DNA of 64,000 nucleotides from Candidatus Aenigmatarchaeota archaeon (GTDB taxonomy: Archaea > Aenigmatarchaeota > Aenigmatarchaeia > CG10238-14): NCBI GenBank assembly GCA_026414305.1, contig JAOAJH010000005.1, forward strand, positions 1,612 through 65,611, in the 5' to 3' direction. Within the stretch, counting starts at the first letter, position 1, and the number at the start of each line of letters is the position of its first letter. Below, in pieces: positions 1-64,000 of the stretch. The notes under the pieces are model-generated. The model was not told where the DNA came from and did no database searches. It saw only the letters and a program-made list of their open reading frames with translations. Made by a program: the position numbers and the translations under genes.

Positions 1-471
1 ATGAGAGCATTTTATTTGGCATTGACAGTTTTGTTCTTGAATGTTGTTTTTGCTGCAGACTTTGAATTGTGGGCTCAAAGAGGCGGCCTTTTTACAATAG
101 GTGAAAATCAAATAATCAAAGTTTATGTTCTAAACAAGGATTCAAGCCAAAGGGATTATACTATAACATATTCAAAATCAGCAACATACAATACAAATGA
201 TGTTTCGCATCTACTAATTGTCTCATTTCCTTCCAACAGAATTGATGATGTAAAACCAAGCGAAACAAAATCAACAGAGCTGACAGTTCTTATAGCAGCG
301 CCAATAAGCCAGGGTAGCATAACTTTCACAGGAACAGACGACACAGGAACTGTAAGACAGTACACCATCACAGACATAAGAGCAAGTTATCCCCAAAATC
401 TGCCAGAATTTCACATTATATTTCTTTTGCTGTTGTTTATCCTAGCAAGCTGGAAAATTTTAAAAATGTGA
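1..471 (+). CDS. Secreted protein with PEF-CTERM-like C-terminal sorting signal; may be N-terminally truncated by the window edge
   Basis: Hydrophobic N-terminal signal. The protein ends PEF(403-411)-HIIFLLLLFILASW-KILKM, i.e. a PEF tripeptide, a TM helix and a basic tail, as in PEF-CTERM archaeosortase substrates. Stop is TGA. Confidence 0.55.
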   Translation: MRAFYLALTVLFLNVVFAADFELWAQRGGLFTIGENQIIKVYVLNKDSSQRDYTITYSKSATYNTNDVSHLLIVSFPSNRIDDVKPSETKSTELTVLIAAPISQGSITFTGTDDTGTVRQYTITDIRASYPQNLPEFHIIFLLLLFILASWKILKM

Positions 472-487
472 CTTTACTATTTTAATC

Positions 488-1270
488 ATGAAATATTTTA
501 CATTGTTTATTTTTCTTCTCATACCTTCGGCAATGGCGGGTTATATATCAATTACAACATTTGTTGATGTTGATTTTGTAAGAGATAACAATGCTAGCAT
601 TAATGTTACAATAAAAAACTCTGGCACAGATGAAGCAAGAAATGTAAAAGTAAGTTTGATATCAGATCAATTTAAAATGAGCATCGAAGATATTGGAACA
701 ATATACCCAAATTCAGAAAAATCATTAAGATCAACCGTGTTTGTTGAAAACATTAAAAAAGGGTCTTACATAGCAGCTGTCAAAGTTGAATACAGCGACC
801 AATCAGGCAAAAAGTTTTCAGCGATTACCCCTGTAACTATAGTCTACAAGGAGCCTTCTCTAAGTAGAGTCATCATAGACATTGAAAAAATCAAAATAGA
901 AGAGCAATCTTCATCTTCAGCAAAGGTAAAAATAAAAAACAATGATTTTTATGAGAAAAACATAAACGTTAAAATTTTCCTTCCAATGGAATTTTCTGTT
1001 TATCCTTTGGAAATAAACGAAAATATCCAGCCAGGCAAAGAAACGACAAAAAAGTTTTTAATAAGAAACATGGAAGGAATTGATGGAAGCGAGTACGCTA
1101 TTTTTGCAGCGGTTAATTATGATGATGAAAACTATCATTATTCTCAATATAAAATCAGCACTTTGGAAGTTGTTTCCAAAAAAGCTATAAACTTGCCAAT
1201 TTTGATGGCCATATTCCTTTTATTATTAACTTTAACAATATCATATTTATCAAAAAAGAAAAAGAAATGA
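488..1270 (+). CDS. Secreted protein with two CARDB/DUF11-like beta-sandwich repeats and a C-terminal TM anchor plus poly-Lys tail
   Basis: Signal peptide MKYFTLFIFLLIPSAMA. Two CARDB-like repeats: NASINVTIKNSGTDEARNVKVSLIS and SSAKVKIKNNDFYEKNINVKIFL. C-terminus LPILMAIFLLLLTLTISYLSKKKKK. Confidence 0.5.
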   Translation: MKYFTLFIFLLIPSAMAGYISITTFVDVDFVRDNNASINVTIKNSGTDEARNVKVSLISDQFKMSIEDIGTIYPNSEKSLRSTVFVENIKKGSYIAAVKVEYSDQSGKKFSAITPVTIVYKEPSLSRVIIDIEKIKIEEQSSSSAKVKIKNNDFYEKNINVKIFLPMEFSVYPLEINENIQPGKETTKKFLIRNMEGIDGSEYAIFAAVNYDDENYHYSQYKISTLEVVSKKAINLPILMAIFLLLLTLTISYLSKKKKK

Positions 1271-1656
1271 TAGAAATGAAAAAAGGTGGAAAAATGATAG
1301 TGTTGGTTTGGATTGGATTATGCGTAATGCTAGCAGTTATAGGACAGCTATTCATGAAGCTAGGCACAAAGGAAGTGGGTGGCATAACAATAAAAAAGCT
1401 TGCCTCTACAGAGATATTTTCTCTGCTTTTTAACAGATACATATTTTTAGGCATGATCGCATACTTTTCTGGCTGGCTTTTGTGGCTTGTAGTGCTATCT
1501 CAGGCAGAATTAAGCTATGCATATCCATTTTTTGCATTAAGCTATGCAATAATTGCAATAATATCTTGGTTGTTTTTGAAAGAAACAATGACTTTGGTAA
1601 AGGCTTCAGGAATATTGCTTATAATGGTCGGCGCTATACTGCTAAACTTGAAATAG
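1267..1656 (+). CDS. Small 4-TM membrane protein, SMR/EamA (ArnE/ArnF-like) fold; possible polyprenyl-phosphate-sugar flippase subunit
   Basis: 129 aa with four predicted TM helices. It sits directly upstream of, and is coupled to, GT-C-like genes. The functional link is inference from context. Confidence 0.45.
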   Translation: MIEMKKGGKMIVLVWIGLCVMLAVIGQLFMKLGTKEVGGITIKKLASTEIFSLLFNRYIFLGMIAYFSGWLLWLVVLSQAELSYAYPFFALSYAIIAIISWLFLKETMTLVKASGILLIMVGAILLNLK

Positions 1657-1663
1657 ATCTGAT

Positions 1664-3778
1664 ATGAGTTTGATAAAAAAACTGATTGAAAATAGAGAGG
1701 CAGTAATAGATTTTTCAGTATTAGCTTTGATAACTGTTTTTCTTTTTACATATTTCAAACCAGAGTTTATTTTTTCAGACACAGTCATAAGTGCAGGTGA
1801 CACTGTTGGCCATTATTATGGGGCTTATTTTATGAACAAGCATCTTATACCAAGCCTGAAATTAATAGGATGGAGCAATGACTGGTTTTTGGGCTATCCT
1901 GCATTTCAATTTTACTTTCCCGCCATATTTTTTCTTACAGGAATATTAGGCTACTTGATACCATTGAACATCGCATTTAAAATAGGCACAGTTTTAGGCA
2001 CATTTATGCTCCCTTTTTGTGTTTATTTTGCATTCAAGTTGATGAAATTCAAATTTCCTGTACCAGTGATAGCTTCAACGCTTACTCTCATAACATTATT
2101 CATAGAAAGGGTAGATGAAAACCAAATATATTCTATGTGGGGAGGCAATATACCAAGCACGCTTGCAGGTGAATTTTCATATAGCTTTGCGCTTGCCCTG
2201 TCAATGATTTTTATTGGAACTTTTTATAAAGGCATAAAAACAAAAAAACTTTTGATATTAAACTCGATACTTTTCACAGTAATAATGCTATCCCATTTCT
2301 TTTTTGCAATTTTTGCAGCAATATCAACATTTTTCCACATTTTTGGAATTAAAAAATTCAAACAAAACATTAACTATTGCTTGAAGTTTTATTTTCTTTC
2401 ATTTTTACTCTCATCGTTTTGGCTTTTACCAATGCTACTAAAGGTTTACTACACATCATCCCACGTTTGGTATCCTCCCTCATCAATAAAAGAATACATT
2501 AATATGATTATACCAAAGCCTCTTGTGCCATTTTACATTCTTTCTCTAATTTCTGCAATAATAACTATTGCTAAAAGGGAAAATGAGAACATGATCTTTG
2601 CATTCACTGCAGTTTCATCTCTCTTGCTATTCACAATATCCCCAATTTTAAATAAAGTCGGCTTTCATGGTTTTGATCATTTGCAGCTGATAAAGTTTCT
2701 CCCAATGCTTTATATTTCAATTATCCTTAACATACCTGTTGCTTTTTCATATTTGAAATGGAAAAATTATCTGCTTGTTTTACCTGCCATAGCATTGATT
2801 GCATGCTTCTTATGGGTAGAAAGCCATTCAACCTACATAGACTATTGGATATTTTGGAATTATAGTGGATATGAGGACAAGAGTTTGGGAAAAGAATACT
2901 ACAAAGTAAACGAATTTTTAAAGGGTTTGCCATATGGCAGGGTTGCATACGAGTATGATCCAAAGAAATACGAGTCAACTTTGGGCAGTTCTAGGGCGAC
3001 TGAAACAATACCCATTTTCTCAGGAAAGCCAATAACAGAAGGCACTCATTTTCAGTCATCATTCAACGCACCATATATTTATAGCGCACACTGCGAGTAT
3101 TCTATGGCTTGCTCGTGTGTTTTCGGTCACATGGCAGGTAGATGCCCCTCTTTCAATTTTGATATGGGCGTCGAGCATATGAAGATGTTTGGGGTAAGAT
3201 ACTTTTTTGCGTCTTCAGATAACATAAAAAATATTCTAAGGCAAAGAGATGATTTCCAGCTTCTTTACGGCCCATCTGAATTTGAAATATGGGAATTGAA
3301 ATATGATTATAGCATAATCCAAATACCTGAATATGAGCCAGTTGCCGTCAATTCAAATGATTGGAGAAAAATTTCATATGAATGGTTTTTCAACAAAGAT
3401 AAGATGAAAATACCGCTTATATGGACAAACGAAAATGTCGGGTACAAATCTTATTATGATCCAAACATATATGTAATAGATTCTGTAAAGACAGACTATG
3501 AATGCAGAATTGAAAATGTTGTTGTTGAAAACGAGAAAATAGAGTTTGATACTGATTGCATCGGAAAGCCTCACATAATCAAGGTTTCTTATTTCCCAAA
3601 CTGGAAGGTAAAAGGTGCTGAAAAAATATACATGGTTTCACCTGCATTTATGCTCGTCTATCCAACAGAGAACCATGTAAAGCTTTATTATGGAATGACA
3701 TTTATTGATACAATAGGAATTATATTTAGCTTTATGGGAATATTAATAATATTATTTTCAAAGAGGTTTGGTTTATGA
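1664..3778 (+). CDS. Large polytopic membrane protein of about 12 TM with a ~300-aa C-terminal soluble domain; GT-C-fold glycosyltransferase-like (STT3/YfhO/DUF2079-like architecture, not a canonical AglB)
   Basis: Topology from hydrophobicity. No WWDYG motif was found, so AglB is not called. The TGA stop overlaps the ATG of the next gene (ATGA). Confidence 0.45.
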   Translation: MSLIKKLIENREAVIDFSVLALITVFLFTYFKPEFIFSDTVISAGDTVGHYYGAYFMNKHLIPSLKLIGWSNDWFLGYPAFQFYFPAIFFLTGILGYLIPLNIAFKIGTVLGTFMLPFCVYFAFKLMKFKFPVPVIASTLTLITLFIERVDENQIYSMWGGNIPSTLAGEFSYSFALALSMIFIGTFYKGIKTKKLLILNSILFTVIMLSHFFFAIFAAISTFFHIFGIKKFKQNINYCLKFYFLSFLLSSFWLLPMLLKVYYTSSHVWYPPSSIKEYINMIIPKPLVPFYILSLISAIITIAKRENENMIFAFTAVSSLLLFTISPILNKVGFHGFDHLQLIKFLPMLYISIILNIPVAFSYLKWKNYLLVLPAIALIACFLWVESHSTYIDYWIFWNYSGYEDKSLGKEYYKVNEFLKGLPYGRVAYEYDPKKYESTLGSSRATETIPIFSGKPITEGTHFQSSFNAPYIYSAHCEYSMACSCVFGHMAGRCPSFNFDMGVEHMKMFGVRYFFASSDNIKNILRQRDDFQLLYGPSEFEIWELKYDYSIIQIPEYEPVAVNSNDWRKISYEWFFNKDKMKIPLIWTNENVGYKSYYDPNIYVIDSVKTDYECRIENVVVENEKIEFDTDCIGKPHIIKVSYFPNWKVKGAEKIYMVSPAFMLVYPTENHVKLYYGMTFIDTIGIIFSFMGILIILFSKRFGL

Positions 3779-4827
3779 AAAAGCTGTTTGTCTTTACTTT
3801 TATTTTCATAGTTTTCTTGACAGCTTTGCTAAGATTATACAACCTTGACAACAGGCCGGCTCATTTCGACGAAGGTGGCGGACACGCAATTGGTGTGAGA
3901 ACTCTTATAAATGAAGGTAGATACATTTATGACCCTGACTTTCATGGTCCATTCCTTTATCACATAACTGCTTTAGCATTTATTCTGTTTGGAATGTCTG
4001 ACATAACTTTGAGAGTAACTCAAGCAATATTTGGAATATTAACTGTTGGAATACTTTGGCTTTTAAAAGATCATTTGAAAAAAGATGCATTAATAGCAGC
4101 AGCACTCTTATTGGCAATATCACCCTCGCTTGTCTATTACTCAAGATTTGCAGTCCATGACTCGTATTTTGTTTTCTTTTCAATAGCATTTATAGTGTTT
4201 TTGTTTTTGTATTCAAAAGAAAGAAAAGAAAAATACCTTTATCTAACATCAGCATCCCTAGCATTCTTGTTTACCGTAAAAGAAAATGCATATATTTTTC
4301 TAGCTGTTGTTGGCTTTTGTTTTTTTGTTGAATTTGTAATTGAGAGTATAAGAATAAAAGGAAAATTTTCTAAAAAGATAGCTAAAAACCCATATACTGC
4401 TTGGATAAGACATAATACAAAGCAGCTGGCAATAAGTTTTGTTATTTTTATTGTTATATTTGCTACCATATACACATCATTCTTTAGATATCCACAAAAT
4501 TTCATAATAGCCATTTCAGAACCTTTTAATCATTGGTTGAAAAAATCAACCGAACAAAGCGGTTTTGTTCAACCAGTTGAATTTTATTTCCGAATACTCA
4601 GAGAATATGATACAGCCATATTATTTTTTGGCTTACTTGGAATTATAACACCATTTTTTGCAAACAATAGCTACACTAGATTTGCGTCGATATTTGGATT
4701 TTTGAATTTGATCATATATTTGTTAATGCCTTATAAAGAACCGAACAATATTGTTCATGCTGTGTTACCTTTGGCTATAGCATCTCTTTCATTTTTTGAG
4801 CAGTTGAAAAAGAATATAAAAAAATAG
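3775..4827 (+). CDS. TIGR03663-like / PMT(GT39)-like GT-C membrane protein, membrane portion
   Basis: Loop-1 motif HFDEGGGH resembles the FDE(v)HFG motif of protein O-mannosyltransferases. Multiple TM helices. It ends at an in-frame TAG (4825-4827) and the same frame continues into the 4840-5715 ORF. Confidence 0.5.
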   Translation: MKKLFVFTFIFIVFLTALLRLYNLDNRPAHFDEGGGHAIGVRTLINEGRYIYDPDFHGPFLYHITALAFILFGMSDITLRVTQAIFGILTVGILWLLKDHLKKDALIAAALLLAISPSLVYYSRFAVHDSYFVFFSIAFIVFLFLYSKERKEKYLYLTSASLAFLFTVKENAYIFLAVVGFCFFVEFVIESIRIKGKFSKKIAKNPYTAWIRHNTKQLAISFVIFIVIFATIYTSFFRYPQNFIIAISEPFNHWLKKSTEQSGFVQPVEFYFRILREYDTAILFFGLLGIITPFFANNSYTRFASIFGFLNLIIYLLMPYKEPNNIVHAVLPLAIASLSFFEQLKKNIKK

Positions 4828-4839
4828 TTTAGGGGGATT

Positions 4840-5715
4840 TTGGTTTGGTTGTCATGTGATAGCATTTACATGACTTGGCAAACAAGTTTTGTCAGATATT
4901 CTGATGAAAATAATTATCTTGTTTATGTTCAAACTGTTGATGATATAAAGCCTATGCTTAAATTAATTGACAAAATCACAAGTGAAAGAGGAAGAGACAT
5001 ACCTATATTGGTAAACATACCTGAAACAGAATATCCTCTTTCATGGTATTTCAGAGATTATAGCAATGTCAAATACACCTCAGAAAATATTGAAACGCCC
5101 ATTGGGTGGAAAAATATAAGATGGTCTGGGGATGGAAAAATAATATGGGATGAAAGGGAATATAAAAGCGGGAAGAAAAGCGGGAAAATAGATGGCGGCA
5201 ATGGCACTGACGGGGAGTGGAGGCAAAAAATATCTGTGCAAGGCGGGAGATATTATACAATATCAGGTTGGATAAAAACATCAGATTTGCAGCCTATAAC
5301 TGCTGCTAAGTTTGCTCAACTTTACATAAGAACCGATAGAAATGACGAACCTGACATAATAATAGCTGAAACAGAAAGCCTTACAGGAACAAACAACTGG
5401 ACTTTTGTCCAAAAAAGGTTTTATGTTGATCAAAATGTTAATTTTTTGTGGCTTACTATGCCTATAGGAAATTGGGGTCAAACAAAAGGTCAGGTATGGT
5501 TTGATGACATTGAATTAAGAGCAGAAGGTGACTTTCTCAATCTGATTGAAAATCCAGGATTTGAAGACGGTAAAAAGATATCAGACATAAAAGATTATGA
5601 AATAATGATAATTTCTGAAAGCAATGGTCTGAGCTTCAGCAATTTGGACGGCTATACTTTGAGTAGATATGTTCTAAGACCTGGAGTGAATCTTGTAGTT
5701 TACATAAAAAATTAA
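4840..5715 (+). CDS. Extracytoplasmic domain with CBM4/9-like carbohydrate-binding beta-sandwich; probably the C-terminal part of the upstream GT-C protein
   Basis: Same reading frame as 3775-4827, separated only by TAG plus 4 codons. The track uses a TTG start. Motifs YTISGWIKTSD...VWFDDIELR are typical of CBM_4_9-like domains. Confidence 0.4.
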   Translation: MVWLSCDSIYMTWQTSFVRYSDENNYLVYVQTVDDIKPMLKLIDKITSERGRDIPILVNIPETEYPLSWYFRDYSNVKYTSENIETPIGWKNIRWSGDGKIIWDEREYKSGKKSGKIDGGNGTDGEWRQKISVQGGRYYTISGWIKTSDLQPITAAKFAQLYIRTDRNDEPDIIIAETESLTGTNNWTFVQKRFYVDQNVNFLWLTMPIGNWGQTKGQVWFDDIELRAEGDFLNLIENPGFEDGKKISDIKDYEIMIISESNGLSFSNLDGYTLSRYVLRPGVNLVVYIKN

Positions 5716-7997
5716 CCTAAAAACTTGTATATTATTACCCCATTGTCATAAATTTTAACAAAATTATTTTTATCTAATTCAAACTTTTCTAACCCTTCGT
5801 ACAAGTAATTGTCCTTTTCCATTTTGCCTATATATATAAAATCAACATTATTTTCTTTTAATAAATAAATTGATTCATTTATGTCTGTTGTGTTGTATAT
5901 GAGATTAACCTTTTCGGCAATTTTATTGGCGTTTTTTAATGTGACTTGTTCCGCATGACATAACCATTCAACTAACGCACTTAAACCTGTAAAGGTAGAA
6001 GGTCTTGGATAAAATTCATAAGATATTCCAGGATATTCAAGTATTACATGTTTACCTTTGATGTTTTTATTTATCCATACTATTGCATTATATTCCTCAG
6101 GGTAATTTTGTTTTATAAATTCCATTGAATCAATAGTTAAATAATTCCTACCATAATTTGGTTTAAATAGTCCAGTTTCTGTTATTGAAGTCAAAACTAT
6201 ATACATTATTGATGAAGATAGAAAAATAAAAAATATCGATAGAAATATCATAAATTTAGTCTTTTTCATTCTATCTTTAAAGTAAAATAATATCAAAATT
6301 GTTGCAATATTCCAAAAAATCCATACGCTTTGATGCAATTTAAAGACAAAAACATATCTACCATATATATTAAACAATTCAAATATCCAAATCACAACCG
6401 TACCAAATAATATAGATATTATCAAAAATAACTCCTTATTATCTTCATAAATTTTAAAAATTATATAAAAAATACTCAAAATTGTAAAAGGTACTAAGAC
6501 TATTATAATTTGAAAGTCATAAACCACAGATTTTATACTTAACCAGTTAACATTTATTGGCATGTCAAATCTTTTTGGATCTTGAAAATAACTTAAAATA
6601 ACATTTAAGAACAATATAAAGTATGAAATCATTAAAATGATGAAAAACATTTTTAACTTTTTTGAAACTAAATTGTTAAAAATCTTGTATATAAAATAAG
6701 AATATATCATAAGCATCTGTAGCCCATAAAGAACAAAAAAATTAAATAAACTTGTCTTTAAATTTTCAAAAACCAATCCTGATCTGCTATGATTTAATTC
6801 CATCAAATTTTTTATGGGTTCAAAATAAATAACTAAACTAAGAAAAACTATAATTAAAAATGATATTATTAAATAAAATAAAAATTTTATGTTAATTTTA
6901 CCCTCATAATATATTGAAAATAGACATATACCTAAAAAAATAACATAAATTGGATAATTCCATATAAACTGTGGAAATAGATAACCCAATGATATTGATA
7001 TGATCAATATCTTAACTAATATTTCTTTTAAATTTGAACCAAAAACTCCAAATCCTGAAGAATTAGAATTTAAAATATCAAATATCAAATGGACAAAAAC
7101 AAAAATAAATGAATAAGAAACAAAATGTGCATGTAAATCACCCCATAACAAACTAAACCAGGGAAATTCAGTTATAGTCCACGGTATAACCCTTGTTGAC
7201 CACCAGAACAATTGTCCATCATACAAAAATCTTGAAAAAAAGTTTCCATGATTTGAAACTCTATGTTCTGTTATATTAAATTGAATTTCAGGGTTTATAG
7301 AACTTATTAAATGAAATATTGGTAATAGACTAGATCCAAATGTTATGAGAAACATACATAAAAAAGCTACTTTGTAATTTTTTGTTAAATTAAAACCTAT
7401 AGAAAACGATGAAATTCCTACTAATGCAAAGGCTGTTGCCAAAGATAGGATATAGCCTTTTGATGTTTCTATACCTGAAAGTTTTATTATAATCGCATAG
7501 GAAAAATGGCCAAAGTAATAATATACATTTTCTAGATTTATTCCTGACATCCATGGATATTCTGGAGGTAGTTTTTCTGATCTAATCATACTCTGAATAT
7601 ATGCAAAATCCATTGGACCTTCCCCATGATCCAAATCAGGTCTAAAAGATTTGAAAAATAAAGCTAAAAGAAACAAAGACAAGAATATAATTTCAGAAAT
7701 TATAATATGTTTTAAAAAGTCTTGTTTTTTTATTTCAACTTGATTGAATAAATTTTTTAAATTCAATATATACAAAAAAAGTAAAAAAAACAATGAAATT
7801 AAAATTGTATTTAAACTAAAATTTAAGCCTATTATCCTTGTCAAAAAATAAACAATAAAAGATGCTATCAAAAATGAAAAAGCTTTGTTAATTGAATATC
7901 CCCTATCATGCAAGTTTTTGAATACACCAAAGCATATAGGTAGAGTAACTAAATTAATTAATTGAAATATAAAATACCATAAAAATATTTCAAACAT
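5712..7997 (-). CDS. Chlor_Arch_YYY (DUF2298/TIGR03662-like) polytopic GT-C-like membrane protein
   Basis: 761 aa, highly hydrophobic. It carries YYYFGHF, the YYYxG signature of the family, and is paralogous to 10433-12496 (PPEYPWMSGINLENVYYYFGHF versus PPQDPWFSGHNINYYYFGHF). Confidence 0.6.
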   Translation of the reverse strand: MFEIFLWYFIFQLINLVTLPICFGVFKNLHDRGYSINKAFSFLIASFIVYFLTRIIGLNFSLNTILISLFFLLFLYILNLKNLFNQVEIKKQDFLKHIIISEIIFLSLFLLALFFKSFRPDLDHGEGPMDFAYIQSMIRSEKLPPEYPWMSGINLENVYYYFGHFSYAIIIKLSGIETSKGYILSLATAFALVGISSFSIGFNLTKNYKVAFLCMFLITFGSSLLPIFHLISSINPEIQFNITEHRVSNHGNFFSRFLYDGQLFWWSTRVIPWTITEFPWFSLLWGDLHAHFVSYSFIFVFVHLIFDILNSNSSGFGVFGSNLKEILVKILIISISLGYLFPQFIWNYPIYVIFLGICLFSIYYEGKINIKFLFYLIISFLIIVFLSLVIYFEPIKNLMELNHSRSGLVFENLKTSLFNFFVLYGLQMLMIYSYFIYKIFNNLVSKKLKMFFIILMISYFILFLNVILSYFQDPKRFDMPINVNWLSIKSVVYDFQIIIVLVPFTILSIFYIIFKIYEDNKELFLIISILFGTVVIWIFELFNIYGRYVFVFKLHQSVWIFWNIATILILFYFKDRMKKTKFMIFLSIFFIFLSSSIMYIVLTSITETGLFKPNYGRNYLTIDSMEFIKQNYPEEYNAIVWINKNIKGKHVILEYPGISYEFYPRPSTFTGLSALVEWLCHAEQVTLKNANKIAEKVNLIYNTTDINESIYLLKENNVDFIYIGKMEKDNYLYEGLEKFELDKNNFVKIYDNGVIIYKFLG

Positions 7998-8008
7998 TGA
8001 ATAAAAAT

Positions 8009-9763
8009 TTACTTTTTACTAATTAAATAATTTCCTAAAACTAAATATTTCAAACCACTCCTCTCTAATGTAGATATTGCGTCATTTGGTGTACATACTA
8101 TTGGTTCTCCATGTAAATTAAATGAGGTGTTTAATAGTGCTCCAATACCTGTCAATTCTTCAAAAGATTTGATGATTTTATAATAACTTACATTCCAATC
8201 CTTGTCAATAACTTGTGGTCTACATGTTAAATCAAACTGATGGAGTGCTGCAGATATTTCATTCTGGGCCAATTTTGTGCTATCAAACGACAATATCATA
8301 TATTCATCGTCAACCTTTTTATTTTTAATTATATAGTCACTTGTTCTTTCTCTCAAAATCACAGGTGCAAATGGCATCCAAAAGTCTCTTTGTTTTATCT
8401 GTTGATTTATTTCTCTCAACATTTTTAGATCTGAAGGATTTGCTAATATACTTCTATTACCTAAAGCCCTTGCTCCAAATTCCATTCTACCTGAGCATCT
8501 AGCTACTATACCCCCATTTTTTATTATCTTAGCAACTTTGTCTTCTATCTCATCATAAAATTCTATTTTATATTTTGTCTTGCTTAATTTTTTAATTGAA
8601 TTATCTATATCTTCATCAAAATCTGGACCTAAATATAAATCTTTTATTCCCGCAAAATCAGGTTTTATACCGTTTTCTCTGCAAACATCAATGTAGCCTA
8701 ATATAGCAGCACCTATAGCACTGCTTTCATCCCCACAAGAAGGAACTACAAAAAGGCTATTTAGATTAGATAATTCCATTATTCTTTGATTAGCTTTAAC
8801 ATTCATGAAAACGCCACCGCTTAACATAACATCTTTTATTCCATAATATTCAATGTTATTGCTTACCCATTTTGTAAGGATTTCCTCTGTTAATCTTTGA
8901 ATAGAATAAGCTATTGCATCAAATCTGTGTTTATATAAATTTTTCTTTAAAAATAATCCATAAGTGTGTGCCCACTTTCCAGTATTGTTTTTAAATTTTC
9001 TTTTATCCTTTTCATCTATTTTCACCATATTTTTAAAAAAATTCCATGTCTTTTCTGCATGTTTTTCGTCAGAATAAGGTGCCAACCCCATAACCTTGTA
9101 TTCATGTTCCCAAGGTTTAAGACCCAAATACCAAGTTACCTCATTGTACATTTTTCCAATAGAGTGAAAAAATGGTATTGCGATCTGTCTTTTTATATCA
9201 TCGTCGTTACCTATAGACACTGTTGCGCATAAACCGTCACCCTCTCCATCACAAGTAAAAATCAATGTTTTTTTTGGCTTCTCTTTGTTGAAATAATATG
9301 CAGTTGCAGAATGAACTGTGTGATGATCATAAAATATTACTTTTGTTTTTCCTAGCCCAAGCTTTTCAAAATGTTTTTTGTATTGGGAAAAATACCTTTT
9401 CAATTTTATCAATGACCTAAACCTTGAACCTATAATACATAAACTGTCAACAGTTTTTTTAGGTAATATTCCAGACATGTAGGAGAAACCTATTACTGTT
9501 AATCTACTATCGCTTTTTCTTTTGGCCAACTCATTTAAATCAATTGGGTCTATATCTTTAGAACTGAATGCTATCAAATCTATTTCTTCTGGTTTTGTTT
9601 TTGTGTATTTTAGACAATTTTTTATAGATAAAAATGGAAAATTTACAGAATTTTTTATTCTATCAAACCTTTCCTCCATAGCACTGTACACTACTTTGCC
9701 GTTCTTTATCATGCATATAGAAGACGGATGTCCATCATTTATACCTAAAACATTAATATTCAT
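8009..9763 (-). CDS. NodU/CmcH-family carbamoyltransferase
   Basis: N-terminus MNINVLGINDGHPSSICMIKNGKVVYSAMEERFDRIKNS matches the carbamoyltransferase N-terminal consensus. At 584 aa it is a typical length for the family. Confidence 0.7.
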   Translation of the reverse strand: MNINVLGINDGHPSSICMIKNGKVVYSAMEERFDRIKNSVNFPFLSIKNCLKYTKTKPEEIDLIAFSSKDIDPIDLNELAKRKSDSRLTVIGFSYMSGILPKKTVDSLCIIGSRFRSLIKLKRYFSQYKKHFEKLGLGKTKVIFYDHHTVHSATAYYFNKEKPKKTLIFTCDGEGDGLCATVSIGNDDDIKRQIAIPFFHSIGKMYNEVTWYLGLKPWEHEYKVMGLAPYSDEKHAEKTWNFFKNMVKIDEKDKRKFKNNTGKWAHTYGLFLKKNLYKHRFDAIAYSIQRLTEEILTKWVSNNIEYYGIKDVMLSGGVFMNVKANQRIMELSNLNSLFVVPSCGDESSAIGAAILGYIDVCRENGIKPDFAGIKDLYLGPDFDEDIDNSIKKLSKTKYKIEFYDEIEDKVAKIIKNGGIVARCSGRMEFGARALGNRSILANPSDLKMLREINQQIKQRDFWMPFAPVILRERTSDYIIKNKKVDDEYMILSFDSTKLAQNEISAALHQFDLTCRPQVIDKDWNVSYYKIIKSFEELTGIGALLNTSFNLHGEPIVCTPNDAISTLERSGLKYLVLGNYLISKK

Positions 9764-9767
9764 TTAT

Positions 9768-10436
9768 TCACCTCTTAAACCTTATTTTTATTAAAGATAA
9801 AAACATTTTCGGCCCATTTAAAAGATTAAAGGTTGAGTTTTTCTCATGTTTCCACACAACAGGTACTTCTTTTATTTTATAATTTTTCATTTTTGCTAAC
9901 CATAACATTTCAACATCAAATTCAAACCCCTTAGATTTCATGTTTTTAGCCAAGTATTTTGCAACGTTCCTTTTCATCGCCTTACATCCACATTGACTAT
10001 CAGAAATGTTCAAACCAAAAATAAGCCTAACTACTACTAAATTAAATATTAATGAAAATATTACTCTCATTATAGGCTGTCTTATAATTATTCTTGAATT
10101 TTTGTTTCTTCTTGTGGCTATGGACATGTCAGCATGTTCTGATTCATCAAAAACTTTTTTTATATATAAAGGGTTGATAGACTTGTCTGCGTCAACAAAT
10201 CCAATAATATCGCCAATAGCATGAAGTAAGCCTTTCTTTACTGCAAATCCTTTACCTTTGTTTTTTTTATAAGAAACTACCTTTACGCCTTTAGATAGTG
10301 CTATTTCTTTAGTTTTATCTTTTGAACCGTCATCAACAACTATTATTTCATAATTAGAAAAGCTTTTTACAAGTATATCTAAAACTTCCCCTATTCTTTT
10401 TTCCTCATTGTATGCAGGTATGATTAAACTCCTCAC
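9768..10436 (-). CDS. GT2 glycosyltransferase, dolichol/polyprenol-phosphate hexose synthase (DPM1-like)
   Basis: IPAYNEE...VVDDGSKD...DSQCGCKAMK motifs. There is a 4-nt overlap with the upstream YYY gene. Confidence 0.7.
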   Translation of the reverse strand: MRSLIIPAYNEEKRIGEVLDILVKSFSNYEIIVVDDGSKDKTKEIALSKGVKVVSYKKNKGKGFAVKKGLLHAIGDIIGFVDADKSINPLYIKKVFDESEHADMSIATRRNKNSRIIIRQPIMRVIFSLIFNLVVVRLIFGLNISDSQCGCKAMKRNVAKYLAKNMKSKGFEFDVEMLWLAKMKNYKIKEVPVVWKHEKNSTFNLLNGPKMFLSLIKIRFKR

Positions 10437-12496
10437 TGTTTCACCTTGAATATAAAGCTGTCTTCATAAAAATATATGGGGTTACCAAATTTTGTCAAAT
10501 TAGCATTTGGGTATTTTCTTTTCTCAACAGATCCATAAAAAATGTATTTTATATTATATTTATTTATTAGATCGTTTGATAATGTTTCATTGTTTGTTTC
10601 ATATATTATCCTTATATCTTTCATCCTTTCTTCAGGCCATATGCCATGATGGATTCCTACATGATTGTTCCATCCAACCAAAGTTTGCAGACCAGTGTAA
10701 GATGAAAATATAGAAGTATAACTAAAAGCATCACCTGAAGCTTCAAGGATTATCTCATTATTTTTTATATTATTTTTAGCCCATTCAATCAATTTGTAGT
10801 CTTCTATATGATATTCTCTCATATACGATAAACCATCAAGACTAACACCAGAATTTATTCCATAATTTAACCTGTCTATAAATGAAAATATAGTCATAGG
10901 CAAACATAAAATTATTAACAAAATCAGTATTAACATAAATATTCTGTCATTTCTCATATTGTATATTACAAAAACACTCGAGATGGACCAAAAAATCCAT
11001 ATATGATAATAAAATTTGAATACAGTATTATATCTAGAATCTATAAAAAATATTTCTGGTAATAGCATAACCAGAGCTCCGAACAACGTCATAATATGGG
11101 CAAACCTGTTTTTATTGTCTAAAATCAATCTTTTTAATGAAAAAAAAGCTATGGGGAAAATTAAAAATGTAAGCGGGATTCCGCTTAACACGTAAATTAA
11201 GATTGAAAAAATGAAAACAAATATTTTTATTTTAAGGTTTTTTTCAACCTTTAAATAATAATAATAGATTGAAAAAATGAAAATTGGAAAAAGAATCAAC
11301 TCATGAAATATGTTACTTTTTTCATTTGAAAAACCAATCTTTGTAAATTTTGAAACTGTGATTGAGTATGGTAAAGAAAACAACATAAACAAAAGAAATG
11401 TTCCTATTATTGTATAAAAAAGATATGATTTTGATATCCTTTTTTCAAAAAAAACAATAAATACAACAGTTATAAATAATGAAAAATAAACTGGAAAATC
11501 CCAAGAATTTGTTATATAAAGCATTGTTAGAACTAAAGCTACAAAAGCAACATGATTTTTTTCATATTTTTTCATCATAAAAATTGCTAAAAATAAAGAT
11601 ATGGCTAAAATCTGTATAGGTAATGAAATTATATGCGAGTGGACTTCACCGAACATCAAATTTGCAAATGGGAATTCGTTTATTGTATTTGGTATCACTC
11701 TTGTACTGGACCAAACAGGAAATGTAAACAAAAAACTGAAAAAATTTTGATCGGGTTTATGACAACACGTCATTGCATATTCTATGTTGAAATTTTTGCT
11801 AAAAACTTCAACGAGTTTTGGGTTAACAAAAGTAAAAATTTGTAAAAAACCTAAAAGATTAGATAAGAAAATAAACAAGAAAATTCCTATGTAGCTAATT
11901 TTTATACTATTTGTAATGCTGTAGCATATTGTGAAAATACCTACAGCCAAAAGTGAATATATCGTTGCTAAGAAAAGATTGAATGTAATTGTAGATTCTA
12001 AATGACTCATTTTTGTCAAAGTAGCTACAGTGAAATGTCCAAAATAATAATAGTTTATATTATGTCCAGAAAACCATGGGTCTTGTGGTGGCATTTTTTC
12101 GCTTTTTAAAATACCATTTATTAGTGAAATATCAAAAAGCTTTTCCAGACCTTCAACTGCTGGTGTCAATGACCTTATCAAACAAAAAATAATAAATGAA
12201 AGAAGAAAGATTAACTCGATTTTATTAACTATTTTTTTGTCAAAAATAATGTTTACTTTTTTCGCTATGAAGAAATTGACTGATGTAAAAATTATAATTG
12301 AAATTATAATGCTTTTTTCATAACCTATTAGGAAGCTTGAATACCAAGAAACAAAACTTAAAACAAAAATACCAAGTATTTTTGATATTCCATATCCTCT
12401 ATCTTTCAATGATGAAAACAGCACAAATGTTAAAGGAAGAGATATAAAACTGATCAATTCCAACAAAATAAACCAAATCAGCATCTCCAATATCAT
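10433..12496 (-). CDS. Chlor_Arch_YYY (DUF2298-like) polytopic GT-C-like membrane protein, paralog of 5712-7997
   Basis: 687 aa with a YYYFGHF motif. Both ends have 4-nt overlaps with the flanking GT2 genes. Confidence 0.6.
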   Translation of the reverse strand: MILEMLIWFILLELISFISLPLTFVLFSSLKDRGYGISKILGIFVLSFVSWYSSFLIGYEKSIIISIIIFTSVNFFIAKKVNIIFDKKIVNKIELIFLLSFIIFCLIRSLTPAVEGLEKLFDISLINGILKSEKMPPQDPWFSGHNINYYYFGHFTVATLTKMSHLESTITFNLFLATIYSLLAVGIFTICYSITNSIKISYIGIFLFIFLSNLLGFLQIFTFVNPKLVEVFSKNFNIEYAMTCCHKPDQNFFSFLFTFPVWSSTRVIPNTINEFPFANLMFGEVHSHIISLPIQILAISLFLAIFMMKKYEKNHVAFVALVLTMLYITNSWDFPVYFSLFITVVFIVFFEKRISKSYLFYTIIGTFLLFMLFSLPYSITVSKFTKIGFSNEKSNIFHELILFPIFIFSIYYYYLKVEKNLKIKIFVFIFSILIYVLSGIPLTFLIFPIAFFSLKRLILDNKNRFAHIMTLFGALVMLLPEIFFIDSRYNTVFKFYYHIWIFWSISSVFVIYNMRNDRIFMLILILLIILCLPMTIFSFIDRLNYGINSGVSLDGLSYMREYHIEDYKLIEWAKNNIKNNEIILEASGDAFSYTSIFSSYTGLQTLVGWNNHVGIHHGIWPEERMKDIRIIYETNNETLSNDLINKYNIKYIFYGSVEKRKYPNANLTKFGNPIYFYEDSFIFKVKQ

Positions 12497-13191
12497 TGTT
12501 TCAACTCTTTTCTGAGTCTAAAAATGTTTTTCATATAGTTGCTTACGGTCTTCCATATTTTTACAGTCGAGCCTTTGTCTTCAGTCCATTTAACGGGTAT
12601 TTCTTTTAGTTTGTAGCCGAATCTTTGACCCTTGACAAGCAGTTCAGTGTCAAAAAACCATTCGTTGTCTGATATTTTTGGCAAAAGCTCTGTTGCAACT
12701 TTTTTGTTTATAGCCTTGAAACCGCACTGAGCATCCTTGAAATCAACGTTCAAAAATAGCTTCAACAAAAAGTTATAACCTTTTGACAAAACATCTCTTT
12801 TAAAAGACCTTTCTAATTCAGATTCTTTTAGATGTCTTGATCCAAAAGAAATATCATATCCCTTTTCAATTGCATCTGTAAGCTCCTTTAAATGTTTCAA
12901 GTCAGTGGACAAGTCTATATCCATATAGCACATTATATCGGCGTCAGTTGATTGCCAAGCAGTTTTTAGCGCACGGCCTCTTCCCTTTTGTGGTAAATGT
13001 ATATACTTTATCTGTTTGTATTCTTTAGACAGTTTCTTGGCTATATCCAGAGTTGCATCGGTAGAAGCATTGTCTGCTATTAAAATTTCAAAATCCTTGT
13101 AGTTTTTCTTACAAATTTCCAAAACCTTCAAAGCGCTTGATTCAAGCTGTTCTTGCTCATTGTAAACAGGTAAAGTAACGCATACCTTCAT
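12493..13191 (-). CDS. GT2 glycosyltransferase, DPM1-like polyprenol-phosphate hexose synthase
   Basis: LPVYNEQE...ADNASTD...DAQCGFKAINK motifs. Confidence 0.7.
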   Translation of the reverse strand: MKVCVTLPVYNEQEQLESSALKVLEICKKNYKDFEILIADNASTDATLDIAKKLSKEYKQIKYIHLPQKGRGRALKTAWQSTDADIMCYMDIDLSTDLKHLKELTDAIEKGYDISFGSRHLKESELERSFKRDVLSKGYNFLLKLFLNVDFKDAQCGFKAINKKVATELLPKISDNEWFFDTELLVKGQRFGYKLKEIPVKWTEDKGSTVKIWKTVSNYMKNIFRLRKELKQ

Positions 13192-13222
13192 TCAATCAAT
13201 TATATATAAAATAGAAAGATTT

Positions 13223-14521
13223 TTAACTCTTTACATATTTGCTTGCCAGCTCAGCCATTTCAGTACCTATTTTTATGCTCAAGTTTACAGATCTTTCAGG
13301 ATACATGTTAAACAAGCCGCCTATGAAAAATCCTTTAAGGGGGGTTTCATAGTTTAAAAAGTTTTTCTTGAAGCCTTTTTTGTAAATGACGCCTGCATTA
13401 AATCCTTTGAACACTTTGTACCATTTAATGTCGCTTTTTTTGATATCCTGAAATAATTTTTGAAGTTCTGAAAAATATTTCTCCCATATCTGGTCTTCAC
13501 TCATCTGCCATATTGGCGAGTTGTTGCTTGGGTATCTGGCAACATAAAGCAAATACCCATCATAATATTTTAATGGCTGAAAATTTGTATGCTCAATCAG
13601 AGCACCTATCTCAGACTCCTTTACGATGTTTACCCAATAATAATCTGTAAGTTTTCTCTTCATGCTTACAAGTATGCACAAAGATCCTTGATATTCTATT
13701 TTTTCCAACCTTTTGGAGAATTTTTCATCAAACAATCCATAGTTTATGAGGAATTTTGGTGGTATTGTGCTTATTATTGATTTAGATGTTATTGTTTTTT
13801 CACCCATCTTAACAGAATAAAAATTGTTTGACATTGTTATTGCATCAACACTAGAATTAAGAAAAACGTCAACCTTGTTTTTGATAACTCTCTTTTCAAG
13901 TTCATCTAAAAGGACTTTAAAGCCGCCTTTTATGTAACCTAATTTTTCTCCTTTAATGCTTCTTTCACCTCTCATGTTTATTCTTTCTACAAACCATGCA
14001 GCTGATGCTTGCTCTGCCTTGTCGCCAAATTTGCTTTTAAGAAGAGGCTCGAACATTTTTTTGTAAAGACTCCTGCTAGAATTTTTAATTATCCATTCTT
14101 TTGCGGATATGCCGTCAAGCTTTTCATAATCCTTTGAAAGCTTTACAATTATCATAAGCTTTACAAATTGCATTTTCTCTATCATATTCAATGGCTTGAA
14201 AAACAATATGTGCTGAGGCGCAGAAAGCTCGTAAATACCATTGTCAAAAAGAAAGGCTGTTTTGGTGTACTGCCAAACTATCTTTTTTTTCAAGCCAAGC
14301 TCTTTCATTTTCTCCATAAGATAGCTGTCTATTGTAAAAAAGTGATGATAAAATGCTTCTATAAAACTTTTTCCAGACTTTACAGAATACAAAAGGCCGC
14401 CTAAACTAGGACCTTTTTCTATTATAGCTGTTTTTAACCCTTTTTTGGAGCATTCATGAGCTGCCGCAAGCCCTGTAATACCGCCGCCTATGACAATTAC
14501 ATCATAATCCATAAAAATCAA
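13223..14521 (-). CDS. FAD/NAD(P)-binding oxidoreductase (amine-oxidase / phytoene-desaturase-like fold); first gene of the glycosylation operon
   Basis: N-terminal Rossmann motif DVIVIGGGITGLAAA ... IEKGPSLGG. Confidence 0.55.
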   Translation of the reverse strand: MIFMDYDVIVIGGGITGLAAAHECSKKGLKTAIIEKGPSLGGLLYSVKSGKSFIEAFYHHFFTIDSYLMEKMKELGLKKKIVWQYTKTAFLFDNGIYELSAPQHILFFKPLNMIEKMQFVKLMIIVKLSKDYEKLDGISAKEWIIKNSSRSLYKKMFEPLLKSKFGDKAEQASAAWFVERINMRGERSIKGEKLGYIKGGFKVLLDELEKRVIKNKVDVFLNSSVDAITMSNNFYSVKMGEKTITSKSIISTIPPKFLINYGLFDEKFSKRLEKIEYQGSLCILVSMKRKLTDYYWVNIVKESEIGALIEHTNFQPLKYYDGYLLYVARYPSNNSPIWQMSEDQIWEKYFSELQKLFQDIKKSDIKWYKVFKGFNAGVIYKKGFKKNFLNYETPLKGFFIGGLFNMYPERSVNLSIKIGTEMAELASKYVKS

Positions 14522-14541
14522 TAATCGGTTAAATTTATAAA

Positions 14542-15051
14542 CTATTCAAAATTTATATCAACATCAACTTTCATTATCTCGTCTGCAAGATGCTTGAAGA
14601 AATCTGGATCTATTTTTATTATATTTTTGTCTGAAGACGGTATTCTCACTATGTATTTGCTTTTTTCTCCATGATATACAACATTTACGCCTATTATGTT
14701 TATGGGCCTCAATATTTCTTTTGAAAAATCTACAATGTTTGAATCATATGGGGCTACTATGATCTTTTTGGAAATGGATTTTTCAATTTTCTTTGCAACT
14801 ATGCCGTTTTTGCCTATTATTTTGGAAATGTCGTTTTTCTTACAAAATATTACCGCAAAATTGTTGTTTGACAAAACCCTTTTTATTTCAACGTCACCTA
14901 AATGCTTCATGTCCTTTATGGACTTGTGTATTTTTTTGTATGTTTCTATTTCTTCCTTGCTGTAGCCTTTTCTAGACAGATGCTTGCAGCTATCACAAAA
15001 GCTGCCTGATTTCACGCATTTGTTACAAACAGGGAATTTCATGGCCATCAC
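14542..15051 (-). CDS. KH-domain RNA-binding protein with N-terminal Cys4 zinc ribbon
   Basis: CNKC...CDSC near the N-terminus. KH-like IIGKNGIVAKKIEKSISKKIIV. Stop is TAG. Confidence 0.45.
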   Translation of the reverse strand: MMAMKFPVCNKCVKSGSFCDSCKHLSRKGYSKEEIETYKKIHKSIKDMKHLGDVEIKRVLSNNNFAVIFCKKNDISKIIGKNGIVAKKIEKSISKKIIVAPYDSNIVDFSKEILRPINIIGVNVVYHGEKSKYIVRIPSSDKNIIKIDPDFFKHLADEIMKVDVDINFE

Positions 15052-15092
15052 TTGAATACATTAATAAAAAAATTAAAATTTAACTATTTTGT

Positions 15093-16238
15093 ATGGAAAT
15101 AGGCCTCATAGGAAAGCCTTCAAGCGGAAAAAGCAGCTTTTTCAAGGCTGCAACTGACAATGAAGTTGAAATAGACTCCAGACCATTCACAACAATAAAA
15201 CCAAACGTGGGGATTGCATATGTAACAGTGGATTGTGCTGAAAAAAAATTCGATGTAAAATGCAATCCAAGACATGGAAAGTGTATTAATGGAAAGAGAT
15301 ATATACCAGTCAAACTTTGGGACATTGCCGGAATTGTACCTGACGCGCACTTGGGAAAGGGCTTGGGTTTGAAATTTCTCGATGACATAAGACAAGCTGA
15401 TGTTTTAATCCATGTTGTTGATGTATCAGGAAAGACAGATCAAGAAGGCAATCCCACAAGCAGTCATGATCCATTGAAAGATGTGGAATTTGTGGAAAAT
15501 GAAATTGATGAGTGGTTTTTTGACATAATAAACAGAGGTATGGAAAAATACAAAACAAAGTTGAGAACTTCAAAAGTTGAGTTGAAAGATGTTTTATATG
15601 AGCAGCTTTCTGGCTTGAATGTTTCCAAACATGCTATTGAGGATGCAATTAGAATTGCCGGAACGGATAACATAAGAGTTTTTGCCAAAGAATTGAGAAA
15701 ATTATCAAAACCAATAATTGTTGCTGCAAACAAAATTGATGCCAATGGATCTGAGAAAAATTTTCATTCATTGGCTTCAAAATACAAAAATGTTGTTCCT
15801 GTTTCAAGTTTGGCCGAAATAATATTGCATAAATTAATCGGTGAAGGGAAGATTGAACTGGCAGAAGGGAAGATTGGCCTGAAAGGTGAATTGACAGAAA
15901 ATGAAAAAAATGCTGTCAAAATAATAGAAGATATAATATCAAAATATGGGTCTACAGGTGTTCAGGAATGTATAAACAAAGCCGTTTTTGAACTCTTGGG
16001 GTGCATAGTTGTCTATCCGGTTTCCGATATAAATAAGCTTTCAGACAGCAAAAATAATATCTTGCCAGACGCATTAATTATTAAAAAAGGCACGAAATTG
16101 AGGGAGTTTGCATATATGATACATACAGACATAGGTGACAAATTTATAGGTGGTATTGACGCAGTAAAAAAAATAAAGCTGTCTGCAGAATATGAATTAA
16201 AAAACAATGATGTTGTTGAAATACTTGTGAGAAGGTGA
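15093..16238 (+). CDS. Obg-family GTPase, YchF/DRG-like with C-terminal TGS domain
   Basis: G1 GLIGKPSSGKSSFFKA, PFTTIKPNVG, G4 NKID, and a C-terminal TGS-like segment ALIIKKGTKLREFAYMIHTDIGDKFIGG. Confidence 0.7.
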   Translation: MEIGLIGKPSSGKSSFFKAATDNEVEIDSRPFTTIKPNVGIAYVTVDCAEKKFDVKCNPRHGKCINGKRYIPVKLWDIAGIVPDAHLGKGLGLKFLDDIRQADVLIHVVDVSGKTDQEGNPTSSHDPLKDVEFVENEIDEWFFDIINRGMEKYKTKLRTSKVELKDVLYEQLSGLNVSKHAIEDAIRIAGTDNIRVFAKELRKLSKPIIVAANKIDANGSEKNFHSLASKYKNVVPVSSLAEIILHKLIGEGKIELAEGKIGLKGELTENEKNAVKIIEDIISKYGSTGVQECINKAVFELLGCIVVYPVSDINKLSDSKNNILPDALIIKKGTKLREFAYMIHTDIGDKFIGGIDAVKKIKLSAEYELKNNDVVEILVRR

Positions 16239-16242
16239 TTTT

Positions 16243-17361
16243 TTGAGAATAGCGCTTGTTAGTTCAAATTCATTTCATTCTTACGGTGGTATACAAAATC
16301 ATGTGTTGGGTCTTTACAATTATCTTAAAAGCAAAGGTCATTATGTTAAAATAATATCTCCTAAATTCAAAAATGAAAGGCCTGTAAATCATGATCACAT
16401 ATTTGTGGGGCAATCGACTAAAATCAGCATGAATGGTGGCTTGACAGACTTTACAATCCTGACAAAAAAGGATAATTTAAAGCAGCTTTTTGAAAACGAA
16501 AAGTTTGACATAATTCATATACACAACCCCAATCTTATGATATCATTGCAAATTTTGGCAAATTCAAATTCTAAAAATATAATCACCTTTCATGTTTTAC
16601 CTGATCAAAGCTCTTTGTACGGCATTTTTAAGCGTGTGATAAAAGGTCTCAAAAAAATAAAAATTTACAAAAAAATAAACGGTGTAATATATGTTTCAAA
16701 GCCAGTAAAAAAATATTTTGCTAGATACTTTAGATTCAAAAGCCAGATTATACCAAACGGGATTGAAATTGAAAGGTTCAATTCAAATGAAAAAATTGAA
16801 AAGTTCAATGATGGCAAAATAAACCTTCTTTTTTTGAGCAGGATTGAAAAGAGAAAAGGATTGATATATCTTATAAAAGCCTTTGAGATTTTAAGGAAAA
16901 AAAATGATAAAATAAGGCTAATTGTAGCTGGTACAGGCAATCTTGAAAAAGCGTGCAAAAAATATGTTCAAAAAAGAAAAATTCCTGATGTGGAATTTGT
17001 TGGAAGCATAAGCGATGAGGACAAGATAAAGTATTATAACACATGTGACATATTTTGTGCGCCTTCTATATTTGGAGAAAGTTTTGGCATAGTTTTAATT
17101 GAAGCCATGGCAAGTGGAAAGCCCATAGTTGGTTTTGCAAACAAAGGATACAAAACATTGCTTTCTGGTAAAGCAGGAAAGTTTTTGGCAAAACCAAAAA
17201 ATCACAACAGCCTGGCAAGAAAAATAAACATTCTTTTGAAAAACAAAGAATTAAGAGAAGAGATTGGCAAATGGGGAAAAGAGGAAGTGAAAAACTATTC
17301 TTGGAATGTTGTTGGTGAAAAAATAGAAAATTTCTACAGGAGTGTTTTAAATGAAAAATAG
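16243..17361 (+). CDS. GT4 (GT-B fold) glycosyltransferase
   Basis: FGESFGIVLIEAMASGKPIV matches the E-x7-E motif region. Confidence 0.7.
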   Translation: MRIALVSSNSFHSYGGIQNHVLGLYNYLKSKGHYVKIISPKFKNERPVNHDHIFVGQSTKISMNGGLTDFTILTKKDNLKQLFENEKFDIIHIHNPNLMISLQILANSNSKNIITFHVLPDQSSLYGIFKRVIKGLKKIKIYKKINGVIYVSKPVKKYFARYFRFKSQIIPNGIEIERFNSNEKIEKFNDGKINLLFLSRIEKRKGLIYLIKAFEILRKKNDKIRLIVAGTGNLEKACKKYVQKRKIPDVEFVGSISDEDKIKYYNTCDIFCAPSIFGESFGIVLIEAMASGKPIVGFANKGYKTLLSGKAGKFLAKPKNHNSLARKINILLKNKELREEIGKWGKEEVKNYSWNVVGEKIENFYRSVLNEK

Positions 17362-17701
17362 CCTTTTGTTTTTAGCAAGATTTGTTTTTGTATTTCATGT
17401 ATTTTGGGTGCTTTTTGTAATATTTGGTGTGTTTTACAGATACCCAGGCATTTTATGGGATTTGCATCTTTTCATGACATTCGGGCTACTTTTAGGGGTT
17501 TTGCTAAACGAATGCCCTTTGACAACTTTGGAAAGGTATATAAGAAAAAAGGCTGGGCAAAAAAACATTCCAAACAGAGGATCCAGGTTTCTTGAAGTCT
17601 TCAAAGACATTACAGGAATAACTTTACCAAACAACTTGATGAGGGTTCTTGGGTTTGTATACTTTGCTTTGGGCTTGCTGCCCCATTTGGTTAAGTATTA
17701 A
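17351..17701 (+). CDS. Small hypothetical membrane protein
   Basis: 116 aa with 3 TM segments. The start overlaps the stop of the upstream GT4 gene. Confidence 0.3.
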   Translation: MKNSLLFLARFVFVFHVFWVLFVIFGVFYRYPGILWDLHLFMTFGLLLGVLLNECPLTTLERYIRKKAGQKNIPNRGSRFLEVFKDITGITLPNNLMRVLGFVYFALGLLPHLVKY

Positions 17702-17729
17702 AAAAACTAATTTCATAATATTTGTTTGT

Positions 17730-17993
17730 ATGAAAAACCTGAAAATAATATGCTTTGTAGATGATCAAGGGCCTTCGCAAATTCAAAAATCCATAGTGAA
17801 TGATCTACAGAAAGGCTTGAAAAACGTGGAATTTAAAATTGTTGATGTTAAAAGCGATGGAGAAGACATATCAAAGTACAATATAAAAGAATTTCCAAGC
17901 ATAATTATTCAATCTGACAAAGATCATATGAAATTTTCTGGTCTTACGCAGCAGATATTTATAGAAAGGGCAATAGATAAATTGCTCAAATAG
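17730..17993 (+). CDS. Small hypothetical protein, possibly thioredoxin-fold without CxxC
   Basis: In-frame ATG at 17730 (MKNLKIICFVDDQ...) inside the track ORF 17649-17993. Weak call. Confidence 0.25.
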   Translation: MKNLKIICFVDDQGPSQIQKSIVNDLQKGLKNVEFKIVDVKSDGEDISKYNIKEFPSIIIQSDKDHMKFSGLTQQIFIERAIDKLLK

Positions 17994-18005
17994 ATTATTA
18001 TTTTT

Positions 18006-19508
18006 ATGAAAAATCTGTCATATGTTAATTATGAAAAATTCAAGCCAAGGATTTATCAAGAACTTATAGCAAACACAGCAATAAAGAAAAACACGCTTTG
18101 CATACTTCCTACAGGTCTTGGAAAAACATATGTAGCAATTCTGGTAGCTTCTTGGATTCTTGAAAATACAAGAGGCAAGGTTTTGATGATAGCGCCAACA
18201 AGGCCATTGGTGAATCAGCACATGAAAACTTTTTCATCATCTATGAATATTGACAAAAAACTTCTTGTAGCTCTTACAGGCAAAATAAGGCAGGATGACA
18301 GGAAAGAATTGTACAAGATTGGGAAAATATTTTTTGCCACTCCACAAATAATAAAGAATGATGTTGATAGTGGCTTGCTTGACTTGTCTGAATTCAGCTT
18401 ACTTGTGGTTGACGAATGCCATAGATCTGTAAAAAAATATGCTTACACAGAAGTTGCTGAAAGATATTTCAACCAATCATATCACCCTCTTGTTTTGGGA
18501 TTGACAGCATCGCCAGGTGGTATGCAAGATAAGATTGACGAAGTAAAAAAGAAGTTGAGAATAGATGCGATTGAGGTCAGAACAGAAAAGGATGTTGATG
18601 TGCAGCCATATGTCAAGCAGACAAAAATTGAGCAGATTTACGTTGAACTACCTGAAGATTTCATATGGATAAAAAATCTGCTTGAAGATTATTATAGACA
18701 AAGGCTTAACGAGCTTCTAAGAGCTGGCTTGATATTTTCCATGAGAACAAGCAAAAAAGAGCTATTGGATTTGCAAAAAAGAATCGGTAAATTGTATGAT
18801 GAAACAAAAGATAAAAACGCAGCAAGGTTTCTTGTTATATGCTCTCAAGCAATAAAAATCGAACATGCATTATCTTTGATTGAGACACAAGGGATATATT
18901 CTTTGCATAGGTATTTTCTTGAAATGAAAAAAAATGGGACATCTTCTTCAAAATCCATAATAAATGACAAAAGAATCTCAGAGGCATTGAAAAGGATAAA
19001 TGAGCTTTATGTTAAAGGTGTTGAGCATCCAAAAATGCTAAAGCTTGTTGAAATAATAAAAAATGAAGTTGAAATGAAAAAAAACGTGAAAATAATTGTT
19101 TTTGCGAACTTCAGAGACACTGTTAGCCAAATAAGATCATATCTTTCTAAAAGTGGCATAGAGTCAAGAGAATTTATAGGTCAGGCTAAAAAAGGTGGTA
19201 AAGGTTTGTCACAAAAAGAGCAGATACAAATGATAAATGAGTTTGAATACGAAATGTTCAATGTTCTTATTGCAACAAGCATAGGCGAAGAAGGCTTGTC
19301 TATACCCGCTGTTGACATAGTCATATTTTACGAGCCTGTACCCAGCGAGATAAGAACAATACAAAGAAGGGGAAGGACTGGAAGGACAGAATCCGGAAGA
19401 GTCATATTTTTAATAACAAAAAACACAAGGGATGAATGGTATTATTGGAGTGCTTTTAACAAAGAAAAAAGAATGAAAAACATTATAAATGAATTAAAGA
19501 CAAAATGA
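18006..19508 (+). CDS. hef: Hef/FANCM-type SF2 DEAH helicase; helicase part of a split Hef
   Basis: Motif I ILPTGLGKT, motif II LLVVDECH, motif III TASPG and motif VI QRRGRTGR. About 500 aa, the size of the Hef helicase region. Confidence 0.8.
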   Translation: MKNLSYVNYEKFKPRIYQELIANTAIKKNTLCILPTGLGKTYVAILVASWILENTRGKVLMIAPTRPLVNQHMKTFSSSMNIDKKLLVALTGKIRQDDRKELYKIGKIFFATPQIIKNDVDSGLLDLSEFSLLVVDECHRSVKKYAYTEVAERYFNQSYHPLVLGLTASPGGMQDKIDEVKKKLRIDAIEVRTEKDVDVQPYVKQTKIEQIYVELPEDFIWIKNLLEDYYRQRLNELLRAGLIFSMRTSKKELLDLQKRIGKLYDETKDKNAARFLVICSQAIKIEHALSLIETQGIYSLHRYFLEMKKNGTSSSKSIINDKRISEALKRINELYVKGVEHPKMLKLVEIIKNEVEMKKNVKIIVFANFRDTVSQIRSYLSKSGIESREFIGQAKKGGKGLSQKEQIQMINEFEYEMFNVLIATSIGEEGLSIPAVDIVIFYEPVPSEIRTIQRRGRTGRTESGRVIFLITKNTRDEWYYWSAFNKEKRMKNIINELKTK

Positions 19509-19512
19509 TTTT

Positions 19513-20169
19513 ATGCAGTCAACACTTAAAACCAACAATGTTTTTATCCTTGCTGATGACAGGGAAAGCAAAAGTAACGTGTGCTTTTATCTCAAAGAAT
19601 TTGGCGCAAATGTCAGCTTCAAAAGGCTTGAAGTAGGTGATTTTCTTGTTTCTGACAGCATATGCATTGAAAGAAAGTCATCTAATGATTTCATAAATTC
19701 AATAATTGACGGCAGGCTGTTTGAGCAGGCAGAAAACATAAAAAACAATTTCAAGAAAGGAATAATTATGATAGAAGGAAACAATGCTGACGGCAGAATA
19801 ACTGAAAACGCGCTCAAAGCCAGCATAGCAACTGTCATAGTCAATTATGATGTAGATGTTTTAAGAACTGAAAACGAAAAGGAAACGGCCAGAATGATTT
19901 ATTACATAGCCAAAAAAGAACAGGAGCAAGGAAAGTCTGTTGTTATCAAAGGCAAGAGAAAAGGCAAGCAAATAGATGAGCTTCAATTACAGCTTTTGTG
20001 CTCTCTGCCTGGAATTTCAAACGGCCTTTCCAAAAAAATAACTGAAAAGTTTTCAAATATAAAAGAATTTGTAAATGCTGACCAAGACGAAATAAGAAAG
20101 ATAAAAGGTCTTGGCAAGACAAATGCAAAAAAAATATATGAAATATTCAATCAAGAGTGGAAAAAATGA
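19513..20169 (+). CDS. hef: ERCC4/XPF-type nuclease with C-terminal (HhH)2; nuclease part of Hef, encoded as a separate ORF
   Basis: GDFLVSDSICIERKSSNDFINSIIDGRLFEQ (the ERK nuclease motif), plus C-terminal LPGISNGLSKKI...IKGLGKTNAKKIYE helix-hairpin-helix pair. It starts 5 nt after the helicase stop, in a different frame. Confidence 0.75.
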   Translation: MQSTLKTNNVFILADDRESKSNVCFYLKEFGANVSFKRLEVGDFLVSDSICIERKSSNDFINSIIDGRLFEQAENIKNNFKKGIIMIEGNNADGRITENALKASIATVIVNYDVDVLRTENEKETARMIYYIAKKEQEQGKSVVIKGKRKGKQIDELQLQLLCSLPGISNGLSKKITEKFSNIKEFVNADQDEIRKIKGLGKTNAKKIYEIFNQEWKK

Positions 20170-21230
20170 AAGTAGTGATTGTCGGGTTTGATCCTGGAAC
20201 CAGGGCTGGCATTGCAATTTTGGATACATTTGGAAGGGTGATTTTTCTTTCCAGCAAAACAAACGCAGGCATTGCAACATTTTCCAAAATAATAACAAGC
20301 CACGGCAAACCTTTGATTGTTGCTACAGACAGAAAACCTGTTCCAAAAGGCGTTGAAAAGCTTGCAAAATCAGTTGGTGCAAAATTGTTTGTTCCCGAAG
20401 ACTCTATGAGTGTCAAAGAAAAGGAAGAGCTGGTAAGAAGATTTAACATAAAAATAAAAAACGATCATGAAAGAGATGCTCTTGCCGCTGTCGTCAAGGC
20501 ATACAAAAACTATGCAAACCTTCTCAGAAAGATATACATTTCCACTAGCAGCTTGGGTTTGAATGAAAAATACAATGAAATAGTTGAAAACATAATATTT
20601 GGAAGGGCTGACAACATTGATGAGGCAATAAACCTTGCTTTGTCTCCAAAAATTGCCGAGAAAAAAATTGAAAAGCCTACCGAAAAGCCTGTTGCTGCTA
20701 AAAAAGATACATCAAGATTGGAAAAGGATATTGAAATTCTCAAAAGATTCAACCAAAACTTGCTTAAAGAGAATGCACAACTGGTTGAAATGTTAAACAA
20801 GAACAGAGTCAGCAGCAATGACGGTTTGAAAAAGCAAATTGATGAATTGAGAAGATATTTGGATCTTGCTAAAAATTATAGGAGAATGGAGATTGAAAAG
20901 AAAATCCCTTTAATAGAAATTGAAAAAATTGACATAAACCTTTTGGGCAAGCTTGATGAATACATTGATCTTGCTGATAGAGTTGTTTTTGTCAAAAGAC
21001 CTGCTAATTTGCAGGAGCTAAATGAATACAAGATTGGAGCAGCAGTTGTGACTCAAGACGTTGAAAGATCAAAGCTTGATTTCCCAGTTATAATGATAAA
21101 AGAAAGGGACATAAAAGACTCGGGTGGAATAAAATACATTGAAAAGGAATTTTTTGACCAAACAATAAAGGATGCTCGAAAAGAGGGCTTGAAAGAATGG
21201 GTAAAAGAATACAGAAAAAGAAGGATTTGA
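20157..21230 (+). CDS. DUF460-like archaeal protein, predicted RNase H-like/RuvC-like fold
   Basis: N-terminus MKVVIVGFDPGTRAGIAILD resembles the DUF460 N-terminal motif (recollection). It overlaps the hef nuclease ORF by 13 nt. Confidence 0.4.
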   Translation: MEKMKVVIVGFDPGTRAGIAILDTFGRVIFLSSKTNAGIATFSKIITSHGKPLIVATDRKPVPKGVEKLAKSVGAKLFVPEDSMSVKEKEELVRRFNIKIKNDHERDALAAVVKAYKNYANLLRKIYISTSSLGLNEKYNEIVENIIFGRADNIDEAINLALSPKIAEKKIEKPTEKPVAAKKDTSRLEKDIEILKRFNQNLLKENAQLVEMLNKNRVSSNDGLKKQIDELRRYLDLAKNYRRMEIEKKIPLIEIEKIDINLLGKLDEYIDLADRVVFVKRPANLQELNEYKIGAAVVTQDVERSKLDFPVIMIKERDIKDSGGIKYIEKEFFDQTIKDARKEGLKEWVKEYRKRRI

Positions 21231-21730
21231 AATCTGCCTTTTTGTTTTTGTTAAAGCTAAATTTGTTTTTGCTGCCGTTTTACGCTATAATTTATTTTGA
21301 TGTCACATATTATCCTCTTCAGATAGCATTTTCATGGGTTGTACTATTTTTAACCAATCTTATGGGTTTTAATGTAAAAATGGACGGTGCAATGCTCTAC
21401 ATAGGGGAAAGTAATTATCCTGTATACATTTCATTTGATTGCATAGGATGGAAATCTAGCTATTCTTTGATTGCACTTGTTTTGGCCTCTCCGGGTCTTG
21501 TTAGAAAAAAGGCTGCTTTTATTGCAAAATGGGTCCCTGTGATCATAGCAATAAACATAGCAAGAGTTGTCATCGCAATTGGTTCTGGTGTTTTGATAAA
21601 TTTTGAATTCATGAAAGCGCTTCATGATTACATACTGCAGCCTGTAATGATATTAATTGTATTCCTTGTGTGGTCTGGGTATATCAAAAGTCTAAGCAAG
21701 GAGGACAAAATTTATAGTATCAGAAAATAA
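21197..21730 (+). CDS. Short exosortase/archaeosortase-family protein
   Basis: 177 aa, about 5 TM. Candidate catalytic Cys in DCIGWKSS, Arg in LVRKK, and NIARV matching the conserved NxxRV motif of exosortases. His in ALHDY. Confidence 0.5.
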   Translation: MGKRIQKKKDLKSAFLFLLKLNLFLLPFYAIIYFDVTYYPLQIAFSWVVLFLTNLMGFNVKMDGAMLYIGESNYPVYISFDCIGWKSSYSLIALVLASPGLVRKKAAFIAKWVPVIIAINIARVVIAIGSGVLINFEFMKALHDYILQPVMILIVFLVWSGYIKSLSKEDKIYSIRK

Positions 21731-21799
21731 AATATTATAAGGTGGTTTTTTATCAAAGAAACAGAGATAAAAACAAGGATTTTAGAACTTGAAAGAAAG

Positions 21800-22945
21800 A
21801 TGGCTGAACTCAGCCTTGACACAGAAAAATTGAAAAGAGATTTTGATGACGTATGGGGTATTGTCCCTCATATTAAAGGAAAAGTTGAAGACATTGAGCT
21901 AAACACAGATGTTCTTATTTTGGGAGTTAATGATTTGAAGGATGGATTGAGTGAATTAAGTGACAGGGAAAGAGACATTGAAAACAAATTCAAAGAATCC
22001 TCAAAGGAAAATGCTGACAAGTTTCAAACATTGAAAGCTGACATCGGAAAGCTTACTGCAGCCATTGAAAGTAGCAGAACAACATATGAATCGCTGCTTA
22101 AATCAACAGAAGACAAGATTGAAAGTGATGTCAACATTTTAAGAGAAACAATAAACAAGACAAGCGGGCAAGTTGATTTGCTGCAAAAAAACATTGATTC
22201 TATGACAGCAAATGTCAAATCATTGCAAAAAGTAGTGGAAATGACTGACAACACGGCTTTGATGAAACAAATAGACGGATTAAATTTGAAAATAGTAAAC
22301 CTCAATGTTGCTCTCGAGCAATTAAAGGCAGCAATACCAGATACAAGCGTGTTGTCGAAAGACATAAGCACACTGAGCGGAAAAATACAAAACATGCAAA
22401 TGAATTTGATGGATGTGAAGAATGATCTTGCTGAAAAAGAGAAAAGATTGACATTAAGCGAGGTTGAAATTGAAAAGATTAGAACCGCTACAAGAAATAC
22501 CCTTGACCAAATAAATGAAAGGTTAAAAGAGCAGGAGGAAAAATTCATAAAGGCAAAAAACCTTGATGTTCTTGCGACATTTGGCGTTGAGGCGAGAAAG
22601 AGGACAAAGGAAATAGAGTCTGCAAAACTCCAAGTTGAAGCAATGTTCAAAAGCATGCAAAAAATGTATTATGAATTTAACAGAAAGATGTACGAGCTTG
22701 CAAGCCTAAGGGCAGAGGTGATAAAGCTCAAAGAGGACGTAGGCAAGCTGAAATTTTCTTTAGAAAAGACTAGAAAAGATGACAGCATGGAATCATTTGC
22801 TCATTTAATAGAAGACACAAGAAAGGCTATGGCTACTCCTGACAAAGCTCTGGTTGACATAATGGAAAGAATAAAGCTGATAGAGGAAAGAATTGCTCTT
22901 ATGAATGTCTCAAACAACAACCGCACACCCGTTGTAATAGAATGA
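21800..22945 (+). CDS. Long coiled-coil protein
   Basis: 381 aa, rich in heptad-like E/K/L segments. No catalytic motifs seen. Confidence 0.5.
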   Translation: MAELSLDTEKLKRDFDDVWGIVPHIKGKVEDIELNTDVLILGVNDLKDGLSELSDRERDIENKFKESSKENADKFQTLKADIGKLTAAIESSRTTYESLLKSTEDKIESDVNILRETINKTSGQVDLLQKNIDSMTANVKSLQKVVEMTDNTALMKQIDGLNLKIVNLNVALEQLKAAIPDTSVLSKDISTLSGKIQNMQMNLMDVKNDLAEKEKRLTLSEVEIEKIRTATRNTLDQINERLKEQEEKFIKAKNLDVLATFGVEARKRTKEIESAKLQVEAMFKSMQKMYYEFNRKMYELASLRAEVIKLKEDVGKLKFSLEKTRKDDSMESFAHLIEDTRKAMATPDKALVDIMERIKLIEERIALMNVSNNNRTPVVIE

Positions 22946-22966
22946 TTTTAATTTGAAAATTGATTT

Positions 22967-25009
22967 ATGCTTATGAAAGATCAGATTGTGCTATTGGCAG
23001 AAAAGCCGCAGGCTGCTATGAAAATATCGCTTGCTCTTTCTGAAGGAAATGTAAAAAGAAAATACAACAACAACACATATTGGTTTGAGTTTGAAAGAAA
23101 CGGGTTAAAGCACATATGCGTTCCTGCTGTGGGCCATCTTTTTGTTCTAGACACGCCGTCAAAAAAATGGGATTATCCTATTTTTGAGATGAAATGGATA
23201 CCTGCGTTCAAGAAAAAGCACGCAAAATTCACAGAAAGCTATTATAAAAACATTGAATTGTTCAAAGAATGCCCAAATGTAATAGTATGCTGCGACTATG
23301 ACACAGAAGGCGAGGTTATTGGTTACAACATAGTCAGGTTCATTTTTGGATTGAATAATGCTAAAAGGATGAAATTTTCCACTCTCACAAAGCAAGACAT
23401 AATAGAATCTTATGAAAATGTCATGAAAGAAATTGATTTTGGCCAAGCAAATGCAGGATTAGCAAGACATTATCTTGACTTCATGTGGGGCATAAATACA
23501 ACCAGGGCTCTTAGCATGTCAATGAAAAAAGTCAGCAAAGGCTTCAAAGTAATTTCAACTGGAAGAGTCCAAGGTCCTATGCTAGCGATATTGGTTAGAA
23601 GGGAAAAGGAGATAGCATCATTCAAACCAGAGCCGTATTGGGAAATAAAGCTCACTGCACTGAAAAATAAAAATGAAATAAACGCAGAGTATGAAAAGAC
23701 AATATGGAATGGAAATGATGCAAGAGAAATTTATGAAAAGTGCAAAGGTAAAGAAGCTATAGTTGCTGACGTAAAGAAAAAAGTGCAAAAAATACTGCCA
23801 CCTGTACCATTTGACACTACAACGTTACAGACAGAAAGCTACAGATTTTTGGGAATGTCTCCCATGCAAACATTAAGCGTTGCAGAATCTCTTTACACAC
23901 AAGGATACATATCATATCCAAGAACAAGCAGCCAGAAATTACCTGAAAAGATAGGATACAAGCAGATAATAAATGCAATTTCAAAAATTCCCAAATTCAA
24001 AAACGCATTATCGCTTTTACAAACGCCTCTAAAACCTAGAGAAGGTGAAAAAACAGATCCATCTCATCCTGCAATATATCCTACAGCGCAAATTCCTGAC
24101 TTGGGAAAATTAAGCGTACAAGAAAAAAGGCTTTATGAGCTCATCGTCAGCAGATTCCTCGCTGTTTTTGGCGAATCAGCAGAAAGGCAAGTTGTCAAAG
24201 TTGATTTTGATGTTAATGGATACAAATTCATTGCTAACGGCTATAAAACAATGAAACTTGGCTGGATTATATTCTATCCATACTCTCAACTAAAAGAAAT
24301 TGAAATGCCTGAATTGATTATAGGTGAAAAATTAAAGGTGAAAAAGCTTTCATTGGTTGAAAAGCAAACAAAACCTCCTGACAGATATACCCAAGCATCC
24401 ATATTAAAGGAAGCTGAAAAACACAATTTAGGAACAAAGGCTACAAGGGCCCAAATATTACACACGCTTTATGAGAGAGGTTATATTGTCGGCAGCAGTA
24501 TCAAAGTCACAGAATTGGGAATGGCTGTTGTTGATGCTTTGGAAAAGTATTGCCCAGAAATAATTGACGTAAATCTTACTGCAAAATTCGAGCAGGAAAT
24601 GGAATCTATAAGGGAAGGTGGAAAAAGTGTTGATGAAGTTGTTGATGAAGCAAAAGAATATTTGGATAAAATCTTTGACGAATTCAAAAAAAATGAGGAA
24701 AGCATTGGAAAAGTGCTTTTAGATGCAAACAAAAATTTTGAGGAAGAAAAAAGGACTGTTGGTGAATGCCCTCTGTGCAAAAACAAGCTGAAAATAATAT
24801 TTTCAAGAAAAACAGGCAAAAGGTTCATAGGTTGCTCTAATTACAGCAAAGGTTGCACTTTTTCAGCACCATTGCCTCAAAAAGGCGATGTTTATGTTAG
24901 CGATAAGACATGCAAGGAATGCTCATATCCAATGGTAGTGCTGAAATTCAAAGGCAGAAAGCCTGTATATTCTTGCATAAACATGCAGTGCAAAACAAAA
25001 TCAACATGA
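22967..25009 (+). CDS. topA: Type IA DNA topoisomerase (TopA / topo III-like) with C-terminal zinc ribbons
   Basis: Toprim LLAEKP. Active-site Tyr region GYISYPRTSS, compare E. coli GYITYMRTDS. C-terminal Cys clusters CPLCKNKL...C..C and CKECSYP...CINMQC. Confidence 0.8.
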   Translation: MLMKDQIVLLAEKPQAAMKISLALSEGNVKRKYNNNTYWFEFERNGLKHICVPAVGHLFVLDTPSKKWDYPIFEMKWIPAFKKKHAKFTESYYKNIELFKECPNVIVCCDYDTEGEVIGYNIVRFIFGLNNAKRMKFSTLTKQDIIESYENVMKEIDFGQANAGLARHYLDFMWGINTTRALSMSMKKVSKGFKVISTGRVQGPMLAILVRREKEIASFKPEPYWEIKLTALKNKNEINAEYEKTIWNGNDAREIYEKCKGKEAIVADVKKKVQKILPPVPFDTTTLQTESYRFLGMSPMQTLSVAESLYTQGYISYPRTSSQKLPEKIGYKQIINAISKIPKFKNALSLLQTPLKPREGEKTDPSHPAIYPTAQIPDLGKLSVQEKRLYELIVSRFLAVFGESAERQVVKVDFDVNGYKFIANGYKTMKLGWIIFYPYSQLKEIEMPELIIGEKLKVKKLSLVEKQTKPPDRYTQASILKEAEKHNLGTKATRAQILHTLYERGYIVGSSIKVTELGMAVVDALEKYCPEIIDVNLTAKFEQEMESIREGGKSVDEVVDEAKEYLDKIFDEFKKNEESIGKVLLDANKNFEEEKRTVGECPLCKNKLKIIFSRKTGKRFIGCSNYSKGCTFSAPLPQKGDVYVSDKTCKECSYPMVVLKFKGRKPVYSCINMQCKTKST

Positions 25010-25621
25010 AAATTCTGATGCGCCTGAAACTGTGTTGTTAAAGCATGTGACTATGTTGTTTGAAAATGTGTAGTATGTCTTTGATGATGTTGTGTTTCTA
25101 AATCTCAAGCAGCAATAGTCTCTTACATAGTTTGTTATGTAATTTGTCTTCAACTGATCAAAGTTTGACTGAATGTTGTTTCTGTCGTTTGTTGTCCTGC
25201 TTAGATCATCCTTGCATTTGTCATACTTGTCTGACATGCTTGAGTATTTTGATTCCAAATCGCTGTATTGATCCTCACATTTTGACAGATCCCTAGAGCA
25301 TATTGTCAATCTGCTATCTAAAGCAGTTTTATCGCTTTGGCATGTGTTTAAACTTGAAACTTTGTTTTGCAAATTCAAGTTGCACGTTTCAAGATCAGAA
25401 TTGAATTGCTGTCTGTCATTTATACAGTTTTGAAGGTTTGTTGACAAAGCAGTAACATTGTTTTCAAGAACTTTGGCATAATTGCCTGTTTTCACTGAAA
25501 CGCCGACTAGGCCTATTATTAGAATTATCAAAGCTGTAACAAGAACCCACACATTCATAAACCTTGAAATAGGATTATCGCTGCTATACATGCCCCAGTA
25601 ATTTTTCCATTGTCTCAGCAT
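25001..25621 (-). CDS. Hypothetical membrane-anchored coiled-coil, Cys-containing protein
   Basis: N-terminal TM VWVLVTALIILIIGLVGV, then a coiled coil with spaced Cys residues. Confidence 0.35.
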   Translation of the reverse strand: MLRQWKNYWGMYSSDNPISRFMNVWVLVTALIILIIGLVGVSVKTGNYAKVLENNVTALSTNLQNCINDRQQFNSDLETCNLNLQNKVSSLNTCQSDKTALDSRLTICSRDLSKCEDQYSDLESKYSSMSDKYDKCKDDLSRTTNDRNNIQSNFDQLKTNYITNYVRDYCCLRFRNTTSSKTYYTFSNNIVTCFNNTVSGASEFSC

Positions 25622-25645
25622 TTCATCACTTCTATTTTATATTAA

Positions 25646-25975
25646 TTATTTTTCCGATTTAAAGCTAATTTTTACTTCTGGCGGATGTGGTGGAGTGTTC
25701 ATTATATCCATGGCATATTCTATTGCTTTTGATCCTCTTAATGTTAGCACATAAGAGTTTCCTTTTTTTGTTATAAAACCGTTTTCTAACAAACAGTTTA
25801 TGTGCTTGTATACTTCGCTGCTGCCTATTGGTATTCCTGCCCTGTCAAACCATTTTGTTATCATTGTATAACCCATTGGTTCGCTTTGTAAAATAAACAA
25901 CAACAAAAGTCTTTTTCCTGAGGCAAATGTTTGGCTCACATCAAAAATGTCCTGAATTGTTTTTTCGTTCATCAT
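25646..25975 (-). CDS. Small winged-helix DNA-binding protein (putative transcriptional regulator)
   Basis: wHTH-like YKHINCLLENGFITKKGNSYVLTLRGSKAIEY. Confidence 0.4.
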   Translation of the reverse strand: MMNEKTIQDIFDVSQTFASGKRLLLLFILQSEPMGYTMITKWFDRAGIPIGSSEVYKHINCLLENGFITKKGNSYVLTLRGSKAIEYAMDIMNTPPHPPEVKISFKSEK

Positions 25976-26044
25976 AATAATTACTTTTATGTAAATAAAG
26001 TTTATAACCTTTTAGTAGAAAAGAATTTAAATTAATTTAAAATT

Positions 26045-26782
26045 TTATTGAACCGGTAAGCACCGGTTATCATACCAATAGCAATATCCTACTACACCAT
26101 TACATGTAAATCTATCAGTAAATGAACTACATCTAATACAACAACAATCCTGAAATATGCTACATTGGGTTTGGGAATAACCCAAACTACAACCGCCTTG
26201 ATCAGTACACATACCAAAATCATAATTTATAGATTTACAATATGAATCACATTCCGAATCTAATATTGTGGTTGGAGTTACAATTGTTGTTCTTGTCGCG
26301 GTTCGAGTGGTTGTAGGGCCAGTTGGTGTTGATGTTGTTAATGATGGTGTTGATGTTGTGGTTCTTGTTGTTGTTGGAGTTCGAGTGGTTGTTGTTGTGG
26401 TTATAGTATAGTCAGGATAATGATAAAAAACAATAGATGTTGATGTTCCTTTGCCAATGACAGTCATTCTATAATCTCCTTCTGGTAAGCTTGTCAAATC
26501 AATATTTATCACACCTGATTTAAACGGCTCTATTTGTCCACCCTCAACTGTAGCAGGATACTGTTGCCCATTAACCAAAACTTTTAGATCTTGGCTTGAA
26601 AGCGGCTTGTCACCATTATTTGAAACGATTATCTTGTTAGGCAAAACATCATGAATCTCAATATTTCCAGAAGTTTTTACATCAACAACATTCCTAAAAA
26701 AATTATATCCAACTGCTGCCAAGCTTATTGTTATTGTAACAAGAAGCAAGCTTGCTATTACAGTAGAAATGCCTTTCATCAA
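26045..26782 (-). CDS. Secreted protein with a beta domain, poly-Thr linker and Cys-rich C-terminal domain; possible class III (type IV pilin-like) signal peptide
   Basis: N-terminus MMKGISTVIASLLLVTITISLAAV resembles KG|(S/A/I) prepilin-type signals. Thr-rich stretch TTTTTRTPTTTRTTTSTPS, and the C-terminus carries 14 Cys. Confidence 0.5.
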   Translation of the reverse strand: MMKGISTVIASLLLVTITISLAAVGYNFFRNVVDVKTSGNIEIHDVLPNKIIVSNNGDKPLSSQDLKVLVNGQQYPATVEGGQIEPFKSGVINIDLTSLPEGDYRMTVIGKGTSTSIVFYHYPDYTITTTTTTRTPTTTRTTTSTPSLTTSTPTGPTTTRTATRTTIVTPTTILDSECDSYCKSINYDFGMCTDQGGCSLGYSQTQCSIFQDCCCIRCSSFTDRFTCNGVVGYCYWYDNRCLPVQ

Positions 26783-26897
26783 AACTAATTTTAATTTTTT
26801 AATATTTAATTTTTTGTAGAAGAAAAAATGCTATTTCTAAGTGATAAATATTTAAAATTAACATTTAAATATTTGTTATCAAATTAAAAGTGATTGT

Positions 26898-27983
26898 ATG
26901 GCTATAAGATATGATACAAAACAGTCAAGGACAAAAAAAATTGATGAAGAATTAAAACAGCTTTTGGATTCTAAATTGAGCAAAATAAAAATAATTGGTT
27001 GCGGTGGCTCTGGCAATAATACTATAACAAGATTGATGGAAGCTGGAGTTGATGGCGCTGAAACAATTATAATAAACACAGACGCACAAGATTTGCTTTA
27101 TTCTGATGCTCATACAAAGATTTTGATTGGAAAAAATCTGACAAAAGGATTAGGTGCTGGTGGTGATCCGCAAGTTGGCATGGAAGCTGCAAAGGAAAAC
27201 AGAGAAGATATAAAAAAAGCTTTGGAAGGAAGCGACATGATATTCATAACATGTGGTTTAGGAGGCGGCACAGGCACAGGATCTGCACCAGTTGTGGCTG
27301 AAATTGCAAAATCAATGAACATCCTAACAGTCGGCGTTGTCACATTGCCATTCAGCATGGAAGGCCAAGTTAGAATGAGAAATGCTTTGCAAGGTTTGAA
27401 GCAGTTAAGAAATAATGTTGACACTCTTGTAATAATTCCTAATGACAAACTGCTTGAAGTTTTGCCTGATGTTTCAATTCACAAAGCATTTTATGCACTT
27501 GATGAAATTTTGGTAAATGCTGTCAAAGGAACAGTTGAATTGATAACAAAACCAGGCCTAGTCAATCTTGACTTTGCTGATGTTAAAAGTGTTATGAGAA
27601 ATGCTGGCTTAGCAATGATAGGTTTAGGTGAAAGTCATTCAGAGTCAAGAGCAATTGAATCTGTTACAAAAGCTATGAATTCGCCTTTCTTGCCTGTTGA
27701 AATAAATGGAGCATCAGGCGCTTTGATCAGCATAGTAGGTGGCCCTAACTTGACATTAAGCGAAGCAAATGAAATTGTAAAAGAAGTCGCTGAAAAGCTT
27801 GAAGAAGACGCAAAGATCATATGGGGTGCAAAGCTTGAGGATACGATGAAGGACAAAGTAAGGACAATGATAATAATAACAGGTGTAAAGGAAAAGGAAG
27901 TGTACGGACAAATAAACATGGTTCAGGCTTTGACAAAAACAAACAGATTGCAAGAGATTTTAGACATAAAGTTTGTTAGCTGA
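26898..27983 (+). CDS. ftsZ: Cell division GTPase FtsZ
   Basis: Tubulin signature GLGGGTGTGSAPVVAEIAK and N-terminal IKIIGCGGSGNN. Confidence 0.85.
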   Translation: MAIRYDTKQSRTKKIDEELKQLLDSKLSKIKIIGCGGSGNNTITRLMEAGVDGAETIIINTDAQDLLYSDAHTKILIGKNLTKGLGAGGDPQVGMEAAKENREDIKKALEGSDMIFITCGLGGGTGTGSAPVVAEIAKSMNILTVGVVTLPFSMEGQVRMRNALQGLKQLRNNVDTLVIIPNDKLLEVLPDVSIHKAFYALDEILVNAVKGTVELITKPGLVNLDFADVKSVMRNAGLAMIGLGESHSESRAIESVTKAMNSPFLPVEINGASGALISIVGGPNLTLSEANEIVKEVAEKLEEDAKIIWGAKLEDTMKDKVRTMIIITGVKEKEVYGQINMVQALTKTNRLQEILDIKFVS

Positions 27984-28047
27984 TTGTACAATAAGCATTT
28001 TTACAAATTCTTGATTTTATATTATATTCAAATATCTTGAAAAAAGA

Positions 28048-29919
28048 TCAGCTCTTTCTCTTTTTGCTACCTTTCCACCCTTTGCCAGGAATCCAACCAG
28101 TCTTTTTCAACTTTGGATAATAAAACCAAAGTGCTATTGCTATCATAACAGCTGCTATTGCAACAGCAACCCATTTAAGCATAGGAAGCAGGCTCAACCC
28201 CGTCATTGGTTGCTTTTGCGGTAGCGTAGTCGTTGTCACAGTAGGTTCTATTGGTTGTTTTTCTTTTTCCTTTATTTGCAGATACATTGTTCTGCTATAA
28301 GTTCTTGTTCCAAAGTCAGAACTTGATGCAAATTTTAAGACAACCCTGTATGTGTATATGTTCGCATTTTCAGGTATTGTAAAGTGCAAACGGAAGTTTT
28401 TAGTCTGGTTTGATTCTAGCAATGATATTTCTTTTGGCTCTATTCTATACCAGTTAACATTCAAGCCGTCTGCCTCTATTATTGGTGTGATCGAATATAT
28501 TGGATAATTCAAAGGATTGTAAAGGCTTATGTCAACAGAAACGCTTTCCCCCTGCAAAAGCTCTATCTTTTCAGCAACAGTTATGTTAATGTCGCCTTGC
28601 TGCCTGACTATATGCTCTAATGTTGTTGACGTAGAGCTACCTGACCCTGTGTTTTGAGATGGTAATGATTGGTAAGATAAAACATATGTTTTTGTCAACT
28701 GATTATTGGTTTCATCCCTTTCAAACACAACGTCATTTGAATCTGCAAATACTTTTATTTCATGTTGACCTTTTAGTATGTTGATTATTTTTATATCAAA
28801 AGAGTATTCTTGATTCTGATCAAGCGATTGAACTGTCCTTTCGCTCAACAAAACTGAATCAAAGTATGTAGATATTTTGAAATTTCTAGCAACAAAATTG
28901 CCTGCATTTTGCACTGTTATTTTCACATCAAGATCTTTTCCCTCTTCCAAATCATTCAGAAATCTTATTTCCTTGACAACTAAATCTGGCATTCCTCTTA
29001 GCATACCATTGTCATAAATATAATCATATTTGCCATCAGCATCAACATCAATTGCATAAACATTGCCGCCAAGGTTTCTAAGATTTGTAATTATTCCTCG
29101 CGATGTGTCCCAGAATTTTTCATAGATGCCGTCTCTGCCTAAATCTACTAGAAACTGCCTTGTGCCGTCGCCATATATGCTTATTTCAAGCAAGCTGTAA
29201 TCCCCTGTGAATGTCTGGCTAGGCGCATCTATCAAGCTATTGTACAAAACCCAATTAACAGCATTCTTGAATGCCAACTCAGCTTCATCTGTCCAGTAAA
29301 GCGGCTCTGTTATTCCGAAAAAGACGATTCTTGATGATGTAACTTGATTGTTAAGCAATACAGTTCCTGGCTCTGCCGTTGCTATAACAGCATATGTAGG
29401 CGAACTCACAGATGCTGTTGCGTTTAGCACAGATCTTGTCATTTCAACATTCAGCACAGGCTTGCCTTCAATGATGTGCGTTCTCACTCTGCTGTTTATG
29501 TCATATTTGTAAAATACATTTTGGTTGTCTAAAACCTGCACATACAAGGGTCTGCTTGAAAATACAGTGCCAATTGCGCCTGGCTGAATCCAACCAAAAT
29601 CATCTGGATAAGCAGAATCAATTACGACCGATGGCTTGTTATTTACAGGCAAGCTTGCAACAAAGCTGTCCAAGTGTTGATAGCTATAAACATTTGATGG
29701 CCTTCCTGCTATGACAATTGCGTCAAACGAATTCATGTTGTAGTTTTGATAATTGCTTCCGTCAATCAAAACAACATTATGTCCCATTGAAAGTAGGACA
29801 CGATTGACTCTGTGCTCATGAACATAATCAACATCAGCCGCATTTTTCACTATCAATGCTATGTTTGCCGCGCTTGACATTGGTATTAGCATTAACAGCA
29901 ATAAAACATACCATCTCAT
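28048..29919 (-). CDS. Large secreted beta-rich protein with CARDB-like segment and C-terminal TM anchor plus basic tail
   Basis: Signal peptide. DLDVKITVQNAGNFVARNFKI CARDB-like segment. C-terminus LSLLPMLKWVAVAIAAVMIAIALWFYYPKLKK. Confidence 0.55.
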   Translation of the reverse strand: MRWYVLLLLMLIPMSSAANIALIVKNAADVDYVHEHRVNRVLLSMGHNVVLIDGSNYQNYNMNSFDAIVIAGRPSNVYSYQHLDSFVASLPVNNKPSVVIDSAYPDDFGWIQPGAIGTVFSSRPLYVQVLDNQNVFYKYDINSRVRTHIIEGKPVLNVEMTRSVLNATASVSSPTYAVIATAEPGTVLLNNQVTSSRIVFFGITEPLYWTDEAELAFKNAVNWVLYNSLIDAPSQTFTGDYSLLEISIYGDGTRQFLVDLGRDGIYEKFWDTSRGIITNLRNLGGNVYAIDVDADGKYDYIYDNGMLRGMPDLVVKEIRFLNDLEEGKDLDVKITVQNAGNFVARNFKISTYFDSVLLSERTVQSLDQNQEYSFDIKIINILKGQHEIKVFADSNDVVFERDETNNQLTKTYVLSYQSLPSQNTGSGSSTSTTLEHIVRQQGDINITVAEKIELLQGESVSVDISLYNPLNYPIYSITPIIEADGLNVNWYRIEPKEISLLESNQTKNFRLHFTIPENANIYTYRVVLKFASSSDFGTRTYSRTMYLQIKEKEKQPIEPTVTTTTLPQKQPMTGLSLLPMLKWVAVAIAAVMIAIALWFYYPKLKKTGWIPGKGWKGSKKRKS

Positions 29920-30398
29920 TTTCTATACCTCTTTATTAGCAATGCTATTAAAGCAAGCAAAGCAAAAACAATTGGAATTGCATAAATATAATTTGTTTGC
30001 TTTTTCTCTGTGCCTGAAACTATCATTGTTATCTCAGACTGCAAAGCTATTGGAACTGTGCCTTCGGCTTGATAAGCTGCGATTATTGCTCCATTGTATA
30101 CACCCGGTTTGTTTGTAGTGAGAGTGAAATTAACCTGCTCTGTCTGGTTTGGCTCAAGTTGAATCCTGTTAATTATATTTATTTTGTCAGTGATGTTTCC
30201 TGTTGTTGTGAATGTTACATTTACAGTAAAATTGTTTGTGTTCCTTACCTCAACAAATCCGTTCCATACGCTTGTCTCTGTTAAGTTGATTCTTGCTATC
30301 ATCCTTGGTGGTCTTATGTAAACGTCAAAAGCATAAACAGCAGTAATTGTAAGCAGCAAAAATGCAAGCAAAAATATCTTTGTTTTCATACACTTCAC
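29916..30398 (-). CDS. Small secreted protein with C-terminal TM plus basic tail (sorting-signal-like)
   Basis: Signal peptide. Ends AIPIVFALLALIALLIKRYRK. Coupled to the upstream gene by a 4-nt overlap. Confidence 0.5.
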   Translation of the reverse strand: MKCMKTKIFLLAFLLLTITAVYAFDVYIRPPRMIARINLTETSVWNGFVEVRNTNNFTVNVTFTTTGNITDKINIINRIQLEPNQTEQVNFTLTTNKPGVYNGAIIAAYQAEGTVPIALQSEITMIVSGTEKKQTNYIYAIPIVFALLALIALLIKRYRK

Positions 30399-30512
30399 AA
30401 CTGAAGTATAGTAACAAAATTAAAGATTTAAATTTTAGTTGTGAAAATCTAATAGAAAATGATTTTCTATTTAGTTCAAACAAAATATATTTTTCAAAAT
30501 TAAATTTGTTTT

Positions 30513-30977
30513 ATGTCAAAAATTTTTGAAAAGCTTATTGATCTACTCTTAGAGAAAAGGGTAGATTTTGAAGTGATGGCTCATCAGCCTGTTGAAACAT
30601 CTGAGCAGGCTGCTTTGGTGAGAGGAACTAGTTTGGAAAGCGGCGCAAAGGCAATTGTAGCAAAGCTCGATGATTTTGTAATGCTTGTTTTGCCCTCTAA
30701 TTTAAAATTGGATTCATCAAAAATCAAAAAATTGTTTAAAACAAAAAATTTCAGGTTTGCTGATGATGATGAATTGTTAAAGCTGACTGGGTGCAAAAAA
30801 GGTGCAGTCCCGCCTTTCGGCATGCTGTTTGGGCTGGAAACTGTTGTTGATGAAAAGTTGCTTGATCAAAAAGAAATCAATTTTAATGCGGGAGCAAACG
30901 ACAAATCAATAAAAATGAATACGAAAGACTATGTAAAAATATTAAAACCAAAAATAGAAAAAATAAGCCAAGATTAA
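30513..30977 (+). CDS. ybaK: YbaK/ProX-type aminoacyl-tRNA deacylase domain protein
   Basis: 154 aa. HQPVETSEQAALVRG...GAKAIVAKL...GAVPPFG matches the YbaK editing domain pattern. Confidence 0.6.
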   Translation: MSKIFEKLIDLLLEKRVDFEVMAHQPVETSEQAALVRGTSLESGAKAIVAKLDDFVMLVLPSNLKLDSSKIKKLFKTKNFRFADDDELLKLTGCKKGAVPPFGMLFGLETVVDEKLLDQKEINFNAGANDKSIKMNTKDYVKILKPKIEKISQD

Positions 30978-32470
30978 TATCTTTTTTTGCTGTCTTTTAG
31001 TGCCCTTTCCCTTATTTCCTTGATGACCTTGTTTCTTATTTTGTAATTATCTTGCTTTGGCTGCTGCTCGACTTGCTTTACTTCAGGCTCTTTTAGCTTT
31101 ATCTCAACATGATCCTGCTTGTAATCATACTCGCTTTCCTCGACTGCATAAGCTGTCCCTTTTTTTCTTGCGTATTTGCTGTCATTCAACAAAGGTAATG
31201 TTACCAATGCTATTATCAGCACAACAGGTATTGCCAATGCGTACCAATATGTTTTTGCCAAGTCCAAAGCTGAAACAAAAAATCCTGTAGGCTTTGTTTC
31301 CTGCGTCATCGTTGTTGTTGTTACAGGTGTTGTTACAGGTGCTTCAACTTTTTCTGTAACTGCCAATGTCAATGCCTTTTCATAATTTACATTTGTCTTT
31401 GCTACAAGTTTTAGCACATATGAATCTTGCTTTGCATTTTCAGGCACTTTTATTGTTATTGTCAAATTAACTGTTTCTCCTTTTGCAATAGTTTGCATGC
31501 TGCTTGGTTGAATAACAAACCAGTTGGCATCAACATCAGCAACTTGGAATCTTACATCTGTCAGATCCTTTGCTGCATAAAATGATGCTTTGATCTGTTT
31601 TTCGCCGTTTGCTGGAACTTGGACAAACGAAGGCACATCATAAAACCCTGTTGATTTTCCTGAGCTGTCACCGGATGAACTGCCTGAGCTGCCGCTTGAG
31701 CTGCCACCGGATGAACTTCCTGAGCTGCCGCTTGAGCTGCCACCGGATGAGCCACCGCTTGATGGATTACTTTGAATTGTTGTGGTCGTGGTTGTTGTAG
31801 TTGCTGTAACTGTTGTTGTGGTTGAAGAAACTGATCTACAATAACCTGTTGTCGGACTGCCTACCCATTCGCAACCTGGGACCATAGGACATGTTGTAAA
31901 GCTTCTTCCTGTACAAGATGATTGTAGGGTTGTTGTTGTCACAGTAAATGGTGTTGTTGTGGTTGTTTGCTGCTGCGATGTTGTTTCAACTGTTGTTGTG
32001 GTCACTGTTGAACCTGAACCAGTACAGTAACCGCTTAAACCTATTGTTATCCATGTACATCCAGCTGATCTACATGCAGAAGAGCTTGTGTAAGATGAAC
32101 AGCTGCCTGAAGACTGTGTTGTCGTTGTTGTATAGCCACCTGAGCTGCCACTTGATGCAAACATTGGGCATTCAATGCTTGCTGAAAAATTATTAACTGT
32201 GTCAGTGTATGTCACAAACAATCTTATATAAGTGTCTGTTGGTGCTCTTAGCTGAACTATCTGTTCGCCACCAACTGGAATTGTAAAGCCGTTTGGTGAT
32301 GCTGAAACAGATGTTCCTGCTGTATTGATGAATACTCTAACAGGTATTGCGTCAAAGTTTCTAAATCTATAATCACCTGGTGCTACAGGTGAACCGCAAC
32401 TTGCTGTTACTGCTAATACTGGGTTAACTAAAATCAAAACCAATACTGCAAATAGCAAATATTTTTGCAT
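30974..32470 (-). CDS. Membrane-anchored surface protein: beta domain, two four-Cys CxW[VI]G modules, poly-Thr and Ser/Gly linkers, second beta domain, TM and cytoplasmic tail
   Basis: Modules CSSYTSSSACRSAGCTWITIGLSGYC and CTGRSFTTCPMVPGCEWVGSPTTGYC. Poly-T stretches. TM YWYALAIPVVLIIALVTLPLL. Confidence 0.55.
   Translation of the reverse strand: MQKYLLFAVLVLILVNPVLAVTASCGSPVAPGDYRFRNFDAIPVRVFINTAGTSVSASPNGFTIPVGGEQIVQLRAPTDTYIRLFVTYTDTVNNFSASIECPMFASSGSSGGYTTTTTQSSGSCSSYTSSSACRSAGCTWITIGLSGYCTGSGSTVTTTTVETTSQQQTTTTTPFTVTTTTLQSSCTGRSFTTCPMVPGCEWVGSPTTGYCRSVSSTTTTVTATTTTTTTTIQSNPSSGGSSGGSSSGSSGSSSGGSSSGSSGSSSGDSSGKSTGFYDVPSFVQVPANGEKQIKASFYAAKDLTDVRFQVADVDANWFVIQPSSMQTIAKGETVNLTITIKVPENAKQDSYVLKLVAKTNVNYEKALTLAVTEKVEAPVTTPVTTTTMTQETKPTGFFVSALDLAKTYWYALAIPVVLIIALVTLPLLNDSKYARKKGTAYAVEESEYDYKQDHVEIKLKEPEVKQVEQQPKQDNYKIRNKVIKEIRERALKDSKKRY
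31659..31752. repeat. 36-bp tandem repeat (about 2.6 copies) inside the Ser/Gly linker of the 30974-32470 gene
   Basis: cctgagctgccgcttgagctgccaccggatgaactt at 31683-31718, again from 31719, with a partial copy upstream. It encodes SSGGSSSGSSGS repeats. Confidence 0.55.
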
Positions 32471-32591
32471 GTTTTCACCGTTCTTTTATCACTTTAAAGA
32501 AATAAAGATTTATATTTTGTTTAAAAATTTAATAGAAAAGTTTTTTATAAAAAAAGAAAAAAAAGAAAAAAGCTATTTAGTTCTAGCGTCT

Positions 32592-33683
32592 CTAGATTGC
32601 TTTACCGAATACCAAGATTTGGCCATTTGTGAATGTACCAACACATGGCATTGGGTAAGTCAATTTGAACTCAACTTCTGCAAGTCCACCATTTGTCAAA
32701 GCATTGTCCCATGCACCTGGTGAAGATACATGATCACCGTTGCCGACAAATGTCAATGGACTACCACCATAGCATGTGTTTTGGCTGAAATCAATTGCGC
32801 AAAGTGCATTCTGGTTGTATTCTGTCATTTGTCTCCAACCTTCTTCACCTTGCCATTGTGTTCCAGACCAACCTCTGTATTTCATCCATTGCTCGATGTC
32901 AATCTTGTTTGTTACTGGACATTTTGAAGCGCCGTTTGGATCATATAGGTCTGTACCAGCGATATAGACCCACATGTTAACGCCGCCTTCAGCAATGTTT
33001 CTTACTTGCAGTCTGTTCAATGAGTGAACAGTTCTTTCTTCTTCTGTATCTGCGCCATAAGGCATTTGTTCAAATCTTATTGGTTGTCCATCATTTGTGG
33101 AAACACTCAATGCGAGAGATGGGTTGAAAAACCATGTCTCTACGTGTGTTCCATCTGTTGGAACGTTTGCAGAGTTGTATGCTGTCAATTTGACTTCCAT
33201 TGGGCCATACCATTGTGGCTCAACAGTTATCAAGCAGTGGAAAGCCTTGTCTGTTGCTTGATCGCCGTATAGGCTCAACTCACCCATACCATTGCAAGAG
33301 GAAACCTCTGGATATGATACTGGGTTACACAAGACTTCTGGACTGCCGCCAACTCTTGCTTTTAGGAAGCCAATGTCCAATGCACCGTTAGGATCTCTGA
33401 CTACTGCATAAAATTCTATTTGCTCGCCTGTAAAGGCATATGAGCTGACTCTGTAGTCAAATGGATTTATGCTTGCGCCAGATCCTATTTGTGCATCTGT
33501 TCCTAGTATTATGTTTCTGTCATAAACACAGACTCTAGGTGTTTGATCACCTGGGCCTGCGCCTGCACCTACTGAACCAACTGCAACATCTGCTGCAACT
33601 AATCCTAGAGACATTGTAGCTAGAACCAAAGATAGTACAATTGTTGTCAAGTACTTCATTCTTTGGTACACCTCCAATGTCAT
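32592..33683 (-). CDS. Secreted hypothetical protein (beta-rich)
   Basis: N-terminal signal/TM. 363 aa with no recognised catalytic motif. Confidence 0.45.
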   Translation of the reverse strand: MTLEVYQRMKYLTTIVLSLVLATMSLGLVAADVAVGSVGAGAGPGDQTPRVCVYDRNIILGTDAQIGSGASINPFDYRVSSYAFTGEQIEFYAVVRDPNGALDIGFLKARVGGSPEVLCNPVSYPEVSSCNGMGELSLYGDQATDKAFHCLITVEPQWYGPMEVKLTAYNSANVPTDGTHVETWFFNPSLALSVSTNDGQPIRFEQMPYGADTEEERTVHSLNRLQVRNIAEGGVNMWVYIAGTDLYDPNGASKCPVTNKIDIEQWMKYRGWSGTQWQGEEGWRQMTEYNQNALCAIDFSQNTCYGGSPLTFVGNGDHVSSPGAWDNALTNGGLAEVEFKLTYPMPCVGTFTNGQILVFGKAI

Positions 33684-33872
33684 TAGAAAATAGTTAATTA
33701 ATTAATTATTTAAGCTTAATTCGGCAGAAAATAAAAGATTTTATCTATTAAAGTAAGAAAAATTCTTTTCTTAATTAAATAAACATTTTTTTCACTTTTT
33801 ATTAATTATTTTTCTATATTTTACTGCTTTTATTTCTCATTTTATGAAAAATTCATAATCACTCTTTGATGA

Positions 33873-34520
33873 TTAACTGCATCTACCAGCATAAGCATTG
33901 AACAAGCAGATGCCAAAAACAGAGCTTATGCATCTTCTCTCGCAAAAGCCGCTGCAGCAATCTTGATTGGCTTGGCATGCATCGCCTCTTGTTTTGCATT
34001 GCTGTGAAAATATTGTTGTTGTGGCTGTCTGCGTTGTTTGCAATGTTGTTGTCAAAGTTGTTTGCATGTTATCGCTGCAATATCCTGACAATGGGTTGCC
34101 TATCCAAAAACAGTTTGGCAACGAAGTGCATGTCATAAAAGGTCTGTTTCTGCAGCTGATCAAAGTCGTCGTAGTTTCTGAAGCGGTCGTCGCGGTTGTT
34201 GTTGTAGTGGTCGTCGTTTCGCCTTGAATTATTTTAAAGCCTTTAAACAAACCGGCGCCTAAAGAAACATCGCCTGGTAAAAATCTAAAGCCAAATGATG
34301 CGTTTACATGATTTTCATATCTGCATATGCCTGGCGAGCATTCTTTGATAAACTTTGGTGGATCTATTTCTCTGTTCATTGAATCTACGTATTGATACAA
34401 CTCACATTTTATAGCATCATTAGGGCATACAAAAGTCGGTGTTGTTGTGTAAGCAGAATACATTTCAACTTGCAAAGCCATTACTGCTGGAAATATAAAC
34501 AAAAGCAATATCCATCTCAT
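33873..34520 (-). CDS. Secreted protein with poly-Thr linker, one CxWIG four-Cys module and a knottin-like Cys-rich C-terminus
   Basis: CRNRPFMTCTSLPNCFWIGNPLSGYC. Two Thr stretches (TTTTTTTATTASETTTT). C-terminus CKTRGDACQANQDCCSGFCERRC. Confidence 0.5.
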   Translation of the reverse strand: MRWILLLFIFPAVMALQVEMYSAYTTTPTFVCPNDAIKCELYQYVDSMNREIDPPKFIKECSPGICRYENHVNASFGFRFLPGDVSLGAGLFKGFKIIQGETTTTTTTTATTASETTTTLISCRNRPFMTCTSLPNCFWIGNPLSGYCSDNMQTTLTTTLQTTQTATTTIFSQQCKTRGDACQANQDCCSGFCERRCISSVFGICLFNAYAGRCS

Positions 34521-34630
34521 GTTTTAGTTTATGTAATGTTAATGATTTATTGAAGTATGGAAATTTAATAGAAAACAAATCAATATACATAATTTTGTCA
34601 ACAAATCTAAATTTAATTAATATTTAATGT

Positions 34631-34725
34631 GTTTCTGGTCCAAAAACGGATTCTCTTGGAGTTTCTCTTTGACGGATTGTATCATAAGGCATTAAATTTG
34701 TTTCTGGTCCAAAAACGGATTCTCT
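34631..34725. repeat. Two copies of a 26-27-bp direct repeat (GTTTCTGGTCCAAAAACGGATTCTCT) separated by about 43 bp, intergenic
   Basis: Copies at 34631-34657 and 34700-34725. Flanking similarity extends a few bases (atttaatgtg / attaaatttg). Confidence 0.5.
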
Positions 34726-34817
34726 AACCATAAAAATGATTCACCTCTAAATGCTTTATGTTTATAAAATATTTAGAAAAAACAAAAATATATAATACTT
34801 ATTAATTTTAGTATAAT

Positions 34818-35729
34818 TTATAGAACACAAACTGTTTCCCAATCTAAACAAACAAGTCTCAGCCATCTTTTACAAATATTTGAACAAACTGTTGTGGTGG
34901 TTGGAGTTATTTGTGTGGTTGTGGTGGTTGTTGATGTAGTGGTTGTGGTGGTTGGATTTTCTGGTTTTGCAGCACAATAACCAATTCTCATATCACCCAC
35001 CCATCTACAATTTGAATTTGAATTGCATTGCCACAAGTTGAGATTTCTACAAATATCTATACTTGGTGTTTGAATTGTGGTGGTTGGAGTTGTGGTTGTT
35101 GATGTCGTGGTTGGAGTTATTTGTGTAGTTGTGACGGTTGTGGTGGTTGGAGTTGTGGTTTGTGTTGTTGTTGGTGTGGTTGACGTGGTTAATGTAGTGG
35201 TTGTTGATGTCGTGGTTGGATTTGGAGTTTGATAAATTGATCTACAATAACCGCTAAACATATTTCCTACCCACTCACATCCTGACAAAGAAACACATGT
35301 GATAAATCCTTTTCCAGTACAATTTGCATATGGCACAATAGTTGTTGTTGTGACAGGTGGTTGAGTTGTATCTACCGGTATGTATCCACCTTCAGGCAAA
35401 GCATAATAGTTACATATCAAAACAGATGAAAAACCGTTTGACAAATCTGTAGAAGTCACGCTTAGCCTGTCATAAACAGCTGTGTAAGCCCTGAATGATA
35501 TTACCATGCTCTGACCAGGTTCTAGATAAAATGTGTTTGACGGATAAATAGAAATAAGAGAAAATCTGTTGTCAATGTAATATCTATATCTTGCGGTTTC
35601 ATTATTTGTGAAAATGTAATCCCCCGTAAATACACCATATGGCATATGTGGACGACCGCATGTTACCGTAACAGCAGAAACAGATGAAATCATCAGCATG
35701 ATCAATAGCAAAGCATAAACATATCTCAT
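34818..35729 (-). CDS. Secreted protein with two CxWVG four-Cys modules separated by poly-Thr linkers
   Basis: CTGKGFITCVSLSGCEWVGNMFSGYC and CRNLNLWQCNSNSNCRWVGDMRIGYC. Confidence 0.5.
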   Translation of the reverse strand: MRYVYALLLIMLMISSVSAVTVTCGRPHMPYGVFTGDYIFTNNETARYRYYIDNRFSLISIYPSNTFYLEPGQSMVISFRAYTAVYDRLSVTSTDLSNGFSSVLICNYYALPEGGYIPVDTTQPPVTTTTIVPYANCTGKGFITCVSLSGCEWVGNMFSGYCRSIYQTPNPTTTSTTTTLTTSTTPTTTQTTTPTTTTVTTTQITPTTTSTTTTPTTTIQTPSIDICRNLNLWQCNSNSNCRWVGDMRIGYCAAKPENPTTTTTTSTTTTTTQITPTTTTVCSNICKRWLRLVCLDWETVCVL

Positions 35730-36106
35730 AATTCAAAATTAAAATTAAACTATTTAAACAGAGATAATGTTACTTGAAGGTAGATTTGATTTTTTCTATT
35801 TCAATAAACATTAATTATCATTTGATATAAGATTAAAATGGCTTAAAATTTTTTATTTCAAAAAAAACAGAAATCTAAATCAATCTTTCAATTTCAATGC
35901 ATTAACTAGAATCTCTATATCAATCTTTTTCTGGCAGTGAGGGCATGTCAAATCCCAAAACACATCAAGCTGTTTTTGCATTTATATTACCTTTTTAATA
36001 ATTGGAATTATTCTTGGCTTAAAGATTAATGGAATTTTAATAGAAAAAAATTTAATGTTTTAATTATTTGATAAAATTTAAAAAAATTATTAAAGTAAGA
36101 TAAATC

Positions 36107-36901
36107 ATGAGGAGTGTTTTAATACTTCCAACAAAAAATCCTATAATTGATGAAAACTCTAAAATAAGCTTTTGTGAAAAAATGATCAACTTGATAAAAT
36201 ATTTCAAAGATAAAAAAATGGATATATCTATAATAGACAATCAAAGCAACGATTTGTCAAAAAAAACTTTCAATGAATTTAAAGAAATGTTGTACATCTA
36301 TAGCGTAGACTTTGGTGATAATCCATCAATTCTTGATATTTTAAGAAGAAATTTTGAAAAAGGTAAATTTGCTACAGTCAGATATGGTTTTAACTTGTTT
36401 AGTGATCGTGATTTTATCTTTTTCAGTGATGGTGATTTATCATATTTGTCAGATACGTCGGTCATTGACAGATCTTTAGAAATACTTGAGAAAGGTGATA
36501 CAAAAATAGTCAAAGGTAACAGAAACACTGGGGGTTACAATTCAAAAAGAAGTTTTTCAAGAAAATTAATAACTTTGGCAAGAATATACACATTATTACT
36601 TGTTACTAAAGTTCCCGACACACAATGTGGTTTTTTTGGATTCAAAAATGAACCTTATATAAAAAGATTGTATTTGTATAGAAATGATGAAAAGGAGATT
36701 CAACTAAAAAGATTATGGTCTGGTTTATGTGGAGATTGGAAATTTTTTTCAATATCTGAAAAACTAGGATATAAAATAGAAAATATACCTATATATCACT
36801 ATAATACTGGAAGCGCATCTAACATAAATTTATTAAGAGATATACCTGTTTTTATTTATGAAATTTTAAATTTTTTAAAATCAAAAGGGGATTATTTATG
36901 A
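36107..36901 (+). CDS. Divergent GT2-like glycosyltransferase
   Basis: DGDLSY (DxD-like) and DTQCGFFGFK resembling the D-x-Q-C-G-F-K of DPM1-like GT2. Confidence 0.4.
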   Translation: MRSVLILPTKNPIIDENSKISFCEKMINLIKYFKDKKMDISIIDNQSNDLSKKTFNEFKEMLYIYSVDFGDNPSILDILRRNFEKGKFATVRYGFNLFSDRDFIFFSDGDLSYLSDTSVIDRSLEILEKGDTKIVKGNRNTGGYNSKRSFSRKLITLARIYTLLLVTKVPDTQCGFFGFKNEPYIKRLYLYRNDEKEIQLKRLWSGLCGDWKFFSISEKLGYKIENIPIYHYNTGSASNINLLRDIPVFIYEILNFLKSKGDYL

Positions 36902-37557
36902 ATAAAAATATGTTTTTCAGCAAAGATATTTTTTGTGAACACTACAATGGTGGAGGAAAACTAATAGTATTTTTTCCAGGATTTCCAAGCATGCCAACAA
37001 CACCAGAATTCATAAATAACAGGATTAACATAATAATGCCAAGGTATCCAGGTAGCTGGGAAAGCAATGGAAAGTTTTCACATAAGAATAATATAAAGCA
37101 AATGATAAATTTGTGCAAATCACTTGAAAATAAAATAATTATTTTATCATGCAGCTACGGCTCTCTTGTTGCCTCAGAAGTTATAAAAAAAATAGGAAAA
37201 ATAGTTGACGTTCATATAATGGTTACGCCTTTTCTTGGATGTAAATTTGATTTGTCAAAGGAAAAAAGCAAAGTTGAAAAATACATGAAAAATGTATATA
37301 GATTTGAAAAATCTTTTGATGACTTTGAAAGAGAAATAACCAATGCTAATGTTAAAATTAGTGGAAAAAATTATGTAATATTATGTTCTCAAGATCAAGA
37401 AATAAACGAATGTTTTTATGATGTTATGAATAAGAGTGATGCTGATATTAAAGTTGATATTGTTCAGGCAAAGCATGGGTATGATGCTAACATTAAATCA
37501 ATGCCACTTATATTGAGGTTTTTGAATGAGTATCAAGGAGATCAAAAAGTTGATTAA
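36898..37557 (+). CDS. Putative alpha/beta-hydrolase-fold protein
   Basis: Possible nucleophile elbow LSCSYGSLVA. Weak call. Confidence 0.3.
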   Translation: MNKNMFFSKDIFCEHYNGGGKLIVFFPGFPSMPTTPEFINNRINIIMPRYPGSWESNGKFSHKNNIKQMINLCKSLENKIIILSCSYGSLVASEVIKKIGKIVDVHIMVTPFLGCKFDLSKEKSKVEKYMKNVYRFEKSFDDFEREITNANVKISGKNYVILCSQDQEINECFYDVMNKSDADIKVDIVQAKHGYDANIKSMPLILRFLNEYQGDQKVD

Positions 37558-38965
37558 AATAAAAAAAATATCAAGAATGAGATCAAGGACAATTTTTAAA
37601 TTATCTGAACTTATCGGATGTGATAGTGAAAATCTAATCACAACAAGTTTTCATCCACGAGCATCAGTAACTAATTCTCATATTACAGAAGTTCTGATTT
37701 TAAATTTAATTTACCAATACACTAACTTAGAGCCAACATTATTTGGTTTTACATTTGACACACCTTATAAAACAGGAGAAAGAAAAGATAGATCTCCCGT
37801 GATAATTCCTTTCGACAATTATTATATAACTTTGAGGTCCCCTAACAAAATAGGAGGTTTTCCTATATCGCTATCTGCATCTTTAACGGAAAATGAAATA
37901 AGCAGAATTAATTTGGAAACCAAAAGAATAATTAGTGAAAATGGGAAATTGTTACAAAAATATCTAGACAATATACAGTTCGGGCATGTTCTGTTTGACT
38001 TGAGAAGACATGGAACGAAAAAACTAATTGAAAAATCTTGTCAGCGATCAGATATAATAAAAAAGATTTATCTCGATTCAGCAAAAAATAGTACAAATTT
38101 GGGTGATTCTATAACCAAAATTAATTTAGGGCTTCTTCATTTCAATAATTTTAGAATTTATGGCATGCCATTTGATTTGATTATTAAAAATTTTCCTGAA
38201 ATAGCAATTAGTTCAGTAAAAATGTATCCTGAACTGTTTCAGCATATATGTTCAGATGCAAAAAGGTATCCGATATATCTATATTCAAACACAATAAAAT
38301 CAGAATGCCCCAATGGTTGCGTTTTTTCAACCGATAATTTTTTGGAAAGCATAGGGAATAATTTTGTTCCAACAGGTCTCATGTGTCTTGTTTTTTTATC
38401 AATATTTTCGGACCACACAATATGTGGGTCATTCATGAAAGATTATTACATTCAAAATTTACCAAAAGCTAGAGAAATAGCTAGAAACCTTGGTTATGAT
38501 ACTGATTTAAAGATAATAACATTTGAAAGAAATAGATGCGTTCAAGCATACGGAACTTATGACATAGTTTCATTTTTAAATACAATGAGCAATTTAGGAA
38601 GAAACTTTTACCTTAACGGATATATTACAATACCAGAGGATGTAGAAGAGCATCAAAAGTGGATTGAAAGCTATATAAAAGAAAAGAAAATAACTGAAAG
38701 AATAAACGATTTTGAAAGAGATAGTGAATTGACAAGACATTTTTTAGGTTTATTCAATAGGTCTATTTCAAGACCAACGCTTTATGAAATGAGCGTATTT
38801 GGTATAAAACCATATTATGATGGTAATATAATAGTTTCTCAAAAAGGCGAATATTGGACATGTAACATTGAAACTGAAAACAAAGCTATCAGTCAAGGTA
38901 AGTATTATTCATATGATACATCGATAATGCAACCTTGTTATTTTCCTCTAGAATTACAAATTTAA
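37526..38965 (+). CDS. Hypothetical protein, 479 aa
   Basis: Long ORF with coding-like composition. No motif recognised. Confidence 0.35.
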   Translation: MSIKEIKKLIKIKKISRMRSRTIFKLSELIGCDSENLITTSFHPRASVTNSHITEVLILNLIYQYTNLEPTLFGFTFDTPYKTGERKDRSPVIIPFDNYYITLRSPNKIGGFPISLSASLTENEISRINLETKRIISENGKLLQKYLDNIQFGHVLFDLRRHGTKKLIEKSCQRSDIIKKIYLDSAKNSTNLGDSITKINLGLLHFNNFRIYGMPFDLIIKNFPEIAISSVKMYPELFQHICSDAKRYPIYLYSNTIKSECPNGCVFSTDNFLESIGNNFVPTGLMCLVFLSIFSDHTICGSFMKDYYIQNLPKAREIARNLGYDTDLKIITFERNRCVQAYGTYDIVSFLNTMSNLGRNFYLNGYITIPEDVEEHQKWIESYIKEKKITERINDFERDSELTRHFLGLFNRSISRPTLYEMSVFGIKPYYDGNIIVSQKGEYWTCNIETENKAISQGKYYSYDTSIMQPCYFPLELQI

Positions 38966-40947
38966 GTAACCAACCAATTCAACAATCTGTTTAAAATTAT
39001 ATTTCCATCTCCTGTTAGCTTTTCAGCTGAGCTTGCGCCAAACCATCCAACATAAGCATAATTTTCAGAAACAAACAAAGTTGATGATGAATGTTGCCCA
39101 GAATCGGCCAAATCTTTCACAGCTGACGAAAGTTGATAGTCAGGTATAACATTGAATTTTGCGTTTGTTATCACATTGACGCTGCCTGAATAGCCTGATG
39201 TTATTTGATCTGCTGTTGTGACATACATGGATTCTGATCTTGTCATTCCAACAAAGCTTCTTGTGTAGCCAAATCTGAATGATGCTTGAGCATAAGGCTG
39301 ATCAGCTATTTCCAAAAATGGAATGCCTTTTTTGTGAGCTGAAAAGGCAGGATGCGAGCCGTCTATTCTACACGCCTTTAATTCATCAGCACATACAATC
39401 AGCTTGTAATTAAGCAGCTCTTGCTCATTCCAAGACCAATAGCCTTTTGACTGCACAGTCCATCCTCTGCTCTCAATCCACTTTATCATGCTGTTTTCTA
39501 TTCCATAATTGCATGAATCATCCCTGCAGATGAATGCAATGTCTTTGTATATTGGAAGGTTTATTGAAAATGTGTATGCATATGTGCTCATTTCATTTCC
39601 ATACATATCCCTGCACTTGACATAAACATAATAAGTTCCGTTTGCCATTTCATAATTGATTTGATATTTGTGCAAAGGCTCATTGTCACTGAAAGCATAT
39701 TCCATTTCATTGAAAGGTTTGTCCTGATTTATTGAAAATCTGCAATAAGACTTTTCGTCTGTAGTTACCACCATAACAGGTCTTCGTGTGTTTATGCTGC
39801 CTTTTGGATAAACAGACAAAACTTGCGGTGGTTGCGAATCGACTTTGTCAGGCGTGCAGCTTGTTGTTCCGCATGCAAGCCAGTGAATTACTCTGTTTGC
39901 TATTATTGATCCTGCATCTGTCAATTCGCTAAAAGTTTTGTCATTAAACCAGCCGATGTAAGCATATCTGTTAGGTTGAGCTATGAACAAGTTTGCATTC
40001 CCATTTGTTGACAGTATTTTCACAGATGATGTAAGCTGATGGTCAGGTATTGCATTGAATCTCGATCCAATCAAAATCTTTTCATTGCTAAAACCATGAG
40101 TTATTTCATCATGAACTGCATTGAATTCATCGCTCGTTGTTGTTCCGATAAAGCTTCTTGTGTAGCCAAATCTGAATGCTGCTTGAGCATATGGGTGGTC
40201 TGCTATTTCCAAAAATGGAATGCCTTTTTTGTGAGCTGAAAAGGCAGGATGCGAGCCGTCTATTCTGCACGACATCAGCTCATCTGCGCATGCAATCAAC
40301 TTGTAATTAAGCAGCTCCTGCTCTGTCCAAGACCAATAGCCTTTTGCGTTCACAACCCATCCGTTTTCAGTTAAAAATTTGATTATTGACTGCTCCAAAC
40401 CATAGTTGCATTGATCTGTTCTGCATATAAAGGCAATGTTTCCAAACCTTTGCCCTCCTTTGAATGTCAAGGTTGTTGAATAAGCGGGATTTCTTCCAAA
40501 CAAATCTTGCTTTGTTATTGCAGAAACGTTCAATGTGTAAACGCCCTCTGGCCAGTCATACAGCCATCTTATTTTTACCGTCATAATTCCAGAAGTGAAA
40601 CCGTATCCATAACCCCAGTTGTTGCCATTGTCATGCATATAGCCGTAGCTTTGATCCAGCTGCGAAAGCTCAACTGAAATGAATCTGCTGTCCTGGCAAA
40701 CTGGGTTGCTGATATCAAACTCGCATGAAGATTGCTCACCGTTGCCAAATATTGTTATGTTTATTTTCTCTATAGGAACCAATTCATCCCCTATGTTTAT
40801 TGCTGTGTTAATGGTTACAACTTCGTTCGGAAAATAAATGTTCTTGTTTGTCCTTGCTTCAATTTCCAAAGCTTTTGAATTTGAAGAAAAAACTAATAGC
40901 AATATTAAAACAGCTGTAAGCGTTAGTGTAAAAGAATTTTTGTTCAT
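38962..40947 (-). CDS. Secreted protein with an N-terminal GYGYG-containing domain and two tandem ~300-aa repeats
   Basis: Signal peptide. Internal duplication IAFICR(T/D)D(Q/S)CNYG(L/I)E...SHPAFSAHKKGIPFLEIAD...RFGYTRSF appears twice. The N-terminal domain is homologous to that of 59668-60939. Confidence 0.55.
   Translation of the reverse strand: MNKNSFTLTLTAVLILLLVFSSNSKALEIEARTNKNIYFPNEVVTINTAINIGDELVPIEKINITIFGNGEQSSCEFDISNPVCQDSRFISVELSQLDQSYGYMHDNGNNWGYGYGFTSGIMTVKIRWLYDWPEGVYTLNVSAITKQDLFGRNPAYSTTLTFKGGQRFGNIAFICRTDQCNYGLEQSIIKFLTENGWVVNAKGYWSWTEQELLNYKLIACADELMSCRIDGSHPAFSAHKKGIPFLEIADHPYAQAAFRFGYTRSFIGTTTSDEFNAVHDEITHGFSNEKILIGSRFNAIPDHQLTSSVKILSTNGNANLFIAQPNRYAYIGWFNDKTFSELTDAGSIIANRVIHWLACGTTSCTPDKVDSQPPQVLSVYPKGSINTRRPVMVVTTDEKSYCRFSINQDKPFNEMEYAFSDNEPLHKYQINYEMANGTYYVYVKCRDMYGNEMSTYAYTFSINLPIYKDIAFICRDDSCNYGIENSMIKWIESRGWTVQSKGYWSWNEQELLNYKLIVCADELKACRIDGSHPAFSAHKKGIPFLEIADQPYAQASFRFGYTRSFVGMTRSESMYVTTADQITSGYSGSVNVITNAKFNVIPDYQLSSAVKDLADSGQHSSSTLFVSENYAYVGWFGASSAEKLTGDGNIILNRLLNWLVT
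39250..39475. repeat. Near-identical DNA core of the intragenic duplication (copy A)
   Basis: About 220 bp almost identical to 40150-40372, e.g. ccaaaaatggaatgccttttttgtgagctgaaaaggcaggatgcgagccgtctattct. Confidence 0.6.
40150..40372. repeat. Near-identical DNA core of the intragenic duplication (copy B)
   Basis: See copy A. The offset is about 900 bp. Confidence 0.6.
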
Positions 40948-41085
40948 TCAGGTCACTTCTGCCGCAACAGAATAATAATATTTGTCTTTTCTTGAATAAA
41001 AATCATTATAAGACTACTTTGAAATAATTCTAATCTGTTATATCAGTAAATTTTCTATAAGATATACATTGGGTTTTTTGTGAAT

Positions 41086-41847
41086 CTATTTTACTTTGAT
41101 TACCTGATAATATCTACTTTGATCTATTTCACCATATAAAACATAAAAATTTAGATTATTCCCCCTATGAGCAACTCTTTCGCCATGTGATTTTCCATAT
41201 TGGGCTGAGATGTGACCTATTTTTATTATTTCACGAACACCGTCTTTTTCCACAATTGCGTAAACAGGCATGCCGCTGTCACCCATACCAAAATAATTGT
41301 ATCTTTTTTCTATGACAATCTTTTTTGCTTTGCCGGTTAACTCTGGTACATGAAAGCCGACATAGGTTTCATTTCCTTTTTTTGCCAAAAAAGCCGCATT
41401 CATCCTTTTGAAAAAAGAGTTTTCATTTATCCTGTATGGAGTTGGGATTTCAATTGAAAACACGCTCAAGTCACTTAAATCCAGATTATCAATTTCATAT
41501 ATTGGGTTTGTGTAGCTGAAAACTCCTATTATATTGTCTGAAAGCTCCTCTATTTGGGGTAACTCCAATCTCTGCAGCTCTCCATTATAAAAACTAACTG
41601 AATAATCTATTATTGCAGCTTCTGAAAAGCAGTGCCTTATTGTTTGCAGTTGTCCATCAACTAATTCCCCAGAACATATCCTGTCTCCTGAAACAAAAAT
41701 GGTCACAACATCATTCTGTGCTGTAATTGGTATTGCTTCTGATGATGGTGCTTGGAGCAAATATAAAGAGTAACCTAGCACGCACGTTGCAAAAAACATT
41801 CTCAATCCTTTTGATACCATTTTTACCTGTTTTATATGAAATAGCAA
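41086..41847 (-). CDS. Secreted trypsin-like (S1 family) serine peptidase
   Basis: Signal peptide. GDSGMPV (GDSGxP serine motif), HCFSEAA histidine region and a candidate Asp. Confidence 0.5.
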   Translation of the reverse strand: MLFHIKQVKMVSKGLRMFFATCVLGYSLYLLQAPSSEAIPITAQNDVVTIFVSGDRICSGELVDGQLQTIRHCFSEAAIIDYSVSFYNGELQRLELPQIEELSDNIIGVFSYTNPIYEIDNLDLSDLSVFSIEIPTPYRINENSFFKRMNAAFLAKKGNETYVGFHVPELTGKAKKIVIEKRYNYFGMGDSGMPVYAIVEKDGVREIIKIGHISAQYGKSHGERVAHRGNNLNFYVLYGEIDQSRYYQVIKVK

Positions 41848-41981
41848 ATTTTTTATACTATTCGGTTTACAGAAATCAAAGGTTGAAAAAGATGAAATTT
41901 ATGATTTGAGATGGTTTTATGATGCTTTTTCATGATTCGGCTGGCATAAAAATTTAAAAATCATGAAGATTATTTTGATTT

Positions 41982-42875
41982 ATGAATCGATTTTATGCCA
42001 TTGTGCTTGTTGCTTTTTTGATTATGCCTTTTGCATATGCTGCAGAAGAGGTTTATACAAGCCTTTACATGCTCAACCTTGGCAGGTTTGACATATCAAC
42101 AGGCTCTTTCACTGCTGATTTTTACTTGACATTGGAATGCGAGAAAAGCTGCCCGAAAATTGACTTTGAGTTCATGAACGGCAGGGCCAGTAGCTTTGAA
42201 AAGCTCATAGACCAGCCTGGGTTGAAGTCATACAGAATTCAAGCCAACCTTGTGAGCCCAATAGACTTGAAGAAATTCCCTTTTGACAACCAGACTTTGT
42301 AGATAATAATTGAAGATAAGGAAAAGACAAGGGATGAGATAATATTTGTGCCAAAGTTAAACGAAAGCGGAATAGATCCTTCAATAGTTTTTATTGGATG
42401 GGAGATGGGAGGATGGAATGCTTATGAAAAGGAGCATTATTATGATGTATATGACGAAAGCTATTCCCAATATGTGTTTGAAATTCCCATACACAGAATA
42501 AAAATAAACGCGATTTTCAAGACATTTCTGCCCATAACATTCATAGTGCTTATAATGCTCTCAAGCTTTGTTCTTGATCCTGACAAGATAACAACAAGGC
42601 TTGCAATGGTCGGCTCTGCCTTGGTTGCCTCTGTTATGTTCCACGCCTCTATTTCAAAACAGATTCCGCCTGTAAGCTATCTCACTTTCATTGACAAGTT
42701 CATGATACTGACGTATTTCATAACACTGATGAGCTTTGTGTTCAATGTTTTCATGCTTGAGATGCACGAGGAGAAAAAGGAAAAGGTTGTGGCAAGGCTT
42801 CACAAATACACAGAATTCACAATGTTTCTGCTAGTGCCGTTGCTTTATGCGCTTTTGTTTTTGCTGTTTTTGTGA
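41982..42875 (+). pseudogene. Prokaryotic pentameric ligand-gated ion channel (Cys-loop superfamily, GLIC/ELIC-like) interrupted by one in-frame TAG
   Basis: FPFDNQTL-TAG(42300-42302)-IIIEDKEK lies exactly where GLIC has YPFDSQTLHIYLIV. Downstream in the same frame are M1 with Pro (FLPITFIVLI), M2 and the post-M2 IPPVSYLTFIDKFM matching LPkVSYvkaiDiwm, then M3 and M4. Confidence 0.6.
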
Positions 42876-42933
42876 AATGCAGAAATAGTTTGAAAATTAT
42901 AAATTATATAAATCTTATTTTTATATAGGGATT

Positions 42934-43179
42934 ATGGTTGAGGCTGAATTTGCTTCGTTTAGCGATGACGCAAAATGGTTTTATGAAAATTTTGAAGCAA
43001 TACAAAAAAAGTATTCTGGAAAATTTGTTGCTGTTTTAAAAGAGAATGAAAATAGGTTAATAGAGGCGGAAAGCAGCTTTGAAATGTTGCTTAAAAAACT
43101 AAAGAAAAAAGGCATTGATCCAGCAAAAACATTCATAGAGTTTGTTCATAAAAAAGGGGCTAGAATTATATTGTATTGA
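42934..43179 (+). CDS. Small hypothetical protein (81 aa)
   Basis: Coupled by a 4-nt overlap to the retropepsin-like gene. Confidence 0.35.
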   Translation: MVEAEFASFSDDAKWFYENFEAIQKKYSGKFVAVLKENENRLIEAESSFEMLLKKLKKKGIDPAKTFIEFVHKKGARIILY

Positions 43180-43637
43180 CGTGGTTTTTGATGAGGATTC
43201 GTCTTGAAACAGATGAATTTTTAATGCCATCATTAATTGGTACCATTAGATCAAAAAAATACCACATTTATGGTTTTGTAAAGTTTATTGTCGACACAGG
43301 CAGCAACTACACTGATATAGGTGAAAGAGATGCTTTAAGATTGAACATACCATTCAACAGGATAAAGAAGCTCGAAGAAAGTACAAGACTAGGTGGCACA
43401 AAATGGAATGACTATGAACTTAAAGATGTTTCTTTGGTTGTAAAAGATGAAAACGGAAATAGGGTGGAATTGACATTTGATAGCATAGGTGTTAGGAAAT
43501 GCAGTAAGAGCAAAAATGTAGAAATGGAAAGAGCAATGGAAATGCCATCTATAATTGGCAATGATTTTCTTCATAAAAACAAATTAGCCCTTTATCATGA
43601 CCCTTTTCGCAAGGTTTCATATTTGGAAAGAATTTGA
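43176..43637 (+). CDS. Retropepsin-like (clan AA) aspartic peptidase
   Basis: FIVDTGSNYTDIG carries the DTG(S/A) catalytic motif, and the C-terminal IIGNDFL matches the retropepsin ILGxDFL motif. Confidence 0.5.
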   Translation: MTWFLMRIRLETDEFLMPSLIGTIRSKKYHIYGFVKFIVDTGSNYTDIGERDALRLNIPFNRIKKLEESTRLGGTKWNDYELKDVSLVVKDENGNRVELTFDSIGVRKCSKSKNVEMERAMEMPSIIGNDFLHKNKLALYHDPFRKVSYLERI

Positions 43638-44156
43638 TATATTTACTACTAAATAGTAATATTTATATATAAAAAACATATAATTATTATGCCTATAAGA
43701 GATTCATCATCCATCTTGAAAGATGGACCAAAAAAAGGTGACATATACACCGAAAATGTTATTGATGAAGTTAAAAGAAATAACCCAAATCTAGTTTTAC
43801 TGATGTTTCAATATATAGCAACAGGTGCTGCAGAAATATATTCATTACCAGGAACTATCACAACAGCTTAAGTTATCATTGCGTTCAATAGCATGCAGAA
43901 GTGGTTTGAATCCAAGTGAAACAGATTTGGAAGTCGCTGCTGCAGGTGTAATTAAAAAAGAAAATGTCGAAAGTTATGATAGAGATATAAATTTCACCCT
44001 TTTTAAATATTATCTCGGGCTTGGCTTCAGAGGTAGTTTATCTACGGCCATATATTATGGCCTAAATCTTTTGACAGATGGAAGGTTGTCAGCGCAAGTT
44101 AGTAGCATCCTAAACAACATAGGGATTTATATACGTTAATTTAATTTTTTACTGGT

Positions 44157-44837
44157 ATGAAATTTCCGAGAACTCCACATGTATATGCTGAATATTCTGG
44201 ACTTGATGTAGACGATTTAAGATATTCTTCTGAAGAGTCGGATGAGATGCTTAGAGGAAAATATGTTGTTTTAACTGAAAAAATTGATGGAACAAATGTA
44301 AGTATAAAAACCTTGCCGGAATTAGAAATAAAATTTAGAGGAAATCCGACAGAGGGCTATGAATTCTCGCTTCTTAAAAATTGGTTTTACACGAATCTTG
44401 ATAATCTGAAACAACATTTAGGTGAACTTGTTGCCTTTGGTGAATGGGTATATCTTGTACATACTATAAAATACACAAAACTACCGCATTATCTGATAAT
44501 GTTCGACCTTTTTGATAATGATAGGGGTTTTCTTTCATATGATAAAGTTATAGAAATGGCAAACAATCTAAATCTTCCTTATGCACCAATATTATACGAG
44601 GGTATATATCCTGGATTTGAATTTTTACAAAGTTTGCTTAAAAGAAAATCTGAATATGGTGACGAAAACATAGAAGGTGTTTATGGGAGAATACAGGAAA
44701 ATGGATTGACAACATTTAGGTTCAAGTTTGTAAATCCCAAATTTAGAGAAGCTGTAAATAAAAGTACTCATTGGAAAAAAAGGCAACCTGAAGTTCAAGG
44801 ATTGAAAATAAGCTTGGACGAATTGTTTAAGATATAA
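44157..44837 (+). CDS. Compact ATP-dependent RNA/DNA ligase-like nucleotidyltransferase
   Basis: Motif I EKIDGTN (KxDG), motif III-like FGEWVY, motif IV-like EGVYGRI and motif V-like RFKFVNPKF. Confidence 0.45.
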   Translation: MKFPRTPHVYAEYSGLDVDDLRYSSEESDEMLRGKYVVLTEKIDGTNVSIKTLPELEIKFRGNPTEGYEFSLLKNWFYTNLDNLKQHLGELVAFGEWVYLVHTIKYTKLPHYLIMFDLFDNDRGFLSYDKVIEMANNLNLPYAPILYEGIYPGFEFLQSLLKRKSEYGDENIEGVYGRIQENGLTTFRFKFVNPKFREAVNKSTHWKKRQPEVQGLKISLDELFKI

Positions 44838-44843
44838 TAAAAT

Positions 44844-45143
44844 TTATTTCTTGAATTTTTGTCTTTTGAAAATTTTTTCCCTGTTTATTATGATTAATGG
44901 GATTGATGTTAGCAGGATTATCAGTAATGACACATTCAGTATGTTTATCTTCATCTTGAAAAGGAAATTGAAATAGAAAACAACCAAAGGAACAAGGGCT
45001 ATTGATAAACCAAATGACAATGCTACCCTCTCCAAAGCATCTATTTCATTTTTCTTGAAAAACACATATGACCATGCAAAGCCTGGCAAGAACAAAACAA
45101 AAATGCTACCAAAAATTATTCTCGCTATTTCTATTATTTCCAT
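44844..45143 (-). CDS. Small hypothetical membrane protein (99 aa, 3 TM)
   Basis: Hydrophobic segments. Convergent with the ligase-like gene. Confidence 0.3.
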   Translation of the reverse strand: MEIIEIARIIFGSIFVLFLPGFAWSYVFFKKNEIDALERVALSFGLSIALVPLVVFYFNFLFKMKINILNVSLLIILLTSIPLIIINREKIFKRQKFKK

Positions 45144-45185
45144 GAATTAAAATATTCCAGAAAGTTTTTAAATGTTTGCGAAAAA

Positions 45186-48089
45186 TCAGCACACATATTC
45201 CATGACTCGGTGAAAATCATCTTCATATGCAGATGCAAAGCAGCTGTTGTTAAATTTTTCCATGTTTTGTATGTTGTTTCTTTGCTTTGCTATGAAAACA
45301 TACAATGGTTTTTCATAAACATCCAAAAGAGGTTTTATCTCGTCAAAGCTGGATGCTGACCAGTATTTTTGCCACTGATCAAAATACCATTTATTGTGCT
45401 CAAATATGCCAGGTGCTATTGCTTTTCTGTCTGAATAGCCTAAAATCCATGGAGAATAATAGCTTGATGGAATAATTATATAGCTGTCTTTCTTTGTTGA
45501 TGCCGAAGCAGTTTTTATTGAATTTATTTCATTTTCATTCAGCAAAGGATTTAATGATGATGCATAACTGAAAGCAAGCCATGCGGATGACAAAATCAAT
45601 ATAATAATTATAAACAATTTCAAGTGATATTGCTTTATTGACAAGATGCTGTGGTAAATGCCTGCTGCGGCCAATATTGTTATTGCGAGATCAAAGTTTG
45701 TGAGAAAGCGGTTGAAGAAAAACAATTCTGCGAATATTATTATGCCTGAAACAAACGCCCATATAAACAGCAGGTTAATTTTCTTCTGCTTAATCATATA
45801 GTGAAAGGCAAATGGCAAATATGCTAGCGAAACGATCCTGAAATATGTTGGAGAGAAAAATGTTCCGCCCGCTGTTGGCGAGGAAATGTTTTTTATCAAT
45901 GATGAAAATGTGTCAATTATTATCATGTTGAATCTCGGCAAGTAAATAATCGTCAATAGAAATGATGTTGTTATCATGCTTTTCAGATAAAATCTTTTTG
46001 TTGCAATGCTGTTTACAATCCACACTATTGCTAAAATGAGAAAGGTCGGTCTGTGATAAAATCCTGTTGCTGTCGCAAAAATAACAGCAAGAAATTGGTT
46101 TTTGTCTATGAAAACAAAAAACAAAAGCATTGTTGTTATTGCTATGATGTTTTTGTAATACATGTAGCTGAATGTTGCCAGCTGTGTGTATGACAATGAG
46201 AATATGATGCATGCTATGGCTGCTATTGTTGGGTTGAAATGTTTTTTTGCAAGCATGTATATTGGGAATATTGAAAGAGATGAGAAAAGGATTAAAAGTG
46301 GGATTAAAAGATGTTCGGTTGAAAAGCCGAAAATGTATAGCAAGTCAGCAAGCACAAACAACCCTTGCTCGTGTGATGACCTTATCCATTTTTCAAGCTG
46401 TTGTTCTGGAATGTCAGGAAGGCTTGCCATGTATTTTTCAAAGACATATTTGTATATGCCTGTGTCATATCCTAGCGGTATGTGGTTGCTAATATAAGGA
46501 ATTGATCTTAATGCTATTGCTATGAAAAATGAGATTGCAACTAGCGCGTAAACATGACCTTTGGATAAATTGAATTTGGATTTTTCATTGAATAATATCA
46601 ATCCTGCTGCAACAGCGGGGATGAAGATTAGCGCAAATATGTTTTGAAATATTTTTGGTGAAAGTATTGATGCTAGCAAAACTGCTGCTGCGTAAAGCAA
46701 CAAAACAATCTTTGCAGCAATTTGTAAATTGATTTTTGGAGGTTTTGGGATGTTAAAAATTTTCAGCCATATCAAAACGCCAAAGTATGCTGTTAAAGCT
46801 ATTCCATATTTTACAGGCAGCAACAGCAAATCTACTTTGATGATCAATGATAATGAAAGCATAAGTGCTGAAGCGACTAAAAATTTAAAGAAAAGATTAA
46901 GACTGAATATTTTGTAAAGCTTTCTTGTTGATGCAAAGCTTGCGGCAAAACCGAACAATGCTGAAAGTAGTGTTGCAAAAGCTGCACCTTTTATGTCATA
47001 TATTGGTATTAGCAAGTGATTCAGCAACACAGACAAAAGTATGATTGCTATTCCTATCAGTGCTGTTGTCTTTTGCTTGTAAACAGCGTTCAGTATTGTG
47101 TTGAAAAATGCGAACAATGTGAAGATGCTGTAAGCCAATATCAATATTGCCAAAGGCTGCGATGCCTGCTGGTAGGAAGATGGATAAAACACTTTCACTA
47201 TTGATGATGCGTCTGCAAATATTGCTATTGTTATCGGTATCAGAATGATCATCAGATATTTAAGAGATTTTTTTATGTGGGTTTCGCTCTGCTTGTCGTT
47301 TGAAGAAACCAAAGGAAAGATGACTGTGCTAAAGCCTGCTAGCAGAAAAGTTGGTATTTTTGCTATGTTCAAAGCCGCTGTGTAATATCCTGCTTTTGCT
47401 GGATCCTGAGTTATTCTTTGAAGCAACAGCAAATCAACTGACTGGAAAAGAGTTATAAGCAAGCTGTAAATTGTTATTGGTATTGCATATTCAATTATTC
47501 TTTTCATTGGAGTGTTGCCTTTGTTTGAGATTGATCTGGAAGCTATGGCTATGCCAGCTAAAGCTGCAATGGCATATCCTATTATAGCGCCTTTCAAGGA
47601 AAAGAAAAAGGCTAGGGCAAAAACAGATGCTATTTTTGCTATTGAGTATGCGATTGAGGCAAAAGATTGCTGCTTGAAAAGCTTTCTTCCGTTCAAATGG
47701 GATGTTGTTACTGCGTAAACAGCATACAAAGGAAAGACTAGGGCAGATATTGGTATGTATGCCTTCAGTTGATCGTTTTTAAGGAATGATGATATCTGGC
47801 TTGACAAGGCTATGTATAATGCTGAAATTATTATTGAGATGGAAAGCTGGAATAGAATTATCTTTTTTATTGCTATCTGCTTTTCTGAGGTGAATTTTGA
47901 TGTCGCAGCGGCTATGCCTGATGTCAGCAGAATGTTGATGGTTGACTGGAAAGCGAGTATTATGCCCAGCATACCATAAAGGCTTGGGTCAAGCATTCTT
48001 GCCAAGCCAAAGTGGATGACATAGCCTGAAAGAATGAAGACTATTTGGGCTATTGTTATGTAAGCAGTGTTTTTTATGAGATCGTTCAT
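45186..48089 (-). CDS. 967-aa fusion of an N-terminal MOP/Wzx-like oligosaccharide flippase domain (about 12 TM) and a C-terminal polytopic membrane domain (polymerase- or GT-C-like)
   Basis: The N-terminal ~480 aa has Wzx-like topology and composition. A second block of about 10 TM helices plus a soluble C-terminus follows. Confidence 0.55.
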   Translation of the reverse strand: MNDLIKNTAYITIAQIVFILSGYVIHFGLARMLDPSLYGMLGIILAFQSTINILLTSGIAAATSKFTSEKQIAIKKIILFQLSISIIISALYIALSSQISSFLKNDQLKAYIPISALVFPLYAVYAVTTSHLNGRKLFKQQSFASIAYSIAKIASVFALAFFFSLKGAIIGYAIAALAGIAIASRSISNKGNTPMKRIIEYAIPITIYSLLITLFQSVDLLLLQRITQDPAKAGYYTAALNIAKIPTFLLAGFSTVIFPLVSSNDKQSETHIKKSLKYLMIILIPITIAIFADASSIVKVFYPSSYQQASQPLAILILAYSIFTLFAFFNTILNAVYKQKTTALIGIAIILLSVLLNHLLIPIYDIKGAAFATLLSALFGFAASFASTRKLYKIFSLNLFFKFLVASALMLSLSLIIKVDLLLLPVKYGIALTAYFGVLIWLKIFNIPKPPKINLQIAAKIVLLLYAAAVLLASILSPKIFQNIFALIFIPAVAAGLILFNEKSKFNLSKGHVYALVAISFFIAIALRSIPYISNHIPLGYDTGIYKYVFEKYMASLPDIPEQQLEKWIRSSHEQGLFVLADLLYIFGFSTEHLLIPLLILFSSLSIFPIYMLAKKHFNPTIAAIACIIFSLSYTQLATFSYMYYKNIIAITTMLLFFVFIDKNQFLAVIFATATGFYHRPTFLILAIVWIVNSIATKRFYLKSMITTSFLLTIIYLPRFNMIIIDTFSSLIKNISSPTAGGTFFSPTYFRIVSLAYLPFAFHYMIKQKKINLLFIWAFVSGIIIFAELFFFNRFLTNFDLAITILAAAGIYHSILSIKQYHLKLFIIIILILSSAWLAFSYASSLNPLLNENEINSIKTASASTKKDSYIIIPSSYYSPWILGYSDRKAIAPGIFEHNKWYFDQWQKYWSASSFDEIKPLLDVYEKPLYVFIAKQRNNIQNMEKFNNSCFASAYEDDFHRVMEYVC

Positions 48090-48177
48090 TTTACCCTGAA
48101 ATTTAGTATTTGAGAATAGATTTAAAAGAGTGATTGGGTTTGCTTATATGGAATTGGTTTAAAAGTGTTTGTGTTAA

Positions 48178-48639
48178 TTGTTTTTCATGAAAGCTTTGGA
48201 TTTGGGAACAGGTGACGGAAGATATCTGCTTGAGCTGGCTAGGCTAGGATACTATGCAATAGGTGTTGACAAGAGAAGCTGGCCTGTTGATGATGATGTG
48301 GCTAGATCAATCAGCGATGGTAGGATAAAAATAGAGGTTGCCGATGCACTTGATTATTTGAGGTCTTGTACTGATAGATTTGACCTTGTCAGCGTTAGAT
48401 ATCCGGACGAGCTTGGATATTACATTTATTTTACCAGTCTGACAGACTCTTTTGAATTTTTGAATCAGGTTTACAGGGTTTTGAAAAATGATGGGATCTT
48501 CCTAGTTGTTTCCAGGCAAGATGATTATCCTTATGATGATGTTGTAAAGGCTGTTGAATGGACTGGACTTTTCAGGAAGGATGAATTGAAGGTTGATGAA
48601 TTGAGAAATTATGAGTTAAGATTTAAAAAATGCGTTTAG
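48178..48639 (+). CDS. Class I SAM-dependent methyltransferase (small)
   Basis: Motif I ALDLGTGDGRYLLELARLGYYAIGVDK. Confidence 0.6.
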   Translation: MFFMKALDLGTGDGRYLLELARLGYYAIGVDKRSWPVDDDVARSISDGRIKIEVADALDYLRSCTDRFDLVSVRYPDELGYYIYFTSLTDSFEFLNQVYRVLKNDGIFLVVSRQDDYPYDDVVKAVEWTGLFRKDELKVDELRNYELRFKKCV

Positions 48640-48687
48640 GAAGGATGGTTTCTATAGATATTGCAAGGTTGTATTGGGTTTACTTTT

Positions 48688-49010
48688 TGCTCAAATATCG
48701 GGAAAAAGCGTATATAGATAATTTGTGCGATATCGAGTAGAAAGCGAATATATGTGTGATTTGCTCAAATAGCGGGAAAATACGTATATGCGTAATTTGC
48801 TCAAAATCAAGCAATAATGCGATAGGATATTCGTTTTTTGCTCAAATAGCGGGAAAATGTGCATATAGATAATTCGATTAAAATCTGAGTAAAAGGCGTA
48901 TATACAGAATTTGCTCAGAATTGAATAGAAAGCGTATATTCGTGATTTGCTCAAATAGCGGGAAAAAGCGTATATATATAATTTCCTCAATTTACGCAAA
49001 AACCCGAATA
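48688..49010. repeat. Array of about 9 degenerate ~37-bp tandem repeats (consensus ATTTGCTCAAATAGCGGGAAAAAGCGTATATAGATA)
   Basis: Four well-conserved copies (48688, 48763, 48839, 48946) alternate with degenerate copies. The region is GC-richer than its surroundings and intergenic. The 156-aa minus-strand ORF 48691-49161 lies over it and is probably spurious. Confidence 0.6.
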
Positions 49011-49057
49011 GCAGATTTATAATCAGTTTAAAAACCTTTTTACCAATAATTTTTTTA

Positions 49058-50080
49058 ATGGCATACAAGTACAAGCCTAAAACGCAAACAAACAAAGCTG
49101 TTTTAATTGGTATTGCTATCACTGCTTTTGTTATTGGATTGCTGCTTTTGCTTCCTGGCAAAGATGAAAGGCCTCTGGAAGTAAGGTTGCAAGAGTATTT
49201 GATGAAAAAAGTTCCTAGGAATGCTACTGTTGCTGTTGAAGGTGTTGATCCTGCTGTACTTGATAAAATTGAAAGGCCGATTGTTTGGCTTGCTAATTAT
49301 ACACCTTCGAAAGAACCGATTGATTTGAATGTCACTATAAGAGGCAGCCATAAATTATGGGTATATTTGGCTGATGGTGAAGATTTGGAATTGAATTTGT
49401 CAAAACAGGACTTGAATTGGTATAATGGAACTGATGTTTTGAGGATTGAAGTTTACAATCCGGATTTGAAGTTGGTTTATAATTATAGCATTGAGGATGA
49501 TGGTATTGATGTTGTTGAAAAGCAGTTTGATCCAAAGATGCTTGGAAAAGAGCAGTTTCATAGGGTTTTTGTAAAGAATAAAGGGCAAGGGGCATATAAA
49601 ATATTGTTGATTTCTCAAGCTAAAGGAGATGATTTTTATATTCATTTAAAGTCGACAATGCAGAATAAGATGGTATTTCAGGATAAAATTTATATTTATC
49701 TCTATGATAATTTTTGGTTTAATTGTTTAAAATATAATTGTAATCTAAATTTTATGACTTATCATAATAGTAGTTTACAAAATTTTAATATAATATGTAC
49801 AAAAAACAATTATACAATAAGTTTAAATCAAACTAACAAAATTTTCAATTTTACCACAAAAAATGATGAAAATAATTGTAAATTTTCTAAAATTGAAAAC
49901 CACAAATCATCAGAAAAACAAAAAACAAGTTTAATTTTTAGTTCAAATAAAATTTCTTTTTTTATATATCAAAATTCATTTTTCTATCCATATTCTATAG
50001 TTAACAAAAATTCTGATTATTTGGTTATTTTTAAAGAAAATAAAATTTTTCAGGTGAAAAATATTGAAAAAAAATATTGA
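49058..50080 (+). CDS. Membrane-anchored protein whose ORF runs across a compositional junction; the C-terminal third is a low-complexity Asn/Lys/Ile tail
   Basis: Residues 1-210 have normal composition (signal/TM, beta-rich). From about nt 49685 the DNA becomes extremely AT-rich and the translation is low-complexity. The real gene probably ended or was truncated near 49685. Confidence 0.4.
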   Translation: MAYKYKPKTQTNKAVLIGIAITAFVIGLLLLLPGKDERPLEVRLQEYLMKKVPRNATVAVEGVDPAVLDKIERPIVWLANYTPSKEPIDLNVTIRGSHKLWVYLADGEDLELNLSKQDLNWYNGTDVLRIEVYNPDLKLVYNYSIEDDGIDVVEKQFDPKMLGKEQFHRVFVKNKGQGAYKILLISQAKGDDFYIHLKSTMQNKMVFQDKIYIYLYDNFWFNCLKYNCNLNFMTYHNSSLQNFNIICTKNNYTISLNQTNKIFNFTTKNDENNCKFSKIENHKSSEKQKTSLIFSSNKISFFIYQNSFFYPYSIVNKNSDYLVIFKENKIFQVKNIEKKY

Positions 50081-51683
50081 ATTTAAAAATGCGGAAAAAA
50101 TTTTTTTATTCATACTTATAATGACAATATCTATATATATTTATTTAATTAATCCTTATAAAAATACAAAATTATTTTTTACACCGGATGAATATTCATT
50201 CTTTTTTTATTCTCAAAAAATATTAAAAAATAATTTCTTTTTGAATGAAAATATTTTAAACAATAAGTATTCAACAACCGCTTTTTCTCCATATTTTTCT
50301 TCATACTCAGACAAAGGCGATTTGTTAAAAGACCATTTTGGTTATGTTATATTCCTTTCATTATTATCATTGTTTATAAAAATAACAAATATACCGGTTA
50401 TTATTACAATATTTAATTTATTTTGTTTTTTTTTAATATCTGTTTCATTTTTGAAGAAAAGTATTTCATTTGTCTCCTTATTAATATTTTCATTATTCCC
50501 AGTATTTTTACATTTTTATCCACTATTATTTTCTGACAACTTAGGTTTGATTTTTTTCTGTCTATGGTTCTACAGCACTAGAAAAATTGAATATTCTAAT
50601 TGGAAAATAATGTCCATAATTTTTTCTTCTTTCCTAACATTAATAAGATATGTAAATGTCATTTTTTTAATTTTTACTATTTTAATTTTAATTTACAAAA
50701 AAAACATTAGAATATTATTGACTATATTTCCATTAATTATTATTTTTATGTTATTTCCAATCATATTAATTAATATTATATACTATGGAAACCCTTTTGT
50801 TTACCCACAATTTGAAAATTCAAAAAGTGTACTAGATATTAACAAATATCCATATAAAAAATATGATATTCAAAGCAATATAAACAAATCCTCTTTTTTA
50901 TCTTATATAAAAGAGTATTTTGACATAAATTCAATATTATTATCATTTAAATATCTAATTTTTTTTAGCCCTCTAGCTCCATTGTCTATAATAGGTATTT
51001 TTTTATTAATAAAAGAGTTATTTATCTTTGGAGATAAAATAACAATATCTATAATGATTCTTCTACTCATTTACATGATTTTTATGTTTAGTATAAAAGA
51101 CATATTTAGAGTTAGTAATGTACCTTCACTACATGACTCTTTATCAAGATACTTAATTCCTGTATTTTCATTTATTATAATCTTGATATCAAAATCATTA
51201 TATTATAAAAAAAATAGTCAATATTTAGTATCGATTTTGATTTTTTTAATAATAACAATATCGATTTTAAATTTATACAATGTAACTATTGAGGATCCGC
51301 TCAATTATATTGTAATAAAAGAAAAAATCATGTACTACCAGAAAATACATGATAAAGTAATTTCTAATACGGAAAATAATTCGATAATTATAACATCTGT
51401 ATGGGAAAAAATAATATATCCAGAAAGAAATGTACTAGTTTATATAAGAATACCAGAAGAAATAAGACTTGATGAAATAAACAGAATTGTCAAAGAGTTA
51501 AAAAATGATTCTTATGATGTATATATTTTAGTTACTAATACTGAACTTAAATATTATAAAGATACTTCTGACAAAAAAATAAAATTTTATGATGTAATTA
51601 ATAATTTAAATGATAAATTCAAAACAGAAATGATTTTATCAGATAATGATTTAGATTTAATAAAAATTGGTGAACTAAAATGA
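50064..51683 (+). CDS. Polytopic GT-C-like membrane glycosyltransferase (ArnT/PMT-like)
   Basis: 539 aa, more than 12 TM. Loop-1 TPDEYSFFF has a DE motif as in ArnT/PMT families. Very low GC. Confidence 0.45.
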   Translation: MKKNIEFKNAEKIFLFILIMTISIYIYLINPYKNTKLFFTPDEYSFFFYSQKILKNNFFLNENILNNKYSTTAFSPYFSSYSDKGDLLKDHFGYVIFLSLLSLFIKITNIPVIITIFNLFCFFLISVSFLKKSISFVSLLIFSLFPVFLHFYPLLFSDNLGLIFFCLWFYSTRKIEYSNWKIMSIIFSSFLTLIRYVNVIFLIFTILILIYKKNIRILLTIFPLIIIFMLFPIILINIIYYGNPFVYPQFENSKSVLDINKYPYKKYDIQSNINKSSFLSYIKEYFDINSILLSFKYLIFFSPLAPLSIIGIFLLIKELFIFGDKITISIMILLLIYMIFMFSIKDIFRVSNVPSLHDSLSRYLIPVFSFIIILISKSLYYKKNSQYLVSILIFLIITISILNLYNVTIEDPLNYIVIKEKIMYYQKIHDKVISNTENNSIIITSVWEKIIYPERNVLVYIRIPEEIRLDEINRIVKELKNDSYDVYILVTNTELKYYKDTSDKKIKFYDVINNLNDKFKTEMILSDNDLDLIKIGELK

Positions 51684-52864
51684 TAATATTAGATTGTGTA
51701 CCTGCAGGTGTCATACCACCAAAGGGGGGTGGGACAAAAAGAATACATAATATAAATTTGTTTCTATCAAAATACTATAAAATATTAATGTTTTCTCACG
51801 GTATTAGAAAGTTTGAATTTAAACTTCCATTGAATTCATGGGTAAAAAAAATAAATTATAATTACTATGAAGTAAGATATATTGATCCATATTTTATAAT
51901 TTCATCTTATCTTTTAAATAAACTTTATAATATTGGTCCGATATTTTCAAGTAACTTTTTATTTATAAACAACCCAAATTTTGTAAAAAATCTAATTAAT
52001 AGTTCTGATATAATAAAAATTGAACATCCATGGCAGTTTAAATATTTTCATAATATGAATAAGAAAAAGGTTCCAATTATTTTAACCTTACACGATATTG
52101 GAATCGAACTAGCTTTACAGACAATTAAAAATGGTTTTCTGAAAAAAAAATTAATTAAAATAATTAGTACAATGGAAGATTTTGCAATAAAAAATGCCGA
52201 CAAAATAATAGTTGTTTCTGAGGATGACAAAAAAAGGTTGAAAGAAATATATGGAACAGAAAATAAAAAAGTAGTTGTTGTTCCAAACGGTGTAAACACG
52301 AAAGAATTTAAATCAACATCAAATAAAGAAGAAATAAAGAAGAAATATGGTATGGAAAATAAAAAAGTAGTTATTTTTTCTGGATGGAAACACATACCAA
52401 ACCTACATGCTGTGAATCAAATAATAAAAATATCAAAAGATTTAAACGAAAAAAATGTTGTTTTTATAATAATTGGAAGTGTTGGTGAATTTTTTAAAAA
52501 AATCAAATCAAATAATATTATATTTACTGGTTATGTTGATAAAGTAGACGATTATTTTGCTATGGCTGACCTGGCATTAAATCCGATGATTTCTGGTACC
52601 GGTACAAATATAAAGATATTGGAATATTTGTCATATGGAATACCTACCATAACTACTAAAAAAGGGTGTCGGGGTTATAACTTAATTAACCGCAAAGAAG
52701 CATTAATATGTGATTTAAAAGAATTTCCTGAAAAAATATCATACTTACTCAACAACGATATTATGAGAAATAAGCTTTCATTTTATGGAAAAAAATTTGC
52801 AAAAAAATATGATTGGAACAATATAGCTAAAATAGAAAAAAAAATATATGATGATATTATATGA
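51680..52864 (+). CDS. GT4 glycosyltransferase
   Basis: GT-B architecture. C-terminal ALNPMISGTGTNIKILEYLSYGIPTI region. 4-nt overlaps with neighbouring genes. Confidence 0.6.
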   Translation: MIILDCVPAGVIPPKGGGTKRIHNINLFLSKYYKILMFSHGIRKFEFKLPLNSWVKKINYNYYEVRYIDPYFIISSYLLNKLYNIGPIFSSNFLFINNPNFVKNLINSSDIIKIEHPWQFKYFHNMNKKKVPIILTLHDIGIELALQTIKNGFLKKKLIKIISTMEDFAIKNADKIIVVSEDDKKRLKEIYGTENKKVVVVPNGVNTKEFKSTSNKEEIKKKYGMENKKVVIFSGWKHIPNLHAVNQIIKISKDLNEKNVVFIIIGSVGEFFKKIKSNNIIFTGYVDKVDDYFAMADLALNPMISGTGTNIKILEYLSYGIPTITTKKGCRGYNLINRKEALICDLKEFPEKISYLLNNDIMRNKLSFYGKKFAKKYDWNNIAKIEKKIYDDII

Positions 52865-54012
52865 AAAAAATAATTTTAATTTCCTTCGAATATTTTCCAT
52901 ACAAAGATGGTGGCTTGTCTAGATATTCTTACGAACTAACAAGAGAATTTTTTAAACTAAAAAATATAAAGTTTAAATTGATTATAGGGTTTCCAAAAAA
53001 TCATAAAAAACCAAAAGAAAATTATATAATTCCCATTGAAGTTGAATTTTATAATAATAAAATTCTTTCATATTTATTTTTTTCATGGAAAGTTTACTTT
53101 AAACTCATCTTTATGAAAAACAAAGAAAATTTTATTATTCATGCACTCAATCCTTGGAGTTATTTCTTTATTCCAAAAATTAAAAAAGTAAAATTTGTAC
53201 TTACAGAACACAATATAATTTCAAAGCAAATTAATATGGCATATGGATCATCAATACTCGATAAAATTTTAAGATATATTTTTTATATTTTTTTCTCTTT
53301 TTGGGAAAGGCATCTTTGCCAAACAGCTGATAAAATAATAGCTGTAAGTAAATCTACTAAAAATGACTTGATGAGATTTTATAATATACCTAATAAAAAA
53401 ATTGAAGTGATTTATAATGGTATTAATTTTAAAAATTTTTCTCCGGTTAAAATAAGATTCAATAAAAAAAGAAGAAATCTTTTATTTGTTGGTAGAATTG
53501 TCCCAAGAAAAGGTTTAGAATATTTGGTTGAAACTATATTCTTAATTAAAAAAGAAATATCTGATATAAAACTTTATATAGTTGGTAAAGGAGAAAATGA
53601 TTATTTAATTAAATTGAAAAAAATGATAAAAAAAATGAATCTCGAAAAAAATATTAAATTTTTGGGTTTTATTGAAGATAAAAAATTAAATAAAGTTTAT
53701 TCTATGACAGATATTTTTGTTTTTCCAAGTTTAGTTGAAGGTTTTGGATTAGTCCTTTTAGAAGCTATGACTAAAGGTAAACCAATAGTTGCCACTAATA
53801 TAGGTGGTGTCAATGAGGTTATTATCAATGGTAGAGATGGTATTTTAGTAGAGCCAAAAAAACCAAAAAAAATGGCTGAAGCAATTATTAAACTAATAAA
53901 TGACGATAAATTATATAATAAATTTTCTCAAAATGCAATAAAAAGTGTAAAAAACTTTTCATGGAAAAAATCAGCAAAAAAAGTTTATGAAATATATAAT
54001 CATTTAAGTTAA
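52861..54012 (+). CDS. GT4 glycosyltransferase
   Basis: FPSLVEGFGLVLLEAMTKGKPIVATNIGG (E-x7-E motif). Confidence 0.7.
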   Translation: MKKIILISFEYFPYKDGGLSRYSYELTREFFKLKNIKFKLIIGFPKNHKKPKENYIIPIEVEFYNNKILSYLFFSWKVYFKLIFMKNKENFIIHALNPWSYFFIPKIKKVKFVLTEHNIISKQINMAYGSSILDKILRYIFYIFFSFWERHLCQTADKIIAVSKSTKNDLMRFYNIPNKKIEVIYNGINFKNFSPVKIRFNKKRRNLLFVGRIVPRKGLEYLVETIFLIKKEISDIKLYIVGKGENDYLIKLKKMIKKMNLEKNIKFLGFIEDKKLNKVYSMTDIFVFPSLVEGFGLVLLEAMTKGKPIVATNIGGVNEVIINGRDGILVEPKKPKKMAEAIIKLINDDKLYNKFSQNAIKSVKNFSWKKSAKKVYEIYNHLS

Positions 54013-55224
54013 AATAAGATTTATATAATTTTTGGATATTTTTTTCAAGCTAAATTTATTTGAATATATAAAATTATTTGTCTGAATTTTATAAATATTT
54101 CTTTTTGAATTAATTACATTCAAAATGGTTCTATTTAACTTTTCAATATCTTTACTTTTAATTAAAAGACCACTTTTTCCATTGTTTATTATATCAGAAA
54201 CCCCACCAACATCACTAGCAACTATGGGTAAACCAGCAGCCATACCTTCCATAATAACAACGGGCATACCTTCAGTATCACCAGTTTCATCAACTATAGA
54301 AGGAACAACCAGAATATCAGCAAGATTAAAAAATTCCACTTTCTTTCTACCAACAATATAACCAGTAAACAAAACATTTTTCTCTATTCCTAGTTTTTTT
54401 GTGAGATCAATCATTTCACCCATTAAAGGACCGCTACCACAAACAATCAGACCTACGTCCTTTCTTTCCTCTATTATTTTCGGCATTGCTTCAAGTAAAT
54501 ACCTTAATCCTTTCTTTTCAGCAATTCTTCCAACAAAAAGTAATACATGTTCCCAAGTTATATTATGTTTTTTTCTCAATTCTTTCTTACTTTGTTTTAA
54601 TCTAAATTGCTCAACATTTACCCCCATAGGAATTATAGAAATTTTTTTCTCAATCTCGTTATCATAAAAGATTTTCAAAAAGCGGTTTTTTACAAAGGTA
54701 CTAACAAAAGTTATATTATCTGAATTTTTAACACAAAATTCGGCAATTTTTGATTTGAAAGGTAATTTATCAAGACCTGACAATCCAGCAGCATGTTCAG
54801 TCATAATATGTTTAATATTAAACAATTTCTTGCAAACAGCTCCAACAAAACCAGACGGAATAATCCAGTGAGAATGAATAACATCTATTTTTTCTTTTTT
54901 AACTAATTTGATAGCATATATTAATTCAGCCAATACCAAAAAAGGAACTTGTATCTTTGCCAAAAAACTTCTTTTTAAATTACCCATTATGCCTCCTTCA
55001 TAACACAATCTTTGAAGTTTTTCTGGCAAAAAATAGCTAAATCTGTATACTTTCATACCGTCCATTATTTCAAATTTTTTTGCTCCATAATGATGTGGAG
55101 CTAAAACCACAATATCTACATGTTTGTTTAACTCTTTAGAAAGATCATAAACAAAAGCAGGCGTAGAATCATCCTTCCATCTAGGAAAAGTAGTCGTTAA
55201 AACCAAAACTTTTTTTCTTTTCAT
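54004..55224 (-). CDS. GT4 glycosyltransferase
   Basis: VPSIVDETGDTEGMPVVIMEGMAAGLPIVASDVGG. Confidence 0.7.
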   Translation of the reverse strand: MKRKKVLVLTTTFPRWKDDSTPAFVYDLSKELNKHVDIVVLAPHHYGAKKFEIMDGMKVYRFSYFLPEKLQRLCYEGGIMGNLKRSFLAKIQVPFLVLAELIYAIKLVKKEKIDVIHSHWIIPSGFVGAVCKKLFNIKHIMTEHAAGLSGLDKLPFKSKIAEFCVKNSDNITFVSTFVKNRFLKIFYDNEIEKKISIIPMGVNVEQFRLKQSKKELRKKHNITWEHVLLFVGRIAEKKGLRYLLEAMPKIIEERKDVGLIVCGSGPLMGEMIDLTKKLGIEKNVLFTGYIVGRKKVEFFNLADILVVPSIVDETGDTEGMPVVIMEGMAAGLPIVASDVGGVSDIINNGKSGLLIKSKDIEKLNRTILNVINSKRNIYKIQTNNFIYSNKFSLKKISKNYINLILT

Positions 55225-55285
55225 TCATTCTCTAACAAAAAAACCTTTCTTAAACTTTAAATCTCTTTCTATCAGACATTAATTA

Positions 55286-55660
55286 ATGGAAATCCCCCAA
55301 ACAATCAAAGAATCAGTCATCCAATCATTCAATTACTTGCTAATCCTATTCCTGCTATTCTTGCTAATAGAGGAAATATGGCCAAACACTCTAAAAAGAT
55401 ATATAAATCCAGATTATTTCATGATAGCAGTAATAGCAGTGGGCATACCTGCTGTTTTATGGCATGAAGACAAGCCAAAGCCAAAGGAAGAGATAACAAA
55501 AAAGGATTATCTGCTCATAGCATTGCTAAGCATAGCAGGCTTTGGAATTCTGTATTACAAGCTGAAAGCATTCCCATTAGGCATCTTCATCTCAATAATA
55601 GGCGGCATACTCATCTTCCTGCTGAGCTATCTTGTTTTGACAGAAGATGATCAAGATTAA
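55286..55660 (+). CDS. Small hypothetical membrane protein (3 TM)
   Basis: Hydrophobic segments and an acidic C-terminus. Confidence 0.35.
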   Translation: MEIPQTIKESVIQSFNYLLILFLLFLLIEEIWPNTLKRYINPDYFMIAVIAVGIPAVLWHEDKPKPKEEITKKDYLLIALLSIAGFGILYYKLKAFPLGIFISIIGGILIFLLSYLVLTEDDQD

Positions 55661-55699
55661 TACAAATCATTATAAATCACTTTTTCTCAAAATTGTTTT

Positions 55700-56026
55700 A
55701 TGGAAATATTTCTAGTTGAATCATTAAAAGAAAAGCTATCAAAACCTAGATTTAAACCTCACTATCAAACCATAAAATCCTTAATAAGAAAGCTAAAAGA
55801 GCAAGGCAAAAATTCGCTAAAATTCCTTGACATTCAAGATCAATATATTTTAGGTGAAATGAAAGTTAAAGAACCGCCCTACAGGCTTTATGTAATCTTG
55901 AACCAAAAAGTTGACGCATATTATATAGTTGATTGGTCTCACAAAGATGAGCAAGCAAGAACAATAAAAAGTTTAAAGGAAAAACTAAAAGAGGCTATAT
56001 CCATAGGAATAGAAAATATATTCTAA
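55700..56026 (+). CDS. Small hypothetical protein, weak resemblance to RelE/ParE-type toxins
   Basis: PYRLYVILNQKVDAYYIVDWSHKDE loosely resembles the YRiiYrv...vyilrighR region. No obvious antitoxin partner. Confidence 0.25.
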   Translation: MEIFLVESLKEKLSKPRFKPHYQTIKSLIRKLKEQGKNSLKFLDIQDQYILGEMKVKEPPYRLYVILNQKVDAYYIVDWSHKDEQARTIKSLKEKLKEAISIGIENIF

Positions 56027-56316
56027 CATTTATCTAAAAAATCTTCAATTTCTTTGTTTTTAAGCGCTTTTTTCCTTCCTTTTTCTATTTCGTTTATTTC
56101 TGGAAGATATTTCAAAAAAACGAATTTATAGTACATTTTTTTGGCAAGATCGTCTGCCATAGATTCTATAATTTTTTCAGTTTTTAATTCAGCATTCATG
56201 TTTCTGCTCATTTAAATACACCGACCAAACTTGTATATTAAATTATTTGGGTAATCTTTATAAAATATACTACACTTTGAATAAGATATAAAATAAATTA
56301 TATATGTTACAATATA

Positions 56317-57258
56317 CTATTTAGATCTCTTTCTCAGCATATAAATTATCTCTTCCTGCAAATCCCTTTGAGTCCTTAACATGTCAGCAAGCAAGCCAAA
56401 AGTGAAGACTATCACTCCTGTAATGAAAAACATTGCAGAAAGCAAGCCTCTTCCAGTATATCCTGTGAACATGCCAGTAGCAAAGTAATGCTGCAGGACA
56501 GGAATAGCAACCAATGCAGAGAGCAAGAAGAACGCAAAAGATATTGGCAAAAACACTTTCAGAGGATCATAATCTCTCATACTTCTTATCATCGTCAAAC
56601 CAGCCATCCTAGCATACTTGAATATATTTGCTATAAGCCTTGACTTGCCTTCTCTTTTCCTAAACTCAACAGGCACTTGCTCTATGACCAAGCCCTTGTG
56701 CTTTGCCTGTATTAATGTTTCCTGAACATATGTGTACCTGCCAAACAAATTCAATTTCATCACAGCATCGCTGCTAAGCGCTCTAAAACCAGTTTGCGCA
56801 TCTTTTATCGGCAATCCAGACATCAACCGAGTGAAAAAAGTTGCAATCTTGTTGCCTATTTTTTTCTGCAAAGGCATGTGATCAAGCTTGTCAATGTCTC
56901 TCCATCCCAAAACAATGTCTGCATTTCCATCAATTATCGGCTTTACAAGCTTTGCTATTTCTTTTGCATTATACTGACCATCAGCGTCTATGTTCACTAC
57001 AATATCAGCATCCATGTCCAAAGCTTCATTCAATCCTTTTTTGAAAGAAATTCCCAAACCCATGTTTTTTCTGTTTGAAACAATCCTGTCAGCACCTGCC
57101 TTTCTAGCAACCTCAACAGTCTTGTCGCTAGATCCATCATTAATTACAAGAATTTCGACTTTGCTTATGCCTTCAATCTTTCTTGGTATTTCTTTGATTA
57201 CGCTTGCTATTGTCTTCTCTTCGTTATATGCTGGAATCATTACAACTAGCTTTGTCAT
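56317..57258 (-). CDS. GT2 polyprenol-phosphate hexose synthase-like glycosyltransferase with C-terminal TM helices (AglD/AglJ/DPM1-like)
   Basis: MIPAYNEE...VINDGSSDKT...DADGQ...DAQTGFR. Two C-terminal TM segments. Confidence 0.7.
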   Translation of the reverse strand: MTKLVVMIPAYNEEKTIASVIKEIPRKIEGISKVEILVINDGSSDKTVEVARKAGADRIVSNRKNMGLGISFKKGLNEALDMDADIVVNIDADGQYNAKEIAKLVKPIIDGNADIVLGWRDIDKLDHMPLQKKIGNKIATFFTRLMSGLPIKDAQTGFRALSSDAVMKLNLFGRYTYVQETLIQAKHKGLVIEQVPVEFRKREGKSRLIANIFKYARMAGLTMIRSMRDYDPLKVFLPISFAFFLLSALVAIPVLQHYFATGMFTGYTGRGLLSAMFFITGVIVFTFGLLADMLRTQRDLQEEIIYMLRKRSK

Positions 57259-57465
57259 ATAATCCTTACTTTGATAATAAGAATAAAGTTTAAAAATATT
57301 AAAGTTGGCCTATGTTCATTTTTTACCAAAATAGCAGCAAAAATACGAATATATTGGTTAATCTTTATAATTCGCTTTTTTCTCTAAACATAAGTAAAAT
57401 ACGGATATAATTAAACACAAAACATTTATGATAAATTTAAAACATGTTTTTATAAAATATATAAA

Positions 57466-58361
57466 GTGGTTGAGCAAACTCTGGCTTTTGTAGCAGGCAT
57501 AATAATAGGAATTTTGGTTTTTGCCTTGGCTTATCGTCTTTTGAGTGTTTCAATAAACCAAGCCTAAAATCAGGCAGCAATACAGAATTTTAACAAGCTT
57601 TACTCGCAAGTTCAGGCAGTGTGCAAACAGGAGACTGGCAGCAAGATGACAGTAAAGCTTCAGATACCTGTGACAATAAGAGCAGTGTATTTCAGTGACG
57701 ATAATGTGAATCCACTGCCGACTGTTGTTGATTTGATATAGACGGACTCACAAAGCAAAGGAAGCTATCTTTGCATGCAATTCAAAAAAGAGCAGGAATT
57801 GAGGTGCGAAAAGGTAAGTTGCAACGGCCAGATGCCTTATATAGGTGCATTAGAAGATTACAATGATTTGCAATTAGCAGTGAGCAAAATTCTAGGGAAA
57901 AGCATAATAAAACATTATTACCTTTCTATTAAAAAAGACCTTAATAGCAATGTTGACATAAAAATTACGACAGCTTCATCCACGACAACGACAACCGTCA
58001 CAACCGTCACAACTACACAAACAACCACGACAAGGACATTAATTACAACGACTCATGCTACAACGACAACATATCAAAAAATAAACTCCAAAGTTTTATT
58101 GATTATTTACAATCCGATAATAGAGTCTCAAAATAGCGAGAAATTAACTAACGTTATGAAATGGAACGATCCTATACATTTAACTGACTTGTTTATTCAA
58201 AGGATCAAAGAGTCAAGCCATGATATTGTCCATTATGATATTGTAGAAACAATAGAAATTGATGAAATACCAGTGAAATTAGATGGTTTCAAATATACCG
58301 ATGAAGAATATATCAATTGTGCGACAAATAACGCTAATTGCCACTTTCCAGATGGCGTAGA
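57466..58361 (+). pseudogene. Decayed Thr-rich surface-protein gene: hydrophobic N-terminus, two in-frame stops (TAA 57565, TAG 57739), poly-Thr linker, 3' region occupied by IS200 tnpA
   Basis: Frame 1 reads VVEQTLAFVAGIIIGILVFALAYRLL..-TAA-..60 codons..-TAG-..MQFKKEQ...TTASSTTTTTVTTVTTTQTTTTRT (track ORF 57775-58572). It lacks the C-terminal Cys modules of its paralog 59668-60939. Confidence 0.35.
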
Positions 58362-58900
58362 CTATATGTCAATGACATCCTCTGCGGACTTTAGTCCGCA
58401 GTTTCCTACTGATTTAGTAAAAACATCTAATTGCAATTGCTGTTCACGAACATATTTCCTAGCAACTTCTATTGTTATCCGACCAATAGTATCCTTGAAA
58501 TTTCCCTTTGACCAAAAACTTCCTCTAGGATATCTTAATCTGAAATTTTGTATTAGTCTGAATAACTCATAAGATGATGCTCCTTTTAGCAATTGAACAG
58601 CTTTAGATTGAGACATGTATGGCGGCAACTGAGCTATGACATGCACATGATCTTCCATCACAGCTAACTCTAATATCTGTATGTGATGTTTTCTGGCTAC
58701 CATATACAAAATATCTTTGCAATATTCTCTCAGTCTTTCTTTTCTAAACATTTTGTATCTATATTTAGTGCACCATTCAAGATGGTGGATATTATTGCCA
58801 ATGCTATGGCTAAAGCTATTGAATTGTTGCTCCATAAAAACACCTCGTAAAGCTTTAAGTAAACAGAACTCCATAGCTAAAGCTAGATATTTATCGATTT
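58340..58900 (-). mobile_element. IS200-type insertion sequence (tnpA only); boundaries approximate
   Basis: Solo tnpA with no tnpB. Partly repeated GGCTAAAGCTA motifs sit at 58804 and 58876 near the tnpA 5' end. The ends were not mapped. Confidence 0.4.
58362..58874 (-). CDS. tnpA: IS200/IS605-family Y1 (HuH) transposase TnpA
   Basis: HLEWCTKYRYKMF matches H.vWcpKYRR. HuH motif EDHVHVIAQLPP. LLKGASSYEL, FWSKGNF...TIG and C-terminal KYVREQQ carrying the catalytic Tyr. The likely true start is the internal Met at 58835. Confidence 0.8.
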   Translation of the reverse strand: MEFCLLKALRGVFMEQQFNSFSHSIGNNIHHLEWCTKYRYKMFRKERLREYCKDILYMVARKHHIQILELAVMEDHVHVIAQLPPYMSQSKAVQLLKGASSYELFRLIQNFRLRYPRGSFWSKGNFKDTIGRITIEVARKYVREQQLQLDVFTKSVGNCGLKSAEDVIDI

Positions 58901-59033
58901 ATGGAGCTCTGCTCCTATTTTTTATTTTTGATTTCATAATAGAAGAAGGCAACCAATTCATCTACGGGCTAAAGCCCACAGATTTCTTGGTTGGATATTA
59001 AAAATTTAATCCTATTTTTTACAATAAAATCTC

Positions 59034-59318
59034 TTAATAGACAAAGCTTGGAAAAATCTTCTGGCTTTTTCCTGCCTCCATAATAGCATAAAACAATTTG
59101 CCTTGAAAGGTCGCAAAGATGCTGCCAAACACTGTTCTTAACAGATTCTGTAAAATTCCGTCATAATAAAGCTGCATTGCCATTAGCATGTATTCTTTCA
59201 AGGCAAAAACATCATCTTCATCATATATTGTCCTTATTATCTCATTCATTTGAAGGCATGGTTGATGCTTAGTCATTTTAATCACGAATTTGAAATTTAA
59301 TTTAAAAATTACAGTCAA
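59034..59318 (-). CDS. Small hypothetical protein (94 aa)
   Basis: ORF with normal composition. No motif recognised. Confidence 0.25.
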   Translation of the reverse strand: MTVIFKLNFKFVIKMTKHQPCLQMNEIIRTIYDEDDVFALKEYMLMAMQLYYDGILQNLLRTVFGSIFATFQGKLFYAIMEAGKSQKIFPSFVY

Positions 59319-59595
59319 TTATTTAAATTTTGGTTTAATTCTAAATCTTATGTGCTTGAATACATCAAATCACTACATAAGGATAACTGGCAGACGAAGC
59401 GTAAGTGAAATTTCAGAGACGTTTAGATCAAGAGGGATTTACGAAGCACAAATGGATGGAGTGACTGTAAAATTCGGTAAAGACTTCATTCAAATAATTC
59501 CAGAAAATCAAGGAGTTGCACATGATCTTTCTAAGGAAGGGCTTTACAGAATTAGAACAGTAGATGAAAAATATATCATTAAAAAATTAAAATGA
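59290..59595 (+). CDS. Small hypothetical protein (101 aa)
   Basis: ORF only. Confidence 0.25.
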   Translation: MKFNLKITVNYLNFGLILNLMCLNTSNHYIRITGRRSVSEISETFRSRGIYEAQMDGVTVKFGKDFIQIIPENQGVAHDLSKEGLYRIRTVDEKYIIKKLK

Positions 59596-59667
59596 GGCAT
59601 AAACAAATTTTATACTTTTTATACAACAAAAAATTTAATATTGAAAATCGCTTTATTATAAGATAAA

Positions 59668-60939
59668 ATGAAATCGCCTAGGCTTTTTTCTATACTTTTG
59701 TCAGGTCTTTTAATAGCGTTGATTGTGCTTTCAGGCCCGGGCTATGGCATTGACATATTCATCAACGGCTTGTCACTGCACAATCAAAACCAAAAGGTGC
59801 CTTTTAGCGTGATTGCTGACATAAGGCAGGACGAGCTAATTCCTATAAATTATGTCAACATAACTTTGACATTTCCCAATTCCACACAAGCCAGATGTCA
59901 AATATATCCAAATGGCACTGTAGTGGGATGCAATTTCATTGAATTCAACCAGATAGCATTCTCTGGAAGCTACGGATATGGCTACGGATATGGATATGAA
60001 AACACAACAAGATATGAGCTTGGTTATGGTTATGGATATAGCAACGGCATAATGGATTTGAAGCTTTATTTGAACACATCATTCCTACCCATAGGAAACC
60101 ATAAAATAAAGGCAGAAATATATGCAGGCACATCTAATGCGAGGTTGTTTTCTTCGCCAACGTCTGAATTCTTCATATCTCCTTTCATCATAACTACGAC
60201 TATGGTTACAACAACTCCAACTACGACAACCACAGCAGCTACAACTACACCTGTGACGACTACAACGACGGCTTTGCCTACAACTACGACAACGGCTCCT
60301 GTTACAACGACAATTTTGACAACCACTACGACACCAACTACAACTACAACAATTACAACCACTCCTGTGACCACGACAGCTGTGATAACGACTACAACGA
60401 TACCTGTGACAACAACCACTGTACCTACTACGATGACGACGACTACAACGACGGCTTTGCCTACAACTACTACAACCACGACAACTATACCTAGCATCTG
60501 CAATGGAAAGGCCTTTGCTAACTGTCTGTTTTATGAACAATGCCAATGGGTTGGGGACACAAGGCTGGGAAAATGCGTTGAAAAGCAGATTGCAACAACT
60601 ACTGTGGTGACGACAACAACAGAAGCAGTTACGACGACAATAATGTCAACAACTACATTTATCACACCAACCACAACAACAATTGCAACCGTTTGCGACG
60701 GCAAAGGTTTTGTAAACTGCATATTAATGAGCCAATGCAGATGGGTAGGTGATACAAAAACAGGAAAATGCATGATTGATCCAAGCTATTTACCTACAAC
60801 AACAACCACAGAATCAACTGTAACTACAACAACCTTGATGCCTGTAAATTGCTATTCAAAACCGCTTTTCAGCTGTCTGATGAATTCTGAATGCAGGTGG
60901 GTCGGCGATTTAAGATTAGGATCTTGCCATCCAAAATAA
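59668..60939 (+). CDS. Secreted protein: N-terminal GYGYG-motif beta domain, long poly-Thr linker, three C-terminal CxWVG four-Cys modules
   Basis: Signal peptide. GSYGYGYGYGYENTTRYELGYGYGYSNGIMDLKLY. About 110-residue T/P/V linker. Modules CNGKAFANCLFYEQCQWVGDTRLGKC, CDGKGFVNCILMSQCRWVGDTKTGKC and CYSKPLFSCLMNSECRWVGDLRLGSC. Confidence 0.55.
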   Translation: MKSPRLFSILLSGLLIALIVLSGPGYGIDIFINGLSLHNQNQKVPFSVIADIRQDELIPINYVNITLTFPNSTQARCQIYPNGTVVGCNFIEFNQIAFSGSYGYGYGYGYENTTRYELGYGYGYSNGIMDLKLYLNTSFLPIGNHKIKAEIYAGTSNARLFSSPTSEFFISPFIITTTMVTTTPTTTTTAATTTPVTTTTTALPTTTTTAPVTTTILTTTTTPTTTTTITTTPVTTTAVITTTTIPVTTTTVPTTMTTTTTTALPTTTTTTTTIPSICNGKAFANCLFYEQCQWVGDTRLGKCVEKQIATTTVVTTTTEAVTTTIMSTTTFITPTTTTIATVCDGKGFVNCILMSQCRWVGDTKTGKCMIDPSYLPTTTTTESTVTTTTLMPVNCYSKPLFSCLMNSECRWVGDLRLGSCHPK

Positions 60940-61306
60940 TTTTCTATTTTGTATAAAATCAAATAAAAAGCAACTAATTACCCCTACAGAAAGTTTTTGA
61001 TAAATTACTGATTTCATCTTGATTTTTTCTGAAGCCTTTGTTGTGCTTCAAATTCTTCTAAAATTAAAGATGCTTCTTGAGCACCGTATTGTTTTGTCAA
61101 GTACCTTGCAAATTCGTCATATGGCTTGAACTCATTTTTCTGTGATTTTGCTTTATATTGTTGTCTTTCTTCTTGTTTGTCTTTATACTCGGTTCCATTC
61201 ATCAATAAATAATATTATGATAAAGAATTTAAGTAAATTTGTTGTATGATTTATCCGAAAACATAAAAAGTAAAACCATTAAATTTATGAAACCCTTAAA
61301 ATTTTC

Positions 61307-62491
61307 ATGCTTTTCCATGCAATAATTGCAAGCGCGGCAACATTCCTGGCAATGCTGATAAACTATTTTTTCCACTTTACAATGACAAGGATGCTTTCGC
61401 CTGACATTTATGGCGAGTTGTCTATACTTATAGCCCTGCTAAGCTATGTGATCATTCCATCAACTGTGCTGCAGGTTTATTTCACAAGGGAAATGGCAAA
61501 ATCAAAAACAGACAAGCTTTTCAAAGGATATCTGAAATTCTCTCTCTTGATGGGATTGGCAATATCCATAATAATCTTTGGCGCATCGGCATACATATCA
61601 AACAAGCTCAATGACGTAAATTTAACCATGCCGATAAGAATAATTGCTTTGGGAATACCTTTTGCTTTCATGTTATCATCAGTCAGGTCATACCATCAGG
61701 CAAAGGAAAATTCAAACCTAATATCTTTTTTGATAGTCCTTGATCCGTTGATAAAAATATTAGCTGCAGTTGCTCTTGTCTACATGGGATTCGGCCTTGT
61801 GGGCGCATCAATGTCTCTTGTGCTGCCAGCAATCATAATATTTTTTGTATTCATAAAACTTTATTTCAAAAAAGGCAACTCTGAGTTTGACATAAAGATC
61901 ATAAAGCCTATAGCAATGCTGCTGCTTTTGCAAGTCCTGCTTGCAGTTGTGTTTTACATTGACCTTTTCTTTGTTAGATATTATCTTGGGCCTGAGCAAG
62001 CAGGCTATTACAATGCCGTTTCTATAACTTCAAAGGTGATAGCATATTCAATAGGTGGCATAAGCATTGTCACTTATCCAAAATACGCAAAAATAGACAT
62101 GAAAAAAGACATGAAAAAGGCAAAGGACATGATGCTAAAGTCAATAGCTTTTGTAATACCTATTTTCATAATCTTTGTTTTAATGCCTGAATTCATAATA
62201 AAGACTCTTTACACTGAAAAGTATGTCGTGGCAGCAGGCGCATTTGTCATACTTTGCTTTGGCATGCTTTTCAACACAATATTCAGAATAATAATGGATT
62301 TCATGATATCGCAAAGAATGGAAAAGTCAATAATAGCAATGGGCGCAATAGCAGTAATTATCGACATTGTTCTCTTGAGCATGCTGGTTCCATCAAGAGG
62401 AATATCAGGAGCTGCAATAGCAACATCAGCAACATTTCTTCTGCTTTTGTTGATGTCGCTTGCAATAATTACAAAAAATTTAAAAAAATAA
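61307..62491 (+). CDS. MOP-superfamily (Wzx-like) polysaccharide/oligosaccharide flippase
   Basis: 394 aa, 10-12 TM, with composition and loop pattern typical of polysaccharide biosynthesis proteins. Confidence 0.55.
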   Translation: MLFHAIIASAATFLAMLINYFFHFTMTRMLSPDIYGELSILIALLSYVIIPSTVLQVYFTREMAKSKTDKLFKGYLKFSLLMGLAISIIIFGASAYISNKLNDVNLTMPIRIIALGIPFAFMLSSVRSYHQAKENSNLISFLIVLDPLIKILAAVALVYMGFGLVGASMSLVLPAIIIFFVFIKLYFKKGNSEFDIKIIKPIAMLLLLQVLLAVVFYIDLFFVRYYLGPEQAGYYNAVSITSKVIAYSIGGISIVTYPKYAKIDMKKDMKKAKDMMLKSIAFVIPIFIIFVLMPEFIIKTLYTEKYVVAAGAFVILCFGMLFNTIFRIIMDFMISQRMEKSIIAMGAIAVIIDIVLLSMLVPSRGISGAAIATSATFLLLLLMSLAIITKNLKK

Positions 62492-62507
62492 AGCATTTGT
62501 ATTAATT

Positions 62508-62864
62508 ATGGATTATTATGAACAGACTGTTTGCATCTACAAAAGCTCAAAAGGAAACTATTGGTTGTTTGAAAGACCTGGCGACTTTTTAAGGCTATTG
62601 AGAAAAGGAGAATGGTTCGGCATTTTTGCTGACTTAAAACCTTTTCATGTCAACGATTTGAAAAATTACATGATGAGAAATGGCTTTTTTGAAGTTCAGG
62701 CAAATGACATTTATAGTAGAGTGGAAGAGATGGGCGAATGCGCAATTTTTTTAATATACAAAGGTGCTTGCTATTCAAAAAAACTAGAAAGGATGAAAAT
62801 TTTCGAAAGTGCTGAAAGAATAGTTGCAATAATGCCTATAAGCGATCATCGATCCCACCAATAA
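62508..62864 (+). CDS. Hypothetical protein (118 aa)
   Basis: ORF only. Confidence 0.3.
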   Translation: MDYYEQTVCIYKSSKGNYWLFERPGDFLRLLRKGEWFGIFADLKPFHVNDLKNYMMRNGFFEVQANDIYSRVEEMGECAIFLIYKGACYSKKLERMKIFESAERIVAIMPISDHRSHQ

Positions 62865-63580
62865 TCCAGATCCATCCCATGAAAAATCTCTTCAATTAAT
62901 TTTATTCTTTTTCCATCAAGCTTTGTCTTGTCATGGCAGTAATACTGGACAGAGTATGCCAAATCCTCAAATGGATTGAGTATTTTTCCTATGTCAAAAA
63001 CCCTGCAATATTCGCCTTCATAAGACCATCTTCCTTTTGAAAAAACCCATCCAGTGTGCTTTGCCCATTTGTAAACAACATCAAAATTTTCTGGCTCATA
63101 GCTGTAAGCATGAACAAATTCATGCAAAAGCACTGATCTTACCAATGGGTGTTGAAATATCTCCCTGTCCAAATTCAACACGATCGATTCTCCAGGAAGC
63201 AAAACAGGAATTGCGCCATTGCATCCATAAAATCTTGAAAATTTGCTGTAAAAACCTGAAACAGAATCTTTCCTATTTTTCGCCAATATTATTTCAGAAT
63301 CTTTCATGTAATTTCTGAATTCTTCTGGAACCAAATCAATAGCCTCTTTTACTCTGTCCATTTCTTCTTGTGTCATATTTGTATTCGGATAAAGTTCATG
63401 CTGGCACCAAGAAAAAGGATTCCACATATTTTCAGTCATCACTTCTGCCCTAGGGTATGAATTTGCCTGAATTATGTGTATGTCTTTATGAGCAATTCTG
63501 CTGCTAACTGGAGACAAGCTTTCCAATGCAAAAAACACCAAAGCAGCTGTCGCAAAAATTTTTTTCAAATCAAATTTCAT
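62846..63580 (-). CDS. Secreted HExxH zinc metallopeptidase-like protein
   Basis: Signal peptide MKFDLKKIFATAALVFFALESLS. VLLHEFVHAYSYE contains HExxH. Confidence 0.45.
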   Translation of the reverse strand: MKFDLKKIFATAALVFFALESLSPVSSRIAHKDIHIIQANSYPRAEVMTENMWNPFSWCQHELYPNTNMTQEEMDRVKEAIDLVPEEFRNYMKDSEIILAKNRKDSVSGFYSKFSRFYGCNGAIPVLLPGESIVLNLDREIFQHPLVRSVLLHEFVHAYSYEPENFDVVYKWAKHTGWVFSKGRWSYEGEYCRVFDIGKILNPFEDLAYSVQYYCHDKTKLDGKRIKLIEEIFHGMDLDYWWDR

Positions 63581-63652
63581 GAATTTTAAATAAAAGTTAC
63601 GTTTTTAAGGTTTCAGCAAAAGTTTAAATGCTTCACATTTTCAGATAATTTA

Positions 63653-64000
63653 TGGTAAGAGGAAACACAAATTTTTGGAAAGATTACAACCAGGCAGTCC
63701 CAGAGCCAATGATATTTCACAAAATGAATCATGGTTGGCTTGAATGCAAATGCACAGACCCTGAATTTACAGACTCTGCTGTTCTTCATAGCGGAAATAA
63801 CTTGAGAATTCTAATATCCAAATATTTCGGAAAAGAAATTGATTTGGACGGATATGGATACGGCTCTGTTGTTGCTTTCATACCAAATCAAAACAATGGA
63901 TATGAAAAACTTATCCGAGAGTTTAGTCAAAAAAAACCTGTTGCAAAAAGCCCATCCTACACGCTTTACATAATAGAAAATGAGCAAGATGAAATAACTT
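63653..64000 (+). CDS. Partial ORF running off the window end; contains a DGYGYGS motif like the GYGYG surface-protein domain
   Basis: ATG at 63653 and no stop before 64000. MVRGNTNFWKDYNQ...DLDGYGYGSVVAF. Confidence 0.25.

Follow-up and report, generated by a model that had tools for sequence, protein, structure and literature searches.

An in-frame TAG interrupts a TIGR03663 (Agl23-family) gene in a putative surface-glycosylation cluster of an Aenigmatarchaeota archaeon

The founding characterised member of the NCBIfam family TIGR03663 ("flippase activity-associated protein Agl23") comes from Haloarcula hispanica. HhAgl23 has been proposed to handle hexose-P-dolichol, and the purified protein translocated a lipid-linked oligosaccharide in liposomes (PMC11182771 and, cited therein, Lu et al. 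2020). Among archaeal genes that appear interrupted, fucA1 of Sulfolobus is expressed through a programmed -1 frameshift, and the apparent frameshift in aIF1/SUI1 was removed by resequencing (PMC8211752). UAG is read as pyrrolysine in some archaeal lineages, and archaeal readthrough has been demonstrated only for Sec and Pyl (PMC8211752). Here, we describe a gene of the Agl23 family that is interrupted by an in-frame TAG in a member of Aenigmatarchaeota; most probably it is either a commonplace broken gene or an artefact of assembly, and no novel way of coding.

The window is the whole stretch of DNA that was analysed, 64 kb in length, and the features under study are collected in Table 1. Direct reading bears out the layout given in the initial annotation: the stop codon of the 704-aa gene overlaps the start codon of the next ORF in the ATGA at 3775–3778, and the last two ORFs share one frame throughout, separated only by the TAG and four codons (TTT AGG GGG ATT). 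The TTG at 4840 is likewise an available start of the downstream piece, but the remark that this piece has no ATG does not hold, as an in-frame ATG is found at 4870, along with a second TTG at 4849. In the public record the two pieces are MCX8178880.1, a "TIGR03663 family protein", and MCX8178881.1, a "hypothetical protein".

Table 1. Positions in the window of the ORFs and of the features around the interruption.
Feature	Position	Strand	Remark
ORF, 4-TM EamA/DMT-type protein	1267-1656	+	129 aa
ORF, putative PTPS_related GT-C-fold protein	1664-3778	+	704 aa
ORF, upstream piece of TIGR03663 gene	3775-4827	+	350 aa
Codons 1-350, membrane core to cytoplasmic KKNIKK loop after tenth helix	3775-4824	+	includes conserved HFDEGGG loop-1 motif
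In-frame TAG, codon 351 of TIGR03663/Agl23-family gene	4825-4827	+	Tyr in orthologues
Fifteen codons meant for TM11	4828-4872	+	radical, mostly to-G substitutions; hydrophobicity lost
AGGGGGA, Shine-Dalgarno-like motif arising from the patch	4831-4837	+	2-3 nt before TTG 4840, 11 nt before TTG 4849
ORF, downstream piece of TIGR03663 gene (MCX8178881.1): rest of TM11, C-terminal alpha/beta domain of TIGR03663 core and inserted beta-sandwich	4840-5715	+	291 aa, TTG start
9-bp hairpin (GUCAUGUGA / UUACAUGAC) containing ATG 4870	4851-4874	+	three derived G's in stem
Putative CBM-like beta-sandwich within C-terminal domain	5107-5517	+	~residues 446-582 of modelled homologue P0004

The evidence supports the region 3775–5715 as one 646-codon TIGR03663 (Agl23) gene, encoding a GT-C-fold membrane protein of eleven helices with a C-terminal alpha/beta domain. 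The joined translation gives a single match to TIGR03663, from profile position 4 to 433 of 435 at 278.6 bits (cut-off 126.25); this match is continuous only with the stop ignored, and as encoded no single polypeptide spans the profile. Scored alone, the upstream piece reaches 241.6 bits (profile 4–334) and the downstream piece 25.7 bits, under the cut-off, its first ~77 residues still lying within the profile (365–433). Co-linearity with full-length homologues had been set beforehand as the test of the one-gene reading, and the outcome is positive: all 19 full-length relatives, mostly from Aenigmatarchaeota, are single proteins of 644–664 aa, to which the joined translation aligns end to end with 40–76% identity and 97–100% coverage. 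Judged by the profile match and these alignments, the link between the two pieces goes far beyond chance. The claim that they form one GT-C gene would have been undermined by homologues encoded as two genes or by a signal peptide on the downstream piece, and neither was found. The order EamA gene, gene for a ~700-aa protein, TIGR03663 gene is kept, with the same ATGA overlap, in the relatives' loci L001–L006. A search of a 1.84-billion-protein library for a stand-alone C-terminal piece returned a single apparent case, a gene cut by a contig end; this protein, P0244 (293 aa), is encoded just 20 nt short of where a 1351-bp contig stops, and no stop codon closes its frame before the edge.

The initial annotation had seen the stop as the border between a membrane half and a carbohydrate-binding half. 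The interruption stands, but the border does not, since the break lies within the TIGR03663 core, ahead of the last TM helix. The upstream piece matches Pfam PMT_2 (56.2 bits, cut-off 26.1) and PMT (48.1 bits, cut-off 22.7), and is 69.6% identical to the orthologue P0001 (dN 0.196). In the homologue alignment D32 and E33 are nearly invariant and form the acidic motif in the first external loop that marks GT-C proteins. For structure, P0004, a 67%-identical homologue, stands in for the window protein: in its AF2 model (pLDDT 93.2) the last helix, residues 347–374, includes the stop position, and among PDB structures ArnT matches the model best (5f15, E 3.4e-8), with STT3, Pmt4, and ALG9/12 also matched. 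Conservation is higher in the downstream piece (83.5% identity to P0001, dN 0.111). The beta-sandwich within it had been described as CBM4/9-like, which holds for the fold, in this model of a homologue, but not for the sequence, the Pfam CBM_4_9 match of 20.8 bits (E 5.5e-4) falling below the cut-off of 25.9. Residues 446–582 of the P0004 model form strands, and Foldseek relates this segment to CBM16, CBM61, CBM4, and CBM22 (E 5e-5 to 5e-4, target TM-score 0.55–0.70). The model thus supports a jelly-roll beta-sandwich insert like solved CBMs, a putative sugar binder; taken by itself, this domain is found in several hundred multidomain proteins. By analogy with the GT-C/ArnT architecture, the C-terminal domain as a whole would lie outside the cytoplasm.

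What the initial annotation proposed for the two genes upstream also holds. The longest ORF of the 4-TM gene starts at 1267, in an ATGA overlap with an upstream CARDB gene; an alternative start at 1294 has a GGTGG Shine-Dalgarno motif and gives 120 aa, which fits the 120-aa orthologues, and orthologues of 120–126 aa occupy the same position in the relatives' loci. The gene ends in a genuine TAG stop (1654–1656). Its product, with four hydrophobic helices, passes Pfam EamA (35.4 bits, cut-off 28.2), and its best NCBIfam match is ArnF (52.3 bits, cut-off 99), followed by ArnE (25.6 bits, cut-off 92), in keeping with the proposed ArnE/ArnF-like character. By sequence it is a small DMT-superfamily protein like ArnF and not an ArnF orthologue, because both scores are below the equivalog cut-offs. 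The 704-aa protein is polytopic, with a soluble C-terminal domain and a final C-terminal helix. It has no match in Pfam, even at E up to 1, or in NCBIfam, and a PDB sequence search with the profile of its family gave nothing. Its homologue P0131 (55% identity over 99% of the 704-aa query) scores 99.9 bits on PF10131, which by a transitive route suggests membership in PTPS_related (PF10131). The GT-C-like fold proposed for it was confirmed on an AF2 model of the window protein itself (pLDDT 92.4, pTM 0.91), for which the top PDB matches found by Foldseek are all GT-C enzymes (AftD, STT3, PglB, AftA, ArnT, AglB); comparison with the TIGR03663 alignment by hhalign gave a probability of 62.6% and E 7e-5.

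By gene content, these genes belong to a conserved surface-glycosylation cluster of Aenigmatarchaeota, whose members' roles in a pathway are put forward tentatively. The cluster comprises the EamA/ArnF-like 4-TM candidate flippase, the PTPS_related gene, the Agl23-like gene with the CBM-like insert, two DUF2298 genes, two GT2 genes, and a carbamoyltransferase. Four of these genes are of the GT-C type (PTPS_related, Agl23-like, and two DUF2298), and the GT2 genes resemble lipid-phosphate-sugar and dolichyl-phosphate-hexose synthases.

At the position of the TAG, TAT (Tyr) stands in each of the four relatives whose DNA was read, and Y occupies this column in 10 of the 13 close homologues, Glu and Lys also occurring among homologues. 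The premature stop is lineage-specific and one base away from the sense codon of the orthologues (TAT to TAG), as in nonsense pseudogenes. It lies where the last membrane helix begins on the cytoplasmic side, in a patch of ~46 nt that contains the codons AGG (R353), GGG (G354), TGG (W358), TGT (C361), GAT (D362), and ATG (M366). Twelve patch codons hold 6 of the gene's 33 residues unseen in the 13 homologues and five of its nine radical ones. The single-base routes between the consensus residues and those of the patch are X>G, and changes to G make up 6/7 of the inferable changes in the patch vs. 20/51 in the rest of the gene. The best Kyte-Doolittle 19-mer of TM11 falls to 0.96, compared with 1.86 in P0001. 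GGGGG runs occur at only four loci on the + strand of the window, one of them in the patch.

Several simple origins of the patch can be set aside. Firstly, a compensated pair of frameshifts is rejected on reading the sequence: I, L, L, S, S, I, and Y still fall at their proper places in the in-frame translation, the segment has the 15 codons of the relatives, and the other two frames contain stops and lack similarity to the family. Secondly, the 24-mer 4825–4848 is unique in the window even at three mismatches, so that a repeat, a mobile segment, or gene conversion from within the window is rejected; no meaningful repeats were found in 4600–5100. Thirdly, template switching at a quasi-palindrome formed by the hairpin at 4851–4874 is disfavoured, since copying one arm from the other would predict changes absent from the sequence, and neither the TAG nor the AGGGGG lies within the hairpin. 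This hairpin starts 24 nt past the stop, and its complementarity is absent from the orthologue sequence in L001. The RNA fold of 4800–4920 has an energy of -24.5 kcal/mol (z -2.16), and 7 of 200 shuffled sequences fold as well.

The reading that we place first, at just short of an even chance, is a true, recent, local, unprogrammed mutation in one gene. The change at codon 351 and about eight more substitutions within the next 46 nt would have broken the gene, placing Arg, Gly, Trp, Cys, and Asp in the last helix. Translation would stop at the TAG and yield a 350-residue, ten-helix core that retains the loop-1 acidic motif. The C-terminal domain would either not be made or be started at TTG 4840, TTG 4849, or ATG 4870; in the latter case it would stay in the cytoplasm, because it would have no working membrane anchor. 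The loss may be tolerable through overlapping function among the glycosylation genes of the cluster. The gene carries no other stop or frameshift, and its dN values, compared with 0.181 for the intact neighbouring gene, do not reveal relaxed selection. Since both pieces are otherwise under strong constraint, the lesion would be either very recent or a single complex event.

Alternatively, with a chance that is appreciable but somewhat further below even, the gene is an intact one of 646 codons, and ~4825–4875 is a poorly supported assembly path with G-biased base-calling errors, one of which produced the TAG. Almost every derived base is a G, with the GGGGG run among them, against a genome of 32.6% GC, and this composition, together with the excess of changes to G over the rest of the gene and the scarcity of such runs in the window, looks more artefact-like than natural mutation. 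Among Illumina errors T>G and A>C are preferred, and consecutive miscalls are possible near inverted repeats (PMC3141275), one of which, at 4851–4874, is near the patch; the dephasing signature, in which the miscalled base equals the preceding one (PMC3141275), does not fit TAT>TAG. The confinement of the damage to ~46 nt between pieces that are conserved and show no other defect also agrees with an artefact, as do the neighbouring 704-aa gene, with just three scattered radical positions, and the remaining syntenic genes, which equal their orthologues in length. Against it, the patch is in frame and free of indels, the AGG GGG hexamer requires about five changes in 6 nt, and the 73-kb contig continues on both sides of the site, so that a wrong path of low coverage would normally have been removed. 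Both pieces are singleton clusters in a collection of 15 billion proteins and are known only from this MAG, as an artefact would predict. In the searched collections, neither a second sampling of the species nor its reads were found: exact-protein look-ups gave no contig, a scan of genome contigs returned only a 76% relative, and a scan of metagenome contigs returned nothing. The closest relative by the 704-aa gene, P0122 (81% identity), is on contig L007, which ends short of the TAG site. We infer, from sequence comparison, that the lesion is true rather than an assembly error, and also the fate of the products.

A functional split, in which the core and the C-terminal domain are made as two coupled, cooperating proteins, the second from a new ribosome-binding site AGGGGGA and TTG 4840, is improbable. 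An SD-like motif directly after the stop has a chance of ~0.013, there being roughly one strict SD-like 6-mer in every 1.5 kb of a strand, and AGGGGGA resembles the real motif AGGGGATT before the gene at 36898. However, operon-internal genes in the window have GGTGA or GGGGA followed by 4–6 nt and the start codon, whereas here TTG 4840 follows the motif after 2–3 nt and TTG 4849 after 11 nt. The higher conservation of the C-terminal piece would fit continued selection if the patch accrued gradually, and public annotation lists two proteins, but the two-gene form is seen in no relative. The C-terminal domain is expected to be extracellular by analogy with GT-C/ArnT architecture, and the new N-terminus MVWLSCDSIYMTW, which lacks a charged n-region and includes an Asp, has too little hydrophobicity for anchoring or export.

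Even less probable is a regulated UAG 351, at which low readthrough (e.g., by tRNA-Tyr) or reinitiation at AGGGGGA/TTG would determine how much of a membrane-only core is made relative to a form or partner with the CBM-like domain. Reassignment of TAG throughout the genome is rejected, as the TAG-ended EamA gene, 169-aa gene, and 372-aa GT4 gene equal their orthologues in length and TAG ends 10 of the 56 long ORFs in the window. Programmed decoding of the UAG, with pyrrolysine or a near-cognate or suppressor tRNA giving some full-length protein beside the truncated one, we regard as the least credible of these readings: a near-cognate tRNA-Tyr would restore the ancestral residue and the hairpin begins at a short distance from the stop, but the homologues have TAT at the site and no conserved in-frame TAG, elsewhere in the window TAG serves as an ordinary stop, also for the operon's own EamA gene, the three syntenic TAG-ended genes match their orthologues' lengths, and a readthrough product would keep R353, G354, and D362 in the last helix. 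No tRNA genes or Rfam elements were found in the 64-kb window, no scanned ORF in it matches a Pyl-related family, and the sequence comparisons offer no evidence of a programmed readthrough product.

For annotation, MCX8178880.1 and MCX8178881.1 are best treated as fragments of one interrupted Agl23-family gene, rather than as a short Agl23 and a novel soluble protein. The Aenigmatarchaeota cluster offers a reasonable entry to research on how DPANN archaea glycosylate their surfaces. Any wider interest of the stop itself would depend on its being real and accompanied by a junction-spanning or reinitiated product; regulation at UAG 351, if true, would constitute programmed stop-codon recoding in Archaea beyond Sec and Pyl.

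In comparison with known systems, the window gene shares with HhAgl23 the NCBIfam family and the PMT_2-type GT-C core, and, like Agl23, studied with Agl22, it clusters with GT2 genes resembling dolichyl-phosphate-hexose synthases. The window protein is only ~24% identical to haloarchaeal Agl23 over ~66% of its length, and its activity is predicted from its family. It differs by the CBM-like insert in the C-terminal domain and by the TAG; shorter homologues (~460–540 aa) appear to lack the insert, since only the first two-thirds of the query are matched. The locus may follow the same logic as ArnT with ArnE/ArnF, where a small DMT-type flippase candidate stands beside a GT-C enzyme for a polyprenyl-phosphate sugar, although the 4-TM protein is not an equivalog (52.3 vs. 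99 bits for ArnF), and the window cluster adds the PTPS_related GT-C gene and the CBM-like insert. In an archaeal host one would expect dolichol-type carriers, with a surface protein or polysaccharide rather than lipid A as the acceptor. Like Sulfolobus fucA1 and aIF1/SUI1, the gene appears as two adjacent ORFs co-linear with one protein in relatives, and the rival explanations are the same: recoding, pseudogene, or sequencing error (PMC8211752). In contrast to those genes, the interruption is an in-frame stop, with neither a frameshift nor a slippery site, and, unlike programmed events, it comes with damaging downstream substitutions that programming would not need.

Judged from sequence comparison, the two pieces at 3775-5715 are one gene, as the initial annotation had proposed in describing a single GT-C protein. 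The NCBIfam family TIGR03663 ("flippase activity-associated protein Agl23", 435 profile positions) matches the upstream piece at profile positions 4-334 (241.6 bits) and the downstream piece at 365-433 (25.7 bits), while the joined translation gives one continuous match from 4 to 433 (278.6 bits). A search of 5.8 billion proteins returned 19 full-length relatives of 644-664 aa, predominantly from Aenigmatarchaeota MAGs, that align end to end with the joined translation at 40-76% identity over 97-100% of the query. Homologues are thus single, co-linear genes and not consistently two, and the downstream piece lacks a signal peptide of its own. In a library of 1.84 billion proteins no independent C-terminal protein spanning the whole downstream piece was found: whole-span matches are either incomplete (fragments, or genes truncated at a contig end) or form the C-terminus of a ~650-670-aa protein. 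The one stand-alone candidate, P0244 (293 aa), was rejected: its start lies 20 nt from where a 1351-bp contig ends, and its frame stays open up to that edge. Whichever explanation of the break holds, the gene in its ancestral, functional form is a single one of 646 codons.

Features of the interrupted locus and corresponding public records
Feature	Position	Strand	Source or remark	Public record
EamA/ArnF-like ORF, 129 aa	1267-1656	+	ORF scan	
704-aa ORF	1664-3778	+	ORF scan	MCX8178879.1 (704 aa; N3D75_03570)
Upstream piece, 350 aa	3775-4827	+	ORF scan	MCX8178880.1 (350 aa; "TIGR03663 family protein")
AGGGGGA motif	4831-4837	+	within patch	
Downstream piece, 291 aa, TTG start	4840-5715	+	ORF scan	MCX8178881.1 (291 aa; "hypothetical protein"; N3D75_03580)
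9-bp hairpin (GUCAUGUGA/UUACAUGAC)	4851-4874		z -2.16; encloses ATG 4870	
DUF2298 protein				MCX8178882.1

The ORF scan gave four plus-strand ORFs arranged as in the initial annotation, and the ATGA at 3775-3778 and the TAG at 4825-4827 were confirmed directly in the sequence. The TAG is followed in a single frame by TTT AGG GGG ATT and the TTG at 4840, with an additional in-frame start, TTG, at 4849; the supposed lack of an ATG start holds for the first ten codons of the downstream piece, but not beyond, given an in-frame ATG at 4870. Each of the four public proteins forms a singleton cluster, and all come from a single NCBI MAG ("Candidatus Aenigmarchaeota archaeon", locus tags N3D75_03570-03585, 73,110-bp contig); the separate entries MCX8178880.1 and MCX8178881.1 mean that two genes are already annotated in the public record. 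The 64-kb window has a GC content of 32.6% and yielded no tRNA genes or Rfam families.

Contigs of four relatives carry the same succession of an EamA gene (120-126 aa), a 695-700-aa gene and a single TIGR03663 gene (644-646 aa), including the ATGA overlap between the last two; on the relative's contig L001, which ends within the gene, the TIGR03663 copy leaves the contig end at 629 aa. Convergent neighbours in the window encode two DUF2298/Chlor_Arch_YYY proteins, a NodU-like carbamoyltransferase and two GT2 proteins, and on L003 and L005 the next genes in the cluster are DUF2298, carbamoyltransferase, GT2, DUF2298, GT2 and FAD oxidoreductase. On L006 a second PMT_2 gene (499 aa; L006:11949-13448) immediately follows the TIGR03663 gene and replaces the DUF2298 and carbamoyltransferase pair of the window, L003 and L005, so that lineages differ in which GT-C genes the cluster contains.

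The break had been placed between a membrane half and a carbohydrate-binding half, which is not so: the stop lies inside the TIGR03663 core. An AlphaFold model of the homologue P0004, which shares 67% identity with the window protein (pLDDT 93.2, pTM 0.87), has eleven long membrane helices, the last at residues 347-374, followed by an alpha/beta domain with a beta-sandwich inserted at ~446-582. On this model, stop codon 351 falls at the predicted start of the last helix, directly after a Lys-rich KKNIKK loop. Among solved structures ArnT (5f15, E 3.4e-8) ranks first, ahead of STT3, Pmt4, ALG9/12 and Emb proteins; the analogy to ArnT and the odd helix count both suggest that the C-terminal domain lies outside the cytoplasm. 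The proposed CBM4/9-like character of the beta-sandwich stands at the level of fold, with matches to CBM16, CBM61, CBM4 and CBM22 (TM-score on target 0.55-0.70), but not at that of family, the Pfam CBM_4_9 score of the window sequence being sub-threshold (20.8 vs 25.9 bits). The sandwich (window 5107-5517) also occurs, often more than once per protein, in several hundred large multidomain proteins reaching ~2000 aa (P0247-P0392; 698 matches in total at E up to 0.001); it is a widespread module, not restricted to the Agl23-like family.

Around the stop, substitutions are concentrated in a patch of ~46 nt. At 33 positions the window residue is absent from 13 homologues and scores negatively, and six of these fall in codons 351-362, as do five of the nine positions classed as radical (mean BLOSUM ≤ -2), namely the stop, R353, G354, W358 and D362; C361 and M366 are likewise atypical. 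The 704-aa neighbour gene has just three radical positions, scattered. The last helix thereby loses its hydrophobic character, its best Kyte-Doolittle 19-mer scoring 0.96 vs 1.86 in the orthologue P0001. The stop column holds Tyr in 10 of 13 close homologues and TAT in each of the four relatives compared as DNA; a single T-to-G change suffices for the stop. Other single-base paths to the family residue also yield a derived G (GTG>GGG, TTG>TGG, TAT>GAT and ATH>ATG, besides TAT>TAG), and direct codon reading against relatives gives TTT>TGT at C361; to-G changes make up 6 of 7 inferable in the patch vs 20 of 51 elsewhere in the gene. The GGGGG of the AGGGGGA motif is one of four such plus-strand runs in 64 kb. 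Three derived G's sit in the hairpin, which is not present in the orthologous L001 sequence. Two origins of the patch were rejected: a compensated frameshift, as register and length equal those of relatives, and a copy of another sequence in the 64-kb window, for which no source was found.

Neither piece shows drift. Compared with the closest orthologue, on L001, where dS is saturated and dN alone is informative, the upstream piece shows 69.6% identity (dN 0.196), the downstream piece 83.5% (dN 0.111) and the 704-aa neighbour 73.3% (dN 0.181). Slow neutral build-up of the patch would imply similar damage in the downstream 885 nt, where there is none; hence the lesion is recent and complex, or an artefact, or the patch is locally selected and the downstream piece functional.

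The interruption is nothing more unusual than a broken gene or an assembly error. We lean, somewhat short of an even chance, towards a real recent lesion: the site sits inside a long contig, and broken genes are an ordinary finding in archaeal genomes (PMC8211752). An assembly or base-calling artefact is a serious contender that we rank a close second, since an erroneous path would be expected to look like this, a stretch of 46 nt biased to G while the gene is intact elsewhere, and Illumina errors favour T>G, with consecutive miscalls possible near inverted repeats (PMC3141275); the dephasing signature, however, does not match TAT>TAG. The collections searched contained no second sampling of the species. 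A functional split with reinitiation is improbable. AGGGGGA is akin to the operon-internal Shine-Dalgarno motifs of the window (GGTGA or GGGGA, then 4-6 nt), and such a motif would turn up by chance within 20 nt upstream of a start in ~1.3% of cases, but it stands 2-3 nt ahead of TTG 4840 and 11 nt ahead of TTG 4849, and the new N-terminus seems incapable of anchoring or exporting the domain. Programmed readthrough is very hard to credit: there is no sign of TAG decoding in the window, where TAG is the stop of 10 of 56 long ORFs and ends the EamA gene of the same operon, a 169-aa gene and a 372-aa GT4 gene at lengths equal to those of orthologues, the TAG at codon 351 is not conserved among homologues, the product would retain Arg, Gly and Asp in the last helix, and archaeal readthrough has been demonstrated for Sec and Pyl only (PMC8211752).

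The 704-aa protein, previously called GT-C-like from its sequence, has no direct family match in Pfam or NCBIfam; its homologues carry PF10131 PTPS_related, and the structures topping the list for its model (pLDDT 92.4, pTM 0.91) are all GT-C enzymes (AftD, STT3, PglB, AftA, ArnT, AglB), which bears out the predicted fold. Its profile-profile comparison to the TIGR03663 alignment is weakly positive (probability 62.6%, E 7e-5) and pairs the GDT motif of the 704-aa protein with the DE motif. An extra C-terminal transmembrane helix (residues 680-697; window 3700-3775) follows the soluble domain, which is thus membrane-tethered at both ends. The homologue P0177 (1205 aa, Logan assembly) is a natural fusion of the two families adjacent in the window, combining PTPS_related (PF10131, 83-544) and PMT_2 (850-986) in one polypeptide, and lends support to a functional tie between those genes.

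The small upstream gene encodes four hydrophobic helices and passes Pfam EamA (35.4 bits). Its suggested resemblance to ArnE/ArnF extends to ArnF as best NCBIfam match, but at 52.3 bits against a cut-off of 99 it is no orthologue. It may start at 1267, in an ATGA overlap with the upstream CARDB-domain gene, or at 1294, preceded by a GGTGG motif; both choices are found among annotated relatives (126 aa with overlap, or 120 aa), and 1294 fits the 120-aa orthologues better.

Elsewhere in the window, the first ~310 residues of a 967-aa ORF (45186-48089, minus strand) form a Polysacc_synt (MOP/Wzx-type) flippase domain, and the remaining ~650 have no Pfam match; with three GT4 genes nearby (51680-55224), it may form part of a second locus for glycan export. 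Long ORFs of 479, 661, 340 and 539 aa (37526-40947, 49058-51683) gave no Pfam match at E ≤ 1e-5.

From family knowledge we infer how the intact system would work. The GT2 enzymes (best matches all below threshold, among them AglJ, polyprenyl-phosphate sugar synthases and dolichyl-phosphate hexose transferase) would charge dolichyl phosphate with sugars at the cytoplasmic face; the small EamA protein and/or the Agl23-like protein would move the lipid-linked sugar to the outer face; the GT-C-fold proteins would transfer sugars to surface proteins or polysaccharide, and the CBM-like sandwich may hold the acceptor glycan. Agl23 of Haloarcula hispanica has been proposed to flip hexose-P-dolichol, and in liposomes the purified protein translocated a lipid-linked oligosaccharide (PMC11182771). 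The window gene is a new, interrupted member of this known family, set in a conserved, uncharacterised DPANN glycosylation cluster.

Follow-up and report, generated by a model that had tools for sequence, protein, structure and literature searches.

Hef is encoded by two adjacent genes in an Aenigmatarchaeota archaeon and was very probably split from a fused helicase-nuclease

In reviews, the archaeal XPF family is divided into the long euryarchaeal Hef and the short crenarchaeal XPF (e.g. PMC7776575). The euryarchaeal Hef, as in Pyrococcus furiosus, Thermococcus kodakarensis and Haloferax volcanii (NCBIfam model NF010337), consists of a helicase core with a thumb-like insertion (structure 1wp9), a linker and an ERCC4 nuclease with a (HhH)2 domain (1j22). 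In the T. kodakarensis protein the linker, a disordered region, is reported to mediate partner binding. The initial annotation of the present locus took euryarchaeal Hef to be one polypeptide; the Hef of Thermoplasma acidophilum (taHef) is a published exception. This protein is helicase-only and attaches to PCNA through a C-terminal PIP box, QKTIFDF (Rohleder et al. 2016, PMC4838364). For archaeal XPF, PCNA is described as an essential cofactor (PMC2836553).

The short XPF of crenarchaea and thaumarchaea (Aeropyrum pernix, Saccharolobus solfataricus; NF040956) is a stand-alone ERCC4 nuclease with (HhH)2 of about 220 aa. In the short archaeal XPF a PIP motif is placed at the C-terminus. The domain-level independence of Hef has already been demonstrated biochemically. 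In Nanoarchaeum equitans and similar DPANN archaea with a reduced genome, genes that are single elsewhere occur as two ORFs split at a domain boundary; to our knowledge, Hef is not among the classic split genes of N. equitans. A description of a split Hef in DPANN archaea or Aenigmatarchaeota was not found in the literature searched, the coverage of which was incomplete, and novelty is not proven thereby.

We analysed a 64-kb stretch of DNA from an Aenigmatarchaeota archaeon, here called the window. The two parts of Hef are encoded on its forward strand by the following features:

18006..19508, + strand: stand-alone Hef-type SF2 helicase/translocase gene, 500 aa, ATG start, stop TGA at 19506-19508 (ORF list, NF010337, PDB 1wp9)
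18108..18128, + strand: helicase motif I (Walker A) PTGLGKT, residues 35-41 (sequence read directly)
18411..18422, + strand: helicase motif II DECH, residues 136-139 (sequence read directly)
19362..19385, + strand: helicase motif VI QRRGRTGR, residues 453-460 (motif scan)
19509..19512, + strand: intercistronic spacer TTTT, 4 nt, between helicase stop and nuclease start; it varies in relatives
19513..20169, + strand: stand-alone gene for a Hef-type ERCC4 nuclease with C-terminal (HhH)2, 218 aa, ATG start, stop TGA at 20167-20169
19555-19566, + strand: metal-binding DDRE, residues 15-18, upstream of the catalytic signature (motif scan)
19636..19689, + strand: ERCC4 catalytic signature GDF...ERKSSND, residues 42-59, with GDF at 42-44 and ERKSSND at 53-59 (motif scan)
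19990..20163, + strand: (HhH)2 DNA-binding/dimerisation region, residues ~160-217 (Pfam HHH_5 160-210 and HHH_2 166-217; alignment to A. pernix XPF)

The ORF list and the sequence agreed on the two abutting reading frames that the initial annotation had described, and the motif scan and Pfam recovered the helicase motifs I, II, III and VI, the ERK motif and the (HhH)2 domain which it had named. Motif III of the 500-aa ORF is TASP at residues 167-170. Pfam assigned to the helicase ORF the domains DEAD/ResIII (PF00270), RNA_helicase_helical insertion (PF21210) and Helicase_C (PF00271), which gives two RecA-like domains and a thumb-like helical insertion. The ORF matched the Hef model NF010337 with 624.4 bits over profile positions 8-506 of 781, where the cut-off of 610 bits is set for the whole protein. 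It matched the P. furiosus Hef helicase structure 1wp9 with E=3e-128 and the FANCM translocase structure 9el5 with 1.6e-62. A complete Hef helicase core is thus present without an ERCC4 domain, as in taHef. The sole pattern match to a canonical PIP box, QKRIGKLY at residues 257-264, lies inside the helical insertion domain and was regarded as a chance match.

The nuclease ORF was recognised by Pfam ERCC4 with 2.9e-33 and by NF010337 with 205 bits over profile positions 567-780, which for this part alone is below the whole-protein cut-off. Among solved structures the best match was the A. pernix XPF 2bhn (2e-35), followed by 1j22, the Hef nuclease of P. furiosus (1e-27). The profile and structure matches of both ORFs far exceed what would be expected by chance. 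The Hef-type signature GDxnERKx3D is found together with (HhH)2, though in a separate polypeptide. The amino-terminal sequence MQSTLK is conserved in the clade, and the best nuclease homologues are also stand-alone proteins, of 217-225 aa and down to 40% identity. The carboxy-terminus reads ...IYEIFNQEWKK, the protein stopping at the last HhH helix, directly past the second HhH; the C-terminal PIP tail of the short XPF was looked for, and neither an extension nor a match to the PIP pattern was present in this protein. A separately acquired crenarchaeal-type XPF was considered as the origin of the nuclease and is not favoured. The Xpf model NF040956 gave 146.9 bits, below its cut-off of 300 bits and less than the Hef model (205 against 147 bits), and the nuclease shares 37-38% identity with the nuclease domains of fused Hefs (P0148 and P0151), against ~31% with short XPFs of 229-236 aa.

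The junction of the two genes reads ACAAAATGATTTTATG, as given in the initial annotation, and the frame of the nuclease is shifted by +1 against that of the helicase. A Shine-Dalgarno signal was not found upstream of the nuclease, which says little because an SD-like motif precedes only 9 of the 51 long ORFs in the window. About 27 nt 5' of the nuclease ATG there is a TATA-like TTATAAAT, which is kept in close relatives. It could possibly act as an internal promoter; the same letters also encode I-I-N and the genome is AT-rich.

Whether the linker is intact had been left as a question and is answered in the negative. Profile positions 507-566 of NF010337, the linker or disordered region of ~50-60 residues, are missing from the pair in the window, and an alignment of the junction region agrees. 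In this alignment the fused Hefs have the motif Q-x-[TS]-L-x-x-[FWY] followed by the linker, and the split helicases end directly past this PIP-like motif. Most helicases of the clade (510-517 aa) keep a PIP-like tail of the type h-x-[DE]-[FWY], e.g. KKTIKDFVS or KTLMDWVK. The helicase of the window ends with ...NIINELKTK, about 9 residues past its core, and has no PIP-like motif at the place where it has been described, just past the core (PMC4838364). The tail is also absent from the nearest kin (P0001-3 and P0011-12), and the helicase of this sub-lineage has lost it in addition.

Compared with the known systems, the locus shares with euryarchaeal Hef the helicase core, the nuclease, the domain order and all catalytic motifs, but it encodes two polypeptides without the linker and the PIP-like motif. 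With taHef, compared by its published description, the helicase shares that it stands alone with ~500-510 aa and ends shortly past the core. taHef is described without a nuclease domain, whereas here a Hef-type nuclease gene follows directly 3' in the same orientation; the taHef PIP box is close to the tail of most Aenigmatarchaeota relatives, and the window's helicase stops before such a tail. The nuclease resembles the short XPF in size and domains and differs in having the Hef helicase gene alongside. The division of labour between FANCM and XPF/MUS81 is paralleled by a different route, since the eukaryotic proteins arose by duplication and domain inactivation and the pair described here very probably by gene fission; the eukaryotic partners FAAP24, ERCC1 and EME1 are absent here. 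The split at a domain boundary is of the kind seen in N. equitans, but the two halves here mostly remain neighbours with the same orientation.

The comparison with related genomes showed the same split throughout the clade. The best 120 helicase homologues, with 99% to 47% identity and from many independent assemblies, were 500-531 aa long, and all 120 were without ERCC4. An independent MAG (L087) with 96% nucleotide identity had an identical junction. Against this genome dN/dS was about 0.04 for both genes (helicase 0.005/0.142, nuclease 0.011/0.315); against L001, dN was ~0.1 and dS was saturated. These values indicate that both genes are under strong purifying selection. In L001-L003 (84% and 74% identity) the same helicase-nuclease pair was found with 4-nt spacers of different sequence. 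In L004 and L005 two opposite-strand genes lie between helicase and nuclease, and in L006 a gene for an EamA transporter. At 25 loci the distance from the helicase stop to the nuclease start was -16, -4, -1, 0, 2, 4, 5, 29-40, 109, 463, 889 or 1156 nt, the spacer variants including GTTG, GCAA, TTTTT (L088, in place of the window's TTTT) and overlaps. All three frame offsets occurred (+1 in the window, +2 in L088 and L007, 0 in L009 and L012, plus the overlaps). The helicase stop codon was TGA, TAA or TAG, with TGA in the closest relatives. Helicase and nuclease are therefore independent cistrons, each with all its catalytic motifs, and the split is conserved clade-wide.

The distribution of the two architectures was surveyed in 80 loci of GTDB species representatives, using a neighbour-joining tree with midpoint rooting. 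Fused Hefs were found at 49 loci (728-841 aa, with one contig-truncated ORF of 661 aa), and the other 31 were split or helicase-only. The fused proteins came from Euryarchaeota and from other DPANN groups including Woese-, Nano-, Undin- and Altiarchaeota, whereas the Aenigmatarchaeota-type clade was split or helicase-only in 26 of 26 cases. Another split locus (L073) was nested inside a fused Woesearchaeota clade.

The nuclease gene is followed by a further gene:

20166..21230, + strand: DUF460 gene (PF04312/COG2433), 354 aa, DUF460 match 2.8e-34; its ATG overlaps the nuclease stop (ATGA, 20166-20169)

DUF460 is an archaea-only protein with an RNase H-like fold resembling that of Holliday junction resolvases (PMC3985635). 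In much of the clade its gene directly follows that of the stand-alone nuclease as a conserved downstream partner. The long-form DUF460 proteins have a conserved terminal L-x-[EQ]-W-[VIL]-K, similar to the PIP-like tail in which the split helicases end.

We conclude that the locus very probably represents a genuine two-gene Hef, in which an ancestral fused hef was split in the lineage leading to the Aenigmatarchaeota and the linker was lost. The break point would lie just 3' of the PIP-like motif after the helicase core, with loss of the disordered region that connected helicase and nuclease. This agrees with the 'genuine split Hef' that the initial annotation had offered as one of its two readings, which the comparison of relatives strongly supports.

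A somewhat unlikely extension of such a split is a full functional divorce, where a fork remodeller of the taHef/FANCM type would act apart from a short-XPF-like nuclease with DUF460 as its real partner. In several clade members no nuclease was seen beside the helicase in the available sequence, which spans about 0.4-4 kb according to the contig, and for this reason the two proteins may have separate workings instead of forming one machine. The genes for nuclease and DUF460, whose stop and start codons often overlap, remain paired where the helicase has moved away (L004-L006), and DUF460 was found beside the fused Hef in 0 of 49 loci with a search model that was built from the split clade and may miss distant DUF460 genes. 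Against a divorce, a helicase-nuclease distance of at most 40 nt is retained in 19 diverged loci including the window, which suggests continuing selection for co-expression.

That the separate genes are the state from which the euryarchaeal Hef arose by fusion is quite improbable. A helicase gene followed by a nuclease gene is how a pre-fusion state would be expected to look, the Aenigmatarchaeota are a deep DPANN lineage, and the tree is a midpoint-rooted neighbour-joining tree. However, fused Hefs occur in most of the other sampled DPANN groups as well as in Euryarchaeota and surround the split clade, the extreme C-terminus of the split helicases is the PIP-like motif that opens the linker of the fused proteins, and L073 is nested among fused proteins. 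The 'intermediate architecture' of the initial annotation is therefore not supported, and secondary fission with loss of the linker is preferred; the tree and the motif position point to this direction rather than to ancestral separation. The position of L073 suggests that fission has occurred repeatedly, with at least one other split outside the clade.

It is very unlikely that the two ORFs are joined by programmed recoding, in which ribosomes would shift by +1 or read through the stop at AAA-TGA and make a fused Hef of full length. In favour are the short distance of 4 nt between the ORFs, a nuclease frame that stays open through the spacer, and the TGA stop shared by the closest relatives. 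Yet frame offset, spacer and stop codon all vary, in distant relatives the two genes are separated by 0.4-1.2 kb and by other genes, no conserved slippery or stimulatory element was seen and no Rfam element was found in the 64-kb window. An error of sequencing or assembly, or a recent inactivating frameshift that made a pseudogene of a single fused hef, has a negligible probability: two short homopolymer runs flank the junction (A4-TGA-T4) and the loss of one A would fuse the two frames (...ELKTNDFMQ...), but the single-nucleotide frameshift is refuted by the occurrence of this split architecture in the independent assembly with 96% identity and in over 100 diverged homologues, by the variable spacers and frames, the intervening genes and the purifying selection on both ORFs, and one wrong base cannot account for the missing linker. 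On this comparative evidence the Hef split of the Aenigmatarchaeota is real, old and clade-wide.

For the working of the split Hef we propose that helicase, nuclease and the downstream DUF460 gene are co-transcribed. Translation of the nuclease would begin at its own ATG, through reinitiation 4 nt past the stop of the helicase or on a leaderless transcript that starts internally. It would act as the usual ERCC4/(HhH)2 homodimer and nick fork and 3'-flap DNA, and the helicase as a fork-remodelling translocase like FANCM or taHef. Both proteins may cooperate in trans at stalled replication forks, coordinated by co-expression and by shared substrates or partners in place of a covalent tether. The intact motifs and the purifying selection suggest that fork-specific cleavage and ATP-dependent fork remodelling are both retained.

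These results add to the scheme of long and short proteins that fused Hef is widespread in DPANN archaea and that one whole phylum-level DPANN clade has a stable two-gene Hef with no disordered linker. The clade is a natural experiment, suggesting that covalent coupling of helicase and nuclease and a partner-recruiting linker of the Thermococcus type are dispensable over long evolutionary time. Current understanding is not overturned, as the independence of the Hef domains and the helicase-only Hef of Thermoplasma were already known. In annotation, the junction should not be 'repaired' or flagged as a frameshift or pseudogene.

The conserved pairing of nuclease and DUF460 is a testable lead on a family of unknown function. 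One speculative and unlikely idea is that the fission of Hef allowed the XPF-type nuclease to enter a new module with DUF460, which would be a PCNA-tethered junction or fork nuclease working with XPF. If true, this would be a first clue to what DUF460 does, and helicase, XPF and DUF460 would together make up a three-component system for fork processing.

One more gene overlaps the 3' end of DUF460:

21197..21730, + strand: gene for an exosortase/archaeosortase-like membrane protein, 177 aa (PF09721, 8.4e-11)

It is a conserved downstream neighbour and probably functionally unrelated.

The initial annotation had described a Hef encoded as two abutting ORFs separated by a stop and a frame change. 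The stop, the frame change, helicase motifs I, II, III and VI in the first ORF and the ERK-motif nuclease with HhH in the second were all located:

18006-19508, + strand: ORF1, helicase, 500 aa, stop codon TGA at 19506-19508; motifs I PTGLGKT (residues 35-41), II DECH (136-139), III TASP (167-170) and VI QRRGRTGR (453-460)
between the ORF1 stop and the ORF2 start: spacer TTTT, 4 nt
19513-20169, + strand: ORF2, nuclease, 218 aa, +1 frame; motifs DDRE (residues 15-18) and GDF...ERKSSND (42-59)

The Pfam domains DEAD/ResIII, the helical insertion domain PF21210 and Helicase_C were found in ORF1, and ERCC4 with HhH motifs in ORF2. Of the 781 positions of the NCBIfam Hef model, ORF1 covered 8-506 with 624 bits and ORF2 567-780 with 205 bits. 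The crystal structure of the P. furiosus Hef helicase (1wp9) was matched by ORF1 residues 11-491 (E=3e-128). For ORF2 the structure matches were 2bhn, an A. pernix XPF (2e-35), and 1j22, the nuclease domain of P. furiosus Hef (1e-27).

In a collection of 5.8 billion proteins, the top 120 homologues of the helicase, 99% to 47% identical, were all 500-531 aa long and none of them contained an ERCC4 domain. The best nuclease homologues, down to 40% identity, were stand-alone proteins of 217-225 aa; fused or partial ones appeared only from 37-38% identity. The split arrangement recurs in related genomes. The loci L001, L002 (84% helicase identity) and L003 (74%) are arranged as in the window, with spacers that are also 4 nt long and have another sequence (GTTG, GCAA). 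Two opposite-strand genes sit between helicase and nuclease in L004 and L005 (59% identity), and an EamA transporter gene in L006 (48%). The junction is identical in the independent NCBI MAG contig L087 (96% nucleotide identity), and the ENA contig L088 has TTTTT for TTTT, which shifts the frame offset and leaves both ORFs unaffected.

The stop-to-start distance in 25 loci was -16, -4, -1, 0, 2, 4, 5, 29-40, 109, 463, 889 or 1156 nt, with each of the three frame offsets and each of the three stop codons represented. Neither a sequencing error nor programmed recoding into one fused protein fits this variability, and both are ruled out. Purifying selection is strong on both genes: compared with L087, dN/dS was 0.005/0.142 (helicase) and 0.011/0.315 (nuclease), and against L001 dN was about 0.1 with saturated dS. 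The single-nucleotide frameshift, one of two explanations initially offered, is refuted by the homologue lengths, the gene neighbourhoods, the independent assembly, the spacing and the selection. All these comparative lines agree on the other one, a genuine split, which is old and clade-wide.

To place the break, fused Hefs were aligned against split pairs joined end to end. In the fused proteins a Q-x-[TS]-L-x-x-[FWY] motif directly follows the helicase core and precedes the variable linker. The equivalent motif forms the last residues of split helicases (e.g. ...KKTIKDFVS, ...KTLMDWVK, ...NIKDFE) and matches in position and form QKTIFDF of Thermoplasma acidophilum Hef (taHef), a PIP box that binds PCNA (PMC4838364). 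An intact linker was not recovered: about 60 Hef-model positions are missing between the end of the ORF1 match (506) and the beginning of the ORF2 match (567), and split helicases stop directly after the post-core motif. In a comparison with P0004-P0120, almost every other stand-alone Hef helicase in the clade keeps the PIP-like tail (e.g. ...NINIKDFE, ...TLMDWVK). The window helicase (C-terminus 19476-19508) ends with ...NIINELKTK, and it and its closest kin (500-504 aa) are shorter by about 11 residues and break off before this tail, so this sub-lineage has lost the presumed PCNA-binding motif. The split nucleases start with a clade-specific MQ[SKR][IT]LK[PT] motif and stop directly after the second HhH; they lack the PIP extension that crenarchaeal XPFs carry at the C-terminus.

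One genome was scanned for each GTDB species, giving 80 loci, which were classed with HMMs of the helicase and of the nuclease derived from the matches. Fused Hefs were encoded at 49 loci (728-841 aa, plus one 661-aa ORF cut by a contig end), from Woese-, Nano-, Undin- and Altiarchaeota, Hadarchaeales, Thermococci, Archaeoglobaceae and Methanosarcinales. At another 18, helicase and nuclease were separate genes of one locus, and 13 were helicase-only as far as the available flanks reached. A neighbour-joining tree of the helicase core, rooted at its midpoint, placed the window and L001-L006 inside an Aenigmatarchaeota-type clade, in which all 26 GTDB loci were split or helicase-only and none was fused. 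The window comes from an Aenigmatarchaeota population, and its closest named relative is GCA_018920365.1. The Woesearchaeota locus L073 is split by a 109-nt spacer (5539-5649) and nested among fused relatives, and L051 and L059, labelled Pacearchaeota, are also splits outside Aenigmatarchaeota. These independent splits suggest that hef has undergone fission repeatedly in DPANN archaea. When 1.84 billion cluster representatives were searched exhaustively with HMMER, about one third of the top 150 clusters were 465-580 aa long and the remainder mostly 700-850 aa, so helicase-only Hef is common in uncultured archaea. Secondary fission with linker loss is favoured over the proposed intermediate architecture by where the break falls, by the fused state of the lineages around the clade and by the independent splits that recur; the two-gene state is probably derived, as judged with a midpoint-rooted tree.

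The nuclease is followed by a gene of the DUF460 family (PF04312/COG2433), which is archaea-only and whose fold is RNase H-like and Holliday-junction-resolvase-like (PMC3985635):

20166-21230, + strand, window: DUF460 gene, directly 3' of the stand-alone XPF-type nuclease
21150-21227, window: DUF460 C-terminus ...GLKEWVKEYRKRRI, tail shared with L001-L005, L007-L010, L013 and L038
DUF460 gene in relatives: L001 5851-6918; L003 6212-7249; L004 7361-8506; L006 7122-7607

DUF460 lies directly 3' of the stand-alone nuclease in the window, L001-L011, L013, L017, L038, L042 and L061, frequently with an ATGA stop/start overlap, and about 2.3 kb downstream of it in L055. The pairing spans much of the Aenigmatarchaeota clade and remains where the helicase gene has moved off; beside fused hef, DUF460 was found at 0 of 49 loci. 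The pairing is a testable lead on DUF460. Long-form DUF460 proteins have a conserved C-terminal tail, ...[LIF]-x-[EQKS]-W-[VIL]-[KN]-x-[YH]-[RK]-x-R-[RK]-[ILV], which resembles the PIP-like h-x-[DE]-[FWY] tails of split helicases and the QKTIFDF of Thermoplasma Hef, and may be a PCNA-binding motif.

Helicase and nuclease are intact cistrons under selection. With DUF460 they make up three closely packed window genes, the DUF460 ATG overlapping the nuclease stop (ATGA, 20166-20169), and the three would be co-transcribed. Helicase and nuclease are at most 40 nt apart in many clade members and unlinked in others. Translation of the nuclease would start by reinitiation downstream of the helicase stop, or on an internal transcript that is leaderless. 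Upstream of the nuclease an SD-like motif was not found; such motifs are present at only 9 of the 51 long ORFs of the window. A TATA-like TTATAAAT lies at 19483-19490 within the helicase coding region, about 27 nt 5' of the nuclease ATG, and is kept in L087, L088 and L001. It could be the internal promoter of a leaderless nuclease-DUF460 transcript, or merely I-I-N codons in an AT-rich genome. By homology, the helicase would work as a FANCM-like fork remodeller and the nuclease would dimerise via ERCC4 and (HhH)2 and cleave forks and 3' flaps. For P. furiosus Hef, a cooperative action of its two domains has been described (Komori et al. 2004, cited in PMC7776575). The separate proteins of the window may cooperate in trans or form a complex, or they may have diverged in function.

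The term that fits the window's system best is two-gene Hef, an architecture that is new for a known enzyme. In euryarchaeal Hef the same domains are fused, with a linker. The helicase-only taHef carries a C-terminal PIP, whereas the window's helicase is without the PIP-like tail. The crenarchaeal short XPF is a stand-alone nuclease like ORF2 but has a C-terminal PIP tail that ORF2 lacks, and ORF2, with 147 bits, did not reach the family cut-off of 300. Eukaryotic FANCM and XPF/MUS81 divide the labour in the same way, by analogy. The COG classification handles the two Hef domains separately, and split genes are familiar in DPANN archaea. No paper describing a two-gene Hef was found in a literature search of incomplete coverage. 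The two-gene Hef is of use for annotation and for asking why Hef is fused.

Many co-oriented genes of the window overlap by 4-40 nt. Rfam detected no family at gathering score over the whole 64 kb, including tRNA, rRNA and other known RNA. L087 (GCA_039804145.1, contig JBDRZW010000046.1) belongs to a MAG labelled 'candidate division WOR-3 bacterium', is 96% identical to the window at 18006-20169 and shares the gene order over about 8.5 kb; it is almost certainly an Aenigmatarchaeota contig that was mis-binned. A 99%-identical copy also lies in a MAG labelled 'WOR-3 bacterium', on a contig that is probably mis-binned. LAGLIDADG-type inteins were observed in Hef helicase homologues of 1000-1290 aa (P0175, P0184, P0235, P0183, P0191). 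The inteins occupy several different conserved sites: directly behind motif I, at residues ~110-125, directly behind motif II (DECH), within Helicase_C, and inside ERCC4 or immediately ahead of it. Over its exteins, P0175 is 60% identical to the window helicase.

Follow-up and report, generated by a model that had tools for sequence, protein, structure and literature searches.

The 64,000-nucleotide stretch of DNA analysed here, hereafter the window, encodes a short membrane protein of the exosortase/archaeosortase type and, 21 kb away within one syntenic block, a secreted protein whose C-terminus resembles a sorting signal. The features that bear on these two genes are collected in Table 1.

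Table 1. Genes, codons and sequence elements of the window, with positions counted from its first nucleotide
Feature	Position	Strand	Remarks
Secreted 156-aa protein: signal peptide, Ig-like beta-sandwich, LPEF-TM-KILKM tail	1..471	+	AF2; 70 relatives
PEF-CTERM-like tail of ORF 1-471: LPEF 400-411, hydrophobic helix 412-453, KILKM 454-468	400..468	+	
CARDB-domain surface protein, 260 aa, adjoins the LPEF gene	488..1270	+	PF07705, 33 bits; tail a plain TM anchor
DUF460 gene, RNase H-like, 357 aa, conserved upstream operon partner	20157..21230	+	PF04312, 119 bits
Out-of-frame overlap of DUF460 gene end and sortase gene start, 34 nt	21197..21230	+	
Short-form archaeosortase gene, 177 aa	21197..21730	+	ATG start; TIGR04178 and PF09721 above cut-offs
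Cys82 codon, predicted catalytic nucleophile, motif DCIGWKS	21440..21442	+	invariant, 33/33
N120-I-A-R123-V codons: conserved Asn and predicted catalytic Arg	21554..21568	+	N120 and R123 invariant
His143 codon, predicted third catalytic residue	21623..21625	+	invariant

The preliminary description of this DNA proposed an exosortase/archaeosortase-like gene of 177 aa, and profile searches bear this out. The product of ORF 21197-21730 scores above cut-off with both TIGR04178 (35.5 bits against 23) and PF09721 (42.2 bits against 25.7) and is, judged by sequence, a member of the exosortase/archaeosortase family. The search returned 34 homologues with E-values from 3.6e-99 to 3.9e-21, each matched by PF09721; 33 of them measure 155-196 aa and one is a 120-aa partial match. 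TIGR04178 matches 33/33 homologues (best E = 7e-16), and the start is conserved among them. Those that are named all belong to Aenigmarchaeota, and as far as sampled the clade appears restricted to this group of DPANN archaea. The AF2 model (pLDDT 86.6) consists of five long helices and a beta-hairpin loop; comparison with solved structures (Foldseek against the PDB; profile search) found nothing because no family member has a solved structure. An ORF that overlaps its neighbor and reaches no subfamily model at cut-off might be fortuitous or the remnant of a decayed gene, yet the homologues with their conserved start and invariant catalytic residues, the TIGR04178 matches and the confident predicted fold refute that reading, to which we attach practically no credence.

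Cys, Arg, NIARV and His residues had been noted to follow one another in exosortase order, and alignment of 33 homologues confirms the arrangement: C82, N120, R123 and H143 are invariant in all 33. Read directly, C82 lies in SFDCIGWKS, the conserved Asn and Arg in N120-IARV-124, and H143 in KALHDYI. Cys, Arg and His are the residues from which the catalytic triad of the exosortase/archaeosortase family has been inferred (bioRxiv 10.1101/2023.06.07.544157), and the full invariance of this set argues for a working protease. The spacing from C82 to R123 is 41 residues, the same as that between Cys173 and Arg214 of Haloferax volcanii ArtA, both of which are experimentally critical (PMC9263693). 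Judged by counts of Lys and Arg, the sortase has its N-terminus, C-D loop and C-terminus inside the cell; this distribution places C82, R123 and H143 on one face of the membrane (helices C to E), which is probably the outer one. The count does not hold for the first two helices, which conflict with a simple five-TM model.

The protein had also been described as having about 60 % of normal archaeosortase length. This holds against ArtA-type enzymes and fails against the curated short-form models, which span 150-168 positions (ArtB 156, ArtD 150, XrtH 158, XrtX/XrtY 168, pacearchaeosortase 167), so that 177 aa is a normal size for a short-form sortase and not an oddity. A proposed check with archaeosortase profiles succeeds at the level of the family, with TIGR04178, and not at the level of subfamilies: none of the curated models (ArtA-F, XrtA-Z, pacearchaeosortase, heimdallarchaeosortase) reaches its cut-off with the window sortase, the scores being 43.1 bits against 170 for XrtX, 37 against 86 for XrtH, 24 against 150 for ArtB, 21 against 80 for pacearchaeosortase and 18 against 125 for ArtD. 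All 33 homologues likewise stay below the subfamily cut-offs, with best E-values of only 1e-13. Scores this far under every cut-off therefore point to a separate clade for which there is no curated model.

The overlap with the end of a DUF460 gene in a hef operon, remarked upon as odd in the preliminary description, turns out to be a conserved property of the locus. Of 21 loci, 19 have an overlap of exactly 34 nt and another has one of 31 nt; locus L029 shows the same 34 nt, and the overlap is kept down to about 36 % sortase identity. DUF460 lies upstream of the sortase gene in all loci but L024, and L025 has a gap in place of the overlap. The DUF460 family has been assigned to an RNase H-like, Holliday-junction-resolvase-like group (PMC3985635). 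More broadly, members of the sortase clade share the conserved block Hef helicase-ERCC4-DUF460-sortase-(coiled coil)-topoisomerase, and FtsZ lies close by in the sub-lineage of the window.

Such a setting invites a role tied to the operon, in which the sortase homologue would hold the DUF460 protein, the coiled-coil protein and the topoisomerase at the membrane, as their partner or tether, and could connect the envelope with chromosome resolution or cell division. We hold this to be improbable, even though the deep conservation of the overlap and of the clade-wide block with its nearby FtsZ speaks for it and H. volcanii ArtA has been linked to midcell growth (PMC7157517). The complete catalytic set is what one expects of a protease, the DUF460 protein has neither signal peptide nor TM helix nor sorting-type tail, the arrangement is broken in L024 and L025, and shared transcription alone may account for conserved gene order in the compact genomes of DPANN archaea. 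It is more speculative still, and in our judgment very unlikely, that the 34-nt overlap means that the sortase is made in a fixed ratio with the chromosome-processing module, coupling the anchoring of envelope proteins physically or temporally to chromosome resolution and cell division.

Elsewhere in the syntenic block, the C-terminus of ORF 1-471 reads ...YPQNLPEF-HIIFLLLLFILASW-KILKM, so that the PEF-TM-KILKM ending first described for this protein is indeed present. Its AF2 model (pLDDT 91.2) comprises a signal helix (residues 2-11), a beta-sandwich (21-123) and a TM helix (135-155) that LPEF abuts without a spacer. Signals that membrane-embedded sortases cut have been described as having the motif set directly against the helix (bioRxiv 10.1101/2023.06.07.544157). 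A profile search found 70 relatives, and about 58 of the 67 that were fetched carry L[PSDQN][ED][FLN] at 19-36 residues from the C-terminal end, in a common layout of L-P-E-F, hydrophobic helix and short polar or basic end. Column occupancy among the relatives is 97 % for L134, 80 % for P135, 98 % for E136 and 95 % for F137; L134, E136 and F137 are nearly invariant and rank among the most conserved columns of the family (alignment A3). When the close orthologues were checked for the tail, as had been suggested, three of the four kept PEF and all four kept E and F. The tail is, from its conservation pattern, a sorting-signal-like element, and ORF 1-471 is a probable sortase substrate.

The usual endings of the tail are KILKM, SHFR, KKFRNI and KRTIV, mostly with 1-3 Lys or Arg (Haft's attribute 5 gives 2-5 basic residues), and several relatives end without either, as in SYTFHLS. 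A recommended search of ORF 1-471 with the PEF-CTERM and PGF-CTERM models came back empty: TIGR03024 (PEF-CTERM, cut-off 23 bits) gives no match to it at E up to 10. Among ten relatives the same model finds P0099 alone, at a sub-threshold 15.2 bits, where HMMER filters may hide weak matches, and the curated PEF-CTERM, PGF-CTERM and other signal models match none of eight window surface proteins.

Members of the ORF 1-471 family either stand alone or form the C-terminal domain of larger proteins, of up to 1235 aa, whose N-terminal regions are mutually unrelated. Judged by eye, the stand-alone members have hydrophobic N-termini with A-x-A-like sites, in ORF 1-471 VFA/AD, in agreement with the N-terminal signal peptides of Haft's attribute 6. 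With regard to Haft's attribute 2, which calls for several carriers in a genome, two LPEF carriers are present per locus in L028, L030 and L031 and one in the 64-kb window. Every carrier found has a beta-sandwich of ~110 aa directly before the tail, and no other protein with an LPEF tail turned up in some 500 kb of loci; the carriers thus have more in common than the signal, unlike those of Haft's attribute 7, and do not set the tail apart as a portable signal. Compared to the PDB, the ORF 1-471 domain matches only generic Ig-like folds. To judge by the name of that family, this 'pre-PEF' domain may resemble PGF-pre-PGF in being a dedicated domain immediately before a sortase signal. PGF-pre-PGF (IPR026453) is listed with PGF-CTERM in Table 2 of PMC5244752.

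Three further surface proteins had been brought into the same system on account of their tails. ORFs 488-1270, 29916-30398 (minus strand) and 28048-29919 (minus strand) indeed finish with a hydrophobic helix and then basic residues; these tails have no conserved signature and are plain anchors. An NLP signal shared by ORF 1-471 (NLPEF) and ORF 488-1270 (NLPIL) was considered and rejected, as P0040, a 50%-identical orthologue of the latter, has FDS there. The tail of a 160-aa protein varies freely between orthologues. Among ~20 tails that combine a signal peptide, a C-terminal TM helix and basic residues, drawn from the window and about 25 loci, no common motif was found beyond LPEF. In P0041 and P0043 a protein of the CARDB type (488-1270) is fused to one of the ORF 1-471 type, which puts the signal in mid-protein.

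Sortase and LPEF genes occur together in 4/4 checkable genomes or contigs, all from related lineages and two of them with both genes inside the same gene block. On contig SRR24425660_1617 two LPEF genes and a sortase gene lie about 15 kb apart in the gene order of the window, and the succession of LPEF gene, glycosylation-gene block and sortase is thereby repeated in a second lineage; GCA_038999715.1 and GCA_018920365.1 each encode both proteins. At L030, L031 and L033, which represent other lineages, no sortase was found within 10 kb of the LPEF genes. Being four co-occurrences from one sub-lineage, counted without genome-wide comparison, they therefore constitute weak evidence for pairing. 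The idea of a surface-anchoring system placed with glycosylation genes gains support from this repeated gene order, and fails for the sortase itself, which sits in the Hef/ERCC4/DUF460/topoisomerase block and not amid the glycosylation genes. The AglB-type context that had been invoked did not materialize: a Pfam scan of 35 window proteins (34 ORFs of at least 110 aa, large membrane proteins included) detected no AglB/STT3, nor did Pfam match the 704-aa protein at 1664-3778 even at E up to 10. Taken as a whole, the preliminary description is partly supported.

The explanation that we favor, and consider somewhat probable, is that the window sortase is a core-only archaeosortase whose most likely substrates are the LPEF-tailed secreted proteins. 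This polytopic membrane protein would act as a cysteine endopeptidase, perhaps as a transpeptidase, and its predicted active site is made up of Cys82, Arg123 and His143. Its likely substrates would be secreted proteins that end in the Ig-like 'pre-PEF' domain and a tripartite tail, ORF 1-471 being the example in the window, with L-P-E-F at the membrane, a hydrophobic helix some 18 residues long and a short polar or basic end. If ArtA and PGF-CTERM are taken as the model, cleavage would take place at or near LPEF and remove the C-terminal helix, and the protein would be left joined to a membrane lipid. Against this pairing count the weak basic cluster of the LPEF tails (KILKM, SHFR) and the position of the sortase gene, which is in a DNA-repair operon and not beside its presumed substrates. 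To these are added the LPEF loci of other lineages without a nearby sortase, the beta-sandwich common to all carriers, the failure of the curated PEF-CTERM model, a sortase that is not ArtC, and the misfit of its first two helices.

Alternatively, the sortase could be an active archaeosortase for which the LPEF proteins are not substrates, its real targets being located elsewhere or carrying another signal, and the LPEF-TM tail could serve as a permanent anchor in the membrane, peculiar to this family, or be the target of another enzyme. The tail is confined to a single domain family in the sampled loci, and its conservation could therefore reflect the structure or oligomerization of that module; the LPEF genes without a neighboring sortase, the failure of the curated PEF-CTERM model and the fact that ArtC, the enzyme known for PEF-CTERM, is not the nearest relative of the sortase lean the same way. 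We nonetheless find this account unlikely, if to be taken seriously, because near-invariant L, E and F right at the membrane boundary are a hallmark of sortase signals, no rival motif recurs among the tails compared, and the two genes were found together wherever both could be looked for.

Contact with the host through the cell surface is essential to DPANN archaea, and to our knowledge little has been established about how they anchor their surface proteins. A pairing of the window sortase with LPEF tails would extend a known surface-anchoring mechanism with a lineage-specific member and would not be a new mechanism. What it offers in testable form is an Aenigmarchaeota-specific sortase clade that lacks a curated model; LPEF-CTERM as a candidate signal, borne by an Ig-like stalk domain that is also the last domain of large multidomain surface proteins; and the natural fusion of P0041 and P0043 with its internal signal. 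Two new HMMs could improve the annotation of Aenigmarchaeota, in which the sortase now bears a generic label and the substrates are called 'hypothetical'.

We know of no archaeosortases characterized experimentally outside haloarchaea. Like ArtA of H. volcanii, the window sortase belongs to the TIGR04178 family and has the same Cys-to-Arg distance, and the ArtA/PGF-CTERM substrate likewise consists of a signature motif abutting a TM helix with a basic end. Unlike the window sortase, ArtA has about 300 aa with extra N-terminal helices, and its model matches only 21 of the 33 homologues, at E 1e-6 or weaker. The ArtA signal is PGF whereas the candidate signal here is LPEF, and the third critical residue is reported as Arg253 in ArtA (PMC9263693) and predicted as His143 here. 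Cleavage and lipid attachment, demonstrated for ArtA, would extend to the window sortase by analogy. ArtC (TIGR03762) is the enzyme stated to recognize PEF-CTERM (PMC5244752), and that signal (TIGR03024), like the LPEF tail, places Pro-Glu-Phe directly ahead of the C-terminal TM helix. The LPEF tail differs from it in an extra conserved Leu, in often ending in SY-x-SHFR rather than in an Arg cluster, and in being always joined to one Ig-like domain. Identity of the window sortase with ArtC was rejected, the ArtC model matching 16 of 33 homologues with a best E of 1.3e-6. A literature search on 'pacearchaeosortase' returned no papers. Pacearchaeosortase (NF033505), XrtX (NF046081), XrtH (TIGR04177), ArtB (TIGR04144) and ArtD (TIGR04175) are, like the window sortase, core-only proteins, of 150-170 aa. 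The short-form models align with it end to end (XrtH over positions 10-157 of 158, ArtB over 7-152 of 156), and the Cys/Arg/His layout is common to the window sortase and the short-form exosortases and archaeosortases.

The 177-aa protein (ATG start), which a preliminary description had assigned to the exosortase/archaeosortase family, does belong there: both NCBIfam TIGR04178, the family-level signature (35.5 bits, cut-off 23), and Pfam PF09721, Exosortase_EpsH (42.2 bits, cut-off 25.7), match above cut-off. No curated NCBIfam subfamily model comes near its own cut-off: XrtX gives 43 bits (cut-off 170), XrtH 37 (86), ArtB 24 (150), pacearchaeosortase 21 (80) and ArtD 18 (125). A search of 5.8 billion proteins returned 34 homologues, of which 33 measure 155-196 aa and one, a partial hit, 120 aa; all match PF09721, several are already annotated by NCBI as 'archaeosortase/exosortase family protein', and every organism-named one is labelled Aenigmarchaeota or Aenigmatarchaeota. 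Scanning one genome per GTDB species gave 18 loci, labelled Aenigmatarchaeota/Aenigmarchaeota (11), 'uncultured archaeon' (6) and Micrarchaeota (1). The residues singled out beforehand are all present, namely C82 (SFDCIGWKS), N120-I-A-R123-V and H143 (KALHDYI). Across an alignment of 33 sequences that share 40-92 % identity with the 177-aa protein (tblastn identities at the GTDB loci go down to 27 %), C82, N120, R123 and H143 are invariant, as are G84, W85, K86, S87, Q42 and W159; TIGR04178 matches 33/33 and none has a strong subfamily match. By these scores the protein is a family member outside every curated subfamily, and the homologues and conserved residues exclude, with near certainty, a spurious ORF. 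Its short length, first taken as an anomaly, is not one: short-form sortase models have 150-168 positions and align with it end to end.

A Cys/Arg/His triad is inferred for the family (Haft, bioRxiv 10.1101/2023.06.07.544157), and in H. volcanii ArtA Cys173, Arg214 and Arg253 are critical by experiment (PMC9263693). The Cys173-Arg214 spacing of 41 residues is identical to that of C82-R123. An AlphaFold2 model (pLDDT 86.6), for which we found no solved structure to compare, has five long helices and a beta-hairpin loop ahead of the Cys. Family members carry 4.9 Lys/Arg per sequence at the N-terminus, 3.2 in the loop after the Cys helix and 5.3 at the C-terminus, and acidic loops precede the Cys and His helices. 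Under the positive-inside rule, such a Lys/Arg distribution would set C82, R123 and H143 all on the outer face; helices one and two are at odds with the count, so the full topology is tentative.

The candidate substrate, ORF1, ends YPQNLPEF-HIIFLLLLFILASW-KILKM, the PEF architecture originally described, and its four close orthologues are alike there, with YPQ[NS]L[PS]EF. When a profile built from these four was run on 1.84 billion representative proteins, 70 relatives came up (49 at E below 1e-10), in which the ORF1 domain of ~135 aa stands alone (proteins of 150-175 aa) or comes last in proteins of up to 1235 aa. In ~58 of the 67 relatives fetched, L[PSDQN][ED][FLN], most often LPEF, lies 19-36 residues from the C-terminus and is followed by a hydrophobic stretch, often ending SY-x-SHFR. 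Locally aligned, 64 relatives have L in 97 % (column 134), P in 80 % (135), E in 98 % (136, the most conserved column of the whole family) and F in 95 % (137); a separate alignment of 30 stand-alone members agrees. The AlphaFold2 model (pLDDT 91.2) consists of a signal helix, a beta-sandwich (21-123) whose PDB matches are generic Ig-like folds only, and a helix from P135. The curated PEF-CTERM model proposed as a check, TIGR03024, misses ORF1 and matches one of ten relatives, at 15.2 bits, below its cut-off of 23.

Haft lists eight attributes of sorting signals, with which we compared the tail. It lies near the C-terminus, has at least three near-invariant signature residues and a TM helix, and its carriers have signal peptides. 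Several carriers per genome and a basic end are seen in part, with two carriers per locus in L028, L030 and L031. Carriers do not share the signal alone: every one has the same adjacent domain, and no other protein with the tail occurs in ~500 kb of loci. The motif abuts the helix with no spacer, a trait described for signals whose cleaving enzymes sit deep in the membrane (Haft, bioRxiv 10.1101/2023.06.07.544157).

Enzyme and tail occur together in 4/4 checkable cases, all from related lineages. They are 21 kb apart in the window. SRR24425660_1617 (sortase 47 % identical) has two adjacent LPEF genes ~15 kb upstream of the sortase and the same order as the window: LPEF, EamA, glycosylation genes, GT4, DUF2784, Trx, Hef, ERCC4, DUF460, sortase. 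GCA_038999715.1 and GCA_018920365.1 have both genes on different contigs. No sortase lies within 10 kb of the LPEF genes at three loci of other lineages (L030, L031, L033). A 175-aa neighbour in L030 shares 50 % identity with its L026 counterpart, and L026 is an Aenigmarchaeota locus; this suggests that these loci too are from Aenigmarchaeota. What is shown is that the protein belongs to the family, that its key residues and the tail are conserved, and that the two co-occur. We give slightly better than an even chance to a working short-form archaeosortase that would recognise LPEF at the outer membrane boundary, cut off the C-terminal helix and leave the Ig-like stalk, with anything fused to it, lipid-attached, in the way that ArtA treats PGF-CTERM substrates. 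The confinement of the tail to one domain family and the sortase-free surroundings of the three distant loci speak for a rather unlikely alternative, the 4/4 co-occurrence against it: a genuine sortase, with a tail that is either a permanent anchor peculiar to its family or the target of another enzyme.

P0041 (416 aa) and P0043 (418 aa) are single ORFs in which an ORF1-type LPEF protein is fused to an ORF2-type CARDB protein; their counterparts in the window are separate genes, 16 nt apart. Their internal signal consists of SLFEF or TLSEF, a helix and KRPK or RSK. A signal away from the C-terminus is also known from one ArtA substrate in H. volcanii, and these natural fusions offer a handy cleavage reporter.

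Three further proteins (Table) had been proposed as carriers. Each does have a hydrophobic helix at its C-terminus with basic residues behind it; a common signal is lacking, and proteins with a signal peptide, C-terminal helix and basic end share no motif across the window and ~25 related loci. NLPIL of the CARDB protein is replaced by FDSII at the same site in a 50 %-identical orthologue, and the pre-helix residues of the 160-aa protein are quite different among orthologues. By such comparisons, these tails look like ordinary membrane anchors, without evidence for a sorting system. Two secreted proteins of L005 share G-Y-W-W directly before a C-terminal helix and basic tail, which, with two copies only, may be chance or paralogy.

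Coordinates of the features discussed
Sequence	Position	Strand	Feature
Window	1-471		ORF1, LPEF-tailed
Window	488-1270		ORF2, CARDB, TM-plus-basic tail
Window	1664-3778	+	704-aa polytopic membrane protein
Window	6001-8000		AT-rich island, GC 0.23
Window	18006-20169		Split Hef: helicase (500 aa), ERCC4 nuclease (218 aa)
Window	20157-21230		DUF460
Window	21197-21730	+	Sortase
Window	25001-25621	-	Cys-rich-tailed secreted protein
Window	26045-26782	-	Cys-rich-tailed secreted protein
Window	28048-29919	-	TM-plus-basic tail
Window	29916-30398	-	160-aa protein, TM-plus-basic tail
Window	33873-34520	-	Cys-rich-tailed secreted protein
Window	34818-35729	-	Cys-rich-tailed secreted protein
Window	36001-38000		AT-rich island, GC 0.27
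Window	50001-54000		AT-rich island, GC 0.20-0.23
Window	59668-60939	+	Cys-rich-tailed secreted protein
L005	15953-16897	-	G-Y-W-W protein
L005	19620-20369	-	G-Y-W-W protein
L019	6564-8876		Two-piece ERCC4
L026	6892-8685	-	Cys-rich-tailed secreted protein
L026	8920-9979		~170-aa pair
L030	24-2480		Cys-rich-tailed secreted protein
L030	4746-5779	-	~170-aa pair
L031	2935-5760		Cys-rich-tailed secreted protein
L031	18676-19254		~170-aa pair

The sortase gene follows Hef helicase, ERCC4 nuclease and DUF460 genes and precedes a coiled-coil protein (most loci) and a type IA topoisomerase, an order kept from 60 % down to ~36 % sortase identity. It overlaps the end of the DUF460 gene (PF04312, 119 bits) by 34 nt. 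Of 21 distinct loci, 19 have an overlap of exactly this length and another has 31 nt. With order and overlap conserved, the position that had seemed odd is a fixed feature of the clade. DUF460 is an archaea-only, Holliday-junction-resolvase-like member of the RNase H-like superfamily (PMC3985635), and a role for the sortase homologue tied to this operon is an improbable alternative. Read conservatively, the overlap may reflect translational coupling in a compact genome. The split of Hef into two genes is kept in all related loci; in L019 the ERCC4 gene upstream of DUF460 matches as residues 1-56 and 56-216 with ~1.6 kb between, which suggests an inserted element or intein.

A GT4 gene, then DUF2784 and thioredoxin-like genes, lie just upstream of the sortase operon and are retained only in closer relatives. 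The window also holds two DUF2298 genes, GT2, PMT_2, carbamoyltransferase and GT4 genes and Polysacc_synt flippases; a Pfam scan of 35 window proteins detected no AglB/STT3. The 704-aa protein, a neighbour of the LPEF and CARDB genes, has a 700-aa counterpart in L026 and matches nothing in Pfam at E values as high as 10; it could be a GT-C-type glycosyltransferase that has escaped recognition. Against a background GC of ~0.33-0.37, three markedly AT-rich islands may be exchanged glycan-synthesis cassettes; that at 50-54 kb carries GT4 glycosyltransferases and unannotated membrane proteins and adjoins the flippases, and that at 6-8 kb carries one DUF2298 gene.

In distant lineages, a pair of neighbouring cytoplasmic proteins flanks the LPEF genes; each has ~170 aa, lacks a Pfam match and carries an N-terminal ...DC..P......Y.GPNP motif, and the copies in L026 and L030 share 50 % identity. 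The pair belongs to a conserved gene cluster for a surface structure, whose other members are a large Cys-rich secreted protein, a ~147-aa TM-tailed protein and a thioredoxin-like protein. Several secreted proteins carry a Cys-rich C-terminal module instead of a TM helix, some behind a Thr-rich linker (e.g. ...TTTTVCSNICKRWLRLVCLDWETVCVL), and this region is 32 % identical between the large L026 and L030 proteins; it may be a second, disulfide-based attachment module.

A full-text search found no paper on archaeosortases in Aenigmarchaeota (one general S-layer review names both terms in passing) and no mention of pacearchaeosortase. PMC5244752 names ArtC as the enzyme that recognises PEF-CTERM; the sortase accompanying the PEF-like signal here is not ArtC. 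Within the known exosortase/archaeosortase family, this sortase clade is specific to its lineage and is accompanied by a variant PEF signal on a dedicated domain.

Follow-up and report, generated by a model that had tools for sequence, protein, structure and literature searches.

The window, the whole 64-kb stretch of DNA analyzed here, carries a gene for a GLIC-like ion channel of the pentameric ligand-gated type (pLGIC) whose reading frame is interrupted by a single amber codon. This stop is likely the result of an ordinary and recent CAG-to-TAG nonsense mutation in a dispensable channel gene, leaving either a young pseudogene or a null allele in the MAG consensus. The gene lies on the forward strand at 41982-42875 and consists of 297 codons followed by TGA, and translation confirmed the one in-frame amber of the original prediction, with exactly one internal stop, TAG, at 42300-42302. 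Owing to this TAG at codon 107, the frame does not run uninterrupted from the signal peptide to M4, as it would in a functional gene. The ORF listing instead breaks the gene into two ORFs of the same frame, 41982-42302 (106 aa) and the GTG-started 42348-42875 (175 aa). These are identical to GenBank proteins MCX8178915.1 (N3D75_03750; identical to the N-terminal fragment) and MCX8178916.1 (N3D75_03755; identical to the GTG-started ORF), each named "hypothetical protein" and both from one 73,110-nt contig of one Candidatus Aenigmarchaeota MAG. The annotation can be corrected accordingly: the two "hypothetical proteins" are the halves of one nonsense-broken pLGIC gene, of which we found no second copy in the window.

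Upstream of the gene, 21-36 nt before the ATG, we read an A/T-rich box, ATAAAAATTTAAAAAT, at 41946-41961 (+), which may be a TATA-like archaeal promoter element serving a transcript with a short leader. The start codon opens a hydrophobic, signal-peptide-like N-terminus (residues 1-21, MNRFYAIVLVAFLIMPFAYAA, 41982-42044, +); residues 2-14 form a helix in the AlphaFold model, and the N-termini of homologues at the same position are hydrophobic and variable. The 106-aa N-terminal ORF fragment (41982-42299, +) covers the first part of the extracellular beta-sandwich through the Pro-loop signature FPFDNQTL (residues 99-106, 42276-42299, +), which aligns with YPFDSQTL of GLIC. The Pro-loop is the counterpart of the Cys-loop in animal receptors. 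Past the amber codon, the in-frame remainder (residues 108-297 and the TGA, 42303-42875, +) encodes the remaining extracellular domain and four predicted helices, the transmembrane domain at 42501-42869 (+) being placed by the AlphaFold helices, a PF02932 match at residues 182-267, and the GLIC transmembrane alignment. Four transmembrane helices had been predicted from the sequence, and the AlphaFold helices at residues 174-198 (42501-42575, +), 200-226 (42579-42659, +), 231-263 (42672-42770, +), and 267-296 (42780-42869, +) are read as M1, M2, M3, and M4, respectively.

Searched as a single sequence, the protein matched both pLGIC domains of Pfam in the right order, weakly and below their gathering scores (PF02931, 19.2 bits versus 26; PF02932, 26.9 versus 28.1), and several close homologues carry precomputed PF02931 or PF02932 matches. 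A profile built from 31 family members matched PDB chains of GLIC with an E value of about 1e-22, the aligned part (residues 89-300) reaching from the Pro-loop to M4. The AlphaFold model (pLDDT 77.9) has beta strands over residues 22-172 followed by the four helices, and a Foldseek search of the PDB placed GLIC first among the matches listed (E 1.7e-16, probability 1.00); the other matches listed were pLGIC chains as well (GABA-A rho1, GLIC chimeras), with TM values of 0.5-0.57 over about 305-315 aligned columns. Sequence features of the superfamily are also present: the [FY]P.D feature occurs as FPFD at residues 99-102, with P100, F101, D102, and Q104 invariant in the 31-sequence alignment, and the post-M2 proline occurs in IPPVSY (227-233), with P229 invariant. 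Both segments align with the equivalent segments of GLIC in the profile alignment. In the 31 sequences, DPDK is invariant at the M1-M2 junction and IPPVSY follows M2, and IPPVSYLTFIDKFM was found in the translated frame. Together, the fold and sequence-profile matches therefore establish membership in the pLGIC (Pro-loop receptor) superfamily at those two levels, as the original prediction of a GLIC-like channel had proposed. From profile and model, the model being of a monomer only, the predicted gene product would be a compact prokaryotic-type pLGIC of ~300 residues, a Pro-loop receptor.

By the same profile and structural comparisons, the closest characterized relative of the window gene is GLIC, the proton-gated channel of Gloeobacter violaceus (e.g., PDB 3EAM). 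Both have an extracellular beta-sandwich with a Pro-loop and four transmembrane helices (predicted here), join M3 to M4 by a very short link, lack the Cys-loop disulfide, and are about 300 residues long, and the Pro-loop YPFDSQTL of GLIC corresponds to FPFDxQxL in the DPANN clade that contains the window gene. The two differ in that identity is only about 18-19% in the structural alignment, that His127 of GLIC is Gln, Glu, or Lys in the DPANN clade at the interrupted site, and that the clade has its own invariants in the 31-sequence alignment, among them DPDK ahead of M2 and the CxxxC pair of residues 53/57. The window copy, unlike GLIC, is broken by a stop.

The TAG directly follows FPFDNQTL. 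It thus occupies the first position past the motif, where the next strand begins, and is not strictly within the signature loop, where it had first been placed. It had also been described as replacing the His of GLIC: the column does stand opposite GLIC H127 (YPFDSQTL-H-IYLIV), but the residue of the family at this column is Gln, Glu, or Lys, not His. Among 70 homologous loci from GTDB and JGI with a recognizable motif, the codon here is CAG in 25, CAA in 20, GAA in 13, GAG in 4, AAG in 2, and others in 6; none of the 70 has a stop, and the proposed check of orthologues thus returned a sense codon at every locus. The two closest relatives that we found (L001 and L082, 80-81% amino acid identity) have CAG within an identical peptide, FPFDNQTLQIIIEDK. 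Over the 39 nt from TTG (Leu97) through CAG/TAG, four bases separate them from the window: three synonymous third-position differences and the C/T at the stop itself. The presence of CAG in an identical context in the closest relatives indicates that the amber at codon 107 (42300-42302, +) stands in place of an ancestral CAG and was derived from Gln107 by a CAG-to-TAG (C-to-T) transition. No same-species allele was available for comparison, the GTDB scan giving nothing above 79% and the JGI protein-guided scan nothing above 81%, and the exact DNA pattern had no match in JGI metagenomes.

The rest of the gene is undecayed. All 86 of the columns that are invariant in the 31-sequence alignment are kept in the window protein, which deviates at 3 of the 101 columns conserved at >=95% when compared with 120 intact homologues; two of these deviations are common to its nearest relatives, and at least 3 such deviations are seen in 33 of the 120 intact homologues, so the window protein falls within the normal range. 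Frame and conservation therefore continue across the stop, as had been noted from the sequence, and alignment to homologues revealed no further frameshifts or stops. Recent pseudogenization is the best fit of the three options offered by the original prediction, and the intact remainder suggests that the mutation is very recent. The same total lack of other decay would also be expected of a gene that is still expressed by readthrough, which counts against the pseudogene reading, as does an equally pristine family gene elsewhere that has TAG at the invariant Gln104 and is identical in five datasets.

It is rather unlikely that the true codon 107 is CAG and that the T at 42300 is a consensus or assembly error or a polymorphic minority allele. 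Such an origin would suit a single-base difference from the closest relatives in a gene without other damage, and a MAG consensus can mix strains; moreover, assemblies are least reliable near the ends of contigs, and two other stops in the family lie just 15-21 nt from such ends. The window stop, in contrast, is deep inside the 73-kb contig and far from the ends of the 64-kb window, in which the channel gene is the only broken one among ~64 ORFs at 93% coding density. The lack of a stop or frameshift in any other gene of the 64 kb means that the assembly does not look error-prone. We estimate roughly that no more than a few percent of random substitutions make stops, which renders a random error much less likely than a pseudogene, and the comparable TAG allele of another lineage, identical in five independent datasets, shows that real alleles of this kind exist. 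Prokaryotic genomes normally hold some young pseudogenes. Given the position of the site in a long contig, the absence of other damaged genes in 64 kb, the low share of substitutions that yield stops, and the normality of young pseudogenes in prokaryotes, we infer that the stop is a real mutation and not an assembly error.

We suggest that a single C-to-T transition in a chromosomal DPANN pLGIC gene turned Gln codon 107 into amber. Because TAG is an ordinary terminator here, translation would end after the Pro-loop, and the product would be a 106-residue secreted fragment unable to form a channel, making the allele null or nearly so. Full-length protein would be possible only by trace near-cognate readthrough, probably inserting the original Gln. 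Glutamine is among the residues inserted during natural suppression of UAG in yeast (PMC4150775), and by analogy with yeast, residual near-cognate readthrough of UAG in this gene would most likely insert Gln, the ancestral residue. Checks of the window for tRNAs, Rfam families, and RNA folds gave no sign that readthrough is programmed.

We consider it improbable that the UAG is usefully read through, which would make this a low-expression or regulated allele instead of a dead gene. The decoder would most plausibly be a near-cognate tRNA-Gln restoring Gln, or else a suppressor or Pyl tRNA encoded elsewhere. Perfect conservation on both sides of the stop is consistent with such tolerance, as are the ancestral Gln, given that Gln can be inserted at UAG in yeast (PMC4150775), the second pristine case at Gln104, and the clustering of in-frame stops in codons 104-111 across lineages. 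A programmed readthrough site, however, is expected to keep its stop at the same position in orthologues, and here all 70 loci have a sense codon. The search for a suppressor tRNA(CUA) found none, nor any other tRNA, in the 64-kb window, where Rfam families gave no match either; RNA structure in the 130 nt spanning and following the TAG was no better than in shuffled sequence (z = 0.11), and no other amber-containing gene was found in the 64 kb. TAG terminates many ordinary genes in the window and in the lineage with TAG at codon 104 alike, the other stops of the family replace Glu or Ile and two of them are TAA, so that no single decoding rule fits, and the way in which the cases were found introduces some bias into the evidence from clustering. 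In Archaea, stop-codon readthrough has been demonstrated for Sec and Pyl only (PMC8211752). The genes mtmB, mtbB, and mttB of Methanosarcina, which encode pyrrolysine-containing methylamine methyltransferases, resemble the window gene in being archaeal genes that are intact apart from an in-frame TAG (PMC8211752), but their TAG is conserved among orthologues and their genome has pylT and pylS, whereas the TAG of the window gene occurs in no orthologue, replaces an ancestral CAG, and has no tRNA or structure nearby.

The use of TAG elsewhere in the window leaves virtually no probability for a genome-wide reassignment of TAG to sense, for which the continuation of the frame past the TAG is the sole support. 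Of the 64 selected ORFs, 10 end in TAG, 28 in TAA, and 26 in TGA, and besides the channel gene TAG terminates 9 ORFs in the window, some with complete domain matches. Several of these have their next in-frame stop only 1-15 codons downstream, and in ORF statistics with alternative stop sets, coding length hardly grows when TAG is taken as sense, which would merge unrelated genes. In a code with TAG as sense, conserved genes would often contain this codon and none would end in it, a pattern that the window does not show, and no other gene in the 64 kb needs TAG as sense. Reassignment is thus effectively refuted by the ORF statistics and the TAG-terminated genes, and we rejected it as well on every TAG-separated ORF pair, none of which supported it; apart from the channel gene, the long pairs in one frame are unrelated neighbors, each having a start of its own. 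In one such pair, a PMT_2 glycosyltransferase ORF at 3775-4827 (+) ends in TAG, and a CBM-like ORF at 4840-5715 (+) follows 4 codons on in the same frame; the second has its own TTG start preceded by AGGGGGA, a G-rich run resembling a ribosome-binding site, so the two are judged separate genes and a single TAG-containing gene at 3775-5715 was rejected. The thioredoxin-like ORF at 17649-17993 and the helicase are likewise separate genes, and we also rejected a candidate second broken gene at 17351-17993, which proved to be two complete small genes, DUF2784 and thioredoxin-like.

The two ORFs of the channel gene could alternatively be expressed separately and reassemble into a split channel, a gene fission that we regard as highly unlikely. 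Split genes are known in Nanoarchaeota, both halves are annotated here as separate proteins, and the lineage with TAG at codon 104 has an ATG one codon past its stop (L097). In the window, by contrast, the next start is the GTG 16 codons downstream, the use of which would delete the invariant IIIEDK segment, and about 50 residues of the C-terminal piece would need to be exported although it has no signal peptide; moreover, no orthologue is split here as a conserved state.

Verified in-frame stops in other family members all fall within codons 104-111 (window numbering), though they differ from that of the window in lying at codons 104, 109, and 111 and in being of mixed types. TAG at the invariant Gln104 was found on contigs that are 100% identical in five datasets (L097-L101), of which three are SRA runs and two are JGI samples from Lake Tanganyika (3300020109 and 3300020083); the gene is otherwise pristine, and TAG terminates its neighboring genes too. 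One locus has TAG at the invariant Glu111 (L102), another TAA at codon 109 (L086, position 548), and a third a 1-nt deletion in codon 106 (L103). Two more have TAG and TAA at Glu111 (L111 and L112), and these are less trustworthy because they lie 15-21 nt from contig ends. In independent lineages of the family, an 8-codon stretch thus holds TAG107, TAG104, TAA109, TAG111 twice, TAA111, and the codon-106 deletion, with at least two of the genes otherwise pristine, and the stops at codons 104-111 in other lineages hint at tolerance above chance. Amber107 might accordingly mark something other than simple gene death, the site after the Pro-loop tolerating a stop by way of leaky tRNA-Gln readthrough or a restart at Met106, although we think this very doubtful. 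If true, the gene would encode a knocked-down or conditionally expressed channel and would offer an example of stop-codon readthrough in Archaea that is neither Sec nor Pyl, but any bearing on archaeal stop-codon decoding depends on the recurrent stops near the Pro-loop being shown to be non-random.

Most of the clustered cases came from a search with the N-terminal fragment or were chosen as ending near the site, and the N-terminal-fragment search appears to be length-biased, since it gave only proteins of 102-177 aa. In an unbiased search of representatives, fragment ends ranged over residues 64-270 and frameshift-type breakpoints were scattered over the whole gene, with 5 in-frame ends at residues 103-110 versus about 1.7 expected, an excess of only about 3-fold. 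The starts of C-terminal fragments varied (65, 106, 131, 142, and 149), and one C-terminal fragment (P0323) is a scaffold N-gap. Codons 104-111 hold 3.5-5.8% of the nonsense opportunity of the gene versus 2.7% by length, so mutational opportunity does not explain a hotspot. Across these sequence comparisons, clustering of stops beyond chance and search bias is suggestive but unproven. In one ENA scaffold (L113), the family gene seems to be split at about 1170-1205, but the cause is a run of N, a scaffolding gap, with a frame change, which indicates that some database "fragments" are assembly artefacts.

The family is also broken elsewhere by other means, including IS200/IS605 insertion and replacement by a gene cassette. 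In another population (L104-L109), the family gene is cut after codon 96; past the cut, one contig (L106, 390-1025) has an IS200/IS605-type element that carries a gene for a Y1 transposase and has ccactggtctttgaccagtgg as its terminal hairpin, and the other contigs of the set mostly end shortly past the break, as repeats tend to cause. A further locus (L110, 2501-3341) retains a remnant of the family gene (residues about 8-121) followed by two small ORFs, one of 71 aa that matches DUF7557 weakly and one of 114 aa. From their sequences, these small genes look like an inserted toxin-antitoxin-type cassette replacing the 3' part of the gene, which would make this an older pseudogene.

DPANN archaea have small cells and are mostly uncultured, and nearly all of them appear to retain a highly conserved GLIC-like channel. 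In contrast to the original expectation that pLGICs are rare in archaea, the family is not rare in DPANN: GTDB, searched with one genome per species, encodes relatives of the window gene in at least 144 stretches, each from a species representative, and metagenomes hold hundreds of further proteins. We kept the best 80 of these 144 stretches together with 15 further loci from the JGI metagenome scan. Among 5.8 billion proteins searched, 373 homologues were found; the best 120 are all uninterrupted, 291-331 aa long, and 58-80% identical to the window protein, and the source names shown are nearly all Candidatus Aenigm-, Pace-, Woese-, or Nanoarchaeota. Identity across these four groups is 55-80%. 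MAGs of Leptospiraceae and Planctomycetota contain outlier copies with about 50% identity, a distribution suggestive of horizontal transfer, and one JGI contig (L087) has tandem, distant pLGIC-like genes at 12-659 and 920-1753 with about 31% identity. We found no relatives of the channel gene on viral contigs.

In the parts of Jaiteh et al. (2016) available to us, microbial pLGICs are described as sparsely distributed, non-essential, and frequently lost (PMC4795631), which fits a fresh pseudogene in the window. The window gene resembles the Pro-loop receptors treated in those parts in being a Cys-less microbial pLGIC (PMC4795631). The archaeal members of the inventory given there belong to Euryarchaeota and Thaumarchaeota, with no mention of DPANN in those parts (PMC4795631), whereas the DPANN clade described here is widespread and 55-80% identical across phyla. 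Among the top-ranked matches of a literature search, "ligand-gated ion channel" was never paired with DPANN lineage names. Being compact and abundant, the widespread and conserved GLIC-like channel of DPANN is a target for studies of the structure and physiology of prokaryotic pLGICs.

The channel gene sits in an ordinary, compact part of the chromosome, the window also encoding topoisomerase I, a DEAD-box helicase, glycosyltransferases, DUF2298 membrane proteins, and an RNA ligase. Beside the channel gene, at 38962-40947 (-), is a gene for a 661-aa secreted protein with no firm Pfam match and an internal duplication of two ~200-aa modules that share ACRIDGSHPAFSAHKKGIPFLEIAD; a longer ADELMSC... 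stretch differs between them at three residues. Two Aenigmatarchaeota MAGs (L003 and L002) also encode this protein close to the channel gene, with 46-63% identity, so the locus is partly syntenic. Directly downstream of the channel gene, two overlapping small ORFs at 42934-43637 (+) look from their sequences like a two-gene module, one of 81 aa with a DUF5678 match just below the Pfam cut-off and one of 153 aa that weakly resembles retropepsin-like aspartyl proteases. GC content dips to 0.20-0.23 at 50001-54000 and 6001-8000, versus a window mean of about 0.33. The ORFs in these dips have no Pfam matches and adjoin polysaccharide-synthesis and DUF2298 genes, and the regions may be a horizontally acquired or fast-evolving surface-glycan island.
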